A DNA stretch of 64,000 nucleotides from Gammaproteobacteria bacterium (GCA_965277715.1 OZ255836.1:1-64000), one strand, 5' to 3'; counted from the stretch's first letter, positions 1-64,000 are shown. The notes: a model not told the origin generated them from the letters alone. Numbers and translations: made by a program.

Positions 1-216
1 AACTTTCGTGGCCTGATGGTTCCTAAAGGTACGCCACAAAACGTTATCGACACCCTGGCGGCCAAAGTACCCGATATGTTGAGAGATAAGAAAGTACTCA
101 GCAATATGAAGAAAACCGGTTCGCCCGTAAAGGTAATGACCCGCGCCGAAGTACAGGCCATGTGGAAAAAACGCATCGTTTCACTGGCTTTATTACTTGA
201 AGGCCTTGAAGAGTAG
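1..216 (+). CDS. Tripartite tricarboxylate transporter substrate-binding protein (TctC/Bug), C-terminal part
   Basis: Frame is open from base 1: NFRGLMVPKGTPQNVIDTL, matching the Bug/TctC 'rGl.aPkGtP..vi..L' motif. Confidence 0.75.
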   Translation, partial: NFRGLMVPKGTPQNVIDTLAAKVPDMLRDKKVLSNMKKTGSPVKVMTRAEVQAMWKKRIVSLALLLEGLEE

Positions 217-310
217 TTAGTTATTAAACAGTAAGACCATTATTGCGGCGCCTCGCTCGGGGCGCCGTACATTCACCTCCCTCCCCGCTTGAACACGACG
301 GTTGACCAAC

Positions 311-1738
311 ATGACTGATAACGATCAGCAATCGACTGAAATCGATAATATCATTGCGCGTGCACGCGCTGCCCAGCGTAAGTACGCACGGTACACACAG
401 GCTCAGGTCGATGAAGTTGTCACTGCGGTAGGGTGGAGCATTGTAGAGGACAACAATAACCGTGAGCTGAGCGAAATGGCTGTGCATGACACAGGCCTCG
501 GTAATGTCGACGATAAATTTACTAAAAACCGCCGCAAGACAATGGGGTTATTGCGCGATCTAAACGGCGCAAAATCGGTGGGTGTTATCGCCGAATACCC
601 TGAAAAAGGTCTGGTCGAAATCGCCAAACCAGTCGGTGTGGTCGGCGCCATTGTACCCTCGACGAATCCGGCGGCGACACCAGCGAATAAAACCCTCAAT
701 GCACTTAAAGGCGGCAATGCGATGATTCTCGCGCCATCGCCAAAAGGGCAGGGTGTGTGCCAGCGGTTGATCGAAATGATGCATGTTGAGATGGATCGCA
801 TCGGGGCGCCGCGTGATTTAGTGCAGAAACTGCCATCACCGGTCAGTAAAGCGGGTACTCATCAGCTAATGCAAAATGCCGACCTGATTGTCGTCACTGG
901 GTCGCAGAATAATGTGCGTTCGGCGTATTCCAGCGGCACCCCGGCCATCGGTGTTGGCGCGGGCAACGTCGTGTCGATTGTCGATGAAACAGCTAATGTG
1001 GCCGACGCCGCGACTAAGATCGTCATCTCGAAAACCTTTGATAATGCCACCTCGTGTTCATCAGAAAACAACCTGATTATTACTGATGGAAACTATGCGG
1101 CAATGGTTGACGCGTTAGCCGCTAACGGCGCGGTTATGTTAGATGATGCCGACAAACACACACTACAGGCAGCACTATGGGAACATGGCCACCTGAACCA
1201 GGCGTTGATTGCCAAAAGGGCGGCGTATATTGCGCAACAACTCGATTTAAAAACACCGGGCAGCCAGCAGGCGCGGGTGTTGTTAGTCAGTGAAACCGGT
1301 GCGGGTGCTGGCTTTCCATTTTCCGGTGAAAAGCTGTCACCGGTATTGACGGTCTACCGTGCGGTGGATTTTGATGCAGCGTTAACACAAGCCTGCGAGA
1401 TTATGGATTATCAGGGCAAAGGGCATTCCATCAGCCTGCACAGTACTGATAATCAGCGCGCCCTGCATATGGGCTTAACCCTGCCGGTATGTCGCGTTAT
1501 CGTCAACCAGGTGCACTGTTACGCCAGCGGTGGCAGCTTTAATAATGGTTTGCCTTTTTCCCTGTCGATGGGCTGTGGCACCTGGGGAAAAAACAGCATT
1601 TCTGACAATATGAACTACCGTCACTACCTCAACACCACGCGCATTTCCCGCGAGATTGCGGTGAACGAGCCGAGCGAGGCCGATCTGTTCGGCCGTTACT
1701 GGCGGGCATACGGTGTGTCCGCTAACGGAGCACATTAG
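311..1738 (+). CDS. sauS: Acylating aldehyde dehydrogenase, probably sulfoacetaldehyde dehydrogenase
   Basis: PSTNP, TGS, GVGAGN, FDNATSCSSEN, SGEKLSPVL and SLSMGCGTWG motifs of the acylating ALDH family; directly upstream of an acyl-CoA ligase as in sauST. Confidence 0.7.
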   Translation: MTDNDQQSTEIDNIIARARAAQRKYARYTQAQVDEVVTAVGWSIVEDNNNRELSEMAVHDTGLGNVDDKFTKNRRKTMGLLRDLNGAKSVGVIAEYPEKGLVEIAKPVGVVGAIVPSTNPAATPANKTLNALKGGNAMILAPSPKGQGVCQRLIEMMHVEMDRIGAPRDLVQKLPSPVSKAGTHQLMQNADLIVVTGSQNNVRSAYSSGTPAIGVGAGNVVSIVDETANVADAATKIVISKTFDNATSCSSENNLIITDGNYAAMVDALAANGAVMLDDADKHTLQAALWEHGHLNQALIAKRAAYIAQQLDLKTPGSQQARVLLVSETGAGAGFPFSGEKLSPVLTVYRAVDFDAALTQACEIMDYQGKGHSISLHSTDNQRALHMGLTLPVCRVIVNQVHCYASGGSFNNGLPFSLSMGCGTWGKNSISDNMNYRHYLNTTRISREIAVNEPSEADLFGRYWRAYGVSANGAH

Positions 1739-1739
1739 C

Positions 1740-3275
1740 ATGAAAACTGTTCGGTCAATTATCGATAATGGTGCGGCAGCTAGCCCGGATAAAACCTTTC
1801 TGTTTGCACCCGAAACAGGCGGGCAACTTGACTGGCGCACTTTACAGTTGATCGGCAATGAATTGAACGCCCGTTTCGATGCGGCGGGTATCGGCAAAGG
1901 TGAGAAAGTGGCTTTTTTATTGGACAACGGCTATTGGAGCGCTGCCTTGTTCCTGGGCACGATGTATGCCGGACGGGTGATTGTACCGATTAATGCCGTG
2001 GCGGGTAGCAGCCAGGTTGAATACGTTCTCGATCACTCTGAAACGCGCTTTTTGATGGTATCCACCAAATACCTGGAAATGTATGCCGAAGCGATTGCTA
2101 CGGTCAATGACCGCCTCACCATTATTCAAACTTCTGCCGATGATGGCCCGGCCTGGTCATCACCTCTGCCGGGAGGTAGCGCTGCGTTGCCAGCTATTGA
2201 CTGTGAAGACACGGCCTTAATGATCTACACCTCAGGCACTACCGGGCGACCAAAGGGCGTATTGCTATCGCATAAAAACGTAATTGCCGGTGGCAGTAAT
2301 ACCGCCGGGGCGCACGGCTTGACGGCTGACGATTGTGCGCTGTGCGTCTTGCCGCTGTACCACATCAATGCAGAAATGGTATCGGTAATGGGGCCGTTGG
2401 TCAGCAATGGCAGTGTCGTTATACCGCATGGTTTCAGCGCCACTAAATTCTGGGAGTGGGTGCGTGACTACCGCTGTACCTGGATCAGCATGGTGCCCAC
2501 GATTGTTTCGTATTTAATCGATACCGAATCACGCCGGGAGGTGCCTATTGACTTTATGGGTATTCGTCAGCACCTGCGCTTTGGCCGTTCGGCATCGGCT
2601 GCGTTACCACCGGCGACACACCGGGAATTTGAAAAAGTATTCGGCGTGCCGATTATTGAGACGATGGGCATTTCTGAAGCGGCTGCGCAAATCTTTTCTA
2701 ACCCGCCAAACCCCGCCGAGTTTCGTTATGGCTCACCCGGTAAGGCCTACGGTAACGAAGGGCGTATTGTCGATGAGAATAATCAACCGGTTGCCGCCAA
2801 CGTTAAGGGCGAAATTGTGGTGCGTGGCGACAATATTATGCAAGGGTATTTTAAAAACCCCCAGGAAACCGCTAAAACCATCGACAGCGAGGGCTGGATG
2901 CACACCGGGGACATTGGTTATATCGATGAAGACGGGTATTTTTTTGTCACGGGGCGTATCAAAGAACTGATTATCAAAGGTGGGGAAAATATCGCCCCGC
3001 GTGAGATTGATGATGTGTTGTACAAACATCCGGCAGTACTTGAAGCGGCCGCTTACGGCGCCCCGTGTGAGCAGTATGGGCAGGAAGTGATGGCTTGTGT
3101 CAGTCTTAAACAGGGCAGTGAATGCCAGGCACAAGAGCTGAGTCAGTTATGTATCGATCATCTGGGACCATTCAAGGCACCTAAATCGATTTTTTTCTTA
3201 CCCGAATTGCCCAAGGGGCCGTCAGGAAAGATTCAGCGCTTGAGGTTGTCGGAGATTGTTGCGGCGGCAAGTTAA
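1740..3275 (+). CDS. AMP-dependent acyl-CoA ligase, probably sulfoacetate-CoA ligase (SauT-like)
   Basis: YTSGTTGRPKG, TGD, GRIKELIIKGGENI and PSGKIQR adenylation motifs; ATG 1 nt after the ALDH stop. Confidence 0.75.
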   Translation: MKTVRSIIDNGAAASPDKTFLFAPETGGQLDWRTLQLIGNELNARFDAAGIGKGEKVAFLLDNGYWSAALFLGTMYAGRVIVPINAVAGSSQVEYVLDHSETRFLMVSTKYLEMYAEAIATVNDRLTIIQTSADDGPAWSSPLPGGSAALPAIDCEDTALMIYTSGTTGRPKGVLLSHKNVIAGGSNTAGAHGLTADDCALCVLPLYHINAEMVSVMGPLVSNGSVVIPHGFSATKFWEWVRDYRCTWISMVPTIVSYLIDTESRREVPIDFMGIRQHLRFGRSASAALPPATHREFEKVFGVPIIETMGISEAAAQIFSNPPNPAEFRYGSPGKAYGNEGRIVDENNQPVAANVKGEIVVRGDNIMQGYFKNPQETAKTIDSEGWMHTGDIGYIDEDGYFFVTGRIKELIIKGGENIAPREIDDVLYKHPAVLEAAAYGAPCEQYGQEVMACVSLKQGSECQAQELSQLCIDHLGPFKAPKSIFFLPELPKGPSGKIQRLRLSEIVAAAS

Positions 3276-3327
3276 TACATATCAGTATCGTCGCGTTTTC
3301 GGGTTTACCCGACTTTGCAAAAATTAA

Positions 3328-3424
3328 ACCTAAATTCCGCAGTTGAATCGTAGCGAGGGCGTCTAAGGTGCAGAAGATGAAGCGCATTAGGTGGTCGCAG
3401 TAGATTCAACTGCGGAATTTAGGT
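3328..3424. mobile_element. MITE-like element with 22-bp perfect terminal inverted repeats and TAA on both sides
   Basis: ACCTAAATTCCGCAGTTGAATC ... GATTCAACTGCGGAATTTAGGT, flanked by TAA at 3325-3327 and 3425-3427. Confidence 0.7.
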
Positions 3425-3517
3425 TAAAGCACTATACAGACTCTGTATAGTTAACTGTTACACTCACAAACCTGATATAGAGTTTAGCCTCTAACTCATT
3501 TAAAGCACTGTCAAACC

Positions 3518-4381
3518 ATGCAAACAGACATTGAACATTTACCTGCGAAAAAACAAATTGAGTTAAAACAGCTTGTTACTATCATTCGCCAGCATACCGA
3601 CGATATAGAGATGGTCATATTGTTTGGTTCTTATGCTCGTGGAGAATACAAAGAAGAAAAAGATTTAAAGCCAAATCGTAAATCGGGCCATGCCTCTGAT
3701 TATGATGTTTTAGTGGTCACTAAAAACCGAAGTACCGTTGATAACAGTGAATTATGGAAAACCATTAATGATGATTGTTATGCCCAACAGTTTAGTGCTG
3801 TGCCACGTTTAATTGTGCATGATATTCAACAATTAAATATTAAACTGGCTCAAGCACATTATTTTTATACAGAAGTAACAGAAGAAGGCTGTTTTCTTTA
3901 TAACTCTGAACAGTTCACTTTAGCAGAAAAGCGTGAGTTGCTACCAGAAGAATATAAACGCCTGGCTCAGGAGAATTTTGATTCCTGGCATCAAAAAGCA
4001 AATAATTTTTACTCATACTATAAATTTGGTATGAAAAAATCGGATTTCATCGGTGCATCATTCCAGTTAAATCAAGCTACTGAGTCTGCGTATAAAACAA
4101 TTTTACTTGTATTTACCAATAATGTTCCTCATGAGCATTATTTATCATTATTGAACAATTACGCTACAAGTGAGCATGAGTCGTTTGCTGATATTTTCCC
4201 ATTAGATACTAAGGCACAGCGAGATAGGTTTAATTTATTGGACTATGCTTATATTGGTGCAAGGTATGACCCGACATTTAAGATTGGCAAAGGTGATTTA
4301 GAGCCGCTAGCTGAATGTGTCGAAAAACTCATAAAATTAACAAAGAAAATATGCGAAGAGAAAATTCAAAGTTTTGCATAA
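3518..4381 (+). CDS. Minimal nucleotidyltransferase (MNT)-HEPN fusion protein
   Basis: ILFGSYARG...SDYDVLVV MNT motif; helical C-terminal HEPN-like domain (PHEH..., YIGARY); AT-rich relative to its flanks. Confidence 0.8.
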   Translation: MQTDIEHLPAKKQIELKQLVTIIRQHTDDIEMVILFGSYARGEYKEEKDLKPNRKSGHASDYDVLVVTKNRSTVDNSELWKTINDDCYAQQFSAVPRLIVHDIQQLNIKLAQAHYFYTEVTEEGCFLYNSEQFTLAEKRELLPEEYKRLAQENFDSWHQKANNFYSYYKFGMKKSDFIGASFQLNQATESAYKTILLVFTNNVPHEHYLSLLNNYATSEHESFADIFPLDTKAQRDRFNLLDYAYIGARYDPTFKIGKGDLEPLAECVEKLIKLTKKICEEKIQSFA

Positions 4382-4490
4382 TAGTTTAGCAACAAGTATA
4401 ACAAAGCATTCCAGCGGGCTAGTCGCTTAGGAGAGGTGGGGTTACATTGTACGGTCAATCTGGCACGAGCTGTTCTGCGCGTAGCGGTTC

Positions 4491-4563
4491 GTCCAACAAA
4501 TCCATGCAGAGCGACCTCCAGAAGGTTACGCTTTCTGTCGGCGCCTGATGCGAGGTGTTAACG
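4491..4563 (+). other. Integron attC-like recombination site
   Basis: GTCCAAC, 5-nt spacer, CAT(G)CAG ... CTGATG, 6-nt spacer, GTTAAC; the L arms pair with one extrahelical base. A second half-site, GTATAACAAAGCATTCCAGCGG, starts at 4396. Confidence 0.65.
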
Positions 4564-4565
4564 CT

Positions 4566-4709
4566 ATGGGACGAGAAATCAACATCAGTGATGTTTGGAA
4601 TGAGTATCGAGGTTCTATAAAGGCGTTCTTGCACTCGAAAATATCAGATCCAAATGAAATAGATCACCTGCTTCAGGAAATTCTCATTAAACCTAAATTC
4701 CTCAGTTGA
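4566..4709 (+). pseudogene. N-terminal fragment of an ECF sigma factor (SigZ-like), truncated by a MITE
   Basis: MGREINISDVWNEYRGSIKAFLHSKISDPNEIDHLLQEILIK, then runs into MITE sequence at 4691. Confidence 0.65.
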
Positions 4710-4832
4710 ATCTACTGCGAACACCTAATACACAGAATCTAAAGCGCTTTTACCAGCATTTCAGCTTCACCTGTAGAATCACTACAGGATGGCTAAAATG
4801 CGGGTAAAAACACTTCATCTTCAGCACCTTTA
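4691..4832. mobile_element. Second, longer but one-ended copy of the 3328-3424 MITE family
   Basis: Starts TAA|ACCTAAATTCCTCAGTTGAATCTACTGCG and aligns to the reverse complement of the first copy with an extra internal hairpin; the second IR is missing. Confidence 0.6.
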
Positions 4833-4868
4833 TGGGTAAACTCGTTTTGAGATCGTTCACCATAACTA

Positions 4869-5609
4869 TCATTCCAACAATACAGCGCCTTTCCAGGTGA
4901 TTAATTCAGTTTTTTCTGGCGTACAAATTAAAATTTCTGCTGATTCCTTCCATTCACCCAGCACAAACCGGGTGACCGTTTTACCGTCAAGGTTAAATGG
5001 ATGGGTATCAGGCCGGTGTGTATGCCCATGAATAAGCCGTGTAACGCGGTGAGTACGCATCAGTGTTTCGACACTGTGCTGATTGACATCCATTATTGTT
5101 TCACGCTTGCCAGCAATTGCCCTTTGGCTGTCTGCACGCAGGTTGGCAACAATATTCAAGCGGTCATCAATCGGTGTTTGCAAAAAATTGGTCTGCCATA
5201 CTGGCTGGCGTACCTGGGCGCGAAAGCGTTGATAATCAATATCATCTGTGCACAGTGTATCACCGTGCATTAACAGGCTGGGTACACCATATAGGTCGAT
5301 ACAAACGGTATCTTCGGTGATTAATTCAATATTGTAGCGTGATGCAAATAACGGCGTGATAAGAAAATCCCGGTTTCCATGCATTAATTTAACTGCTGTG
5401 CCCCGCGAATTTAATGCCGCCAGCGCGTCAAATACCGCATGTAGCGTTGGCTGACAATAATCATCGCCAACCCAGTACTCGACAAAATCGCCGAGTATGT
5501 ACAGGGTGTCAAAATCACTGGCAAAATCATTGATTAAACTGAGCGCCAATTGGATTGTTTCCGAGCGGCTTTCATCCAAGTGTAAATCAGAAATAAACAG
5601 TGTTGCCAT
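4869..5609 (-). CDS. lpxH: UDP-2,3-diacylglucosamine diphosphatase
   Basis: FISDLHL, GD, HGNRDF, HGD and HGHTH metallophosphoesterase motifs; ppiB-lpxH/cysS synteny. Confidence 0.95.
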   Translation of the reverse strand: MATLFISDLHLDESRSETIQLALSLINDFASDFDTLYILGDFVEYWVGDDYCQPTLHAVFDALAALNSRGTAVKLMHGNRDFLITPLFASRYNIELITEDTVCIDLYGVPSLLMHGDTLCTDDIDYQRFRAQVRQPVWQTNFLQTPIDDRLNIVANLRADSQRAIAGKRETIMDVNQHSVETLMRTHRVTRLIHGHTHRPDTHPFNLDGKTVTRFVLGEWKESAEILICTPEKTELITWKGAVLLE

Positions 5610-5626
5610 TGACCTAAATAATGTAT

Positions 5627-6121
5627 TTAGCTGTCAATCTCAATGGATTCAATCACAACCGCTTCCATCGGCACATCCTGGTGCATACCGTTTGAACCGG
5701 TAGCCACCTGGCTAATTGCCATAACGACATCCATGCCTTGCGAGACCTTGGCAAACACGCAGTATCCCCAGCCATTTTGAGTGGGTGCGGTGTAGTTGAG
5801 GAAATCATTGTCATTGACGTTGATAAAAAACTGTGACGATGCAGAGTCCGGGTCAGGCGTGCGGGCCATAGCCAGTGTACCACGCGTATTTTTCAAGCCG
5901 TTGTCAGCCTCATTTTTGATCTCTGCGTGTGTGGTTTTTTGCTCCATTTCTGCGGTAAAACCGCCGCCCTGAATCATAAAGCCAGGGATAACCCGGTGAA
6001 AAACAGTGCCCTCATAAAAGCCACTATTAAGATACGCTTCAAAATTGGCACAGGTAATAGGGGCATTTTCCCTATCCAGCTCAATCGCAAAGGCGCCGTG
6101 GTTTGTATTCATCGTAATCAT
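5627..6121 (-). CDS. ppiB: Cyclophilin-type peptidyl-prolyl isomerase, cytoplasmic
   Basis: FHRVIPGFMIQGGG, AMART, SQFFIN and GYCVF motifs. Confidence 0.92.
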   Translation of the reverse strand: MITMNTNHGAFAIELDRENAPITCANFEAYLNSGFYEGTVFHRVIPGFMIQGGGFTAEMEQKTTHAEIKNEADNGLKNTRGTLAMARTPDPDSASSQFFINVNDNDFLNYTAPTQNGWGYCVFAKVSQGMDVVMAISQVATGSNGMHQDVPMEAVVIESIEIDS

Positions 6122-6164
6122 TTTTTGCTCTCGTTGATTTTGGTGTTCTGTAGGATCAGGGTAT

Positions 6165-6752
6165 TCAGGGCGTCACACGTGACGCTTTTTTTATAATAAT
6201 ATCGTCAACCGGAACATCACTGGGTAAAGGGCCTTTTGCTGATGTGGGCACGGTGCTAATTTCCTCTATTACCTCGGTGCCCTCGACGATTTTGCCAAAT
6301 ACCGCATAACCCCACCCGTTCCCAGAGGGTGACTTATGATCGAGAAAAGCATTGTCTTCGGTATTGATAAAAAACTGGGCAGTTGCTGAGTGTGGTTTCT
6401 GGGTGCGCGCCATAGCGATGCTAAAGCGGTAATTTTTCAAGCCGTTGGTCGCCTCATTTTTAATGGGTTGGCGCGTGGTCTTGCGTTGTAATTGCTGATC
6501 AAAGCCGCCGCCTTGCACCATAAAGCCGTCAATTACCCGGTGAAAGAGTGTGCCATCATAGAAACCATCATCGACATATTGCAGAAAATTGGCGACGGTT
6601 ATCGGTGCGCGATCAGCATCCAGCTGAATGACAATTTTTCCAGCGCTGGTATCCAGTTCGACCTGTGGTTGGTCGGCATAGACGACAACTGAAAAGAACA
6701 GCGCAAATAAAACAGCCGATAATGTGCCTAAACGGGCGGGACGGTAACGCAT
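6165..6752 (-). CDS. ppiA: Cyclophilin-type peptidyl-prolyl isomerase with signal peptide
   Basis: Signal peptide plus FHRVIDGFMVQGGG, AMART, QFFIN and GYAVFG motifs. Confidence 0.8.
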   Translation of the reverse strand: MRYRPARLGTLSAVLFALFFSVVVYADQPQVELDTSAGKIVIQLDADRAPITVANFLQYVDDGFYDGTLFHRVIDGFMVQGGGFDQQLQRKTTRQPIKNEATNGLKNYRFSIAMARTQKPHSATAQFFINTEDNAFLDHKSPSGNGWGYAVFGKIVEGTEVIEEISTVPTSAKGPLPSDVPVDDIIIKKASRVTP

Positions 6753-6925
6753 GCGAATAACCTGTCTGAATAAAATTCCGGGGATTTTAGCGGGTTTCCT
6801 GTAGTGTTGAAAGTTACATGCAAGCGCCTATGCCTATCAGGTATAATTTTGCGCTTGCAAACCGCTGAACGACACACTCCAGGCAAAGCGGCCTTACTTT
6901 ATTCAACCACAACCCCCGGTATTTC

Positions 6926-8314
6926 ATGCTACATATCTACAATACACTGACGCGCCAAAAAGAACAGTTTGTACCTATCGACTCTAAAAATGTCCGCATG
7001 TATGTTTGTGGAATGACGGTTTACGATTATTGTCACCTCGGCCACGCACGTGTACTAATTGTATTTGATGCCGTTTATCGACACCTGAAGCGCATGGGCT
7101 ACGCGGTCACTTATGTGCGCAATGTGACTGATATTGATGACAAAATTATTCAACGTGCAGTTGAAAATGACGAGGATTTTCGCCAGCTTACACAGCGGTT
7201 TACGGCAGCGATGCACGAGGATTGCCAGCATTTGTCGGTATTGCCACCCGATGTGGAGCCATTGGCCACCGAAACCATCGACGAAATTATTGCAATGGTC
7301 AATACGCTCATTGACAAGGGGCACGCTTACGCTGCAAGCAATGGCGATGTCTATTACTCGGTAGAATCGTTTGCCGGTTATGGCGCGCTTTCCGGTAATC
7401 AATTGAGTGAGCTGCGTGCCGGTGAACGCGTTGCTATCGATGAATATAAACGCGATCCACTCGATTTTGTCTTGTGGAAAGCAGCCAAGCAGGGTGAACC
7501 ATTCTGGCCGTCCCCCTGGGGTAATGGCAGACCGGGTTGGCATATCGAGTGCTCGGCCATGTCGACACGGCACTTGGGTAATCACTTTGATATTCACGGT
7601 GGCGGCAAGGATTTACAGTTTCCACACCACGAGTGTGAAATTGCGCAGAGTGAGGCGGCAACGGGTGAAAAGTTTGCTAACTACTGGATGCACAACGGCT
7701 TTGTCCGTATCGATGACGAAAAAATGTCGAAATCACTGGGCAATTTTTTCACTATCCGCGATGTGATGCGTGCCTACCGGGGCGAGGAAGTTCGCCTGTT
7801 TATGTTATCCAGCCACTACCGCAGCCCGTTGAATTACTCCACCGCACAACTCGATAGCGCCAGAGCGGGGCTGAACCGCTTGTATACAGCGCTTCGCAAT
7901 ACCAATCAGGGTGTAAAGGATAGTATTGACAGTCGCTATGAGTCGCGCTTTATCGATGTAATGGATGATGACTTTAATACCGCTGAAGCGGTTGCTGTAC
8001 TGTTTGAGCTGGCCAGGGAGATTAATATTCACCACGAAAAGGGCGATTTGGCACGGGCGCAGATTTTGGCTGCCAGTTTGAAACAATTAGGCGGGCGGCT
8101 CGGTTTGTTACAGGCTGAGCCGGAAGCCTGGTTGCGCGGGAATGTTGGCGATTCTGATATCGACCCCCAGCAGATAGAGGAAATGATTGTTGCACGCAAC
8201 TTTGCGCGCCAAAAAAAGGACTGGGCTGAGAGTGACCGTATACGTGATGCACTCAAATCACACGGGGTCGTTCTGGAAGATAAAGCGGAGGCAACAAGCT
8301 GGCGACAAGGGTAA
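6926..8314 (+). CDS. cysS: Cysteine--tRNA ligase
   Basis: [28 protein letters not shown] and KMSKS motifs. Confidence 0.98.
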
Positions 8315-8481
8315 ATGTTGCCGGATAGTACCCCCGGCTGAACGTACTGGACTGGCTGTTTTGGTGATGCTGATTCTATAAGGTTGGTTTGAAAAGCCAA
8401 CACAACGTCAAATAACGCTATCACTGTTCAGATTTTGGAGTAGAGTATTACGTTCTTAAAACTCAAATGAGAGGAAAGAGA

Positions 8482-8916
8482 ATGCCTGACAAAATTCTAG
8501 TCGCTCTGGACGGTAGCGAAGGCGGTAAACGCGCTTTGGGTTCTGCTGTTGCACACGCGAAGCTCACCAAATCAGATCTTGTATTGACGTATGTTATCGA
8601 TTGGTCACCCTATAGTTTCCACACCCCGGAGGAATTGGCCGAGCGGCACCAACGCCGTGAATCTGAAATTCAACGTGCAAACGACTCTGTACTTCACCCC
8701 GAAGTATCTGCACTCACAGGCTCCGGTCTGTCTGTGGAAACGGTGGTGCGCCATGGGAAAATTGCCGAGACACTGATAGCCCTCGCGGGAGAATACGGTG
8801 TCTCTCAAATATACATTGGCAAGCTCGGTGAATCGCGTGTGCACTCCATGATTTTTGGTAGTGTGACTGCCGCCTTAGTACAAACATCGTCAGTACCCGT
8901 AACTGTCGTGCCATAA
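8482..8916 (+). CDS. Universal stress protein
   Basis: KILVALDGS...FGSVT...PVTVVP Usp pattern. Confidence 0.9.
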   Translation: MPDKILVALDGSEGGKRALGSAVAHAKLTKSDLVLTYVIDWSPYSFHTPEELAERHQRRESEIQRANDSVLHPEVSALTGSGLSVETVVRHGKIAETLIALAGEYGVSQIYIGKLGESRVHSMIFGSVTAALVQTSSVPVTVVP

Positions 8917-8974
8917 CAGCCCGGTGAATAATTTTGACTCAAGCCTAATGGTTTAATTTGAGGAGGAGCACACA

Positions 8975-10474
8975 ATGATTCGTTTTTTTTCAGTATTTGG
9001 TTTAATGATTGCCTGCATGGCGAATGCTTACGCAGGTATTGATGAAGCAATTAATTCAGCGACAGCGCCAATCGCGACACTCATTGGCCAAATCGTGTTT
9101 TTCAAAATCCCCGTGTTTGGTGCACAACTGCCCGTCGTGGTTTTATGGTTAGTGGTGGGGGCAGTATTTTTCACCTTCTATATGGGGTTTATCAATATTC
9201 GTGGTTTTAAACACGCTATTGCCCTGGTGCGCGGTGACTATTCAGACCCGAATAGCCACGGTGAGGTTTCGCACTTTCAGGCGTTGGCAACCGCTATCTC
9301 GGGAACAGTCGGGATTGGTAATATTGGTGGGGTTGCCGTTGCGGTAACCGTTGGTGGTGCGGGGGCTACATTTTGGCTGATCGTGGCAGGTTTCCTCGGC
9401 ATGTCGACAAAATTTGTCGAATGTACCCTGGGTGTCAAGTACCGCAGTGAATTTGACGACGGCCACGTTTCTGGTGGACCAATGTACTACCTCAGAAAAG
9501 GCTTTTCTGAGCGTGGTATGGAAGGGTTCGGCAAGTTTATGGGTACCTTTTACGCCGTGGGTATTTTTATTGGCGCCCTTGGTATCGGTAATATGTTCCA
9601 GTCGAATCAAGCGTATGTGCAACTGAATAATGTTTCGGGTGGCGCGCTGGATGGGTTGGGTTGGTTGGTCGGGTTGATTCTGGCCGGGGTTGTATTTTTG
9701 GTGATTGTGGGTGGAATTAAATCCATTGCACGGGTGACTGAAAAAGTGGTTCCCTTTATGGCTATTTTCTACTGCCTGTTTGCCGTTATTGTTATTTTGA
9801 TGAATATTGGCAGTATTCCCCAGGCGATTGCGAATATATTCACGGGCGCTTTTACCGGTGAAGGCGTTGCCGGTGGTGCGTTGGGTGCGATGATTATCGG
9901 CTTTCAACGTGCAGTGTTCTCAAATGAGGCGGGTATTGGTTCGGCTTCAATCGCTCACGCCGCCGTTAAAACCGACGAGCCTGTCACCGAGGGTGTTGTG
10001 TCTTTACTCGAACCTTTTATTGATACCATCGTGATTTGTACTATTACTGCTTTGGTTATCGGTACGGCTCAGGTCGCCGATCCCAATTTTGCCGGTGGTG
10101 CACAAGGTGTCGCGATGACTTCGGCCGCATTTGAGCGCGAGTTTTCCTGGTTCCCCATTCCGCTGGCTTTTGCGGCGTTGTTGTTTGCGTTTTCGACGAT
10201 GATTTCGTGGTCTTATTACGGTTTAAAAGGCTGGACTTATTTATTCGGCGAGGGTCTCACGGGGCAAACTGTTTATAAAATAGTGTTCTGCGCATTTGTC
10301 GCGTTGGGTTGTGTTGTGCAGCTTGGCCCGATTCTGGATATATCTGATGCACTGGTATTTCTGATTTGTGTACCGAATATATTGGGCCTGTATTTCCTTG
10401 CTCCCATTGTAAAGAGAGAAATGGAATCTTATTTTGCCAGAGTGCAAAGCGGTGAAATAAAGAAATACAAATAG
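8975..10474 (+). CDS. Alanine/glycine:cation symporter (AGCS family)
   Basis: GTVGIGNIGGVA, GGPMYY, FSNEAGIGS and FIDTIVICT motifs; many transmembrane segments. Confidence 0.92.
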   Translation: MIRFFSVFGLMIACMANAYAGIDEAINSATAPIATLIGQIVFFKIPVFGAQLPVVVLWLVVGAVFFTFYMGFINIRGFKHAIALVRGDYSDPNSHGEVSHFQALATAISGTVGIGNIGGVAVAVTVGGAGATFWLIVAGFLGMSTKFVECTLGVKYRSEFDDGHVSGGPMYYLRKGFSERGMEGFGKFMGTFYAVGIFIGALGIGNMFQSNQAYVQLNNVSGGALDGLGWLVGLILAGVVFLVIVGGIKSIARVTEKVVPFMAIFYCLFAVIVILMNIGSIPQAIANIFTGAFTGEGVAGGALGAMIIGFQRAVFSNEAGIGSASIAHAAVKTDEPVTEGVVSLLEPFIDTIVICTITALVIGTAQVADPNFAGGAQGVAMTSAAFEREFSWFPIPLAFAALLFAFSTMISWSYYGLKGWTYLFGEGLTGQTVYKIVFCAFVALGCVVQLGPILDISDALVFLICVPNILGLYFLAPIVKREMESYFARVQSGEIKKYK

Positions 10475-10498
10475 TACAGAAGGTAAGGTAATTTAAGT

Positions 10499-10528
10499 AA
10501 AAAAGCCCGGCATTGTCCGGGCTTTTTA
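10499..10528. terminator. Bidirectional intrinsic terminator
   Basis: AAAAAAGCCCGG-cattgt-CCGGGCTTTTT between convergent genes. Confidence 0.85.
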
Positions 10529-10684
10529 TTAGGGGCATGCACGGAATAAATCCCGCTTTTATCATATTATGTCAATAATGCCTTGCTAATTAATACGGTA
10601 GTACACCAACTGTTTCTGTGGAAAATAGGCTGACGCTAATAGTGGGAATTACTTTGTTAATAACTGATGGTTTATGAAGTTATG

Positions 10685-12181
10685 CTACTGAAGTCGGGAT
10701 AATCGGATTTGTTTTACTTCTTCCAGTTTTGCATTGACCCGCTGGGTTTGTTCAGGGCTGATGCCGGGGTTTCGTAGGGCGAGTTTAAGTTGGTCGAATG
10801 CGGCGTCGGGTACGCCGGTTTTGACGAAGTAGTCGGCCATGTTGATCCGGCTGTCAGCCAGGTTGCCCAATTGTTGCTGATGAAAAGCGAGTAGTTTGTA
10901 AGCCTCAGCTTGTGGTTGCGGTGTGTTGAATAAGTATTCTTGAAGTAATACTTTGGCCTGGTCGTGATGTTTGCCCGCAGTGAGTGCCTGAGTATAGGCT
11001 TCAAGTATGGGGTAGTGAAAGGGATAGTTACTTTGTAGTTCGGCGTATAGCGATAGGCCTTTATGCAGGTCGCCGATATTCTGACCACCAAGTGCTATCA
11101 GGTTACCCGCCTGCAGTAGTTGCACCACAATTGATTGTGGTGCGATATCAAGCAGTTGGTTAATGTAGGGCACTGCCTGGCGGGGGGTGTTCAGTTGCTG
11201 GTGAATGAGTGCCAGGGCATAGAGTGTGTGTGGGTCAGTGTTGTTAGCGGCAGGGTTGTCGGTGGTGGCAAGGCGTTGTGTGTATTGGCGTTGTAACTGT
11301 GGCAGGTTGTCGTGGGTCAATACTGTGAGGCGGGCTTTAATCAGTTGAAAATCAAGGCTGTCGAGCAGTTTGCCCCGGTTGTTGTGTTTTTCGGCATGCG
11401 AGCGTGCCTCGGCCACGCGCCTGGATGACAATGGGTGGGTGCGCAAAAACTCATAACCTTCGTTACCGCCTCGCAAGCTGGCGCGCTGTAGCGCAGTAAA
11501 CATTGCTGACATACTGGTGGTGTCATATTCCCCATTGGCCAACAATTGAATGCCTATTCGATCGGCCTCCAGTTCGTGGTTACGGGTAAAGTTGATCTGA
11601 CTCTGCTGTCCGGCGGCGATGCCGGAGAAAATCGCCGCGTTGCCCGCCTGTGCGTTGCCTTGTGTGCTGGCGATAATACCCGCAATAATGGTGGCTGTAG
11701 CGGCCAGTGATATTCCCTGCTGTTTTGCATACAAACGCGCTAAATGTCGCTGGGTGACATGGGCAATTTCATGGGCAACCACGCTGGCCAGTTGGCTTTC
11801 GTTTTGCGCCAGGTCGATCAATCCACGGTAAAAACCGATATAACCGCCTGGCACAGCAAATGCATTAATCGCGGCATTGTCGAAAATGAAAAAGGTAAAT
11901 AGGTTGTTACCCAGGTTATTGTGGTTCACCAGGCGATCACCCAGCGACTGAATATAGTGGTTAATTTGTGCGTCGATAATGAATGACGGGTGATTGCGTA
12001 CCCGCTGGTAGAATTGGTCGCCGATTTCACGTTCCTGACTTGGCGATAATACCTGGTTGGCGGGTTCTCCAAGTTCTGGGATACCACTGATTTGCTCAGC
12101 GTGTGCAGGTGATGTGAGTAGCGCTATGGTGTATAAGATGACACAAAGCACTGATCTCGAATGGGGTGAGTTAAACATCAT
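10685..12181 (-). CDS. bepA: M48 metalloprotease with TPR repeats (BepA/YfgC)
   Basis: INAFAVPGG, HEIAH, ELEADRIG and FLRTHP motifs; divergent from a tusA-like gene. Confidence 0.85.
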   Translation of the reverse strand: MMFNSPHSRSVLCVILYTIALLTSPAHAEQISGIPELGEPANQVLSPSQEREIGDQFYQRVRNHPSFIIDAQINHYIQSLGDRLVNHNNLGNNLFTFFIFDNAAINAFAVPGGYIGFYRGLIDLAQNESQLASVVAHEIAHVTQRHLARLYAKQQGISLAATATIIAGIIASTQGNAQAGNAAIFSGIAAGQQSQINFTRNHELEADRIGIQLLANGEYDTTSMSAMFTALQRASLRGGNEGYEFLRTHPLSSRRVAEARSHAEKHNNRGKLLDSLDFQLIKARLTVLTHDNLPQLQRQYTQRLATTDNPAANNTDPHTLYALALIHQQLNTPRQAVPYINQLLDIAPQSIVVQLLQAGNLIALGGQNIGDLHKGLSLYAELQSNYPFHYPILEAYTQALTAGKHHDQAKVLLQEYLFNTPQPQAEAYKLLAFHQQQLGNLADSRINMADYFVKTGVPDAAFDQLKLALRNPGISPEQTQRVNAKLEEVKQIRLSRLQ

Positions 12182-12243
12182 ATGGGTAAATATATTATTT
12201 ATACAAATTGGGTAGACACACCGATAAGTTAAAAGGTCAATCA

Positions 12244-12474
12244 ATGAGCAAAATTCATCAGAAACTGGACGCCAGCGGGCTTAATTGCCCATTGCCCATT
12301 TTACGTGCAAAAAAAGCGTTGAATGCAATGGAATCAGGGCAGTATCTACAAGTGATTGCGACTGATCCGGGGGCGGTCGATGATTTTGAGGCGTTTTCCC
12401 GCCAAACAGGTCATGTGCTTAAGGAGAGCACCCGCAAGGATGCTCACTTTCATTTTCTTATCTGCAAGTCCTGA
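12244..12474 (+). CDS. tusA: TusA-family sulfur carrier
   Basis: LDASGLNCPLP...ATDPG motif. Confidence 0.8.
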   Translation: MSKIHQKLDASGLNCPLPILRAKKALNAMESGQYLQVIATDPGAVDDFEAFSRQTGHVLKESTRKDAHFHFLICKS

Positions 12475-12648
12475 TCACCGTATCTAAAGCTGATTGCTGT
12501 TGAAAAATCTTTTTAATTGCTGAATAAGCGCCCTTATTGGCCCCTTCTACGATTGTCTGCTGTCACTGGGCCTGTAGTCAGAGCACGCCTCTCGTACTCG
12601 GTGAAAATGTAGAAATTGCATCAGTTATTAGTTGCAAGTTAATACATA

Positions 12649-14037
12649 TCAGGAGGGCGTTGGAATGGGGGCAGTGCTGTCCACAACACTCGTTAATATG
12701 CCATCAGTGAGCTGTGTACTCAATCTATCGCCAGTGACCACCCCATCAATGCAGGTTAACGGTGTTGTCGCTCCTTCGCGTTGGGTAATCGAATAGCCGC
12801 GCTCCAGGGTCGCCATTGGGCTGGCGATATGCAGTGCGTGCATATTGTCTTTTAATTGTGCGTTTAGCGATGTAATACGCTGGCCCATAGCAGAGTGCAG
12901 TGCCAGGACGGTTTGATTCAGCGTATTGCGTTGTTTGGTAACGTGTTGTTTTGGTGAGTGCATTGCCAGTTTGAGCTGTAATTGGCTCAAGGTTTTATCG
13001 GCGTATCTGCGGTGTTGATCAATCGCACGTGACAGACGCAGCGACAGCTCGTCACAGCGCTGAAATTTTTGTTGAAGCTGTCGTTGTGGGTGTTGTATCG
13101 CCAGGCGCTGGCGCAGTGAGTTTAGTCGGCTGTGCTGCTGCGCGATATGGCTATTCGCCGTTCTTCGCAGCTCGCTCTGCCAGTGGTTAAAGCATGCCAT
13201 CACGTCTTGCTGTTGCGGGCACGCCAGCTCTGCGGCGACTGAGGGCGTTGGCGCACGCCGATCGGCGGCAAAGTCGGCCAGGGTAAAGTCAATTTCGTGG
13301 CCGATACCGCTGACCAATGGAATACTGCCTACAGCAATGGCCCGCACGACAACCTCTTCATTAAATGCCCAGAGGTCTTCGATAGAACCGCCACCACGCA
13401 TCAGCAGTAGTGTGTCGCATCGCTTGTCTTTATTGGCACGTGCAATCTGTTGGGCAATTTTTTGTGCGGCACCTTCGCCTTGCACGGGTGTCGGGTAAAT
13501 GAATACTTCTGCCAGTGGATAGCGGCGAGCCAATACATCGAGTGCATCCTGTAGGGCGGCGCCAGTACCTGAGGTGATGATACCGATGTGTTTTGGGTAG
13601 TTGGGTATGGGTTTTTTTCTGTCTTCGTTGAACAGGCCCTCTTGTTTGAATTTTTCAAAGTGTTGTTCAAATTGGTACTGCAATGCACCGGTGCCGGTTT
13701 CTTCGATATGCTCGACAATAAACTGGTATTCACCGCGTGTCTCGTACAGGCCAAGGCGACCACGAGCGAGAATTTGCATACCGTTTTCCGGTGAAAAATC
13801 GAGGTAGCGGTTGCGGCCTTTAAACATCGCACAGCGAATTTGTGCCAGACTGTCTTTCATCGAGAAGTAATAATGGCCTGAGGCAGGTTTGCTGAAGTTG
13901 GATACTTCACCTTGCAGCCATAGTAGGCCAAAAGTACTGTTAAGTAATTGTTTTACATCCTGATTTAAACGGCTAATACTCCATATATCACGTTGGCGGT
14001 TTATTGTTACCGACGGGGAAAGAAGGTCTGAAGGCAT
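12649..14037 (-). CDS. xseA: Exodeoxyribonuclease VII large subunit
   Basis: GEVSNF..SGHYYFSMKD, RGGGSIEDLWAFN, GHEID, APTPS and LERGYS motifs. Confidence 0.97.
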   Translation of the reverse strand: MPSDLLSPSVTINRQRDIWSISRLNQDVKQLLNSTFGLLWLQGEVSNFSKPASGHYYFSMKDSLAQIRCAMFKGRNRYLDFSPENGMQILARGRLGLYETRGEYQFIVEHIEETGTGALQYQFEQHFEKFKQEGLFNEDRKKPIPNYPKHIGIITSGTGAALQDALDVLARRYPLAEVFIYPTPVQGEGAAQKIAQQIARANKDKRCDTLLLMRGGGSIEDLWAFNEEVVVRAIAVGSIPLVSGIGHEIDFTLADFAADRRAPTPSVAAELACPQQQDVMACFNHWQSELRRTANSHIAQQHSRLNSLRQRLAIQHPQRQLQQKFQRCDELSLRLSRAIDQHRRYADKTLSQLQLKLAMHSPKQHVTKQRNTLNQTVLALHSAMGQRITSLNAQLKDNMHALHIASPMATLERGYSITQREGATTPLTCIDGVVTGDRLSTQLTDGILTSVVDSTAPIPTPS

Positions 14038-14130
14038 GTGTTAAGTGTACCAGATAGCGATGTGTTGTTGCGTTGGTTGAACGAATGATCAGTGTTTACA
14101 TCAAACAATGCACTGCTTTTAGGGGTTACT

Positions 14131-15084
14131 ATGAAACTGCATACTAAATTATGTATTCTATTTCTGTTTATTTGCAGTGCATCGCAGGCAGAAGTCCGTC
14201 TGGCCGAGGTTGTCGTTGAATCGGACGGCGAGGCAAACCACACGGTATATATTGATGGTAGCCGCATCGACGTACATTTTTCAGATGATTCACTGTACCC
14301 AAAGCGGGATTTACTCCTCGATTGGGTCAGCCACTCAGCCCAGGTAGTGCAACACTACTACGGTCGTTTCCCGGTAGACCAGGTGTCATTGGCTTTACTC
14401 ACTTACAACGGAGGGGGAGTCGATGGTGGTAAACAATTCAGTGGAGCATTACCGGTTATTAATGTCACGGTGGGAAACCGGGTTTCAAAACAGGAACTAT
14501 ACAATGACTGGATAATGATTCACGAAATGATTCATCTTGCATTGGCCGATTTGCCCCATTACAACCGCTGGCTTGAAGAGGGGTTATCGGTTTACGTGGA
14601 AGGTGTGTCCAGAGTTCAGGTGGGGGCTGTCGATGAAGATACACTTTGGCGCAGCTATTACAGCGATATGCCAAAAGGTCTGCCAGAGGCCAATGATAAA
14701 GGGCTTGATAACACACCTACCTGGGGGCGCCGCTATTGGGGCGGGGCGTTGTTTTGCCTGCTTGCCGATATTGAAATACGCAAAAGAACCAATAACCGGC
14801 GCAGCTTACAAGATGCTTTGCGCGCTATTGTCAATGCAGGTTATTCGACGAATGTCGATTCGATGGTCATGCCGCTGCTGAAAGTGGGAGATAAGGCCAC
14901 GGGGGTTGATGTATTGGTACCCATGTATAAAAAAATGAGTCAAAGCCCGGAAACACCTGCGTTGGAGTCTGTGTGGCAATCACTGGGTATTTCGGTGTCA
15001 GGGCGTGTAGTGACATATGATGATAAGGCGCCGTTGGCACATGTTCGCAAACAAATGTTGAAGGCAGATTCTGTTATCAATTAA
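14131..15084 (+). CDS. Secreted zinc metallopeptidase-like protein (gluzincin/M61-like)
   Basis: Signal peptide, HEMIH and downstream WLEEG, YWGGAL. Confidence 0.6.
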   Translation: MKLHTKLCILFLFICSASQAEVRLAEVVVESDGEANHTVYIDGSRIDVHFSDDSLYPKRDLLLDWVSHSAQVVQHYYGRFPVDQVSLALLTYNGGGVDGGKQFSGALPVINVTVGNRVSKQELYNDWIMIHEMIHLALADLPHYNRWLEEGLSVYVEGVSRVQVGAVDEDTLWRSYYSDMPKGLPEANDKGLDNTPTWGRRYWGGALFCLLADIEIRKRTNNRRSLQDALRAIVNAGYSTNVDSMVMPLLKVGDKATGVDVLVPMYKKMSQSPETPALESVWQSLGISVSGRVVTYDDKAPLAHVRKQMLKADSVIN

Positions 15085-15123
15085 CCCGACGATAACCCTG
15101 TCCATTCATCCAGTTTTCAAGGC

Positions 15124-15477
15124 TTAAGCCTTTGACGCGCTTAAAATGTTGCGTGTTGTAGTAACCAGTGTCATTTCATTCTGCACGCTAATACTCGCTA
15201 TCATTAGGTCGAGGTCAGTGAGGGTACTGCCCTGTGTTTTTAGTTTTGCTTTATTTTGTGCAAAGAGGCAAGCCGATGTTTCGCAGAAAGGTAAAATCGG
15301 TATTTTGCCGGGAAATGCACGCACTTTTTCCAGGTTTTGGGTTTTTCTGGTGGAATTGAATACACCGAATAAGAGTTCGATGTGATTGATTATGGCGGTA
15401 TGTAAGGTATCGGGTAGCGTGTTGGCGAGGCGCTGAATTATACGTTCCTCGCTTGTTTCATTGATTGCTCTAATCAT
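15124..15477 (-). pseudogene. PIN-domain (VapC-like) toxin remnant
   Basis: IELLFG and DLMIASIS...TLVT motifs; lacks the N-terminal DTN motif and has a degenerate C-terminus; no antitoxin seen. Confidence 0.6.
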
Positions 15478-15547
15478 GGGCTGTCAAATGTTGTATGTAC
15501 AAAATATGGTATGGATTGATTATTTGTAAATACATTATGGTGTTTGA

Positions 15548-17146
<1,599 letters not shown>

Positions 17147-17186
17147 TGTGAACTAACCCTAAACACTATTTTTACCGGGTAGCAAT

Positions 17187-18761
17187 GTGACCGATATTCA
17201 TCAGGATAAAATCCTTATTCTCGATTTTGGTTCTCAGTACACGCAACTAATAGCGCGCCGGGTGCGTGAAATAGGCGTCTACTGCGAAATTTACGCCTGC
17301 GATGTGGTCTTTGAACACATCGCGGCATTCTCACCCAAAGGTATTATTCTCTCCGGTGGACCTGAATCGGTGGGGCGTGAAAATACGCCGCGTATCGCCA
17401 GTGAGGTATTCACTATGGGGGTTCCGGTACTGGGTATTTGTTACGGTATGCAGGCGATGGCGGCCCAGTTTGGTGGTGCCATCGATACGTGTTCACACAG
17501 CGAATTTGGCTATGCCGAAGTGCGTGCACGCGGCCATTCGACGTTGCTGCGCGATATTCAGGACCGGGTTAATGAGGCGGGCCACGGCCTGCTGGATGTG
17601 TGGATGAGCCACGGTGATCGGGTTAGCACGCTACCTGAAGGGTTTACCTTAATCGCCAGTTCAGACAATGCCCCCATCGCGGGTATAGCCGATGAATCGA
17701 AGTATTTTTACGGGCTTCAATTCCACCCGGAAGTAACGCATACCCACCAGGGTGGTGCAATCTACCAGCGTTTTGTCCGGGATATCTGTGCGTGCCAGGG
17801 CTTGTGGACAGCACAGAATATTGTTGAAGATGCGATAACACGGGTGCGACAACAGGTGGGTCAGGATGAGGTGATACTCGGTCTTTCAGGGGGTGTTGAT
17901 TCCTCGGTAGTGGCGGCGATTTTGCACAGGGCAGTTGGTAAACAGTTAGTTTGTGTATTTGTCGATAATGGTTTGCTGCGTCATAACGAAGGCGATCAGG
18001 TGATGGCCCTTTTTGCAGAAAATCGTGGCATCCGCGTTATTCGTGTCGATGCACAGGCCCGTTTTCTAAAAGCACTAACAGGGGTTGTTGATCCTGAGCG
18101 TAAGCGTAAGATTATTGGTAATCTATTTGTCGAGGTTTTTGAACAAGAAGCTGCAAAATTTAGTCGGGCAAAATGGCTTGCACAAGGGACTATCTACCCG
18201 GATGTTATCGAATCCGCCGGTGCCAGTACGGGCAAAGCGCACCTGATTAAGTCGCATCATAATGTGGGGGGGCTGCCTGAAAATATGGTGTTAAAGTTAC
18301 TTGAACCACTGCGCGAGTTATTCAAAGACGAAGTGCGTGAGATAGGGCTTGAGTTGGGTTTGCCTGCGGCGATGGTGTATCGCCACCCATTTCCTGGCCC
18401 TGGTCTTAGTGTGCGGATTCTTGGTGAAGTGAAAAAAGAATACGCCGATTTATTGCGGCTGGCCGATGATATTTTTATTAGCGAGCTGCGCACCCATGGT
18501 CTATATGATGGGGTTTCGCAGGCATTTGCGGTATTTTTACCGGTTAAGTCGGTGGGGGTGACTGGTGACGGGCGCCGTTACGATTATGTTGTTGCACTGC
18601 GCGCTGTGGAAACGGTGGATTTTATGACGGCGCGTTGGGCGCACCTCCCCTATGCGTTTCTCGATACGGTTTCACGGCGGATTATTAATGAAGTATCCGG
18701 TGTTTCCCGGGTTGTTTATGATATTTCTGGGAAACCACCTGCTACTATTGAGTGGGAGTAG
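17187..18761 (+). CDS. guaA: GMP synthase (glutamine-hydrolysing)
   Basis: LDFGSQY, GICYGMQ, QFHPE, SGGVDS and C-terminal KPPATIEWE. Confidence 0.98.
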
Positions 18762-18769
18762 TTATTTCA

Positions 18770-18807
18770 GTGTAAGTAATTGATTTTATTGAATTATATA
18801 CTTACAC
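18770..18807. other. Inverted repeat at the guaA/island junction (attL region)
   Basis: GTGTAAGTA...TACTTACAC just after the guaA stop, with an abrupt shift to AT-rich sequence ahead of an integrase. Confidence 0.5.
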
Positions 18808-18925
18808 ATTGCTTTCACAAACAAAAATCAATCATTGATTTACTTAATCTTTTTTTCATAAAGTTACACAAAATGTTGCACAAACGTGTGACTACTGAAA
18901 CTCGTAGTAACTCAGAGACTAAGAT

Positions 18926-20162
18926 TTGGCACTGAAGAAACAGCACTTTGCTGAAGGCGAAATAGCAATATTTGACGAAGCTTGTATCTACAAGCGAGGT
19001 GAGTATTGGCAGTTTCGTATGTGGTTGCCAAAAGAAAACAAGCACGCACGTAAAAGCCTACGTATACGCAGTGAAGCTACTGCGATTGAAAAAGGTAAAG
19101 CTGCGTACTTAGAAATTTACGCCAATCTTCAACAAGGCAAATCCTACTTCTCCATAACCACAAAAGAAGGTGTGGAGAAGTATCTTAGCTTTCGTATGCG
19201 TGACGTTGAACTTGGACATATAGTCAAAGGACGACACACAACAATAACTACGCACTTACAGCACTTTCTAAGCTACATTGGCAAAGACACTAAGCTAAAA
19301 TAACTAGAACGTACTGACTGCGAAAACTACTTCTACCATCGCCACAAAGCTACCAACGGCAACGTCAAACAAGTCACTGTTCAAAACGAACAAAGCACAA
19401 TCAATGCACTGATGAAGTGGCTGCACAAGAATGGCGAAACACACATTGATGGCTTCGACTTTAAGAAGTTGCCACGCTTAGATAAAGGCAATGATGCTAT
19501 TCGTCGTGCAACACTGACTAACGACAAGTACGAGGCACTATACCGTGCAATGCGTACTTACACTGCGAAACACAATAAGATTGATGAAGCTGAGCTAAGA
19601 GTGCGCAAAATCGTGCAGCACTACGTTCTAATCGCAGCTAACAGTGGATTATGAGTTGGCGAACAGAGACAGTTACGTTGGAGTGACGTGCAGATTGAAC
19701 GTCATAAAGTGAATGGCGAAGAACAAAAGCTAGCATGTATCCACGTTCGCGCAGAGACAAGTAAAGTGCGAACAAGTCGTACCTTCTTGTGTCGCAATGG
19801 ACAATACTTCGAACACTTACTCGAAATATCTAAGCCTAAAAGTGCAGATGAATTAATCTTTACAGTCGATAACGAGAACGAACTTAGCAAGCGTACGCTG
19901 CTGTACCACTTCCACAAAATGATTGAGTTAGCAGAATATTGCAGATAGGGAAGTGCGTGACTTAGTACCCTACAGCTTGCGTTACTTTATGATTACGCAG
20001 CGTATTATGAGTGGATTAACGTTTAGGCAGATAGCAGATATGTGTGGCACTAGCGTAACGCAAATTGAAAAGACGTATTATCACTTGAATGATGAAATCC
20101 GTTTAACCAACGCTGTAGCTGACTACAGACGTAGAGAAGATGGCACTATTGAAGTTCTATAG
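18926..20162 (+). pseudogene. Tyrosine integrase of the guaA-integrated island, inactivated
   Basis: One frame broken by TAA (19301) and TGA (19652, at the Arg of SGL[R]VGE), then a frameshift near 19940; C-terminal YSLR..., GTS..QIEKTY. Confidence 0.85.
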
Positions 20163-20180
20163 AAAGAAAGGGACAAATAA

Positions 20181-20465
20181 ATGACTTTATTTACACCACG
20201 GTATGATGAAGGTGTGAACTACTCAATTAGGTTAGTAATTGAATTCAAACCAATGCCTTTAGAAGAAGGCGAAAAATTACTGCCACTTCTACGTCAAGCG
20301 AATGGAAAATATGGCTTCACTGAACTGCGAGAGAATGAAGGCATGTACAACGCACTTCTTCTGACTATTGTCGAAAAGAAATATAAAATGAAAAGTAAAC
20401 TGGAAGAAATTCGAAACGACGTGGGCAAGAACACCAATGATGCATACGAAAAGATGAAAGAATAA
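20181..20465 (+). CDS. Hypothetical protein (island)
   Basis: 94-aa ORF with an AGGG RBS, following the integrase. Confidence 0.5.
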   Translation: MTLFTPRYDEGVNYSIRLVIEFKPMPLEEGEKLLPLLRQANGKYGFTELRENEGMYNALLLTIVEKKYKMKSKLEEIRNDVGKNTNDAYEKMKE

Positions 20466-20469
20466 GTTT

Positions 20470-20742
20470 ATGTTTGAAGAATTTATGCTGAGCACTGGAA
20501 ATGACGAAAAAGCATCACACATGGCGCTGTCGATTGTACAAAACTACGTAGAAGACGAAATACGATGTGCAAACGCAAAGCGATATAAAGAGAACGCAAA
20601 AGACTTTATAAGAGAGGTTGAGGCTTTCATCGAAGGGGTGACGTTTGCGATGCCCTCAATTGCGATACTTGATGACATAGAAGTAAGAAATCAGATTGTT
20701 CGATGCATTGTTGATGACTTATCAAAGGTTGAGTTAGATTAA
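20470..20742 (+). CDS. Hypothetical protein (island)
   Basis: 90-aa acidic ORF starting 4 nt after the previous stop. Confidence 0.5.
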   Translation: MFEEFMLSTGNDEKASHMALSIVQNYVEDEIRCANAKRYKENAKDFIREVEAFIEGVTFAMPSIAILDDIEVRNQIVRCIVDDLSKVELD

Positions 20743-22522
20743 TTCAGCAGCGTTGCGCTTCATCTCATCATTAACTGTCACGTAACGCTGTGTAGTCTGA
20801 ATGCTGCGATGTCCAGCCATATCAGCAAGCACAAACACACTTACGCCCTTTTGGCTGAGTGAGGTTAACTATGTCCTCGTGTAGAAGTTTAGACCCGATC
20901 TGACCCTTCATTAAATCCAGTAAGCTTGACTTAATGAGAGTTACCCGTTTTGATGTGATTGCTAACATCAATCAAAACGTTAAAGGTAACTCTCATGATT
21001 CATACTAATGACAAAGTCATTAAACATAAAGTTGGTCTATTGAATTTGGCCGAAGAGCTTGGAAACGTATCGAAAGCCTGCAAAATGATGGGCTTATCAC
21101 GCGATACCTTTTATCGCTACAAAGCCGCTAACGATGAAGGAGGAGTTGAAGCATTATTGGATCGTAATCGACGTAGCCCCACCCTCAAAAACCGTGTTGA
21201 TCCGAGCATTGAAAATGTCGTGTTGGACTCTGCACTTGAAGAACCCGCTCATGGGCAAACTCGCACCAGTAATGAATGACGTAAACGGGGAATTTTTGTA
21301 TCACACTAGTGGTGTGCGAGGTATCTGGCTACGGCATGGTCTAGCCTGTTTTAAACATCGCTTAAAAGCGCTTTGTGAAAAAGTGGCCTCAGAGGGTTTG
21401 ATTCTGACCGAATCACAGGTCGCCGCCATGGAGCGAAAGAAAGACGATGATGAGGTTTGTGGTGAAATAGAAACTGCCTATCCAGGGTATCTAGGCTCTC
21501 AAGATACGTATTACGTTGGCACCTTTAAGGGCATTGGTCGTGTTTATCAACAAACGTTTGTGGATACTTATAGCAAGGTAGCCCATGCCAAACTCTATAC
21601 GACCAAAACTCCTATTACCGCAGCGGATATACTCAATGATCAGGTGCTGGCGTTCTACGAAGAACACAGCCTTCCTATGCTGCGAATTATGACCGATAGA
21701 GGCACCGAGTATTGTGGGCGTGCGGATCAACATGATTATCAGCTTTATATGGCTCTGAATGATATTGAACACACTAAAACCAAGATCAAGTCACCTCAGA
21801 CCAACGGTATTTGCGAACGATTCCACAAGACTATTTTGAACGAGTTTGATCAGATCACTTTGCGTAAAAAAATCTATCAAAGTATGGAGGAACTTCAAGT
21901 TGATCTTGACGAATGGTTAATCAAGTACAATACTCAGCGAACCCACCAAGATAAAGTGTGCTGCGGTAGAACCCCGATGGAAACTCTTATCGACGGTAAA
22001 TCAATCTGGAAACTTAAGTTGTTGAACTAAACTTAAGCTGACAGTCAGTCACTGAAAATTGGGTAACTGTCAGATCAAGTTTGAACTTCTACACCTACGC
22101 CCAGAATGTGACGTAGCGCCAGCAATTCCAGCACGTGCGTACAAGCGTTGTAGATGCTGTGTAGCAGTGTTTGCACTAAATCGCGCACTCTTTTGCGTAG
22201 AGAACAAATAACCGTGCTGTGGACGCTTGGCTACGCTGCTAACGTATGCTTGTAGCTGTCGCTGCATTTGCTTTGGCAGAAATATCTTACGTGCACGTTT
22301 TGACTTGGTACGTGCTGCATCAAGTGTCATTTCGTCTCGTACGGTGCCGTTTGCATCAACTACATCATCAAAGCGTAGTGCAGCCACCTCTCCAACACGT
22401 AATCCACACAAATGCGTAAACAGCAGCATAGTACTATCACGTAATGGATAGCGACTGCATGAATTTGTTACGTCTAGTAGCTGCTTAAATTCTGTTTTGT
22501 TAAGTGTCTTTGCTTGTGCCAT
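20736..22522 (-). pseudogene. Small catalytic-domain tyrosine recombinase interrupted by IS481
   Basis: N-part has GLRVGE, TKSK and HSGRR; C-part on the far side of the IS (about 20868-20736) reads LTSLSQKGVSVFVLADMAGHRSIQTTQRYV. Confidence 0.85.
20880..22093 (+). mobile_element. IS481-family element, transposase broken by a nonsense codon and a frameshift
   Basis: Ends TGTAGAAGTTTAGACCCGATCTGAC / GTCAGATCAAGTTTGAACTTCTACA; QDT, TDRGTEY and PQTNGICERF motifs; ORFs 20995-21279 and to 22030. Confidence 0.9.
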
Positions 22523-22804
22523 ATGTCACCGCCTAAATGTAATGTTTTCGTACATACAGCGTATTTTCTGAGGTTCTATTTGAGCAACCAATAAGTGCTC
22601 ATATAATTCCTTTCATACATCAAAGACTTACGTGGAAATGTAAGATAATCACACTTTTCTTACTTATATTAAGTGATGTTTGAGTGTCAGCTTCGCTAAC
22701 ACTACTTGTGCCGTTTGTTCATTCGCATTCGCTCAATCACATACAGCACAGCGTGAACTCCTTTATTTGAATCATTATCTCTTACTCATTTACTAGGAAG
22801 AGCT

Positions 22805-24482
22805 CCCCTGTGTCAGGCTAGTTGTCCCCCTCCCTAAATTGGGATTCAATAAGTTATTACAGGAGGCAAAGAGAGAGTGGTATGCGTTATCCAGTAGAAA
22901 GAAAGGCCGCTGTTTTAAAGAAGATGCTGCCGCCAAATAACCAAACAATTTCCCAGTTAGCCAAAGAAGAAGGCATTGCACAAGGCACGCTTTATAGTTG
23001 GCGAGCCCAAGCAAGAGCGAAAGGCGAACTCATGCCAGATGGCGATTTGACACCAGCAGGTTGGGGTTCTTCGGATAAGTTTGCAGCGGTTCTGGAAAGT
23101 GCGTCATTAAGCGAAACAGACCTTTCAGCTTATTGCCGTCATCGTGGTTTGTCCCCTGATCAGATTAAGGCGTGGCGAATGGCTTGTGAACAAGCCAATG
23201 ACTGGGATCGCGCCCAAACGAAACGTTTACAAACCAGTCGTAGAGAAGCGGATAAACGTATTAAACGTCTCGAACAAGACCTGCACCGAAAGGAGAAAGC
23301 GTTAGCCGAAACAGCCGCTTTGCAGGTGCTTAGAAAAAAGGCCCAAGCGATCTGGGGGGAGGTAGAGGACGAATGACCTGCCATTCAGATCGCCAAAATA
23401 GTATCCGTTTAATCAAAGAGGCCGTTGTTGCTGGCGCTACATTAGGCAAAGCGTGCAAAGTGCTTGAGTTACACCCTAAGACGTACCGACGCTGGGCAAA
23501 CGCGGGTACTGTCCGTGCTGATGGCAGACCCACTGCCCATCGACAGGCGCCTGGTAATAAGTTCACAGAACAAGAGCGGGCATTGATCGTCACCCCCTGT
23601 AATGAAGCGAAATACCAAGCGCTACCCCCCTCGCAAATTGTGCCCAAATTGGCGGATGAAGGTGTGTATATTGGATCAGAGTCAAGCTTCTATCGGGTGT
23701 TAAAGTCGGAAAACCAACTGCAGCGGCGAGGTAAGGCGGCGGCGCCTAAAAAACGGCACAAACCTAACAGCTACCTGGCATCAAGGCCAAACGAGGTGTG
23801 GTCTTGGGATATTACCTTTTTGAAATCGAACATAACCGGGTGGTTTTACCGGCTTTACATGATGATGGATATTTACAGTCGTAAAATTGTTGCCTGGGAA
23901 GTGCATGACAGTGAATCGGCTGATCTGGCAGCGGCGCTGATCCAGCGTGCCTGTTTAGCGGAGGGGTGCAGCCAGAGTCAATTGGTATTACACGCGGATA
24001 ATGGTGGCCCAATGAAAGGTGCTACCATGTTAGCAAAACTGCAATGGTTGGGTGTGATACCTTCGTTTAGCAGGCCATCGGTAAGCGATGATAATCCTTA
24101 TTCAGAAAGTCTGTTTAGAACCTTAAAATACACGCCTGCCTATCCGTCAAAGCCATTTGATAGTTTAGCCTCTGCGCGAAACTGGGTGCATGGATTTGTG
24201 CAATGGTACAACGGCTCTCATTGCCATAGCGGCATTGGGTTTGTGACACCAGCCTCGCGTCATAAAGGCGAAGATCACGCGATACTGGCAGCCAGAAAAG
24301 CAGTTTATGAACAAGCAAAGGCCAAACACCCTGAACGCTGGAGCCAGGATATTAAACACCTCGAACCGGTATCGGGGGTGTGGTTAAACCCGGAAAAGGA
24401 AGGCTTGGCCATGAGACAAAAGCATAATGGAATTGAAAAGCAAGTAGCATAGTAAAACGGACAACTACCTTGACAAACACCG
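22805..24482 (+). mobile_element. IS3-like two-ORF element, type A copy 1 (orfA 22882-23376, orfB 23373-24452)
   Basis: WSWDIT, HADNG and DNPYSES DDE motifs; ATGA overlap; 1678 bp, same length as copy 45322-46999; flanks GAGCT/GAGCA. Confidence 0.9.
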
Positions 24483-24584
24483 GAGCAAGTCAAAGCCTAG
24501 TTTTAGGCAATGACTGTAGTTCTTAACTCATTTACTGAGGATTACACAACTGGGCTTACACAACTCTTAACGAGGAAGGTAGGT

Positions 24585-25902
24585 GGTTCTTCCCCAATTA
24601 TTGTGAAGCCACCGGTTCCCTATCCAGCTTTCCGCAGTAAAACAAGATACTCCGCCGGTAACTTTCAAACGAACGAAATCCTCTTGCATTCGATTTGACT
24701 GTCTGAATTTTTGAATTCAAACCCTCTGACACGGCATTACTTATTGTGTGCTTAAACCATGTCAATATGTTCGGCATGTGCGTTTTTATCATCTTGGCCA
24801 CTTTCTTTATGCTGTCCAATCGGCACCGAATTGCCCACGCATACCATGCGCTAAAGAAACGCTTTGCCCAACCCGCTGTCTTATACGTCCAAAAATCACG
24901 AAACAGTTCTTTTATCGCCCAGGCTCGGGCTGTCAATAACTGATCATGCTTGAGTGACTCAAAGTGCTCGGCTGCTTTGTTAGACAAATTTTCTTCATTT
25001 TTTAACCAGTGATAACGACTCTTTTTCAACCGGCTATCGCCCTGTGACAAAAGGTCTCTATGTTCATCACGACGGACCTGATCCACCGCCTTATTCAGGT
25101 GTTGGCTAATATGAAAACGGTCGTGAACAATCGCACTGTCTGACAGTTTTACCTCAACAGCATTAATGAACGCAGGCCACCTATCAATCGCGACAGCTTT
25201 CACCTGTTCTCGCTGGTTATCCGTCAGCGCAACCTCCAACGCCTCCTCACAGGTTGCCTGGGTGCGATCTTTCACTCCATCCAATACTCGCCCTCCATCG
25301 ATATCATTGATGAGCGTCACATAGTCATGCCCTTTACGGTGGGACTTCTCATCAATACCCAGGTACTCAATTGTCACCAATTCCCGACGCGAAAGTCCCC
25401 GCTCGACAGCGCGGGCTTTGATGGCTTCCACTGCGTTCCAGCTAAGCCCCAGTAACTTACGCGCCTCTTCGACGCTACGTGAGGCTTGCAACACCCTGAT
25501 GGAAAATAATTCAAACAACAACGTAAAACGACTGCGCTTGCTTGCCCAGGGTAACACCATACTTTTAACACCATGCTCCAGACAATTTACTCGGGGAATG
25601 CGACTGTGTAGGCGCGTTTCAAACTGCATAGTATCCAGGTGTCTCCAGGATCGCTCTTGTGAACGGTGATCATAGAACGGACTCACTTCGCCACAGTGCG
25701 AACAAGGGCCGTGGTTGCCGCTAAATGCCAACGAAATGGATACTTTTAACCCTGAAGGGTCTAAATCAACTGATGTCACTGACCAATCATCTGTCAGACC
25801 CAGGAGCTGGCTGTAGTGTTCTTCAAGGCTCGATAGCACCGGAGTCTCTCAATAGCAAAGGGGGATGAAATACTATAACCTCACACAAACCGGGGAGGAA
25901 CC
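24585..25902 (-). mobile_element. ISL3-family element, copy 1 (transposase 24598-25839)
   Basis: GGTTCTTCCCC / GGGGAGGAACC ends; zinc finger, GIDE, VHDRFH and SNAVSEGLN motifs; no target duplication seen. Confidence 0.92.
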
Positions 25903-26206
25903 ACAAGATATACAGCAATCCTTAAACGCGATACGTAGCGAAATTGAACGTGTTGACGACGAAACAAAGTGGGCAGCACTAGAATTGATGCTAGGCACAA
26001 GCAGTAGTGTTGTAGCACTTGCTAAGAAGATGGCTAAACCAGAAACAAAGACGGTGACACGCACTGTAGCTGTTCCCAAGACTAAGATAGTCAAGCAAGA
26101 ACCACAGCAGCAAACGACTGCAAAAGACACTGAACGAACGGACTTTACACCTATTCGTCCACAACCATCGTTACCAAATCAACAAGACGACAGAGAAAAA
26201 CGCTGA
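25903..26206 (+). pseudogene. C-terminal part of an island hypothetical protein, 5' end lost at ISL3
   Basis: The ORF start lies inside ISL3; its last ~45 nt recur at 38344-38388. Confidence 0.5.
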
Positions 26207-26567
26207 AAACCATTCAAAACTGCACGGTTTGTTGCTGTTTAACTGTATGGTTGACACCATAACTGATTGGCATAGTGAGAAGCACTACAAATACTTTCCC
26301 TTACATACAATACGTTACAGCAGACGTAGAAAAAACGTGCTGTTCATCCCCTTAACAAATCTATAATATAAGACTGACACTTAACCGATGGAGGTGTGAG
26401 ATGAAATCTTATGACGAATTGAAAGCTGAAATAGAAGCAATTCAGCAGCAGATGGTTGAAGCTAAGAAGAACGAACGTGCTAATGCATTGAAAGAAGTAA
26501 AGCGTCTTTGCAAAGAGTTTGGTTTTACTGCTGGTATGCTGAAAGGTTCGCTAGCTGAAGGTAGAAA
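26162..26567 (+). repeat. Leader plus mini H-NS-like module, copy 1
   Basis: Aligns over ~400 bp with 38344-38749; contains TATAAT and GGAGGT before the ATG. Confidence 0.9.
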
Positions 26568-26583
26568 ATCTAATAAAAAATAG
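26401..26583 (+). CDS. Mini H-NS-like protein (oligomerisation region only)
   Basis: SYDELKAEIEAIQQQ...ERANALKEVKRLCKEFGFT resembles the N-terminus of HvrA/Bv3F-type H-NS proteins; no TWTGxGRxP DNA-binding motif; strong RBS. Confidence 0.7.
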   Translation: MKSYDELKAEIEAIQQQMVEAKKNERANALKEVKRLCKEFGFTAGMLKGSLAEGRKSNKK

Positions 26584-26637
26584 CCTTCTTTACTTTGCAA
26601 TGATTATAAATTCAGCTGAACAAGGTGGCTACATAAT

Positions 26638-28074
26638 ATGAGTGAAACGCAAGTCATTGCAGTCGATTTGGACGGCACCTTCACATTAACCGATACGTTG
26701 CATGAATCTGTACTTTCGTTAGTTCGGAATAAACCTTATTTATTGTTACTACTACCATTTTGGTTGTTTAAAGGTATTGCTTATCTTAAGCAAAAGGTTG
26801 CGGAGCACTCAGAATTAGATGTAACAACGCTGCCTTACAATCTGCCGCTCATTGATTGGTTGAGAGAAGAAAAGCTTAATGGCAAAAAGATCGTTTTAAG
26901 TACTGCTGCAAATGAAAACGTTGCACAAGCAGTTGTGAACTACTTTGATCTTTTTGATGAATTTATTGCTAGCGACGCAAACACTAATTTAAAAAGTGCT
27001 CATAAGCGAAATGCACTACAAGAAAGGTATGGAGATAAAGGTTACGATTATGCTGGCAATAGCACAGCCGACATTGAGGTTTGGGCTGGCGCTTCTAAGG
27101 CAATTGTCGTCAATGCAAGTGAAGGAGTTTTAAAAAAAGCGTTAAAAGTCGCTTCTACCGCTCGAACATTCCCCTCAGATGATGCTGGCATTACCGATTG
27201 GATAAGGGCATTACGCGTCCATCAATGGCTTAAAAATTTATTATTAGTCGTTCCATTATTAGCAGCACATCAGTTCGGCAACATACAGTCTCTTAGTTCA
27301 CTTATAATTGCTTTTATTTCATTTAGCTTATGTGCGTCTTCAGTCTACATAACAAACGATCTTTTCGATTTAGAAAGTGATCGTAGTCACCCACGCAAGA
27401 GGCATAGACCTTTCGCATCCGCAAAGTTACCAATCGTATATGGTGTAGCTATAGCGCCTTTATTAATAGGTGTAAGTATTGCTTTAGGGGCAATTGTTAG
27501 TTCCGATTTCTTAATTGTATTGTTGCTGTACCTTGTTCTGACAGTAGCATATTCGTTGGTTCTTAAACGTTTGGTGTTGGTGGACTGTTTGACGCTAGCA
27601 ACACTTTACACAGTTCGTATCATTGCTGGCGCTGCTGCAGTATCCGTATCAGTCTCGTTTTGGTTGCTAGCTTTTTCCATTTTTATCTTTTTATCGTTAG
27701 CGCTTGTCAAACGCTATGCAGAGCTTGTAGTTCAGTCGCAAGAAGGCAAAAGTGGCGCACACGGAAGGGGATATCTAGTTTCAGATGCATCCCTATTGCA
27801 GACATTAGGGGTATCGTCTGGTTATATTTCTGCATTGGTCATAGCGTTGTATTTGCGTAGTGAAGACGTAGTGTTATTATATTCACAGCCATTAGCAATC
27901 TGGTTATTGATTCCAATACTTTTGTTTTGGGTAAGTTGGGTTTGGTTAAAATCCGCTAGAGGTGAGATGCACGATGATCCCATCGTTTTTGCGGCTAAGG
28001 ATAAAGCAAGTCTCTTAGTAGCTGCGATTACAGCCATTGTGTTTATATACGCTGCTATTGGAATGGAAATTTGA
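26638..28074 (+). CDS. HAD-like phosphatase fused to UbiA-family polyprenyl-phosphate phosphoribosyltransferase
   Basis: N-terminal VDLDGT; RVHQWLKN, NDLFDLESDRSHPRKRHRPFAS, KRYAE and MHDDP motifs. Confidence 0.88.
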   Translation: MSETQVIAVDLDGTFTLTDTLHESVLSLVRNKPYLLLLLPFWLFKGIAYLKQKVAEHSELDVTTLPYNLPLIDWLREEKLNGKKIVLSTAANENVAQAVVNYFDLFDEFIASDANTNLKSAHKRNALQERYGDKGYDYAGNSTADIEVWAGASKAIVVNASEGVLKKALKVASTARTFPSDDAGITDWIRALRVHQWLKNLLLVVPLLAAHQFGNIQSLSSLIIAFISFSLCASSVYITNDLFDLESDRSHPRKRHRPFASAKLPIVYGVAIAPLLIGVSIALGAIVSSDFLIVLLLYLVLTVAYSLVLKRLVLVDCLTLATLYTVRIIAGAAAVSVSVSFWLLAFSIFIFLSLALVKRYAELVVQSQEGKSGAHGRGYLVSDASLLQTLGVSSGYISALVIALYLRSEDVVLLYSQPLAIWLLIPILLFWVSWVWLKSARGEMHDDPIVFAAKDKASLLVAAITAIVFIYAAIGMEI

Positions 28075-28502
28075 TGACCAAAACAGCAGCTAAAATTGCG
28101 GTGCTTTATACGCTTTTTGCCGTGCTATCAACTGCCATCAATATAGGTTCTCAGATGGTATCAATTTGGGCTTACAACGGGCCTTTTTCTGTCGAGATAT
28201 CTATCTTAGTTGGTACAGCCATGGGGTTACCACTGCGCTACTTTTTAGAAAAACGCTACATATTTACTTTTACGAGCAAGAATCTGGCACATGATGGGAA
28301 GCTGTTCGTTTTTTATAGTGCAATGGGGGTGATAACAACGCTGATTTTCTGGGGCACAGAGTATGCTTTCCACCTTATCTACGATACAGATTTTATGCGA
28401 TACGTAGGTGGTATTGTCGGACTTTCTATAGGTTTCTATGTTAAATACCAGTTGGATAAAAAGTATGTGTTTGTGAATAGTTTCCGTGAGACTGTTAAAT
28501 GA
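28074..28502 (+). CDS. GtrA-family flippase-like protein
   Basis: Small 4-TM protein ending YQLDKKYVF; coupled to the UbiA gene by a TGATG overlap. Confidence 0.85.
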   Translation: MTKTAAKIAVLYTLFAVLSTAINIGSQMVSIWAYNGPFSVEISILVGTAMGLPLRYFLEKRYIFTFTSKNLAHDGKLFVFYSAMGVITTLIFWGTEYAFHLIYDTDFMRYVGGIVGLSIGFYVKYQLDKKYVFVNSFRETVK

Positions 28503-29809
28503 CGTATCTAACCAAAATTAGCGGATGGGGTAATTACCCTCAACAAGAAGCGCAGTTGCTAATGCCGTCTTCATGTTCGTCTTTAACTGCATTAGTAAGG
28601 CAAGAGAAAACCATCATACCTCGAGGCATGGGGCGCAGTTACGGTGATAGTGCTAATGCGTCAAAAGTGCTGCAGACGTCCTACTGCGATCACTTTATTG
28701 AATTTGATGAAGATACTGGCAAGCTTACAGCTGAAGCTGGTATTACTCTAAGAGAAATATTAAAACTGATTGTGCCCAAAGGATGGTTTTTACCAGTAAC
28801 GCCTGGAACTAGTTATGTAACTTTGGGCGGCGCAATAGCAAGTGATGTGCATGGTAAAAATCATCATATCGCTGGTACCTTTGGGCAGCACGTCACATCA
28901 TTATGCATGGTGTTAGGGACGGGCGAAGTTGTAACAGTATCTCCGCAAGACAAGGTTGATTTGTTTCATGCTACATGTGGAGGTATGGGGCTTACTGGCG
29001 TGATTATCAGTGCAACTATTCAACTGCTTCCTATTCGATCTTCCTATATCAACCAAAAGACGATTAAGGCGGATTGCATTGAAGCCGCATGCGAAGCTTT
29101 TGAAGATAATTGTAGCTCCACTTACAGCGTGGCATGGATAGATTGTCTTGCCAAAGGAAAAAGCCTTGGACGGAGTGTTCTTATGCTTGGAGAGCATGCA
29201 GATAAGGGCGAATTGGAAGTGGATATAAAACATCCAGTAGTTGTCCCCTTTAATATCCCATCTGCATTACTTAACAGCATGACAATGAAGGCTTTTAACG
29301 GTGCCTATTGGCACAAGTCGAAACATAACCAAAGTCAGATGACACCGCTGATGCCTTACTTTTATCCGTTAGATGCGGTGGGTGCTTGGAATAAGTTGTA
29401 CGGTAAACATGGGTTTCTACAATTTCAGTGCGTGATACCCAAGGACGATGGCGTTGCAAACATGCGGAAGCTGTTAACAGAGATTTCAAACAGTGGAGAA
29501 GGTTCATTCCTTGCAGTGCTTAAGCAGTTCGGTAAAGCCAATGACAACCTTCTTTCTTTTCCGACTGAAGGTTACACATTAGCTTTAGATTTTAAGTTAA
29601 CCGCATCAACAATAGAGACGTTACGTAGACTCGAAGGGATAGTGGTAGATATGGGTGGAAGGCTTTACTTAACGAAAGATGCTGTAATGCAAGAAGATAC
29701 GTTTAAAACGACATACCCAAATTGGGAAAAATTCGAGTCTGTGCGAGAAAATTATGGTGCCATTGGCAAGTTCAGCTCTTCGCAGTCAAAACGATTGGGA
29801 TTAGCATGA
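28499..29809 (+). CDS. FAD-linked oxidoreductase, DprE1-like
   Basis: RGMGRSYGD, PVTPGT, DVHGKNHH, GGMGLTG, YSVAWID, LAVLKQF and GRLYLTKD motifs. Confidence 0.88.
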   Translation: MTYLTKISGWGNYPQQEAQLLMPSSCSSLTALVRQEKTIIPRGMGRSYGDSANASKVLQTSYCDHFIEFDEDTGKLTAEAGITLREILKLIVPKGWFLPVTPGTSYVTLGGAIASDVHGKNHHIAGTFGQHVTSLCMVLGTGEVVTVSPQDKVDLFHATCGGMGLTGVIISATIQLLPIRSSYINQKTIKADCIEAACEAFEDNCSSTYSVAWIDCLAKGKSLGRSVLMLGEHADKGELEVDIKHPVVVPFNIPSALLNSMTMKAFNGAYWHKSKHNQSQMTPLMPYFYPLDAVGAWNKLYGKHGFLQFQCVIPKDDGVANMRKLLTEISNSGEGSFLAVLKQFGKANDNLLSFPTEGYTLALDFKLTASTIETLRRLEGIVVDMGGRLYLTKDAVMQEDTFKTTYPNWEKFESVRENYGAIGKFSSSQSKRLGLA

Positions 29810-30543
29810 AGAAAGTTTTAATTATTGGTGCAACGTCTGCAATTGCTGAACACTGTTCTAGGATATGGGCTGCTAAGGGTTATGCATTGCGTTTGGTGGC
29901 TAGAAATGAAGATCGTGTTCAAACTATTGCAGATGACTTGAAAGTGCGTGGAGCATCAGAAGTTACGACATATTGTAATGATTTAAACGATATGGAGAAG
30001 TATGATGAACTACTTGATAAAGCAGATGATGCATTGGGTAGCGTAGACATCGTGTTGGTTGCGCACGGTACACTTTCAAATCAAAAAGCGTGTGAACTTA
30101 GTGTCGAAGAAACATTGGCTGAAATACAGACAAATGCGCTTTCTACCGTCAGCTTATTAACGCTAATCGCAAACCGATTTGAGGCGAAAAGAAATGGAAC
30201 TATTTGCGTAATTTCTTCGGTTGCTGGCGATAGAGGAAGAGCTAGTAACTATGTTTACGGATCAGCTAAGGCGATGGTTACATCATTCACTTCTGGTTTA
30301 CGACAGCGACTACACAAGTCTAACGTTGCGGTTGTCACAATAAAGCCTGGATTTGTGGATACACCAATGACTGCTGAGTTTAAAAAGGGATTTCTTTGGG
30401 CTAAGCCTAATGCGGTTGCTGCAGCGATTGTAAAGGCGATTGAGAACAAGAGTGGAGAAGTTTATGTGCCAAGGTTTTGGGGGGTGATAATGATGTTGAT
30501 TACTTCTATTCCAACCAAACTATTTAGGAATCTTTCACTATGA
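29806..30543 (+). CDS. Short-chain reductase, DprE2-like
   Basis: GATSAIA, SSVAGDRGRASNYVYGSAK and KPGFVDTPMT motifs; ATGA overlap. Confidence 0.88.
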   Translation: MKKVLIIGATSAIAEHCSRIWAAKGYALRLVARNEDRVQTIADDLKVRGASEVTTYCNDLNDMEKYDELLDKADDALGSVDIVLVAHGTLSNQKACELSVEETLAEIQTNALSTVSLLTLIANRFEAKRNGTICVISSVAGDRGRASNYVYGSAKAMVTSFTSGLRQRLHKSNVAVVTIKPGFVDTPMTAEFKKGFLWAKPNAVAAAIVKAIENKSGEVYVPRFWGVIMMLITSIPTKLFRNLSL

Positions 30544-31997
30544 CATCCAGTACAGAATTTAAACATGAACTAGCTCCTAAGATTTGGTTTACATTTGCTT
30601 TGGCGCTTATCTTTGGCGGCATATTGGCAACCATTATTTTCGTTTCTACACCCTATTCTTATTGGCTCGATGAGCTCTACAGTGTTACTGCTTCTAATGA
30701 AAATTTTTCATCTCTTTACCTTATCTTACTTGGAGATGTACACCCGCCCCTGTATCAAATTACTTTAAAACTATGGATATCACTTTTTGGAGATAGTGAG
30801 TTTTCTACTCGATGCTTAAGCATGTTGTTTTCAATCATTGCAGCAGCTTACCTTTATCTGAAAACATCAAAGTATGGAAGATTTAACGGTCTAGTAATAA
30901 TTTTGTTTTTTACTACGAATTGGCTTGTCGTATATTATGGAAATGAGGTTCGTTCTTACGCAATGATGTTGTTTTTTGCAACACTTTTAGCTTCAAATCT
31001 TCCCGCAGAAAATGAAAAGCCATCGTTAGTTTTCTATACATCAAGTGTTTTGCTTTCTCTTACACATTATTTTGGATTTTTGATGGCAGGGGTTACTTTA
31101 GCAGTTTATTTCTTTACTCATTTGAGAAGGCCGCAATATATTATTCCTGTCATTTGTGTTGGTATTCTTTGTCTTGTTTGGCCCGTCAATCATGTAATAA
31201 ATGGCGATATACTGAACAAAACAAATGGAAATTTTTGGATAGAGGTTGATGGTTTTTTAGATAGTTTTTCAATAGCTGCCAATGGTTTTATTCCCAAAAC
31301 AGGGATGGTGGGTGGAGTAATATTAATTTTTGGTTTGTTGGTTTCATTGATTACCATTCGACGCAAAGTGAATGTCACGGATACTTGTGATCGTTCTTTT
31401 TTACAAAAAGCATATACGACAACACTCACTTCTCTTATTTTATTAATTTTGGTCGCGATTATTGATGTTTGGAGCCCAATGTCGACTACCAGAAATTACA
31501 TCGTATTGGTGCCATTTGTTAGTATAACCCTAGCCGCTACGGTTTTATGTCTTATGCAGTCATATGCTAATGCTAAAAACTTGTTACTAAGTCTTTTGAT
31601 TGTCTTTTGTTCACTTAGTTTGCTTGCATCTGCTTACAAAATTCATACTAAGTCTATTGGCATTCAAGACTGGCGTGGTGCATCAATGTTTATCGTAAAT
31701 AATCATGATGGAAGGAATGTTTACTTTGTATCACATGGTGAGACGAATAAATGGAAATATCTAATATCAAATTATTATTTGAAATTATTAAGTAACGGCA
31801 CTTTGCACGCCGATCAGTACGTTGTTGGTGACACGATACTAAATAGCCCATCAATGGTTCTTTTTGGTCACTTAAATGACTATGAAGCAGATATGTTAAA
31901 AAAAAATATGGATGCAGTTGGAGCCGTTCAAAGCTATAGTCGAGGTCTTCCAATTGATCAGAATAGAGGTCAAATTGGAGTTTATGTTATAGATTGA
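30540..31997 (+). CDS. GT-C fold membrane glycosyltransferase (putative arabinofuranosyltransferase)
   Basis: SYWLDE...DVHPPLY, EVRSYA and THYFG motifs; about 11 TM helices; ATGA overlap. Confidence 0.75.
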   Translation: MTSSTEFKHELAPKIWFTFALALIFGGILATIIFVSTPYSYWLDELYSVTASNENFSSLYLILLGDVHPPLYQITLKLWISLFGDSEFSTRCLSMLFSIIAAAYLYLKTSKYGRFNGLVIILFFTTNWLVVYYGNEVRSYAMMLFFATLLASNLPAENEKPSLVFYTSSVLLSLTHYFGFLMAGVTLAVYFFTHLRRPQYIIPVICVGILCLVWPVNHVINGDILNKTNGNFWIEVDGFLDSFSIAANGFIPKTGMVGGVILIFGLLVSLITIRRKVNVTDTCDRSFLQKAYTTTLTSLILLILVAIIDVWSPMSTTRNYIVLVPFVSITLAATVLCLMQSYANAKNLLLSLLIVFCSLSLLASAYKIHTKSIGIQDWRGASMFIVNNHDGRNVYFVSHGETNKWKYLISNYYLKLLSNGTLHADQYVVGDTILNSPSMVLFGHLNDYEADMLKKNMDAVGAVQSYSRGLPIDQNRGQIGVYVID

Positions 31998-32164
31998 TTG
32001 GGGCTTTTATCTGCTGTAACGCTAATAATATGTAGTGTAAAGTTTTCTTGATTATATTTTAACTAATGCCTTAACGTTTATATTAAGAAAATTTCGCTGC
32101 AGTAGAAAATTAACTAGTGATGGTTCATTTTAAAAGCTGGCAATGCATAAGGTTCTAGTTGATC

Positions 32165-33310
32165 GGGTATGACCTTAATTTGATGTTGTATTTAAGCGGC
32201 GATAGGCAAACCAAATTGACCGACCTTTTGCCAAAACTGCTGCCATCTGCCAGTACTATAGTTTATGCAGCGTAAACCTAACACGGCTGCCGCCCCTTTT
32301 TCTTTCCACTTCATTGCACAACCACATAACCGTTGTTTCACAATCACCTTGCAAGCCGCTTCCGTTACACCCGAACCAATGGGTAAGCTATTTTTTACAT
32401 TATGAGCATATTTCATCTTATCTTTGTTGTTTGTAAAATAGGTGATAACAGAATTAAGGGCATTTCGTTTCTCTTTCGATAGATCACTGTTATTGCCAAA
32501 AGCCACCATTTCGTTCAGTAACCGCGTTGCCGAACCCACACAGTGCTTTAGCTTATGGCAAGATTGATCAAGCCATTCACTCCTATCTAACGCGTTTCTT
32601 TTTCCATGAAACATCACATGAGCGGCTTTTCCAAGGTATTCGCTCACATGCCAAAAGTCGATTGTTTGGGTATGAGTATGTCGCTTTAAAAAAGGCCAAT
32701 TACATTTCGCACCATCAGCAATTCCTACATAGTGGGCATCAGAGTAGTACTTCTTTACTTTGATGATCGCCTGTTCAAAACGCCCCAAAAAGGTCTCCTT
32801 GCCATACTCAGGCGTAGCCGCCATATAGGTGGTATGTTGTCTATCACCCTTTTTGTCATAAAAAGCAATGGTGCCCACCATTGCTTCACGATAGCCTTCA
32901 TTGCAAAGCAGCATACAAGTACCATCCATCCCTATCGATACCGTTTTCACCGGATAGGCCATCTTGGGCAGCTCATCGTTCCACTGTGCTTCCTTAGCCG
33001 TAACCACCGCACTCACCGCCTCAGCGATATCTTGTATAAAACAACGTGCCACTTTCCTACTATGGTTTTCTTCAAGGTCAGCTCTAACACGCGATGCACC
33101 AAGGTCGGCATATTTTGAAGAGACCATCTTGGCAAATTTGGGGGTCGAGGAAATGATAATACGGGCATTGGCATCAACAGGGCAATACGTCTTTCCCCCT
33201 TTTGAACCTTGATAAACAGGGCGTTGTATATCTACTGCTCCATAAGGCGTTTGATATATTTTTGATTCTTTACCCTTGCTGGTAAATTTAGTGCTGCCCA
33301 CTATTATAGG
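32165..33310 (-). mobile_element. ISKra4-family element, 5'-truncated by an IS4-like element
   Basis: MDG, ADGA, IDFWH and PIGSGVTEAACK...RL motifs; the ORF's apparent start lies in the neighbouring IS. Confidence 0.8.
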
Positions 33311-34861
33311 CATGGGTGTACCACTAGAATCTTGCCAGGAAGCTAATAACGCAATGAATAACACCTGAAAAGAGCCGCCATAAGCTACAAATAGTATTTT
33401 TTATAATATTTGTACTGTTTTTTTATAAACCGATAACAAGCTTTATAATTAATAAAATAAATAAAATTATCTAAAAAAAACACTTGAATTCACCAGCAGA
33501 ATTTTTTTTAAAATACCCATTTAATATCTGATTAAATGGGCAAATTGAATATGAACGAAATGATGACCGTTGAAGAATATATCACCGAACACTGTAAAAT
33601 AAGTATGGAAAAAGCAATTGCTGCTGAACGCTTCCCTTTATGGAAAAGATCATGCGATTCCATTGATGACGTAGCTTTTTCTCGACATGGGTTACTTCAC
33701 TGTATAAGTCTTGTACATAGTGGTCGTCACTATCTACAGGTTACGGATGAAATATACGACGAGACAATTTGTCATTCAAGCTATTTTAACGCATTGAAGT
33801 CGACAAGACGGATGAAGATGATGCAAGCCATGGAAAAGCAAAGCTATCAACTGCAAAGTGAGAAATTATCTTCTTTGGACATTGATTATTTAAAACAATT
33901 TCCTGAACTTGAAGAATATCGAGTAGAAGCAGCTGATGGTCATTTTATACAGCATGCTTGTCACACAGAGAAAAATCGTCAGGGCAACGTCTTCGCAGCA
34001 GGCTTTATTCATGCCTTGAACCTCAGAAATGGACTTCTAAGACCACTTTGTGTCGTGACTAACGGTACTGAACGACACCAGGAAATACCCGCGTTACGTT
34101 CTTATATTGAACAACGTTGTGGCGAAAAAGAGACTTGGCAAAAGCATCTCTATATATACGATAAGGCGGTGACTGATTATGCATGGTGGGAAAAACAAAA
34201 ACAGCATCAGAATTTTATGATTTCAGTACTCAAAGAAAATGCAGTTGCAACTTTTGTCAACTCTATACCCTATGACCAGGGTAGTGAAATTAATACAGGG
34301 GTTGAAGGCTATAGTGTATATAAAAATAAAAAGGTCCAATTTCATATTGTTAAATACCGCGACCCAGAAACAGGTCAATTACATCAATTTATTTCAACGC
34401 TACCAGAGTCAATTAACCAAGGCACTATTGCTATGCTCTATTACAAGCGTTGGACGATAGAAAAATCATTCAACAATAGTAAAAGTGATTTCACCGAAAG
34501 AAAAGCCTGGTCTTCAAACCTGAATGCGCTGAACAGTCAAATGCGTTTTACTGCTATGGCCTATAATATCATGCGTATTTTTGAAGAAACATCAAAAACA
34601 AAGAACCTGGACTGTATTCATCCATCTGATAAAAAATACACTAAAATACACTAAAATGCTTGATAAGAGACAACAAATTGCCCAGAAAAAAGGCGGCTTT
34701 GTTAATCCATTGTTTTTTTACGCTAGAATTACCCGTATATGCTCATTCACCATCCGCTCTCTGCAAAATGCAATAATGACAAGAAAGTCCCTTAGAACTA
34801 TTATGCATAGCTTAGTGAGGCATTTAAAACCTCGACAGCCAGGAATTTTGAAACACTGATG
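33311..34861 (+). mobile_element. IS4-like DDE element, copy 1 (transposase 33536-34859 with a 3' frameshift)
   Basis: CATGGGTGT / ACACTGATG ends; ADGH, YDKA and YYKRWTIEKSF motifs; flanks do not match each other. Confidence 0.8.
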
Positions 34862-34886
34862 ACCATGTTAGTAAAACTGCAATGGT

Positions 34887-36488
34887 CCCTGTGTGTCAAC
34901 CTCACCTCAAGCCACTATGATTTAAGTTAACATCTAAATCAGGGCAGCTATCGAGAGTGAGAACAATGCCAAAACCAATGTTAGATAAACCACAACCTGA
35001 GTCATGTGAGATCAAGCCTGATCGGACACTTGAGAAAAAGACTCGCCGCACTTTTACAGCAGCCTATAAGCTAAAGATGATCAATCAAGCTGATGCTTGC
35101 CAGCATGGACAGCTTGGCGCTTTGCTACGCCGTGAGAAGCTTTACTCCAATCAATTGTCTCAGTGGCGAAGAGAACTGGCCGAAGGCGGTTTGTCAGGGC
35201 TATCAAAAAGCGCGCCCGGCCCTGCACCGCAAATGACGTCTGAGCAGCGCCGGATAGCGCAGCTTGAAAAACAAGTAAACCGTCTGGAAAAACAAATCGC
35301 CCTTAAGGATGACTGTCTGGAACTCCAAAAAAAAGCCTTGGCGATGCTCGACCGATTGAACAGCGGGATCGAGCAGTGAATACCGCGTTGACTGACCGCC
35401 CACCCTCAGTGTCCCAACGTCTGGCTTGTAAGGTATTGGCATTGTCACGGTCACACGTCCGGGCCAAGCAAAGCCGCCGCCATTTCTGTGGCCCTCCCAA
35501 ACCAGCAGGAACCGTGCGAATCACTTGCCATCAGCCACGCCAACTGAGTGAAGAAGAATGCTCTGTGGTATTGAATACGCTCAATAGTGAAGCGTTCTAT
35601 GATCAACCACCGGCGCAGGTTTACCATACCTTGCTGAGTCGCCGTATTTACCTCTGCTCCATCAGCACCATGCACCGCCTGCTGCGTCAGTCCGATCAGT
35701 CGGGGGAACGCCGAAAACAGCGTCCTGGGCAAACCAACGCAGTGCCAAGGCTTTCGGCCAGTCAGCCTAATGAGGTCTGGACATGGGATATTACAAAATT
35801 GGCCACCGTTAAGCGCGGCGTTTATTTATCGCTCTATGTGGTGATGGATTTATTCAGTCGCTACATCGTGGCCTGGATGCTTTCCCATAAAGAAAACAGT
35901 GCACTGGCACAGCAGCTCATTCAGGAGGCCAGTACACGTTACGCGATTAGACCCGACCAGCTGACGCTGCATCAGGATCGAGGGGCACCGATGACCGCAC
36001 ATTGCTACCTTGACTTACTGGGCGAGTTGGCGGTCACCGCTAGCCACAGCAGACCCCGCGTGAGTAATGACAATCCTCATAGTGAAAGCCAATTTCGAAC
36101 ACTGAAGTATCAGCCTGACTACCCGCGTCGCTTTGATAGCTATAGCCATGCCAATGGATGGTGCACTGAGTATATTGATTGGTATAACCATCAGCACTGT
36201 CACAGTGCGTTGGAGGGCTTCACACCTTGTCAGGTGTTTACTGGGCAGTACATACCACTCAGTGAGGTTCGTCAGCAGGCACTCAATGAAAAGTATGTCC
36301 AACATGCAGAGCGATTTGTCAATCAGCGGCCTGTTGTCAGGATGCCGCCTGCGAAGGTCTACATTAATCCCGTGCGCGATGAACTGGGTAATATAGATCA
36401 CGATGCACCCGTCAACTTCCCAACACTAAATCGGGCTAAATATATGGTAACTTGAGTAACTGTGGCTTGAAACAGGTTGACACCTTCC
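34887..36488 (+). mobile_element. IS3-like two-ORF element, type B (orfA 34957-35379, orfB 35376-36455), nested in a type A remnant
   Basis: WTWDIT, HQDRG and DNPHSES motifs; inserted in ...GCAATGGT|TGGGTG of type A orfB with an apparent GGT duplication. Confidence 0.88.
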
Positions 36489-36925
36489 GGTTGGGTGTGA
36501 TACCTTCGTTTAGCAGGCCATCGGTAAGCGATGATAATCCTTATTCAGAAAGTCTGTTTAGAACCTTAAAATACACGCCTGCCTATCCGTCAAAGCCATT
36601 TGATAGTTTAGCCTCTGCCCGAAACTGGGTGCATGGATTTGTGCAATGGTATAACGACTCTCATTGCCATAGCGGCATTGGGTTTGTGACACCAACCTCA
36701 CGTCATAAAGGCGAAGATCACGCGATACTGGCAGCCAGAAAAGCAGTTTATGAACAAGCAAAGGCCAAACACCCTGAACGCTGGAGCCAGGATATTAAAC
36801 ACCTCGAACCGGTATCGGGGGTGTGGTTAAACCCGGAAAAGGAAGGCTTGGCCATGAGACAAAAGCATAATGGAATTGAAAAGCAAGTAGCACAGTAAAA
36901 CGGACAACTACCTTGACAAACACCG
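36489..36925 (+). mobile_element. 3' remnant of IS3-like type A (a further piece lies at 34862-34886)
   Basis: Near-identical to about 24046-24482; ends TGACAAACACCG. Confidence 0.9.
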
Positions 36926-37054
36926 ATGCGTACATACTGCACGTCCTTAATCATATCGGCAGTGCCGATACTCTTGAAAAGATAGAGGCCTTGCTACCTT
37001 GGCATGTCGGTTTGGACATTACCGGGGAATAGAGGCTGATTTAAGGGCGCTTAC
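36926..37054 (+). mobile_element. IS66 terminal fragment
   Basis: Reverse complement of about 42567-42695; ends GGGCGCTTAC. Confidence 0.85.
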
Positions 37055-37322
37055 TCTAAATGGGTATCTACACCGACAATAATTTCACCTTTTTGAAGAG
37101 CGAATTTCATGGGTTCACCTCATTAATTATGAAGCATTACCAATCCCATTCGTTGGACAGGACACTCATGATGCAATACAAAGCTCCTATTAGGTCACAG
37201 ACTCTGGGCCCGGAAACGCTCGGGGAACACCAATACTGATCGACAGGTCAACGCAAAGACAAAAAAGCCAATCCCAGCACAGGTCAGATCAGCAGGGTAT
37301 TCTCAAGCATAGTAGGCTGAGT
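37055..37322 (-). mobile_element. IS110-family remnant: left end, non-coding region and first 18 codons of the recombinase
   Basis: 37110-37055 encodes MKFALQKGEIIVGVDTHL (DEDD RuvC-like GxD start) after a GAGGTG RBS; inserted immediately after the CWD codons of IS3 orfB. Confidence 0.8.
37125..37300 (-). ncRNA. Putative IS110 bridge RNA (target- and donor-binding loops)
   Basis: Two parallel loops, TGACCT[guide]...[guide]G(A/T)CCTGTC; guides match the flanking target (TGCTGGGAT) and the element's own left end (ACTCA). Boundaries are approximate. Confidence 0.7.
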
Positions 37323-38343
37323 ATCCCAGCAATTGCCTTTGCGGCTCATACTTTGAATAATATGGTGTTGTTTTAGTAAGCGGGGATGGTGATTAGAGGC
37401 ATACTGGCAGCCACGATCTGTGTGCCATAGCAGGCCAGCTTTGGGCTTACGCCGCCAAATAGCCATCAGCAATGCGTCATCCACCAGACTGGTTCTCATG
37501 TGTGATTGGATAGACCAACCCACTATTTGACGAGAGAACAGGTCAATCACGACGGCCAGGTAAAGCCAGCCCTGTTGCGTCCAGATGGAGGTAATGTCAC
37601 CAACATAACAGCGGTCAGGTTGTTCAACGGTGAAGGCTCGATTCAGATGATTGGGCGCAATGGGGTTATGGTGTTTGGAGTCTGTTGTCACTTTGAACTT
37701 ACGTTTGGTACGGCAACAAAGCCCTGCTTGTACCATGAGACGGCCTATTCGGCGGCGACTGATACGAACCCCTTCATTGGCAAACAAACGCTTTAAACGC
37801 CGGGTACCATAAGTCCCTCGTCCTTGCTCAAAAAAAACGTGCAGACGTTCTGTCAGCTGTTGATCTTCCTGATAGCGGGCTGTGGTGCATTGTTTTGACC
37901 ACGCATAATAGCCGCTACTGGAAACCGCCATAAAGCGACAAAGAGGTCGAACACCATAGCCAGATTGATGTTGCTGTATCCAGGCGTACTTCACGCTTGT
38001 TCCTTGGCAAAGTACGCGGCCGCCTTTTTTAACAGGTCGCGTTCCTCTTTCAAACGCGCGTTTTCTTTTTTCAACCGTTTGAGTTCATCATATAAGTGCT
38101 CATCGCTGTGGCCACTGCCATCCGCTTTCGGTTGGCTATACTTGCTGATCCAGGTATGCAAAGTATTCTCGTTCACGCCCAGTTCGCGTGCGGTCGCGGC
38201 TATAGGCTGGTCGTTTTTCAGGACTAATTTAACCGCTGACTCTCTAAAATCAGCCGTATAGGGTTGCTTCTCTTTCATTTTCGGTTCCTCGCGTAAACTC
38301 GGTTTACTTCAAGTGAGGGGTCCGAATTAGTGTAGCCACATCA
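37323..38343 (-). mobile_element. Canonical IS3-family element (orfA 37991-38278, orfB truncated at CWD)
   Basis: Left end TGATGTGGC; LKKAAAYFAKE, GDIT, WLYLAVVIDLFSR, HTDRG and GNCWD motifs. Confidence 0.9.
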
Positions 38344-38749
38344 CAACCACCGTTACCAAATCAACAAGACGACAGAGATAAACGTTGAAAACCAGTCGAA
38401 AGTGCATGGTTTGTAGCATTTTGGCTGTATGGTTGACGCTATGACTGATTGGCATAGTGAGACGGTATAGAAATACTTTCCTCTACATACAACGCTTTAC
38501 AGCAGGCGTAGAAAAAACGTGCTGTTCATCCACTTAACAAATCTATAATATAAGACTGACACTTAACCAACGGAGGTGTGAGATGAAATCTTATGACGAG
38601 TTGAAAGCTGAAATGGAAGCAATTCAGCAGCAGATGGTTGAAGCAAAGAAGAACGAACGTGCTAATGCATTGAAAGAGGTAAAGCGTCTTTGCAAAGAGT
38701 TTGGCTTTACTGCTGGGATGCTGAAAGGCGCGCTTGCTGAAGGCAGGAA
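38344..38749 (+). repeat. Leader plus mini H-NS-like module, copy 2
   Basis: Aligns with 26162-26567. Confidence 0.9.
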
Positions 38750-38759
38750 GAAGCAATGA
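38583..38759 (+). CDS. Mini H-NS-like protein, copy 2 (58 aa, absent from the ORF track)
   Basis: MKSYDELKAEMEAIQQQMVEAKKNERANALKEVKRLCKEFGFTAGMLKGALAEGRKKQ; 54 of the first 56 aa identical to copy 1. Confidence 0.75.
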   Translation: MKSYDELKAEMEAIQQQMVEAKKNERANALKEVKRLCKEFGFTAGMLKGALAEGRKKQ

Positions 38760-39715
38760 AATACGAATATTTAAATTTCTTAAAATGCCCAGTAACAGAA
38801 GAAGAGTTAGAGTTAGATGTGTATGAAGAGCATAAGGGAGAGATACTAAGTGGTAAGCTCTACTCGTCAAAATCTGACTTTCCAATTATTAATGGTATTC
38901 CAAGATTCGTGAAAAATGAGGGTTATTCTGATAACTTTGGTTGGCAGTGGAATCATTGGGCGAAAGTTCAATTTGAGTGCGAGAATACTGGTAGACCAAT
39001 GGCTGGTTATACAACAAAAATGTTTAAAGCTATTACTGAATTAACAAGTGAAAAATTACAAGATAAAACGATTCTCGACATTGGTTGTGGTCCGGGTAGG
39101 TTCGTGGATGTCTCCAGAACATTAGGTGCAAAATTAGTCATAGCATTAGATTATTCTACAGCGATTGATGCTGCAAAAGAGAACTTTGAGGACGCTACAG
39201 GAATTTTCTTTGTGCAAGGTGATGCATTAAATCTTCCTTTTAAAGAAGGAGTGTTTGACTTTGTCTACAGCATAGGCGTGCTACATCATACACCTAGCCC
39301 AATTAAAGGTGTTCAAGAAGCTGCTAGAGTATTAAAAAAAAGCGGCGAGTTCGCAATCTCTGTTTATAAAAAAGGGGGCTATTACGACTTTGTCACAGTA
39401 CAAATGTGGCGTATATTGTTCAAATCGTTGTGGCCAATATTTGGACACAGATTACCTTACGTTTACTCTCAATTTTTTGGAAGAACAAATCACTATATTC
39501 GCCGCTATTCACGAATTTTAAGTCTTCCGATTAGGCTAATTTTTCCATCAGTAACTTTGCCAGATGTTAGATGGAGTGTCTTAGATACCTTTGATAGTGT
39601 CACACCATCTTATCAATCTGCTCATACCGTTTATGAAGTCTATTCCTGGTTTAAAAAAATGGATTTTATAGATATAAGAGTCGCTGCTTGGGAGAACATC
39701 ATAGGAAGAAAATAG
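38756..39715 (+). CDS. Class I SAM-dependent methyltransferase with a Trm112-like N-terminus
   Basis: LKCPVT...FPIINGIPRF, ILDIGCGPGRF and FDFVYSIGVLHHT motifs; ATGA overlap with the mini H-NS stop. Confidence 0.85.
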   Translation: MKYEYLNFLKCPVTEEELELDVYEEHKGEILSGKLYSSKSDFPIINGIPRFVKNEGYSDNFGWQWNHWAKVQFECENTGRPMAGYTTKMFKAITELTSEKLQDKTILDIGCGPGRFVDVSRTLGAKLVIALDYSTAIDAAKENFEDATGIFFVQGDALNLPFKEGVFDFVYSIGVLHHTPSPIKGVQEAARVLKKSGEFAISVYKKGGYYDFVTVQMWRILFKSLWPIFGHRLPYVYSQFFGRTNHYIRRYSRILSLPIRLIFPSVTLPDVRWSVLDTFDSVTPSYQSAHTVYEVYSWFKKMDFIDIRVAAWENIIGRK

Positions 39716-39766
39716 GTTGATACAGAATGTTAAATTTTCAGCGATACCTATACTGTGGATGAGTGA

Positions 39767-40064
39767 GTGGTACGACAGCCAAAAAAGAAGCTACGTGGCA
39801 ACTTCCGTAAGTTGATACAAGGACGAATAGAAAAAGCTATTCCACGTCATACACTTACAGCTGAAGAAAAAAGTCGGTTAGCTAAACTTAAAGCTATAGC
39901 TGCAAGATTGAGCGTGGGGAAAACGTGCAAAACCGTCAGCTGCAAACTTGGCTAAGTGAAGACGAGTACGCACAGATAGAAGTTGAGTTGCAAGAACAAC
40001 GGAAACTACGTGAAGAACTAAAAGATAAGCCAAGCGGCTTAAAACGCTATGAAGAAAAGCTTAC
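39767..40064 (+). pseudogene. Frameshifted helical hypothetical protein (island backbone?), truncated by an IS
   Basis: After a frameshift near 39910 it continues RGENVQNRQLQTWLSEDEYAQI...LKRYEEKL up to the IS1595 fragment. Confidence 0.45.
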
Positions 40065-40220
40065 CTAATTACCACTCAAGCTAAGCCTATTTTTCAGCAT
40101 TTTTTCAGTCATAGGTGGTGTTCTTAATGCCACATAGAAGAACCGGGGGAGTATATCTTTAAGTGAAAATCGCCGATTAAACCGGTACTGAAAGTCAGCA
40201 AGGTAGCGCTGAGCATATTT
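40064..40220 (-). mobile_element. IS1595-family 3' fragment
   Basis: KYAQRYLADFQYRFNRR C-terminal motif. Confidence 0.7.
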
Positions 40221-42566
40221 TGGAAGTTCAAACTTGATCTGACAGTTACCCAATTTTCAGTGACTGACTGTCAGCTTAAGTTTAGTTCAACAACTTAAGT
40301 TTCCAGATTGATTTACCGTCGATAAGAGTTTCCATCGGGGTTCTACCGCAGCACACTTTATCTTGGTGGGTTCGCTGAGTATTGTACTTGATTAATCATT
40401 CGTCAAGATCAACTTGAAGTTCCTCCATACTTTGATAGATTTTTCGGTTCTTCCCCGATTATTGTGAAGCCACCGGTTCCCTATCCAGCTTTCCGCAGTA
40501 AAACAAGATACTCCGCCGGTAACTTTCAAACGAACGAAATCCTCTTGCATTCGATTTGACTGTCTGAATTTTTGAATTCAAACCCTCTGACACGGCATTA
40601 CTTATTGTGTGCTTAAACCATGTCAATATGTTCGGCATGTGCGTTTTTATCATCTTGGCCACTTTCTTTATGCTGTCCAATCGGCACCGAATTGCCCATG
40701 AATACCACTCGTCAAAGAAACGCTTTGCCCAACCCGCTGTCTTATACGTCCAAAAATCACGAAACAGTTCTTTTATCGCCCAGGCTCGGGCTGTCAATAA
40801 CTGATCATGCTTGAGTGACTCAAAGTGCTCGGCTGCTTTGTCAGACAAATTTTCTTCGTTTTTTAACCAGTGATAACGACTCTTTTTCAACCGGGTATCG
40901 CCCTGTGACAAAAGGTCTCTATGTTTATCACGACGGACCTGATCCACCGCCTTATTCAGGTGTTGGCTAATATGAAAACGGTCGTGAACAATCGCACTGT
41001 CTGACAGTTTTACCTCAACGGCATTAATGAACGCAGGCCACCTATCAATCGCGACAGCTTTCACCTGTTCTCGCTGGTTATCCGTCAGCGCAACCTCCAA
41101 CGCCTCCTCACAAGCTGCCTGGGTGTGATCTTTCACTCCATCCAATACTCGCCCTCCATCGATATCATTGATGAGCGTCACATAGTCATGCCCTTTACGG
41201 TGGGACTTCTCATCAATACCCAGGTACTCAATTGTCACCAATTCCCGACGCGAAAGTCCCCGCTCGACAGCGCGGGCTTTGATGGCTTCCACTGCGTTCC
41301 AGCTAAGTCCCAGTAACTTACGCGCCTCTTCGACGCTACGTGAGGCTTGCAACACCCTGATGGAAAATAATTCAAACAACAACGTAAAACGACTGCGCTT
41401 GCTTGCCCAGGGTAACACCATACTTTTAACACCATGCTCCAGACAATTTACTCGGGGAATGCGACTGTGTAGACGCGTTTCAAACTGCATAGTATCCAGG
41501 TGTCTCCAGGATCGCTCTTGTGAACGGTGATCATAGAACGGACTCACTTCGCCACAGTGCGAACAAGGGCCGTGGTTGCCGCTAAATGCCAACGAAATGG
41601 ATACTTTTAACCCTGAAGGGTCTAAATCAACTGATGTCACTGACCAATCATCTGTCAGACCCAGGAGCTGGCTGTAGTGTTCTTCAAGGCTCGATAGCAC
41701 CGGAGTCTCTCAATAGCAAAGGGAGATGAAATACTATAACCTCACACAAACCGGGGAGGAACCGATTTTTTTACGCAAAGTGATCTGATCAAACTCGTTC
41801 AAAATAGTCTTGTGGAATCGTTCGCAAATACCGTTGGTCTGAGGTGACTTGATCTTGGTTTTAGTGTGTTCAATATCATTCAGAGCCATATAAAGCTGAT
41901 AATCATGTTGATCCGCACGCCCACAATACTCGGTGCCTCTATCGGTCATAATTCGCAGCATAGGAAGGCTGTGTTCTTCGTAGAACGCCAGCACCTGATC
42001 ATTGAGTATATCCGCTGCGGTAATAGGAGTTTTGGTCGTATAGAGTTTGGCATGGGCTACCTTGCTATAAGTATCCACAAACGTTTGTTGATAAACACGA
42101 CCAATGCCCTTAAAGGTGCCAACGTAATACGTATCTTGAGAGCCTAGATACCCTGGATAGGCAGTTTCTATTTCACCACAAACCTCATCATCGTCTTTCT
42201 TTCGCTCCATGGCGGCGACCTGTGATTCGGTCAGAATCAAACCCTCTGAGGCCACTTTTTCACAAAGCGCTTTTAAGCGATGTTTAAAACAGGCTAGACC
42301 ATGCCGTAGCCAGATACCTCGCACACCACTAGTGTGATACAAAAATTCCCCGTTTACGTCATTCATTACTGGTGCGAGTTTGCCCATGAGCGGGTTCTTC
42401 AAGTGCAGAGTCCAACACGACATTTTCAATGCTCGGATCAACACGGTTTTTGAGGGTGGGGCTACGTCGATTACGATCCAATAATGCTTCAACTCCTCCT
42501 TCATCGTTAGCGGCTTTGTAGCGATAAAAGGTATCGCGTGATAAGCCCATCATTTTGCAGGCTTTC
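40221..42566 (-). mobile_element. IS481 copy 2, interrupted by ISL3 and truncated by IS66
   Basis: Reverse complement of about 21072-22093; carries the same nonsense codon and frameshift as copy 1. Confidence 0.9.
40446..41763 (-). mobile_element. ISL3-family element, copy 2 (transposase 40459-41700)
   Basis: Near-identical to copy 1; flanked by GATTTTTC / GATTTTTT target duplication. Confidence 0.93.
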
Positions 42567-44519
42567 GTAAGCGCCCTTAAATCAGCCTCTATTCCAAGGT
42601 AATGTCCAAAACGACATGCCAAGGTAGCAAGGCCTCTATCTTTTCAAGAGTATCCGCACTGCCGATATGATTAAGGACGTGCAGTATGTACGCATAGGGT
42701 TCAAGCCCATTAGCTTTGGCCGTTTCGATCAATGAGTAACATGTGGCACTGGCATGGGCGCCACGGGTTGAATCGGCAAACAACCAGGCTTTTCTACCCA
42801 CGGCAAAAGGCCTAATAGCATTTTCAGCCAGCACGTTGCTGATGTGTAACCGTCCATCATCACAGTAGCCTGTGAGGGTATGCCATTGATTCAGTGCATA
42901 GTCCATGGCGTTTTTTGCTGCTCGCACACCCCGTTATACCCTGAATAGCCATCGACTTGCAGAGTGCCTTGAAAATCTTCCAATAAGCGTTGCGGCACTT
43001 CACCCGAACGAGAAGGGTCGTATTCAAATAACACACTGGGCTGGTCTGGAGGGCCACTCCGCGTTAGCCACATCCATTTATCGGATTGGGCAGTTTTGCC
43101 ATTTTCTTTGAGTACCTGGATACGCGTTTCGTCCATTTGCACATAATCACCGTCATTTTGACTTTCCCGCAGCAAGGTCATCAGGGGTTTAAAAACCGCT
43201 TCCAGGCGAATCATCCAATTGGCCATGTTGGTGCGGCTCACGGCATGTCCATAACGCTTTAAAATACTTTCCTGGCGATACAAGGGCAATCCATCGGCGT
43301 ATTTGGACACCATGATGTTGGCGAGCAGGGCCGTGCTGGCAAAGCACTTACCTAAAGGGTGTATGGGGCGTTGCGCGGCGATAATGTGATCATCACCTGC
43401 GTAGCTGAAGACGGCCTTTTCTTGCCAGTACTCCAAAACGTTGAGTTGTGCGGGAATGTATTGGAGTTCTTCTTTGACTTTAACGAAGAAAGTACGTGTA
43501 GCACCTGCTTTTTCCTCATCGCTTAAGGCCAGCTCAACGCGCACACGGGGTAAACGGTTGGAGAAGCCGCGTTGACGTTTTTTCTTGTTCGTGGTCGTAG
43601 GCTGAGGTAACAACTCATCCGGTAGCTGGCTATCAATGTCGACAATGGCTTGTTCGAGTTCCGCTTCATCAAACAAGTCGATTTGGAAGGCAAGCTTTTC
43701 GCTGTTAGCACCGAACCTCTGAACCTTGGAAAGACGCAACCGTTCTTCCAGCAAACGAATGTAGTGATCGCGGTTTTTAATGGTGTTTTTGTGACGTTGA
43801 ATAATTTGGTTATGGTGCGTTAATTCGGCTTCTTTTTCTGCCAGCACGATCACTAATTCAGCCGCCGTTAAGCCGATGTAATCGTGTTGTTTTTGTTGAG
43901 TTTTCGATGCCAAAACCATCGCGTAATAATACCAAATAACCGTCTAAAGATCATTAAAATTAAACACTTTCCCACTATTTAGCAGGCTAAAAAACAGATT
44001 CGTAATGCAAGACTTTGTGGCCTTTCATTGCGGCTAAATCATAGCCATCAAGCAACCAATTTATTTTTGTGCCGGTCAGTGAAATGATTTCCTCGTCAAG
44101 GCTAGGCCACTTAAATTGCTCTTCGGCCAAGGCTTTGTAATACAGTACAAAACCGTTGTCCTCCCACATCAGACATTTGATTTTGTTGCGGTGCCTGTTG
44201 GTGAACACATATAGACCACCATCAAACAGGTTGTGGCCAAGCTCTCGCTCAACAATGGCCGCAAGGCCATTGCTTTGCTTACGAAAGTCCACCGCCTCTC
44301 GGTATAAAAACACCTGCGCAATATCGAGCGATGGTCGCAAATAACGGGCCGTCATAATTGCGCCAGTAACGCGCTAACTAACGTCACGTTAGCGGCGGTA
44401 ATGCCAGAAATGGCACAGCCATTGGCCAGCGTAAAACACAAACCCGGATCAGCCCTTTGCCTATCAGCCACCATCACTTGGGTAAAGCCTGCTACAGGCA
44501 TGTTACTCTGCACTGCTTG

Positions 44520-47500
44520 CATGGGTGTACCACTAGAATCCTACCAGGAAGCTAATAACGCAATGAATAACACCTGAAAAGAGCCGCCATAAGCTACAAA
44601 TAGTATTTTTTATAATATTTGTACTGTTTTTTTATAAACCGATAACACGCTTTATAATTCATAAAATAAATAAAATTATCCAAAAAAACACTTGCATTCA
44701 CCAGCAGAATTTTTTTTAAAATACCCATTTAATATCTGATTAAATGGGCAAATTGAATATGAACGAAATGATGACCGTTGAAGAATATATCACCGAACAC
44801 TGTAAAATAAGTATGGAAAAAGCAATTGCTGCTGAATGCTTCCCTTTATGGAAAAGATCATGCGATGCCATTGATGACGTAGCTTTTTCTCGACATGGGT
44901 TACTTCGCTGTATAAGTCTTGTACATAGTGGTCGTCACTATCTACAGGTTACGGATGAAATATACGACGAGACAATTTGTCATTCAAGCTATTTTAACGC
45001 ATTGAAGTCGACAAGACGGATGAAGATGATGCAAGCCATGGAAAAGCAAAGCTATCAACTGCAAAGTGAGAAATTATCTTCTTTGGACATTGATTATTTA
45101 AAACAATTTCCTGAACTTGAAGAATATCGAGTAGAAGCAGCTGATGGTCATTTTATACAGCATGCTTGTCACACAGAGAAAAATCGTCAGGGCAACGTCT
45201 TCGCAGCAGGCTTTATTCATGCCTTGAACCTCAGAAATGGACTTCTAAGACCACTTTGTGTCGTGACTAACGGTACTGAACGACACCAGGAAATACCCGC
45301 GTTACGTTCTTATATTGAACACGGTGTTTGTCAAGGTAGTTGTCCGTTTTACTATGCTACTTGCTTTTCAATTCCATTATGCTTTTGTCTCATGGCCAAG
45401 CCTTCCTTTTCCGGGTTTAACCACACCCCCGATACCGGTTCGAGGTGTTTAATATCCTGGTTCCAGCGTTCAGGGTGTTTGGCCTTTGCTTGTTCATAAA
45501 CTGCTTTTCTGGCTGCCAGTATCGCGTGATCTTCGCCTTTATGACGTGAGGTTGGTGTCACAAACCCAATGCCGCTATGGCAATGAGAGTCGTTGTACCA
45601 TTGCACAAATCCATGCACCCAGTTTCGGGCAGAGGCTAAACTATCAAATGGCTTTGACGGATAGGCAGGCGTGTATTTTAAGGTTCTAAACAGACTTTCT
45701 GAATAAGGATTATCATCGCTTACCGATGGCCTGCTAAACGAAGGTATCACACCCAACCATTGCAGTTTTGCTAACATGGTAGCACCTTTCATTGGGCCAC
45801 CATTATCCGCGTGTAATACCAATTGACTCTGGCTGCACCCCTCCGCTAAACAGGCACGCTGGATCAGCGCCGCTGCCAGATCAGCCGATTCACTGTCATG
45901 CACTTCCCAGGCAACAATTTTACGACTGTAAATATCCATCATCATGTAAAGCCGGTAAAACCACCCGGTTATGTTCGATTTCAAAAAGGTAATATCCCAA
46001 GACCACACCTCGTTTGGCCTTGATGCCAGGTAGCTGTTAGGTTTGTGCCGTTTTTTAGGCGCCGCCGCCTTACCTCGCCGCTGCAGTTGGTTTTCCGACT
46101 TTAACACCCGATAGAAGCTTGACTCTGACCCAATATACACACCTTCATCCGCCAATTTGGGCACAATTTGCGAGGGGGGTAGCGCTTGGTATTTCGCTTC
46201 ATTACAAGTGGTGACGATCAATGCCCGCTCTTCTGTTGTGAACTTATTACCAGGCGCCTGTCGATGGGCAGTGGGTCTGCCATCAGCACGGACAGTACCC
46301 GCGTTTGCCCAGCGTCGGTACGTCTTAGGGTGTAACTCAAGCACTTTGCACGCTTTGCCTAATGTAGCGCCAGCAACAACGGCCTCTTTGATTAAACGGA
46401 TACTATTTTGGCGATCTGAATGGCAGGTCATTCGTCCTCTACCTCCCCCCAGATCGCTTGGGCCTTTTTTCTAAGCACCTGCAAAGCGGCTGTTTCGGCT
46501 AACGCTTTCTCCTTTCGGTGCAGGTCTTGTTCGAGACGTTTAATACGTTTATCCGCTTCTCTACGACTGGTTTGTAAACGTTTCGTTTGGGCGCGATCCC
46601 AGTCATTGGCTTGTTCACAAGCCATTCGCCACGCCTTAATCTGATCAGGGGACAAACCACGATGACGGCAATAAGCTGAAAGGTCTGTTTCGCTTAATGA
46701 CGCACTTTCCAGAACCGCTGCAAACTTATCCGAAGAACCCCAACCTGCTGGTGTCAAATCGCCATCTGGCATGAGTTCGCCTTTCGCTCTTGCTTGGGCT
46801 CGCCAACTATAAAGCGTGCCTTGTGCAATGCCTTCTTCTTTGGCTAACTGGGAAATTGTTTGGTTATTTGGCGGCAGCATCTTCTTTAAAACAGCGGCCT
46901 TTCTTTCTACTGGATAACGCATACCACTCTCTCTTTGCCTCCTGTAATAACTTATTGAATCCCAATTTAGGGAGGGGGACAACTACCCTGACACAGGGGG
47001 AACAACGTTGTGGCGAAAAAGAGACTTGGCAAAAGCATCTCTATATATACGATAAGGCGGTGACTGATTATGCATGGTGGGAAAAACAAAAACAGCATCA
47101 GAATTTTATGATTTCAGTACTCAAAGAAAATGCAGTTGCAACTTTTGTCAACTCTATACCCTATGACCAGGGTAGTGAAATTAATACAGGGGTTGAAGGC
47201 TATAGTGTATATAAAAATAAAAAGGTCCAATTTCATATTGTTAAATACCGCGACCCAGAAACAGGTCAATTACATCAATTTATTTCAACGCTACCAGAGT
47301 CAATTAACCAAGGCACTATTGCTATGCTCTATTACAAGCGTTGGACGATAGAAAAATCATTCAACAATAGCAAAAGTGATTTCACCGAAAGAAAAGCCTG
47401 GTCTTCAAACCTGAATGCGCTGAACAGTCAAATGCGTTTTACTGCCATGGCCTATAATATCATGCGTATTTTTGAAGAAACATCAAAAACAAAGAACCTG

Positions 47501-47752
47501 GAATGTATTCATCCATCTGATAAAAAATACACTAAAATACACTAAAATGCTTGATAAGAGACAACAAATTGCCCAGAAAAAAGGCAGCTTTGTTAATCCA
47601 TTGTTTTTTTACGCTAGAATTACCCGTATATGCTCATTCACCATCCGCTCTCTGCAAAATGCAATAATGACAAGAAAGTCCCTTAGAACTATTATGCATA
47701 GCTTAGTGAGGCATTTAAAACCTCGACAGCCAGGAATTTTGAAACACTGATG
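44520..47752 (+). mobile_element. IS4-like element, copy 2, inserted in IS66 tnpA and itself interrupted
   Basis: 8-bp target duplication ACTGCTTG at 44512-44519 and 47753-47760. Confidence 0.9.
45322..46999 (-). mobile_element. IS3-like type A, copy 2 (orfA 46428-46922, orfB 45352-46431)
   Basis: 5-bp target duplication GAACA at 45317-45321 and 47000-47004. Confidence 0.93.
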
Positions 47753-47981
47753 ACTGCTTGAATAGTTTTACGGGAACATTTACGGCTCCAATAGTAAAAC
47801 GGCTTCAAGTGGATGCCGTTATCCTGGCAAAACTGCGCACCACTCAAACCGGATGCTTGCCATTGTTCAATTTGATTGCGCCAGTACGACGCGCGTTCTT
47901 TATTACTCATACTACACCTAGCGGGTATTGGGTTGCTGTGGTGCAGTGTGAAGGGCGATCAGAGTAATTGGTAGACGCCTA

Positions 47982-48245
47982 TTCTTTGGCGCTTACAGAT
48001 TGATTACCAAGACGCCAGAGCCAAACACTTACCCCTACCAGGAAAGCGAACGCAGGCGCAGAGTAGCTTTCCATATCGATCCAATAGAACAGTAGCCCAT
48101 CAGTAACCGTGCCCAACTCGCGCAAGGCATACCAATCTGACCAGTAATAGACAAAATGTCCCTGGATCATAAATAAAATCGCCAATGCTCTCACTACATC
48201 AATCCAAATGAACCTATCTCTATCCAATGTAATATTCCTGTTTGT
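47982..48245 (-). pseudogene. Membrane acyltransferase-like (DUF1624/HGSNAT-type) N-terminal fragment, cut by IS66
   Basis: RFIWIDVVRALAILFMIQGH...APAFAFLVGVS motif. Confidence 0.6.
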
Positions 48246-48253
48246 TGAAATTC

Positions 48254-50880
48254 TTACTGTGCATCGGCAATCAGGTCGATTCGCGAAAAAAATACCCCAC
48301 ATAACAGCATAGACGCACACAGCATTACTATCGGCCACGAACCCCAGCGAGTATAAAACGTACCACCAAAACGCGGTTTTACCTCACCGTACACACTGTA
48401 TTGGCCAACAGTTGGCCCACGGTTAATCAACACACCATTGTGAGCAATCACGGCAGAAAGGCCCTTGTTACTTGAGTAAAGCGCCGGTTTTTGGCTTTCT
48501 ATAGCCCTTACCCGTGCATTCAGCAACAAATACGAGGCGACCCAGCCTCCGCTAAACCAACCAACATCGCTGGTGTGAACATGCAGGTGGGAACCATGCA
48601 GGCGGTCGCGTAATTCATCGCCGAACAGCACCTCAAAACAAATTGACGCCGCAAGCCTAAGCTCCTGGTAATCGACAGAACCCGTTTGACCCGTCCCTGG
48701 CACCAAACGACTCATATAGGCGTTAGGCAACAGCGTAGACACCCACGAAAACCACGTGGGAGAATATTCACCAAAAGGTATTAAGTGTTGTTTTCTGTAA
48801 CTGGCTTCACCGGTACTCGCGTCGATAATCGCATTGTACTTGCGCTCGCCATCCTGTAAATAGCCGCCAAACAATACTGCAGAGGCTCCCGCTGAAAAAG
48901 ATATCCGTTGATGTACAGGGAAAATGCAAAGCTCGCGTTTATCAAGGGAAGCCGTGTCCGTCACCGGTTGAACGGCTGTTCTGATTATGGCTTGATTTTC
49001 CTGAAAAACCTCACCTAGGCACACCCAGTCACAGCCATCGTTCAAGAGGTGTCGATGGGGATGATCGTGGGTTTGAGTTGGCCGACAACCCCTCGGTATA
49101 AAACCACCCAATCGGGAATCAGGAAGCTGGCAAACAAGCTACGCAGCCGACGCCAAAAGCGCGTTTTGCTCAGCGCCTTGTCCAGCGCATGCTGAAATAG
49201 ACCACAACAGCGTTGCTGGATTTGGTCGATCAAAAAGGCCAACATCATGAGGTGCATGAGCACCGTGGTGAGGTGGCGATGGCCGTGACCGTAGTTGTGC
49301 TCAAAGTGATAGCCTTGGTTCTTCAGGGTGTTAAACGTCTCATTCTCAATGCGCCACCGCGCCCGCCCTGCTCGTATGAGCATCGGTGCATTGTTGGCAT
49401 CGATTTCGATGTCGGTGACCCAGGCAAAGTGCTGTGTTTTACCCTTCGGTGAGGTTTCCCAGTACTCCAGGAAATTCACCTCCAGGTCAAAATGGGTCTC
49501 ATTGAGCGGCACACCATTGAGCGCACGATAACGGGAGGTATACCCGCGCTTATCGGTATCCGTGTGCTCGGCCACCCCGGTGGTTTTGTCAACCCAGTCG
49601 AACAAAAACCTATGATCGCTTTCTTTAGCGAGGGATATTTCAAACCAAACACCGCCAATCCACTCATCAAATGATCCACGAGGGGAATCTGGCAGCGCGT
49701 TTTGTGTTCGGGTATTGCCTCAAAGGCCCGTCGGACCAGGGACAATAGCCCTGGAATACTGACATCCTGGCGAAACACGGTTCTGGGCATCGGGAGAACT
49801 CCAAGCGATTGGCTTGGCGTCACAGGATAACCAAAAACAGATTAAATGTTTACGAAAACTTATTTCAGCACTTTCTCAGATACCGCGTTTTTACTGGGTG
49901 GCTGGGGTATTCAAACCTATAACGGGAAGTGCTGACAATACTGTAGTGCCCATTTTCGCGAGCCGCGAAAAACTATCGGTAAATGCGTCAGCAAGCTGCC
50001 GATAATCAGTGCTGGCAGTAGATTCCGGCCATAAACTGATATCCGGTAAAGGGGCCTGCCCGGCCAGTGCAGCGTAATGCTTTATATGGCGCACAACATC
50101 TGCCCGACTGTCCTTTTCACCCAAATCAAAATCACCTTGTATAACTTGAACGTTAAGGGGCTTGACGTTGAGCGGCTGCGTCCACTGAACCTGGCGTAAA
50201 CTGAAAACGATAAAAGCCAAACACGCCAAACCGCAGCACGCCATCACCAACGTATTCCAGCGCAGCCTAGTCAGCACCAGACACAACAGACCAACACCAA
50301 AATACAACAGTAAACTCAACCCCAGGATGCCTGTAAGTGGCAACAACGAATTAAACCCCCGGTCTACGAGCAGGTAACCCGCCTGTTGCCAGGGAAACCC
50401 TGTCCAAAGCCAACTGCGTATCCACTCGCTAAGGCATGCACTAGCAGGCAATATGCCCAACCACCACCACGCACTTTTCCGCTGTACAAACGTAAAACGG
50501 GTGACAATACTGGCTATAAGCACATAATACATAGCCTGAAGCAGAATAATGCTCAATATAAGTGCCCCGGTAGTCCATTTTCCATGGCCTTCAAAGTGCG
50601 AGGCAATATCAAATAACCAATACAAGCCACACAAAAAGTAACCAATACCAAAGATACCAGCCAACATCAGCGCGTGTCGATAACGACTAATCTGTAGTAA
50701 CCGGTAAAGAAGCACATGGCCAAGCAGCCACAACCAGAAATAGGCGTTGTATTGAAATGCCAAAGCTGCACAAACACCGCTAATAAACGCTATGGCGACA
50801 GCCGGTATAAAGCCAATTGATTGCAGTGAAGTCGATTTTATTAAAGCCACAACCCAAACCTGGTTTCTACTGTTATGCAA
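48254..50880 (-). pseudogene. lnt: Apolipoprotein N-acyltransferase paralog interrupted by an IS
   Basis: TGFPW, VIQG, WPES | YRKQHLIPFGEY, ICFE and RAIE motifs; the halves join as GTTVL-FGGY once 48880-49934 and one TSD copy are removed. Confidence 0.85.
48880..49934 (-). mobile_element. Internally deleted DDE insertion sequence (ISNCY/IS4-like)
   Basis: 9-bp target duplication ACAATACTG; ends CAGAGGCTCCCG / CGGGAAGTGCTG; RARWRIENETFNTLK motif. Confidence 0.85.
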
Positions 50881-51065
50881 GCTAACTCCACACTCAATTG
50901 AAAATAAACCTAATGCCGTTTACTCTATAACAGTTAGGTAGTTACACTTATAAGTATTTTTTTCGCCAACCTGCAAAAAAGAACTTTTTGGTTGTACAAA
51001 ATGTCAAATTATGCATAATTACACTTGCAGTTTAACAAAATTTATTTTAGAGGAGATTTAATACA

Positions 51066-51404
51066 ATGTTTAATAGGATGCTTATATTAGCTACATTACT
51101 TTTATCATCCAATACGGCTTGGGCCATTTCTTCCGAAACCGGAAAAATAACAACACTTCACATTGGAGAAGGTGGCGTTTACGTTTCTGTCTACCTTGAT
51201 GGTACCGATGACAATAGCCAATGTTCAGGAGGGGCCAGATGGACAATACATATAAGTGACCCAATGTTTGAGGGTAAATACTCCACTCTTTTAGCGGCAC
51301 ATATCTCGGGAAAAACCATCGGTCTTAGGCATCTAAGTTCTACATGCGGCCTATATTCAGGTAATATTATCGAGCTGATTAGTTTTCCCAGGCAAAGCCA
51401 ATAA
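51066..51404 (+). CDS. Small secreted protein with two cysteines
   Basis: AGGAG RBS, signal peptide ending AWA, 112 aa. Confidence 0.75.
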   Translation: MFNRMLILATLLLSSNTAWAISSETGKITTLHIGEGGVYVSVYLDGTDDNSQCSGGARWTIHISDPMFEGKYSTLLAAHISGKTIGLRHLSSTCGLYSGNIIELISFPRQSQ

Positions 51405-51450
51405 ACAGAATTCAGTTCAAAGTTTTAAAAAAATTCACAATCGGATAATC

Positions 51451-51476
51451 ACCGGGGGTAATCTAACCCCCGGTTT
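51451..51476 (+). terminator. Probable intrinsic terminator
   Basis: ACCGGGGGT-aatcta-ACCCCCGGT followed by TT, downstream of 51404. Confidence 0.5.
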
Positions 51477-51945
51477 CGACAGAGAAACATCAAGTATTAA
51501 AGACAAGTTGCTGACAGCAGTATACAGCTACTTTGCGGGGAAGATTCACCTATTGCTGTGATTTACCAAACTGCTGTTGTACAAACCCGTGTTTTTCAAC
51601 CACATTATGACCGTAGTAGCATCATGGTTTTATAACGGTAATGTGGCACGCTACAATTAACCCATGACATCATAAGGGGCAACCTACGAGAGTATCGTGG
51701 TCAGCCGACGTTATCGTACGGGTATGATATAGATGGGTAAAATGTCAGATTTTAATAGGGTAAAAATATTTTTTGTTATGATCAGAGTGTGGCAAAAACG
51801 TCGGGAAACTGAACAATATTATGATCGATAATTTGGGAATTTATACGATCAGAAAATGGCACGCTACATAAGACTGCAACTATTCCTTCATGCACATAAC
51901 GATTTTTCCTTGCAATGCGAGGCGAACCATATAAGTTACATTTTA

Positions 51946-52491
51946 TTAGTCAATTTCCGAAGAATCCCCTTTATATTCCTCGGTTGCTAGACCCCATTTA
52001 TTCGAGTTATTAAAATTTAAATTTTGTAGCTCCTTGGAAATATTGTAACACTCATTGTATTCAACCTCTCTCCTACTTAGTTTTTTCCAGCATTTAGCAA
52101 CAAAAGTATTCGTCTCTACGACTTCAAAGTTACCAAGCCTATACACCTCTTCAAGCATGTATATTGAAAGAGCATCATTTTTTGATGCCAAAAAATTTAA
52201 TATCCCCAATATTTTTATTTCACGTTTATACAAATTTTCCCCTAATAAATTTTTTTTATCATAAGCCAATATCAATGCCGACCAACTAAGGGACTGAGTG
52301 TGGCCTGCCATTGCACACGGAAGAAGTGCTTTATACAATTTCTCATAATTTCCTTGATCAAAAAATCTTTTAATCTCCTGATCATATATTATATTTCCAC
52401 AAGAACTCTCTAGCTTTTTGTAACTAGAATAACTAGGAGAAAAAAATAAAACTTGCAGTACAAATAAAAACGATATCAAAAAAAATTTCAC
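51946..52491 (-). CDS. Putative immunity protein for the orphan Rhs CT (secreted, Sel1-like helices)
   Basis: AT-rich, signal peptide, starts 12 nt after the CT stop. Confidence 0.65.
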   Translation of the reverse strand: MKFFLISFLFVLQVLFFSPSYSSYKKLESSCGNIIYDQEIKRFFDQGNYEKLYKALLPCAMAGHTQSLSWSALILAYDKKNLLGENLYKREIKILGILNFLASKNDALSIYMLEEVYRLGNFEVVETNTFVAKCWKKLSRREVEYNECYNISKELQNLNFNNSNKWGLATEEYKGDSSEID

Positions 52492-52503
52492 ATTCCGACT
52501 CCA

Positions 52504-54428
52504 TTAAAATGGGATTACTGCATTATATTGAGTCATGGTATGATTATTGCCTTTATATCTCAAATTGTGCCTCATTAAATAGTAATCTTCTACAATTTGA
52601 CCTTGTTGCTCCAATCCATACTCTCCGAAAGACTTCCCAGGAATCAAGGTATACTCATAGTTTCTATCAAAAATAAAACTCAACAAGCTATATGTCTCAA
52701 TTTGATATTGATACACATGTGTCAATTCATGCATAAACACAGCTTTAGTCACATGATCAGCAGTTGAAAAATCACTCATATATGAGCCGCCTGGATAATA
52801 TATATCTCCACTGGGGGAAACATGAGGACGAGAAGTCGGGATATATGCTCCGTCAATTACTTTTATTCTTTCATAGTTAATTCTTTCCTTAAAGATAGTT
52901 CTTGCTAGTTTCTTTTCTCCTTCAGTCATAGATCTCGACTTTAAAGGCTTTCTCTGCGGCTGATCCCCTCTTTCGTTATACATATAAACAAAAGCCGCCT
53001 GAATAGCCCCCTGCAAAAAATCCCCTCCAGCCGCCTTACTCGCCAAACCACCCAAAATAGATATACCCGCTATATTATCCAGCGCTGTACCTTCTAAATA
53101 ATGCCCTCCAACCTTCGCAACAAACCCACTGGCAAGCCCCGCCTGAAACTCCCCTCCCTGAATTTCACTAATCAATCCCTGAAAAACTCCATGCGCCAAC
53201 GCCTGCGAAAACCACGCATTCTCTCCAGTAAAAATGCCACCATGACCTATTTGATCCGTAACCCTCCACTCACACCACCAATAATCCCTCCCTGAAGCGC
53301 CGCACCAAAATCACCACCGCTGGCGAAATAGCCGTTCACAAACCCCACCAAAGCACCATTGGCTACCGCTGCTCCAGTCGCACCTAACGTCGTTGAGATT
53401 GCCAGGCCCGGTTCTATTATGGTCGTACTGACAACAGTATTTGCCGAAAATACAGGATTGGCTATCAACAACGCACTGGCCACAGCAAAACTCACCGTGC
53501 GAATCGTTGGGTCATCCGTAGTGGACCCGATAACATAAAGCACCGCCGCAACGACAAAGTGCCACCAGTGCCCGGTAGGGTCACTGTACTTCAGCGGATT
53601 CCCCACCACATACATATAGCGGTTATACGCCATCCCCATACCCGGTTCAGGCACCACGCTGTCGGCACTGATAAACCGCCCAATTACCGGATCATACAGA
53701 CGCGCATTCATATTAATTAAGCCAGTTTCCGCTACCGATTCGTGCCCGGTGTAACCACGTAGCTCGTGTCGTTTAAACGCCGGGCTTGGTTTGTTCGCAC
53801 TCAGGTTTTCACCATACGGTGCAAACTGATTGCGCATCACCACATTACCGTGGCTGTCGGTTACCGTATCGACGCTACCCAAGGCGTCACGGTGAATATA
53901 GGCCACCTTATCGGGCGTTTCGGTCGTGCCCACCAGCGTCTTCTCGTAGGTAGCCACGACCTGACCATCAACAAAAATATTGTGTCTGGCACGGTTTATC
54001 ACCTCGCCGTTGGCATCCGTTTCGGTCACAAGCTCCAAACCGGGGGTGATGTAGTAGGTGGTCTGCCCATTAGCCTGACGCGATACGCGGTTTTGTTCGC
54101 TGTCGTAACGGTAATCGACCTGGTGGCCCGACTGGCTGACGCGTGCCACTTTGTTAAAACTGGTCCAGGTGTAACTTCTGCCGTCACCCGACTGCATATT
54201 GCCATTGGCGTCGTAAAGATAGGTATGATTAGCCCCGGTTGGGTCTACCCGACTTTGCAGACGATTGTTGGCCGCGTAACTCATCGAACCCGCGTCGCTC
54301 TTGTGGGTGATGTTGCCTCGGCTATCGTAGCTGTAGCTGCGCGCCAACTGCCGCTGTGGATCGCTATATTGCCAGCTTTGCAGGCGATCCAGGCTATCGT
54401 AGCCGTAGTGCTCACTTACACCTGCCAG
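52504..54428 (-). pseudogene. Orphan Rhs module: duplicated 3' core plus a HExxH metalloprotease-like toxin tip
   Basis: 52973-54428 is near-identical to 59682-61138; a 1-bp deletion near 53262 shifts the frame; tip has FMHELTHVYQ and LEQQG. Confidence 0.88.
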
Positions 54429-55393
54429 AGGAGTTCCAGGGACAGGCATCAAATAATTGACAGATAGTCCCATTCTCTTTTAGGATGGGATCCAACCAGC
54501 GTTAAAGGAACTGACCATGACCCGCCCTCGCAAAGATCAAATTTCACTATCAGATACCCCCTACTACCACATCGTATCGCGTTGTGTACGGCGCACCTTT
54601 CTATGCAGGCTAAACCCACTGACTCAACGTGATTATGAACACCCTCGCCAATGGATTGTCGACCGCATTCGACTGCTCTCGTCGCTCTTTGCCGTTGACC
54701 TTTGCGCCTACGCCATTATGAGCAATCACTACCACCTCACCGTTAAACTCAATCCAGAGCAAATCGACGCGTTAACTGATCAGGAAGTTATCGATCGTTG
54801 GTTAAGTCTGCACAAAGGCTCCTTGTTGATTCAAAAAATGTAGGCGGGGGAAACCCTCAGCAACGCTGAATACCAGGCCATTCGATGTGCCATTAAAACC
54901 ACTTCTACATTTCTCCGAAAACATTAACGCCACTTCTACCGGCATCCCGCTAGACTTTACTGAGTATCTAAATTTGGTTGACTGGACAGGAAGCGCTATT
55001 CGACAAGACAAGCGGGGTTACATGGCTCAAGACCTACCGCCAATATTGCAACGACTCAACATTAATAAGGAAAGTTGGATAAACAATACCCAGAACTTTG
55101 AATCACGTTATTGGAAAGCGTTAGCTCACAAGGTAATTACTGCTGATACTGGGTAGCCATTCAGCCGTTTCACTGTTTCAACTCTCTGGATCTTCTCAAT
55201 CGATTCAAATCGGTTGCTTTCGTTTTGCCTGAAAAAATATTTTTCATTAAAACAAGGTTCAATAACTGGATCATTACACCGAATACCCCCCTAAGTAAGT
55301 AAAAAACTCAGGTTTGACTATCCTGGGCGCTATTTCCAATTTCTCGGGATATCCTTGCATATTTCTATATAGTGCCTGTCCTATTTTCCTCTT
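54427..55393 (+). mobile_element. Y1 (HUH) transposase element, RAYT-like, with a nonsense codon and an internal deletion
   Basis: YYHIVSRCV and AYAIMSNHYHL motifs; inverted ends AGAGGA..AGGGACAGGCA / TGCCTGTCCCT..TCCTCT. Confidence 0.8.
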
Positions 55394-55440
55394 GATAAAT
55401 AGTTTGGGAATTTATACGGCCAGAAAGTGGCACATTACAA

Positions 55441-56055
55441 TTATGGATGATCTCTATCTATTTTCTGTTGCCACCCAATGGATAAAGATTTATTCATCTC
55501 ATACCTAGACAGCAGCAGAATTTTAGCCCTTTCATATTTATCACGGTTATACGTAGGAGAATTTAAGTGAGGGGCTCTTCCTATAGTTAATAACGCTATT
55601 ACTTTTTCTACATTTAACTCTCTCAACTCCAAACCATAATAATAACTAGATGCATTGGAAAGACCCCTACCTTCTTCATATGGCAAATAGTAACCATATA
55701 ACGATAAAATTTTATCATCCGATAAGCTGACAAGCATAGCAAGGCGAACAAGCCAAAATTTTATGGGCCAACTGCTAATTTTTTTCTGCTCGCTATTGTA
55801 ATACCTCATCCCTACTACTTTAGCTACATAGGTCTTGACACTGTTAGGTAAAATACCTGCATCCTTATCTGATCTTTCTACCCATATAATTGTTTGCTTT
55901 ATTTCATTCGTTAGCGCTTTCTCGGACTCAGATAAATTCTGATACTCATTTTGAATAAATTCATTAATTCCACTTAGGTATACATAGCATATACAGAATA
56001 TGAGAATTACGAAGCCTACTAAAACAAAAGAAGTTCTTCTGTACACTAGACTCAT
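55441..56055 (-). CDS. Putative immunity protein with a degenerate transglycosylase (GT51)-like domain
   Basis: N-terminal TM; LSDDKILSLY, GLSNASSYYYG and ELNVEKVIALL..RAP pattern; starts 5 nt after the upstream CT-like ORF. Confidence 0.55.
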   Translation of the reverse strand: MSLVYRRTSFVLVGFVILIFCICYVYLSGINEFIQNEYQNLSESEKALTNEIKQTIIWVERSDKDAGILPNSVKTYVAKVVGMRYYNSEQKKISSWPIKFWLVRLAMLVSLSDDKILSLYGYYLPYEEGRGLSNASSYYYGLELRELNVEKVIALLTIGRAPHLNSPTYNRDKYERAKILLLSRYEMNKSLSIGWQQKIDRDHP

Positions 56056-56060
56056 TTCAA

Positions 56061-56519
56061 TTACCTAAGTCGTTCATTCACAGCATCTAGTAGTCGACGT
56101 GGTGTCACTATACTGGTGAAAGAAATACTGGATTGTTGGCTAATTCCATTGAATGCTGGAATAGTTTCTATTGCATTTGCAATAGTACATGCACAATACA
56201 GTGGACTACGCTCTCCTAATCTATCAATTGTCGCCAATAAATCTGTCACTTCGGCTGGTGAAATATTCAAATCTCTAATAACAACTGTTGAGCCTGTTCC
56301 ATGATGATAAGTTATATAATCTTGAACACTTACATTATATAAAACGTCTCCAGATCCTCTTGTACCTGTTTGGAAACTTCCACCTGGATCATATAAAAAG
56401 CTCTCTCCATTCTGCTGAATCAATAAAGCTGAATGCGTATCAGCCAAATCCTCATCTAAAACGCTTACTAGCTTTGCAGTACTCTTTTCCGCCTTTTGTG
56501 CAAACGCACGACCCCGAGG
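56061..56519 (-). pseudogene. Orphan toxin-tip-like fragment (His...Cys, permuted papain-like?)
   Basis: Frame open from about 56519 with no good start; HSAL, YDPGG and YCA motifs; paired with a downstream AT-rich gene. Confidence 0.45.
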
Positions 56520-56870
56520 CTACATCATAATTCACATCACAGTTTTTCCGGTTCACTCAATTGCTTACAGCCACTTTCCTCCGACGCTTACCTCCATCTC
56601 CAGTAAAAAATTCCCGACGCGCTTTTTTGCTTAACAACACGCCGCCCAGTGCGCACTTTACTCCTTAGTCATCGGTTCAGGCAAGCGGTTAAATGCCGCG
56701 ACAGACTTTCTTCCTTAGCCGCTGTTTTTGCTTTTCAAGAGGGGGCTGTCAGGGCAAAGCGGGTACGAGCAAGGAGCAACGCGACTGCGAGCCGCTTTGC
56801 CCTGACAGCCGGGTGGGTGGGGACAATACCAACGTGCGAAGCACACCTTATGGAGCAAAGCGACGCGGCC

Positions 56871-56983
56871 ATTTACACATAATGTAAATTATGCGGGCCG
56901 ATAGGCCGAACAGACAGCGCCTTGCGCCGACCAGCGGAGAGTGCAAGGTGATGACTGCGCATAATTCCTACATTATGTTAACC
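56871..56983. other. Two inverted dif-like (XerC/D) sites
   Basis: Minus strand GGCCCGCATAA-TTTACA-TTATGTGTAAAT (56899-56871); plus strand ACTGCGCATAA-TTCCTACA-TTATGTTAACC (56954-56983). Confidence 0.65.
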
Positions 56984-57260
56984 GCCAGGCTTGATGGCCG
57001 CCTATAGCCCCCTTCGGGGGTTGGGGGGAAGTGAGTGCCATCAGGCGTAGCCTGTTGGCGCGAGCGCACCAACTCGCCCCATAACACGGGCGATAGCCGG
57101 TGTTATTCCTTATTTCTTTCAATGAACCATAACGAAGCCACTACACTACCAGACCGGCACGATGCAGGCGGGCGCGGCGCTTGCCGGGCTTGAGCACCGC
57201 AGGATTATGCGAAGACCTTGCAAGCGCCGTGACGGCCGGTCAGATGGGTATTGTGTCCAA

Positions 57261-57452
57261 CTACGCTTGACTGTCCTCCATCCGTTCGGCATCAAGTGTC
57301 GATAGCAGTTCTTCTTCGGTGGCATCCGGCTCGGTCTCAGCGTCTGTTTTCTGGTGCAAGGTCGGATGCGTCATCTCGTGGATTTGCTTGAGTTTGACTA
57401 TCGACACATGCGTGTATATCTCGGTGGTGCCAATGCTCACATGCCCTAGCAT
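57261..57452 (-). pseudogene. C-terminal fragment of a Xer-like tyrosine recombinase
   Basis: MLGHVSIGTTEIYTHVS...THP; the 5' part is replaced by Y1 transposase sequence. Confidence 0.8.
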
Positions 57453-58452
57453 ATGAACAATCACTACCACCTCACCGTTAAACTCAATCCAGAGCAAATC
57501 GACACGTTAACTGATCAGGAAGTTATCGACCGCTGGTTAAGCCTACACAAAGGCTCCTTGTTGATTCAAAAAATGCAGGCGGGGGAAACCCTCAGCAACG
57601 CTGAATACCAGGCCATTAGTGATATTGTCGCCGCCTGGCGTCAACGGTTGAGTAGCCTAAGCTGGTTTATGAAATGCCTTAATGAACCCATTGCCAGGCG
57701 GGCTAACAAAGAAGATCAATGTACGGGGCATTTCTGGGAAGCCCGGTTTAAGTCACAGGCACTGCGCTCTGATGAAGCTTTATTGGCCAATATGGTGTAT
57801 GTCGACCTCAATCCCGTTCGTGCTGGTATCGCCGATAGCTCCAAGGTGTCCTATTACACCAGCATTCAGGAGCGGATCACTCCCCAATTCGATCTCAGAC
57901 AGGCCATCCAACAACAAATTACCGGTGAAGAGTTACAACAGTTCGATGTGCCAGTAAAACCACTTCTACATTTCTCCGAAAACATTAACGCCACTTCTAC
58001 CGGCATCCCGCTAGACTTTACTGAGTATCTAAATTTGGTTGACTGGACAGGAAGCGCTATTTGACAAGACAAGCGGGGTTACATTGCTCAAGACCTACCG
58101 CCAATATTGCAACGACTCAACATTAATAAGGAAAGTGGGATAAACAATACCCAGAACTTTGAATCACGTTATTGGAAAGCGTTAGCTCACAAGGTAATTA
58201 CTGCTGATACCGGGTAGCCATTCAGCCGTTTCACTGTTTCAACTCTCTGGATCTTCTCAATCGATTCAAATCGGTTGCTTTCGTTTTGCCTGAAAAAATA
58301 TTTTTCATTAAAACAAGGTTCAATAACTGGATCATTACACAGAACTCCCCCTAAGTAAGTAAAAAACTCAGGTTTGACTATCCTGGGCGCTATTTCCAAT
58401 TTCTCGGGATGTCCCTGCATATTTCTATATAGTGCCTGTCCTATTTTCCTTC
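57453..58452 (+). mobile_element. Second Y1 (HUH) transposase element, 5'-truncated
   Basis: Matches about 54718-55393 and keeps the segment deleted there (GHFWEARF, YVDLNPVRAG). Confidence 0.82.
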
Positions 58453-58739
58453 TTTATGGGGAAGATACACCTATTGCTGTGATTTACCAAACTGCTGTTG
58501 TACAAACCATCTTTTTTTCAACCACATTCTGATCGTAGTAGCATCATGGTTTTATAACGGTAATGTGGCACGCTACAAATGAAACAATTTAGGCTAAGGT
58601 TCATTTGAAATTGGGTGGTGTTACGAGGCATGATAAAAAACAATAAATGCAATGGTTTGTATTTTATCATAGAGTAAGCTTAGCTTGGGTGGTAATTGGA
58701 TATTTCTATATAGTGCCTACCCTATATTTCTTTTTGTTT

Positions 58740-59270
58740 TCACTCACAAGGGTTAGATAGTTGTTCAGGCGCACGAAAATTATTCAAATAGTACTCTATA
58801 TAATTTACCATTTTCTGTTTTTCCATTGCATTTGATATTTTTTGCAAAATTCTTTGTATATTTATTTCACCATCAGTAAAGTTTGTTGACAACTTTATTT
58901 TTTTAAGATCTATTTTATTGTACATCCAAAAAGCAATAATTTCTTCATCATCATTAAGTACTGCGTTAAAAAATGACACCGATTCGTCATAGTTTTTATT
59001 TTCTTTCACGTAGTTACAAGATATTTTTATTAAAAATTTAGAAACTTCTTTATTTCTTTCGTTCGATAAATAACGGTAAAGCAAGTAATCTATTGTTGTC
59101 AAACCTTGTTTTTCTTGATACTCCCAACCAAAAATTTTTTTTATTGTTAATTCAGACATATTTCTCACTATATTTGAATTACTTTCTAAACCATAAATTA
59201 GATACCTTCCTGAATATAAAAATACAACTAAAGTAATTAGCAAAAAAGAGATTTTAAAAACCATTCTCAT
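58740..59270 (-). CDS. Putative cognate immunity protein of the main Rhs toxin
   Basis: TAATG stop/start overlap with Rhs; very AT-rich; N-terminal hydrophobic segment. Confidence 0.7.
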   Translation of the reverse strand: MRMVFKISFLLITLVVFLYSGRYLIYGLESNSNIVRNMSELTIKKIFGWEYQEKQGLTTIDYLLYRYLSNERNKEVSKFLIKISCNYVKENKNYDESVSFFNAVLNDDEEIIAFWMYNKIDLKKIKLSTNFTDGEINIQRILQKISNAMEKQKMVNYIEYYLNNFRAPEQLSNPCE

Positions 59271-62200
59271 TAGTATTTTCCTGAATAGTCTATATCATAA
59301 ACAGATCTATTTCGAAGAGCCACAGTATCCTTTATAGAATCATAAATTAATGGGTTTTGAGAATTAGAACTACTCAACAAAAACCTCCAAACACTAAAGC
59401 CACTTGTAGCAAGATCCATCGACGTACTCGAAACAATATCACGTAAAGATGTTGGGTGAAACCCAGCCGGGCCGACCAAAGAAAATAACCGATCTATGAA
59501 CCCCATATTTCTTGATTTAAGGTATCCTTCATTTAGCAGATACTCCGCATAATCAACATGCTTGTCTGATATTTCTTCAGGAACGTCATCAAAATAAAAC
59601 TTAAACACTTTTTTGGCTTGATCTTTGTCTAAATTAAGTTTTAAAGCATCTTCTGAATCAGTTTTCTTTTGTTCTCCTTTATCGTTATACATATAAACAA
59701 AAGCCGCCTGAATTGCCCCCTGCAAAAAATCCCCTCCAGCCGCCTTACTCGCCAAACCACCCAAAATAGATATACCCGCTATATTATCCAGCGCTGTACC
59801 TTCTAAATAATGCCCCCCAACCTTCGCAACAAACCCACTGGCAAGCCCCGCCTGAAACTCCCCTCCCTGAATTTCACTAATCAATCCCTGAAAAACCCCA
59901 TGCGCCAACGCCTGCGAAAACCACGCATTCTCTCCAGTAAAAATGCCACCATGACCTATTTGATCCGTAACCCCTCCACTCACACCACCAATAATCCCTC
60001 CCTGAAGCGCCGCACCAAAATCACCACCGCTGGCGAAATAGCCGTTCACAAACCCCACCAAAGCACCATTGGCTACCGCTGCTCCAGTCGCACCTAACGT
60101 CGTTGAGATTGCCAGGCCCGGTTCTATTATGGTCGTACTGACAACAGTATTTGCCGAAAATACAGGATTGGCTATCAACAACGCACTGGCCACAGCAAAA
60201 CTCACCGTGCGAATCGTTGGGTCATCCGTAGTGGACCCGATAACATAAAGCACCGCCGCAACGACAAAGTGCCACCAGTGCCCGGTAGGGTCACTGTACT
60301 TCAGCGGATTCCCCACCACATACATATAGCGGTTATACGCCATCCCCATACCCGGTTCAGGCACCACGCTGTCGGCACTGATAAACCGCCCAATTACCGG
60401 ATCATACAGACGCGCATTCATATTAATTAAGCCAGTTTCCGCTACCGATTCGTGCCCGGTGTAACCACGTAGCTCGTGTCGTTTAAACGCCGGGCTTGGT
60501 TTGTTCGCACTCAGGTTTTCACCATACGGTGCAAACTGATTGCGCATCACCACATTACCGTGGCTGTCGGTTACCGTATCGACGCTACCCAAGGCGTCAC
60601 GGTGAATATAGGCCACCTTATCGGGCGTTTCGGTCGTGCCCACCAGCGTCTTCTCGTAGGTAGCCACGACCTGACCATCAACAAAAATATTGTGTCTGGC
60701 ACGGTTTATCACCTCGCCGTTGGCATCCGTTTCGGTCACAAGCTCCAAACCGGGGGTGATGTAGTAGGTGGTCTGCCCATTAGCCTGACGCGATACGCGG
60801 TTTTGTTCGCTGTCGTAACGGTAATCGACCTGGTGGCCCGACTGGCTGACGCGTGCCACTTTGTTAAAACTGGTCCAGGTGTAACTTCTGCCGTCACCCG
60901 ACTGCATATTGCCATTGGCGTCGTAAAGATAGGTATGATTAGCTCCGGTTGGGTCTACCCGACTTTGCAGACGATTGTTGGCCGCGTAACTCATCGAACC
61001 CGCGTCGCTCTTGTGGGTGATGTTGCCTCGGCTATCGTAGCTGTAGCTGCGCGCCAACTGCCGCTGTGGATCGCTATATTGCCAGCTTTGCAGGCGATCC
61101 AGGCTATCGTAGCCGTAGTGCTCACTTACACCTGCCAGCGTATCGTGTCGGCTGGTGACGTTATAACGTTTGTCGTAGCTGTAGCTCAGGTTGCGCAGCA
61201 AATCGTTGCCGATACCAGTTTTGATGCTGTTCAACCACCCGGTGTTACGATCAAACTCGCGCCGAGTCAGCAGGCCATTGCCATACAATTCGCCCTGCAA
61301 ACGGCCCGCCGCATCACGGCTGGTCGACGCCCATAACAATACTGTTTTATCATCCTGAGTATCGTCACCCAATACTGTTTCCAGTTCCTGCGCGGCATTT
61401 CTCAGATCTTCCAACTCTGTGCTAATAGCCGCAAGCATATCGGTTTGACGGCGCGCCATGTCCGCATAAATCGTTGCCAGCGCCATATAGTTACTGGCCA
61501 GTGCACCATATTCATCGGCAACGCCATCAAAATGGGCAAGCTGCGCATTGGAATCGTCGAGTTGTTCAGCTATTGCATCCGCTTCTGACTGCCATTGGCT
61601 GGCCGCTTGCAGATACACTTCTGATACATTAATACGCGATTTTGGCCCCCATACACAGTGGGTAACAGTGATCTCCGCAAAATCCTGACTCTTGCCGAGT
61701 CTGCGAACGTAGCTAGTGCAATTATCGGTATCCTGAATCAGGTTGGCCTCTATCCATTGGTGGAAACTGTTGCGATTCTTGCAATGCCTTTTCCAGTTAC
61801 TATTGGTACACTCGGTATTGCTGTAGAGGTGGTAACCGTTGGTAGTGCGCTGGTATTCGAGGTAATTGCTGCCGAAGGCCTGCCAGGCTACGTCCGCCGT
61901 TGTGCGATAATTGCTGGCGCGATCCTGAGCGTGGCGCAACGCGGCTTCCAGCTCGGCGATACCCGCTTGTATCTGCTGGGTTTCAGTTAAGGTGGTAGCC
62001 TGTTGTGCGTAGAGCTGGTTGGCCAGTGTGCGAAATTTCTCCAGCTGACCTGCATAGTGACCGGCTCGACTTTCATATTCAGTGGCGATGCTTTCCAACC
62101 CGGCTATGCGCTGCAGAATCGCTCTAAAGGCATCTTCAATTTGTAGGTAGTCATAGTCCCAGATAACGCTTTTGGGGATGCTGACCCGCTTGAGATTGCC

Positions 62201-64000
62201 ATCCAATGTGTAGTCGTGCTCAAGCACAACGCCGTCGGCATGTTCAACCTTATCGATACGGCTGGCTTGGTCGTAACTGTTGCGCGTGGTAAAGCGGCGA
62301 CCATCGATATTCAGGGTTTCGCTGTCTGGTCTGGCGAGATCATCATAGGTGTAGCGACGCAGCGATTCCGGCCCTTCGCGCTCGCTGAGCTGGCCCAGGC
62401 CGTTTTCGGCACTGTCGTAACGCCAATGGTAGTTTCCATCGACCTGTTGGCTGGCCGTTTTACGGCCCAGCACATCGTATTGCAATACAACTTCCTGGCC
62501 CTTGGCATCCTTTTGGTAAATCAGCTCGCCGAAGGCATTGTAGCGGTATTCCCAACGCCCCATCGAGGGGTCGCTCATCGCTATTTTATTGCCCAGCTGG
62601 TCGTACTCCAGCGTGGTGATATAGCCGTTACTATTGGTTTGAATAGCGTTACCCAAGGCATCGTACTGATAGCTGACCGTGGACGCACCATTTTCATCAA
62701 TGGAAACAGGGTTATCGCGCACATCGCTTACCGTGACCTTACGATAATCATTGGGTTCAATAACGGTAGTAGTCAGCCCCTGGTATTCATAGCGGGTGGT
62801 AATAGGGCCATCACTGGATGGCATATGTTGCGCCAGTTGTCGGCCCAGTTGGTCATACTCAATGGTCGACCAGAAAGTGTTATCACCGGGGAAATGACCT
62901 TCAAAATACGGCAGGGTGGCAGCGGCAATTTGACCACGGTGGTTGTATACCTTATCGGTAATCACGTATTTGTAATTGCCGTCCAGGTGCATAGTGCGCA
63001 CTTCGCGATCCAGGGCATCGTAGTATATGCGTGACCAGGCACCGGTCGTGTTGTTGCGCTCGGTAATCATATACACGCTGCGATCCCCCAGCGGCAGCCC
63101 CAGGGACTGGTAATCCAGCCCTGCGTCGGCGCCGTCACTCCACTGGTAAAACCACTCGGTCACCTGGCCATCTGGCAGGGTTTCCTTGATTTTTCGACAG
63201 GCACCATCGTACTCCCACAAGACACTCAGGCCATTGGCATCGGTTTGTGCCACCGGCAGCCCGCACAGTGCATGGTACTGCGTGCGGTTGGTATGCCCCA
63301 GTGCATTAGTGGCAAGCCCAGGGCGGCCATCGACGTCGTATTCACCCAGGCTGCTAGTACGCGTTTCGCTACTCTCAACGCCCTTGATGAAGGTCTGTGT
63401 GAGATTACCTTCGGTGTTATAGCTAAAGGTACTTTCCAGGGCCAATGGATGACCGGGCTGTATGGTTTCAGTACGCAGGGCGCCGTTGGGGTAGTAGCTG
63501 AACGCGGTGGCGCGTTTTTTGGTATCACCTGGCACAGAGTGGGTAACTTCTATTGTTAAGGGTTTGGCCAGTACCCACTCGGCCTCATCGTTGAGGTAAT
63601 TACTCTCAGTAAGTTGACGATACTCGATACCATCGGCACCACGGGTAACCGTTTCCAAGCGCAGCAGCTGGTCGAAAGCGTTGTATGCGTGGTAGTGGGT
63701 TTCCTCGGTTTTTATCAGGCTGCCGTCGAGTGCGTAATCGTGCTCTACAGAATAGCTAACACGAGCGCGCTCCCGACCGGTAAGTGGGTCGGTTATTTCT
63801 TCGTGAGTGGAGGCGGTTTCGCTTATCAGCTGGCCGTTAGAATGCTGGGTCACGCGCACTGGCGTGCCTTTTAGCAGCTCATCGGTGCTGTACTCGGTCA
63901 AGGTAGTGAGGCCGCTGGTGAGATTGCGTTTCTCTATCTTGTGGTAACCAACAGCACCATCTTCACGGTGGGTTTTATAGCCCTGGTAGTGGAATTCCAG
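59270..64000 (-). CDS. Large Rhs/YD-repeat polymorphic toxin, 5' end outside the window
   Basis: Frame open to 64000; YD repeats, RGYTGHE, MNARLYDP and PLKYSDPTG motifs; Gly-rich hydrophobic region, then an AT-rich variable tip. Confidence 0.93.
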   Translation of the reverse strand: MEFHYQGYKTHREDGAVGYHKIEKRNLTSGLTTLTEYSTDELLKGTPVRVTQHSNGQLISETASTHEEITDPLTGRERARVSYSVEHDYALDGSLIKTEETHYHAYNAFDQLLRLETVTRGADGIEYRQLTESNYLNDEAEWVLAKPLTIEVTHSVPGDTKKRATAFSYYPNGALRTETIQPGHPLALESTFSYNTEGNLTQTFIKGVESSETRTSSLGEYDVDGRPGLATNALGHTNRTQYHALCGLPVAQTDANGLSVLWEYDGACRKIKETLPDGQVTEWFYQWSDGADAGLDYQSLGLPLGDRSVYMITERNNTTGAWSRIYYDALDREVRTMHLDGNYKYVITDKVYNHRGQIAAATLPYFEGHFPGDNTFWSTIEYDQLGRQLAQHMPSSDGPITTRYEYQGLTTTVIEPNDYRKVTVSDVRDNPVSIDENGASTVSYQYDALGNAIQTNSNGYITTLEYDQLGNKIAMSDPSMGRWEYRYNAFGELIYQKDAKGQEVVLQYDVLGRKTASQQVDGNYHWRYDSAENGLGQLSEREGPESLRRYTYDDLARPDSETLNIDGRRFTTRNSYDQASRIDKVEHADGVVLEHDYTLDGNLKRVSIPKSVIWDYDYLQIEDAFRAILQRIAGLESIATEYESRAGHYAGQLEKFRTLANQLYAQQATTLTETQQIQAGIAELEAALRHAQDRASNYRTTADVAWQAFGSNYLEYQRTTNGYHLYSNTECTNSNWKRHCKNRNSFHQWIEANLIQDTDNCTSYVRRLGKSQDFAEITVTHCVWGPKSRINVSEVYLQAASQWQSEADAIAEQLDDSNAQLAHFDGVADEYGALASNYMALATIYADMARRQTDMLAAISTELEDLRNAAQELETVLGDDTQDDKTVLLWASTSRDAAGRLQGELYGNGLLTRREFDRNTGWLNSIKTGIGNDLLRNLSYSYDKRYNVTSRHDTLAGVSEHYGYDSLDRLQSWQYSDPQRQLARSYSYDSRGNITHKSDAGSMSYAANNRLQSRVDPTGANHTYLYDANGNMQSGDGRSYTWTSFNKVARVSQSGHQVDYRYDSEQNRVSRQANGQTTYYITPGLELVTETDANGEVINRARHNIFVDGQVVATYEKTLVGTTETPDKVAYIHRDALGSVDTVTDSHGNVVMRNQFAPYGENLSANKPSPAFKRHELRGYTGHESVAETGLINMNARLYDPVIGRFISADSVVPEPGMGMAYNRYMYVVGNPLKYSDPTGHWWHFVVAAVLYVIGSTTDDPTIRTVSFAVASALLIANPVFSANTVVSTTIIEPGLAISTTLGATGAAVANGALVGFVNGYFASGGDFGAALQGGIIGGVSGGVTDQIGHGGIFTGENAWFSQALAHGVFQGLISEIQGGEFQAGLASGFVAKVGGHYLEGTALDNIAGISILGGLASKAAGGDFLQGAIQAAFVYMYNDKGEQKKTDSEDALKLNLDKDQAKKVFKFYFDDVPEEISDKHVDYAEYLLNEGYLKSRNMGFIDRLFSLVGPAGFHPTSLRDIVSSTSMDLATSGFSVWRFLLSSSNSQNPLIYDSIKDTVALRNRSVYDIDYSGKY

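What the first reader, a model, noticed from the sequence alone, without database searches (positions are those of the whole stretch)
26162..39715. Repeated 'leader + mini H-NS + variable cargo' module: a candidate anti-silencing cargo-expression platform
Seen: a ~400-bp unit occurs at 26162-26567 and 38344-38749. It comprises the end of a backbone ORF, a conserved ~190-nt intergenic region with TATAAT and GGAGGT, and a 58-60 aa gene. Similarity ends at codon 56, and unrelated AT-rich cargo follows: the 5-gene arabinosylation operon 54 nt later in copy 1, and a methyltransferase coupled by an ATGA overlap in copy 2. Over 56 codons I count 10 synonymous and 2 non-synonymous differences, which suggests purifying selection in an island that is otherwise decaying. 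Established: truncated H-NS proteins such as H-NST can antagonise silencing of AT-rich DNA. Inference: a family of guaA-integrating elements, here in tandem, carries a fixed promoter and H-NS decoy that marks a cargo slot and de-silences whatever is captured behind it.
Basis: partly seen in the sequence, partly recalled or inferred. Interest (0 to 1): 0.8.

Follow-up and report, generated by a model that had tools for sequence, protein, structure and literature searches.

The report
Truncated H-NS gene heading a cargo slot
The repeated 400-bp unit is the conserved "head" (promoter region plus a 56-codon gene for an H-NS-like protein without a DNA-binding domain) of a small mobile element that inserts beside guaA in many marine bacteria and carries one swappable slot, mostly filled with cell-surface sugar-modifying genes.

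Summary
Two copies about 90% alike (26160-26567, 38342-38749) end at codon 56 of a 58-60 aa gene and are followed by unrelated cargo.

The unit is not local. Relatives at 85-98% protein identity occur in 79 loci of marine Alpha-, Beta- and Gammaproteobacteria and in 2758 metagenomic protein clusters.

Intact elements read: guaA | integrase | short Xer-like recombinase | HUH Rep-like | DUF6626 | orf111 | mini gene | CARGO | p233 | DUF6641 | attR.

The cargo is hypervariable, with 51 first-gene clusters at 77 junctions. It is mostly glycan-modifying enzymes.

At 40 of 81 junctions the mini gene's stop overlaps the cargo's start (NTGA).

The small protein is a true homologue of the N-terminal oligomerisation domain of Burkholderiales-type H-NS proteins (hhalign probability 98.6%). 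It is under purifying selection (pN/pS 0.06-0.18).

The anti-silencing function is unproven. Only 2 of 10 host genomes show an H-NS DNA-binding domain, and 11 of 30 reduced loci carry broken alleles.

I read the unit as a cargo-expression and translational-coupling head of a guaA-targeting element family. The window holds two decayed copies riddled with insertion sequences.

The parts
17187..18761 (+). guaA (GMP synthase). Its 3' end (GAGTGGGAGTAG, 18750-18761) is the attachment core of the element family.
   Evidence: Pfam GATase and GMP_synt_C. The same 12-nt core is repeated at attL and attR of the intact element in L001. It occurs only once in the window.
18926..20162 (+). Integrase int411 (tyrosine recombinase), a pseudogene: two in-frame stops, then loss of frame.
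   Evidence: tblastn 93% identity to the L004 integrase. The translation shows stops. blastn 18717-20869 is 85-90% identical to elements in L001, L004 and L008.
20181..20742 (+). Two small backbone ORFs (orf94 20181-20465, orf91 20470-20742).
   Evidence: tblastn 66% and 72% identity to the L004 ORFs. No Pfam family in L004.
20737..22522 (-). Short Xer-like tyrosine recombinase (sYR189), split by an IS insertion (IS roughly 20870-22106, transposase ORF 21134-22030 on the + strand).
   Evidence: tblastn pieces at 20737 (24% of length) and 22076 (78%). Pfam Phage_integrase on 22070-22522 and rve on 21134-22030. blastn break at 20869/22107. Nearest solved relative is XerA, 5hxy, E 2.5e-11.
22822..25839 (.). 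IS3-family (22822-24452, +) and ISL3-family (24598-25839, -) elements that replace the Rep-like and DUF6626 part of the backbone.
   Evidence: Pfam HTH_Tnp_1/rve and DDE_Tnp_ISL3. rep154 and DUF6626 are absent from the window.
25865..26206 (+). Backbone gene orf111. Likeness to other genomes starts at 25903.
   Evidence: tblastn 92% identity over 90% of length. blastn to many loci from 25903. No Pfam or NCBIfam family.
26207..26400 (+). Conserved leader, copy 1: TATAAT at 26363-26368, GGAGGT just before the ATG, and a 17-nt box (26324-26340) also found near attR in L001.
   Evidence: The promoter is inferred only; the consensus scan did not call it.
26401..26583 (+). Mini H-NS gene, copy 1 (60 aa). 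It is conserved to codon 56; the last codons and the stop belong to the cargo side.
26638..31997 (+). Cargo 1, five genes: HAD-UbiA phosphoribosyltransferase (26638-28074), GtrA (28071-28502), DprE1-like oxidase (28499-29809), DprE2-like SDR (29722-30543), GT-C/PMT_2 glycosyltransferase (30540-31997). Likely a polyprenyl-phospho-arabinose-type glycan modification.
   Evidence: Pfam and NCBIfam. The DprE1 and DprE2 matches lie below the equivalog cut-offs. GC is 0.35-0.42 against about 0.50-0.53 in the chromosome.
33536..38341 (.). Cluster of IS remnants (DDE_Tnp_1 33536-34654; IS3 family 34957-36898; IS3 family 37284-38278, minus strand) that cuts off the backbone of the second element.
   Evidence: Pfam. 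Repeat families D1, D2 and D5.
38342..38582 (+). 3' stub of orf111 plus the conserved leader, copy 2.
38583..38759 (+). Mini H-NS gene, copy 2 (58 aa). Its TGA stop overlaps the cargo ATG (ATGA).
38756..39715 (+). Cargo 2: SAM-dependent methyltransferase with an N-terminal Trm112-like zinc ribbon.
   Evidence: Pfam Methyltransf_11 E 2.5e-21. NCBIfam.
39758..40062 (+). Remnant of the conserved right-flank gene p233 (frameshifted and truncated), followed by an ISL3 element (40459-41700, minus strand).
   Evidence: tblastn 39782 and 39904. blastn 39758-40061 to many loci. Pfam on 40459-41700.

Best explanation
The repeat is the conserved expression head of a family of small integrative elements (about 7 kb plus cargo). 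These elements insert at the 3' end of guaA and circulate among marine Alpha-, Beta- and Gammaproteobacteria.

The head consists of a leader with a -10 box and a strong ribosome-binding site, followed by a 56-codon gene. That gene encodes the oligomerisation domain of a Burkholderiales-type H-NS protein without its DNA-binding domain.

One cargo slot lies exactly between codon ~56 of this gene and the start codon of a conserved 233-aa gene (p233). The cargo supplies the last codons and the stop of the mini gene. The conserved codons ...GAA GGN AGR AAR sit at Shine-Dalgarno distance from the cargo's start. In about half of all junctions stop and start overlap (NTGA).

I infer that cargo without its own signals is transcribed from the head and translated by coupling, as ORF-11 does for integron cassettes. 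Cassettes are probably exchanged by homologous recombination in the two conserved flanks.

The cargo is mainly glycan-modifying enzymes and some restriction-modification systems. The likely pay-off is variation of surface and phage receptors, and defence.

The window holds two such elements in tandem behind guaA, both decayed and cut by IS elements.

Shown: the anatomy, the homology, the hypervariability, the selection and the overlaps. Inferred: promoter use, coupling and the exchange mechanism.

What the mini protein itself does is open. Interference with H-NS-type silencers where they exist is my best guess, at about 0.3.
For: Spread:
- 79 loci hold the unit.
- 2758 of 2787 candidate proteins match at E<=1e-3.
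- 724 representative clusters match.

Sharp left edge:
- Likeness ends at window position 26556-26573 in nearly all loci.
- L016 and L019 are 100% identical for 6168 nt and unlike from codon 57 on.

Sharp right edge: likeness resumes at the ATG of p233.

Backbone order and att repeats.

Reduced loci: guaA is followed directly by head plus cargo, with different deletion end points in different genomes. The head is kept when the mobility genes are lost.

Junction classes, of 81 junctions:
- 40 have a 4-nt NTGA overlap.
- 10 have other overlaps.
- 10 have gaps of 25 nt or less.
- 13 have gaps of 26-150 nt.
- 7 are unclear and 1 runs off the contig.

Cargo:
- There are 51 first-gene clusters at 77 junctions.
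- 23 of the 30 representatives scanned have Pfam families. These include 9 methyltransferases and 4 formyltransferases, plus MBOAT, pyruvyl-, carbamoyl- and cytidylyl-transferases and a SASA esterase.
- Acyltransferase_3 and type I R-M cargo appear, and the arabinose-type pathway.

H-NS homology:
- tblastn against plasmids matched 35 records, all Betaproteobacteria. Of the 25 rows listed, 15 are annotated H-NS and 10 carry no annotation. The best E-value is 2e-4.
- All 5 fetched examples have PF00816.
- hhalign gives 98.65%, E 4.9e-16.
- BLASTP shows 44% identity over 50 aa.
- Atlas neighbour clusters are auto-named H-NS.

Selection: pN/pS is 0.056 for the window pair and 0.18 pooled over 34 intact genes, with pS 0.52.

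Transcription: contigs from 4 RNA libraries of 4 studies cover the leader and the mini gene. They run on into unlike sequence from 26556-26573, including an ATGA junction and the cargo seen in L025/L034. This is weak evidence, because contigs cannot exclude contaminating DNA.

Integron ORF-11 precedent: passages read in PMC8876359.
Against: - The promoter is not called by the consensus scan because its -35 is weak.
- No transcript start or level is known.
- Pfam's own H-NS N-terminal model, NCBIfam and PDB sequence searches give no match for the mini protein.
- The hhalign partner alignment was built from the query's own tblastn hits, so its E-value is flattering.
- The AlphaFold monomer is one long helix, which is uninformative.
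- 13 of 81 junctions have gaps of 26-150 nt, so coupling is not universal. The window's copy 1 is one of these, with its own AAGGTGG before the ATG.
- 8 of 10 host genomes show no PF00816 domain. Some of them are incomplete single-cell or metagenome bins.
- 11 of 42 scored loci carry premature stops in the mini gene.
- No mechanism of first capture of a cassette is shown.
Confidence: 0.75

Rival explanations
1. The mini protein is an H-NS decoy, like H-NST. It forms mixed oligomers with the host's H-NS and thereby lifts silencing of whatever AT-rich cargo sits behind it.
For: - It is a real homologue of an H-NS oligomerisation domain and lacks the DNA-binding domain.
- It is under purifying selection.
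- The window's cargo is AT-rich relative to its chromosome.
- Truncated H-NS proteins on islands that counteract H-NS are established for H-NST (PMC3897749 and PMC7074111; I saw only the search listing and the abstract starts).
- It is intact in 12 of 12 mobility-competent elements.
Against: - PF00816 was found in only 2 of 10 host genomes, Marinomonas and Motilimonas.
- No other protein with the mini domain exists in 5 of 5 hosts.
- Intact alleles are kept in hosts without a detectable H-NS (L001, L004, L009, L013, L016).
- The two hosts that have an H-NS have the enterobacterial/Vibrio type, not the Burkholderiales type that the mini protein resembles.
- In 11 reduced loci the gene is broken but the cargo is retained.
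Confidence: 0.3
2. The mini gene matters mainly as RNA and DNA: a translated launching pad for coupling, and a homology arm for cassette exchange. Its protein serves the element's own mobile life, for example by pairing with an element- or phage-encoded partner or by regulating excision or replication. It does not serve cargo expression.
For: - Broken alleles occur only in reduced loci: 0 of 12 full elements against 11 of 30 reduced loci, Fisher p 0.018.
- 9 of the premature stops lie at Q15-Q17, directly before Met18, and one lies at E10 before Met11. Re-initiation, and with it coupling, could therefore persist.
- Arrays such as mini-cargoA-(p233 stub)-mini-cargoB in L013 show recombination that uses the mini gene.
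- For integron ORF-11 the peptide sequence hardly matters (PMC8876359 passages).
Against: - pN/pS of 0.18 at pS 0.52 shows that the amino-acid sequence is selected, unlike ORF-11.
- No partner has been identified.
- The Fisher test ignores shared ancestry: L016 and L019 are identical upstream, and L013 is counted twice.
Confidence: 0.35
3. The slot is a site-specific capture site, as in an integron. The short Xer-like recombinase (sYR189) inserts circular cassettes at a core (NTGA) at the end of the mini gene, which would explain the ORF-precise junctions.
For: - A second, catalytic-domain-only tyrosine recombinase is a constant backbone gene.
- Both junctions carry NTGA: left in 40 of 81, right at the ATGA/TTGA/GTGA start of p233.
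- As with integron ORF-11, the leader ORF crosses the junction and the cassette supplies its stop.
- 51 unrelated first genes join within a stretch of about 15 nt.
Against: - No inverted-repeat recombinase core appears around the reconstructed empty junction (arms of 7 nt or more, at most 1 mismatch, spacer 4-12).
- No attC-like conserved element is visible at cassette ends.
- No empty site was found among the 79 loci.
- The sharp edges may simply follow from two selected coding flanks with no spacer between them.
- A 4-nt repeat that is also a stop/start overlap is weak evidence.
Confidence: 0.15
4. The repeat is a local duplication or IS-mediated rearrangement peculiar to this genome, with no function.
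For: The region is full of IS copies, which also form repeat families D1, D2, D3 and D5.
Against: - The same unit with the same end point occurs in 79 loci of other genomes.
- The two copies differ at 9 synonymous and only 2 non-synonymous sites.
Confidence: 0.01

Closest known systems
H-NST, the truncated H-NS paralogue on genomic islands of pathogenic E. coli
   Same: A small island-encoded protein that keeps only the H-NS oligomerisation part and lacks the DNA-binding domain.
   Different: - The mini protein resembles the N-terminus of Burkholderiales-type H-NS, not enterobacterial H-NS.
- By way of L085 it corresponds to positions 36-77 of Pfam Histone_HNS_N.
- It is 56 conserved residues long and heads an operon with a swappable cargo.
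- Most of its hosts show no H-NS.
- Binding and anti-silencing are untested.
- What I say about H-NST rests on the search listing and abstract starts of PMC3897749 and PMC7074111 and on recall.
Class 1 integron expression platform (Pc promoter, attI1, leader ORF-11)
   Same: - A fixed promoter drives promoterless cassettes.
- A short leader ORF crosses the insertion point.
- The cassette supplies the leader's stop.
- Translation of the leader couples to the first cassette (PMC8876359 passages).
   Different: - There is no IntI-type integrase next to the site and no attC sites.
- There is one slot, bounded on the right by a conserved gene.
- The leader encodes a conserved, selected 56-aa protein domain, whereas the ORF-11 peptide is reported as unimportant.
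- The platform rides on a guaA-targeting element.
GIsul2, a genomic island integrating at the 3' end of guaA
   Same: A tyrosine-integrase element that targets the guaA 3' end (PMC9376610; search listing and abstract start only).
   Different: - The integrase is not closely related. tblastn of int411 against 72,556 plasmid records at E<=1e-10 hit a single Rhizobium record at 28.5% identity, although I recall GIsul2 occurring on plasmids.
- Size, backbone and cargo differ.
- I made no direct comparison with a GIsul2 sequence.
Marine phage satellites (VEIMEs) and tycheposons
   Same: Small integrase-bearing elements with cargo, abundant in marine bacterioplankton (PMC9618062, passages read; tycheposon preprint seen only in the listing).
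   Different: - The VEIME text has no mention of guaA, GMP synthase or H-NS.
- The mini protein was not found in IMG/VR viral contigs: 0 of 31 candidate stretches were confirmed.
- No primase, terminase or AlpA gene was seen in the backbone.
Full-length Burkholderiales-type H-NS family proteins (L082-L086)
   Same: The N-terminal ~50 residues align with 35-52% identity, including ...ER.NALKEVK.L..EFGF....
   Different: Those proteins continue into a linker and the PF00816 DNA-binding domain. The mini protein stops at the domain boundary.

Membership tests
H-NS family, N-terminal oligomerisation domain only (H-NST-like truncated paralogue) | Sequence homology to an H-NS N-terminal domain | tested here: met
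   - tblastn: 35 plasmid records, all Betaproteobacteria, H-NS where annotated, best E 2e-4.
- hhalign 98.65%; BLASTP 44% over 50 aa.
- The direct Pfam PF22470 match fails at E<=0.1 to 1.
H-NS family, N-terminal oligomerisation domain only (H-NST-like truncated paralogue) | Absence of the C-terminal DNA-binding domain (PF00816) | tested here: met
   - The genes encode 58-60 aa with no PF00816.
- None of the 90 longer relatives carries PF00816. They are fusions to cargo domains.
H-NS family, N-terminal oligomerisation domain only (H-NST-like truncated paralogue) | Encoded on horizontally acquired DNA | tested here: met
   It is part of a guaA-integrated element with attL/attR and an integrase.
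H-NS family, N-terminal oligomerisation domain only (H-NST-like truncated paralogue) | A resident H-NS partner in the host | tested here: not met
   - PF00816 is present in 2 of 10 host genomes.
- No further mini-domain protein exists in 5 of 5 hosts.
- Some genomes are incomplete, and other silencer families were not searched.
H-NS family, N-terminal oligomerisation domain only (H-NST-like truncated paralogue) | Binds H-NS and relieves silencing | not testable with these tools
   This needs two-hybrid or pull-down assays and reporter assays.
Integron | IntI-type integrase adjacent to attI | tested here: not met
   The only nearby extra recombinase is a 189-aa Xer-like catalytic domain about 2 kb upstream on the opposite strand.
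Integron | attC recombination sites at cassette 3' ends | tested here: not met
   - The right junctions show no shared element before the p233 ATG.
- There is no inverted-repeat core at the reconstructed junction.
- This was a limited test; folded-strand sites were not modelled.
Integron | Common promoter and leader-ORF coupling for promoterless cassettes | tested here: inconclusive
   - The anatomy fits: 50 of 81 junctions overlap.
- Expression itself is not measured. RNA-library contigs give only a weak hint.
guaA-targeting integrative elements (GIsul2-like) | Integration at the guaA 3' end with a duplicated core | tested here: met
   - L001 has attL at 2352-2369 and attR at 9565-9582.
- guaA lies upstream in most loci.
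guaA-targeting integrative elements (GIsul2-like) | Integrase related to that of GIsul2 | tested here: inconclusive
   Only one weak plasmid hit, 28.5% identity. No GIsul2 sequence was compared directly.
Phage satellites (VEIME/PICI-like) | Found packaged or in viral contigs; has packaging or primase genes | tested here: not met
   - The IMG/VR scan confirmed none of 31 candidate stretches.
- The backbone Pfam scan shows none of these genes.
- Absence from one collection is weak evidence.

The most novel reading that the evidence does not exclude
A pan-oceanic, cross-class gene-cassette platform that is not an integron.

A ~7-kb guaA-targeting element carries a single ORF-precise slot. Its capture point (NTGA) lies in the last codons of a truncated H-NS gene. 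That gene supplies the promoter, the Shine-Dalgarno sequence and translational coupling for any captured gene.

Its protein acts as a portable modulator of silencers or of a phage or host partner, which would let the same element work from SAR11 to Marinomonas.

The slot trades single glycan-decorating enzymes and R-M systems between classes of bacterioplankton. It would thus be a main vehicle of phage-receptor diversification in the sea.
Probability: 0.15. Interest if true: 0.9.

Novelty: new variant of a known kind. Interest (0 to 1): 0.72.

Why it matters
Marine bacterioplankton such as SAR11, SAR116, OM43, Roseobacter relatives and Porticoccaceae show great strain-level variety in surface glycans. 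This variety is thought to be driven by phages, yet few vehicles for it are known in these streamlined cells.

Here one small element, about 85-90% identical in DNA across three proteobacterial classes, delivers single glycan-modifying genes or R-M systems into a fixed, ready-to-express slot beside an essential gene. The head is kept even after the mobility genes are lost.

This gives a concrete, testable system in three respects:
- how foreign genes are expressed at once in very different hosts, through a coupling head;
- what a lone H-NS oligomerisation domain does in cells without H-NS;
- how ORF-precise cassette junctions arise without integron machinery.

Practically, the conserved head and p233 give two primer or probe sites for reading cassette diversity directly from seawater DNA.

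Tried and rejected
Direct family assignment of the mini protein failed.
- Pfam, NCBIfam and PHROGs gave only weak unnamed PHROGs, the best being phrog_10171 at E 1.5e-4.
- PDB sequence and profile searches gave nothing relevant.

Structure prediction was uninformative.
- AlphaFold on the mini protein gave one long helix at pLDDT 88, so I ran no fold search on it.
- The p233 model had pLDDT 55, too poor to search.
- p233 has no PDB relative and only unnamed Atlas clusters.

Complex prediction on Marinomonas H-NS residues 1-90 with the Marinomonas mini protein returned no answer (score 0.01, controls not run). I treat this as neither for nor against binding.

Negative searches:
- megablast of the unit against E. 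coli genomes: no match.
- tblastn against phages: one irrelevant weak hit.
- Rfam at gathering thresholds on 18000-42000: nothing.
- tRNA scan: none.
- a second copy of the guaA core in the window, as an attR: none.
- inverted repeats around a reconstructed empty junction: none.

Comparing pN/pS of broken and intact alleles did not separate them. Most of their divergence probably predates the stops.

Literature searches for this element found no description of it. These cover only the held open-access library and bioRxiv. Supplements were closed, and the VEIME gene tables there might include it.

Depth figures from the RNA contigs were not used to rank expression. The small word shares in metagenome runs were not used to name habitats.

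I did not try to name the window's organism. No whole genome is held for it.

Full report
OBSERVATION

The two copies exist as described. The repeat finder pairs 26160-26459 with 38342-38641 at 90% identity. The sequences show the likeness running on to codon 56 of a 60-aa gene (26401-26583) and a 58-aa gene (38583-38759), after which the DNA is unrelated.

Over 55 codons there are 9 synonymous and 2 non-synonymous differences, pN/pS 0.056.

Copy 1 is followed after 54 nt by five genes:
- a HAD-UbiA phosphoribosyltransferase;
- GtrA;
- a DprE1-like oxidase;
- a DprE2-like reductase;
- a GT-C glycosyltransferase.

The two Dpr matches lie below the NCBIfam equivalog cut-offs, so 'arabinosylation' is a reasonable but unproven label. 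Copy 2 overlaps a SAM methyltransferase gene by ATGA.

The upstream end of copy 2 at 38342 is the edge of an IS3-family insertion, not a natural boundary.

WHAT THE UNIT BELONGS TO

The small protein has 2758 relatives at E<=1e-3 among 2787 candidates of 33-105 aa in the metagenomic protein collection. They are 85-98% identical over residues 1-56, with tails that differ after ...LAEGRK. A full HMMER search found 724 representative clusters.

In one-genome-per-species contigs, 79 loci encode it. They lie in:
- Alphaproteobacteria: SAR116, Pelagibacteraceae, IMCC14465, Rhodobacteraceae and others;
- Gammaproteobacteria: Porticoccus, Marinomonas, Cellvibrionaceae, SAR86/SAR92 bins, Thiomicrospira and others;
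- Betaproteobacteria: HTCC2181, Methylophilaceae, Burkholderiales, Nitrosomonadaceae;
- a few bins of other phyla, on short contigs.

blastn shows that in nearly all of them the DNA likeness to the window stops at 26556-26573.

A second conserved block, window 39758-40061, recurs in many loci at a variable distance behind the small gene. It is the start of a conserved 233-aa gene, p233. Likeness resumes exactly at its start codon.

Intact elements read as follows:
- guaA;
- a 411-aa tyrosine integrase;
- two small ORFs (in some members);
- a 189-aa catalytic-domain-only Xer-like recombinase on the other strand;
- a 154-aa protein with an HxH motif and a weak rolling-circle Rep match;
- DUF6626;
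- orf111;
- the mini gene;
- cargo;
- p233;
- DUF6641.

In L001 the guaA end (GAGTGGGAGTAG) is repeated 7.2 kb downstream, which delimits the element.

Tandem elements occur in three other genomes:
- Marinomonas (L008/L020);
- a Pseudomonadales bin (L023/L074);
- HTCC2150 (L013). There a deletion left mini-cargoA-(first 8 codons of p233)-mini-cargoB.

In the window, element remnants map to 18717-20869, 22107-22754, 25903-26573, 38342-38770 and 39758-40061. The integrase is a pseudogene. The short recombinase is split by an IS. The Rep-like and DUF6626 part is replaced by IS3 and ISL3 copies.

THE SLOT

The first gene behind the mini gene falls into 51 sequence clusters at 77 junctions (clustering used the first ~130 residues).

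I could scan 34 of the 51 clusters for families. Of the 30 representatives had Pfam matches:
- nine SAM methyltransferases;
- four sugar-type formyltransferases;
- MBOAT;
- an N-acetyltransferase of the Antibiotic_NAT family;
- pyruvyl-, carbamoyl- and cytidylyl-transferases;
- a sialate-type esterase;
- DUF4910;
- other families.

In addition there are Acyltransferase_3/SGNH (6 loci) and a type I restriction-modification system (2 loci), and the two window cargos. Longer relatives of the mini protein are in-frame fusions to such cargo domains, never to an H-NS DNA-binding domain. No locus has an empty slot.

Junctions are tight:

| Junction class | Count (of 81) |
|---|---|
| 4-nt NTGA stop/start overlap | 40 |
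| Other overlaps | 10 |
| Gap of 25 nt or less | 10 |
| Gap of 26-150 nt | 13 |
| Unclear | 7 |
| Runs off the contig | 1 |

The conserved last codons (GAA GGN AGR AAR) place a purine-rich GGAG/AGGA-like stretch 6-14 nt before the overlapped start. This is seen directly. At the right side the last cargo gene usually ends on or next to the ATG of p233.

L016 and L019, two places in one assembled chromosome, are 100% identical for 6168 nt and unrelated from the base after codon 56.

Many genomes hold a reduced form in which guaA is followed directly by the last 60-250 nt of the leader, the mini gene and cargo. The deletion end points differ from genome to genome. The head and cargo are thus kept when the mobility genes go. 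In these loci read-through from guaA could add to transcription; this is inference.

IS IT H-NS?

Curated models do not say so, nor do PDB searches. Other evidence does:
- tblastn against 72,556 plasmids hit 35 records. All are Ralstonia, Burkholderia, Comamonas, Delftia or Eleftheria. All hits lie on genes annotated 'H-NS histone family protein' wherever the incomplete table has an annotation. They cover residues 1-44 to 1-60 at 35-52% identity, best E 2e-4.
- Five fetched examples are 96-121 aa and all carry the PF00816 DNA-binding domain at their C-termini. Their first ~50 residues align with the mini protein.
- BLASTP gives 44% identity over 50 aa. hhalign gives probability 98.65%. That E-value is flattering, because the partner alignment came from the query's own hits.
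- In one of the five, the N-terminus matches positions 36-77 of Pfam Histone_HNS_N. This points to the central dimerisation part of H-NS.
- Atlas neighbour clusters of 59 aa are auto-named H-NS.

The mini protein ends where the linker of the full-length proteins begins. 'Mini H-NS' is therefore correct as homology.

Selection on the peptide is real. pN/pS is 0.18 pooled over 34 intact genes at pS 0.52.

DOES IT ANTAGONISE SILENCING?

This is not shown, and the comparative data pull against it as a general mechanism.
- PF00816 was found in 2 of 10 carrier genomes, Marinomonas and Motilimonas. Some of the ten are incomplete bins or single cells.
- The profile of the mini protein finds only the element copies in 5 of 5 carriers.
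- Intact alleles persist in carriers without a detectable H-NS.
- Of 53 near-full-length genes, 12-13 carry premature stops. Nine are at Q15, Q16 or Q17, immediately before Met18. One is at E10, before Met11.
- These are the only transition-accessible nonsense sites in the gene, so mutation bias explains part of the pattern. The adjacent ATG would still allow re-initiation and keep coupling to the cargo.
- Broken alleles are confined to reduced loci: 0 of 12 full elements against 11 of 30 reduced ones, Fisher p 0.018. This count is not corrected for relatedness, and 11 genes were set aside for short flanks, fusion or being the window itself.

This pattern suggests that the protein serves the element while it is mobile, or is useful only in some hosts. 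The head as such is what cargo expression needs.

EXPRESSION

Contigs from four metatranscriptome libraries of four studies cover the leader and the mini gene. They continue from 26556-26573 into unlike sequence, including an ...ATGA... junction and the cargo seen in L025/L034. This is compatible with co-transcription, but contigs cannot exclude DNA carry-over or show a single transcript.

The -10 box is conserved, but the consensus scan did not call a promoter.

COMPARISON WITH KNOWN SYSTEMS

- H-NST is the closest protein analogue. It comes from another H-NS lineage and has shown activity (listing and abstracts only).
- The closest functional analogue of the head is the integron Pc/attI1/ORF-11 arrangement. 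There a leader ORF crosses the insertion point, takes its stop from the cassette and couples translation (passages of PMC8876359). Here there is no IntI, no attC and only one bounded slot, and the leader peptide is conserved.
- GIsul2 shares the guaA target (listing), but the integrase has no close relative among plasmid records.
- Marine satellites (VEIMEs) are similar in size and habitat. Their paper does not mention guaA or H-NS, and the mini protein is absent from IMG/VR contigs.
- Seven searches of the held literature found no description of this element. Supplements were closed.

VERDICT

The mechanistic half, the H-NS decoy that de-silences cargo, is unproven and does not fit most carriers.

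I rate the thing a new variant of known kinds (a truncated H-NS on an island, and a leader-coupled cassette platform). Interest is high because of its cross-class oceanic spread, its ORF-precise junctions without integron machinery, and the open question of what an orphan H-NS oligomerisation domain does.

Noticed in passing
L010, L015, L017, L021, L032, L034, L037, L050, L074 (codons 15-17 of the mini gene); L028 (codon 10); L030 (codon 6): Premature stop codons recur just before an internal ATG (Met18 or Met11), while the rest of the gene stays conserved. They are found only in loci that have lost the integrase. This may be relaxed selection, selection against the full-length protein, or termination followed by re-initiation.
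   Followed up: partly
L013:6001-7927: An array of two mini-gene-plus-methyltransferase units. They are joined by the first 8 codons of p233 fused to the second mini gene's start. A deletion between tandem elements has produced a cassette-array-like structure.
   Followed up: partly
L016 and L019 (one assembled chromosome, two places): 6168 nt including guaA and the element backbone are 100% identical at two places about 386 kb apart, and differ only from the cargo on. This is either a true duplication of guaA plus element, or two strain variants placed in one assembly.
   Followed up: no
L004:4468-4932 (minus strand); absent from the window: A 154-aa backbone protein with an HIHFFI (HUH-like) motif and a weak match to the rolling-circle Rep family PF23343 (E 0.0047). 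It may replicate the excised element.
   Followed up: no
L001:5921-5940 and 9452-9471; window 26324-26340 and 38506-38522: A 17-20-nt box (…GCGTAGAAAAAACGTGC) in the leader upstream of the mini gene is repeated about 100 nt before the attR core in L001. It may be an integrase arm site or a regulator site shared by the leader and attP.
   Followed up: partly
window 32192-33364 (minus strand): A 390-aa ORF directly behind cargo 1 on the opposite strand, with no Pfam family. It may be further cargo or unrelated.
   Followed up: no
window 3518-4381: A fused nucleotidyltransferase-HEPN protein (Polbeta/NTP_transf_2 plus HEPN), a toxin-antitoxin or defence-type gene in an AT-rich patch upstream of the island.
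   Followed up: no
window 59270-64000 (minus strand): A very long ORF (over 1543 aa, running off the window). It was not examined.
   Followed up: no
L027:6176-6973: The Motilimonas copy carries as cargo a protein of the aminoglycoside 3-N-acetyltransferase family (PF02522, E 3e-28). Among the other cargos it may equally be a sugar N-acetyltransferase.
   Followed up: no
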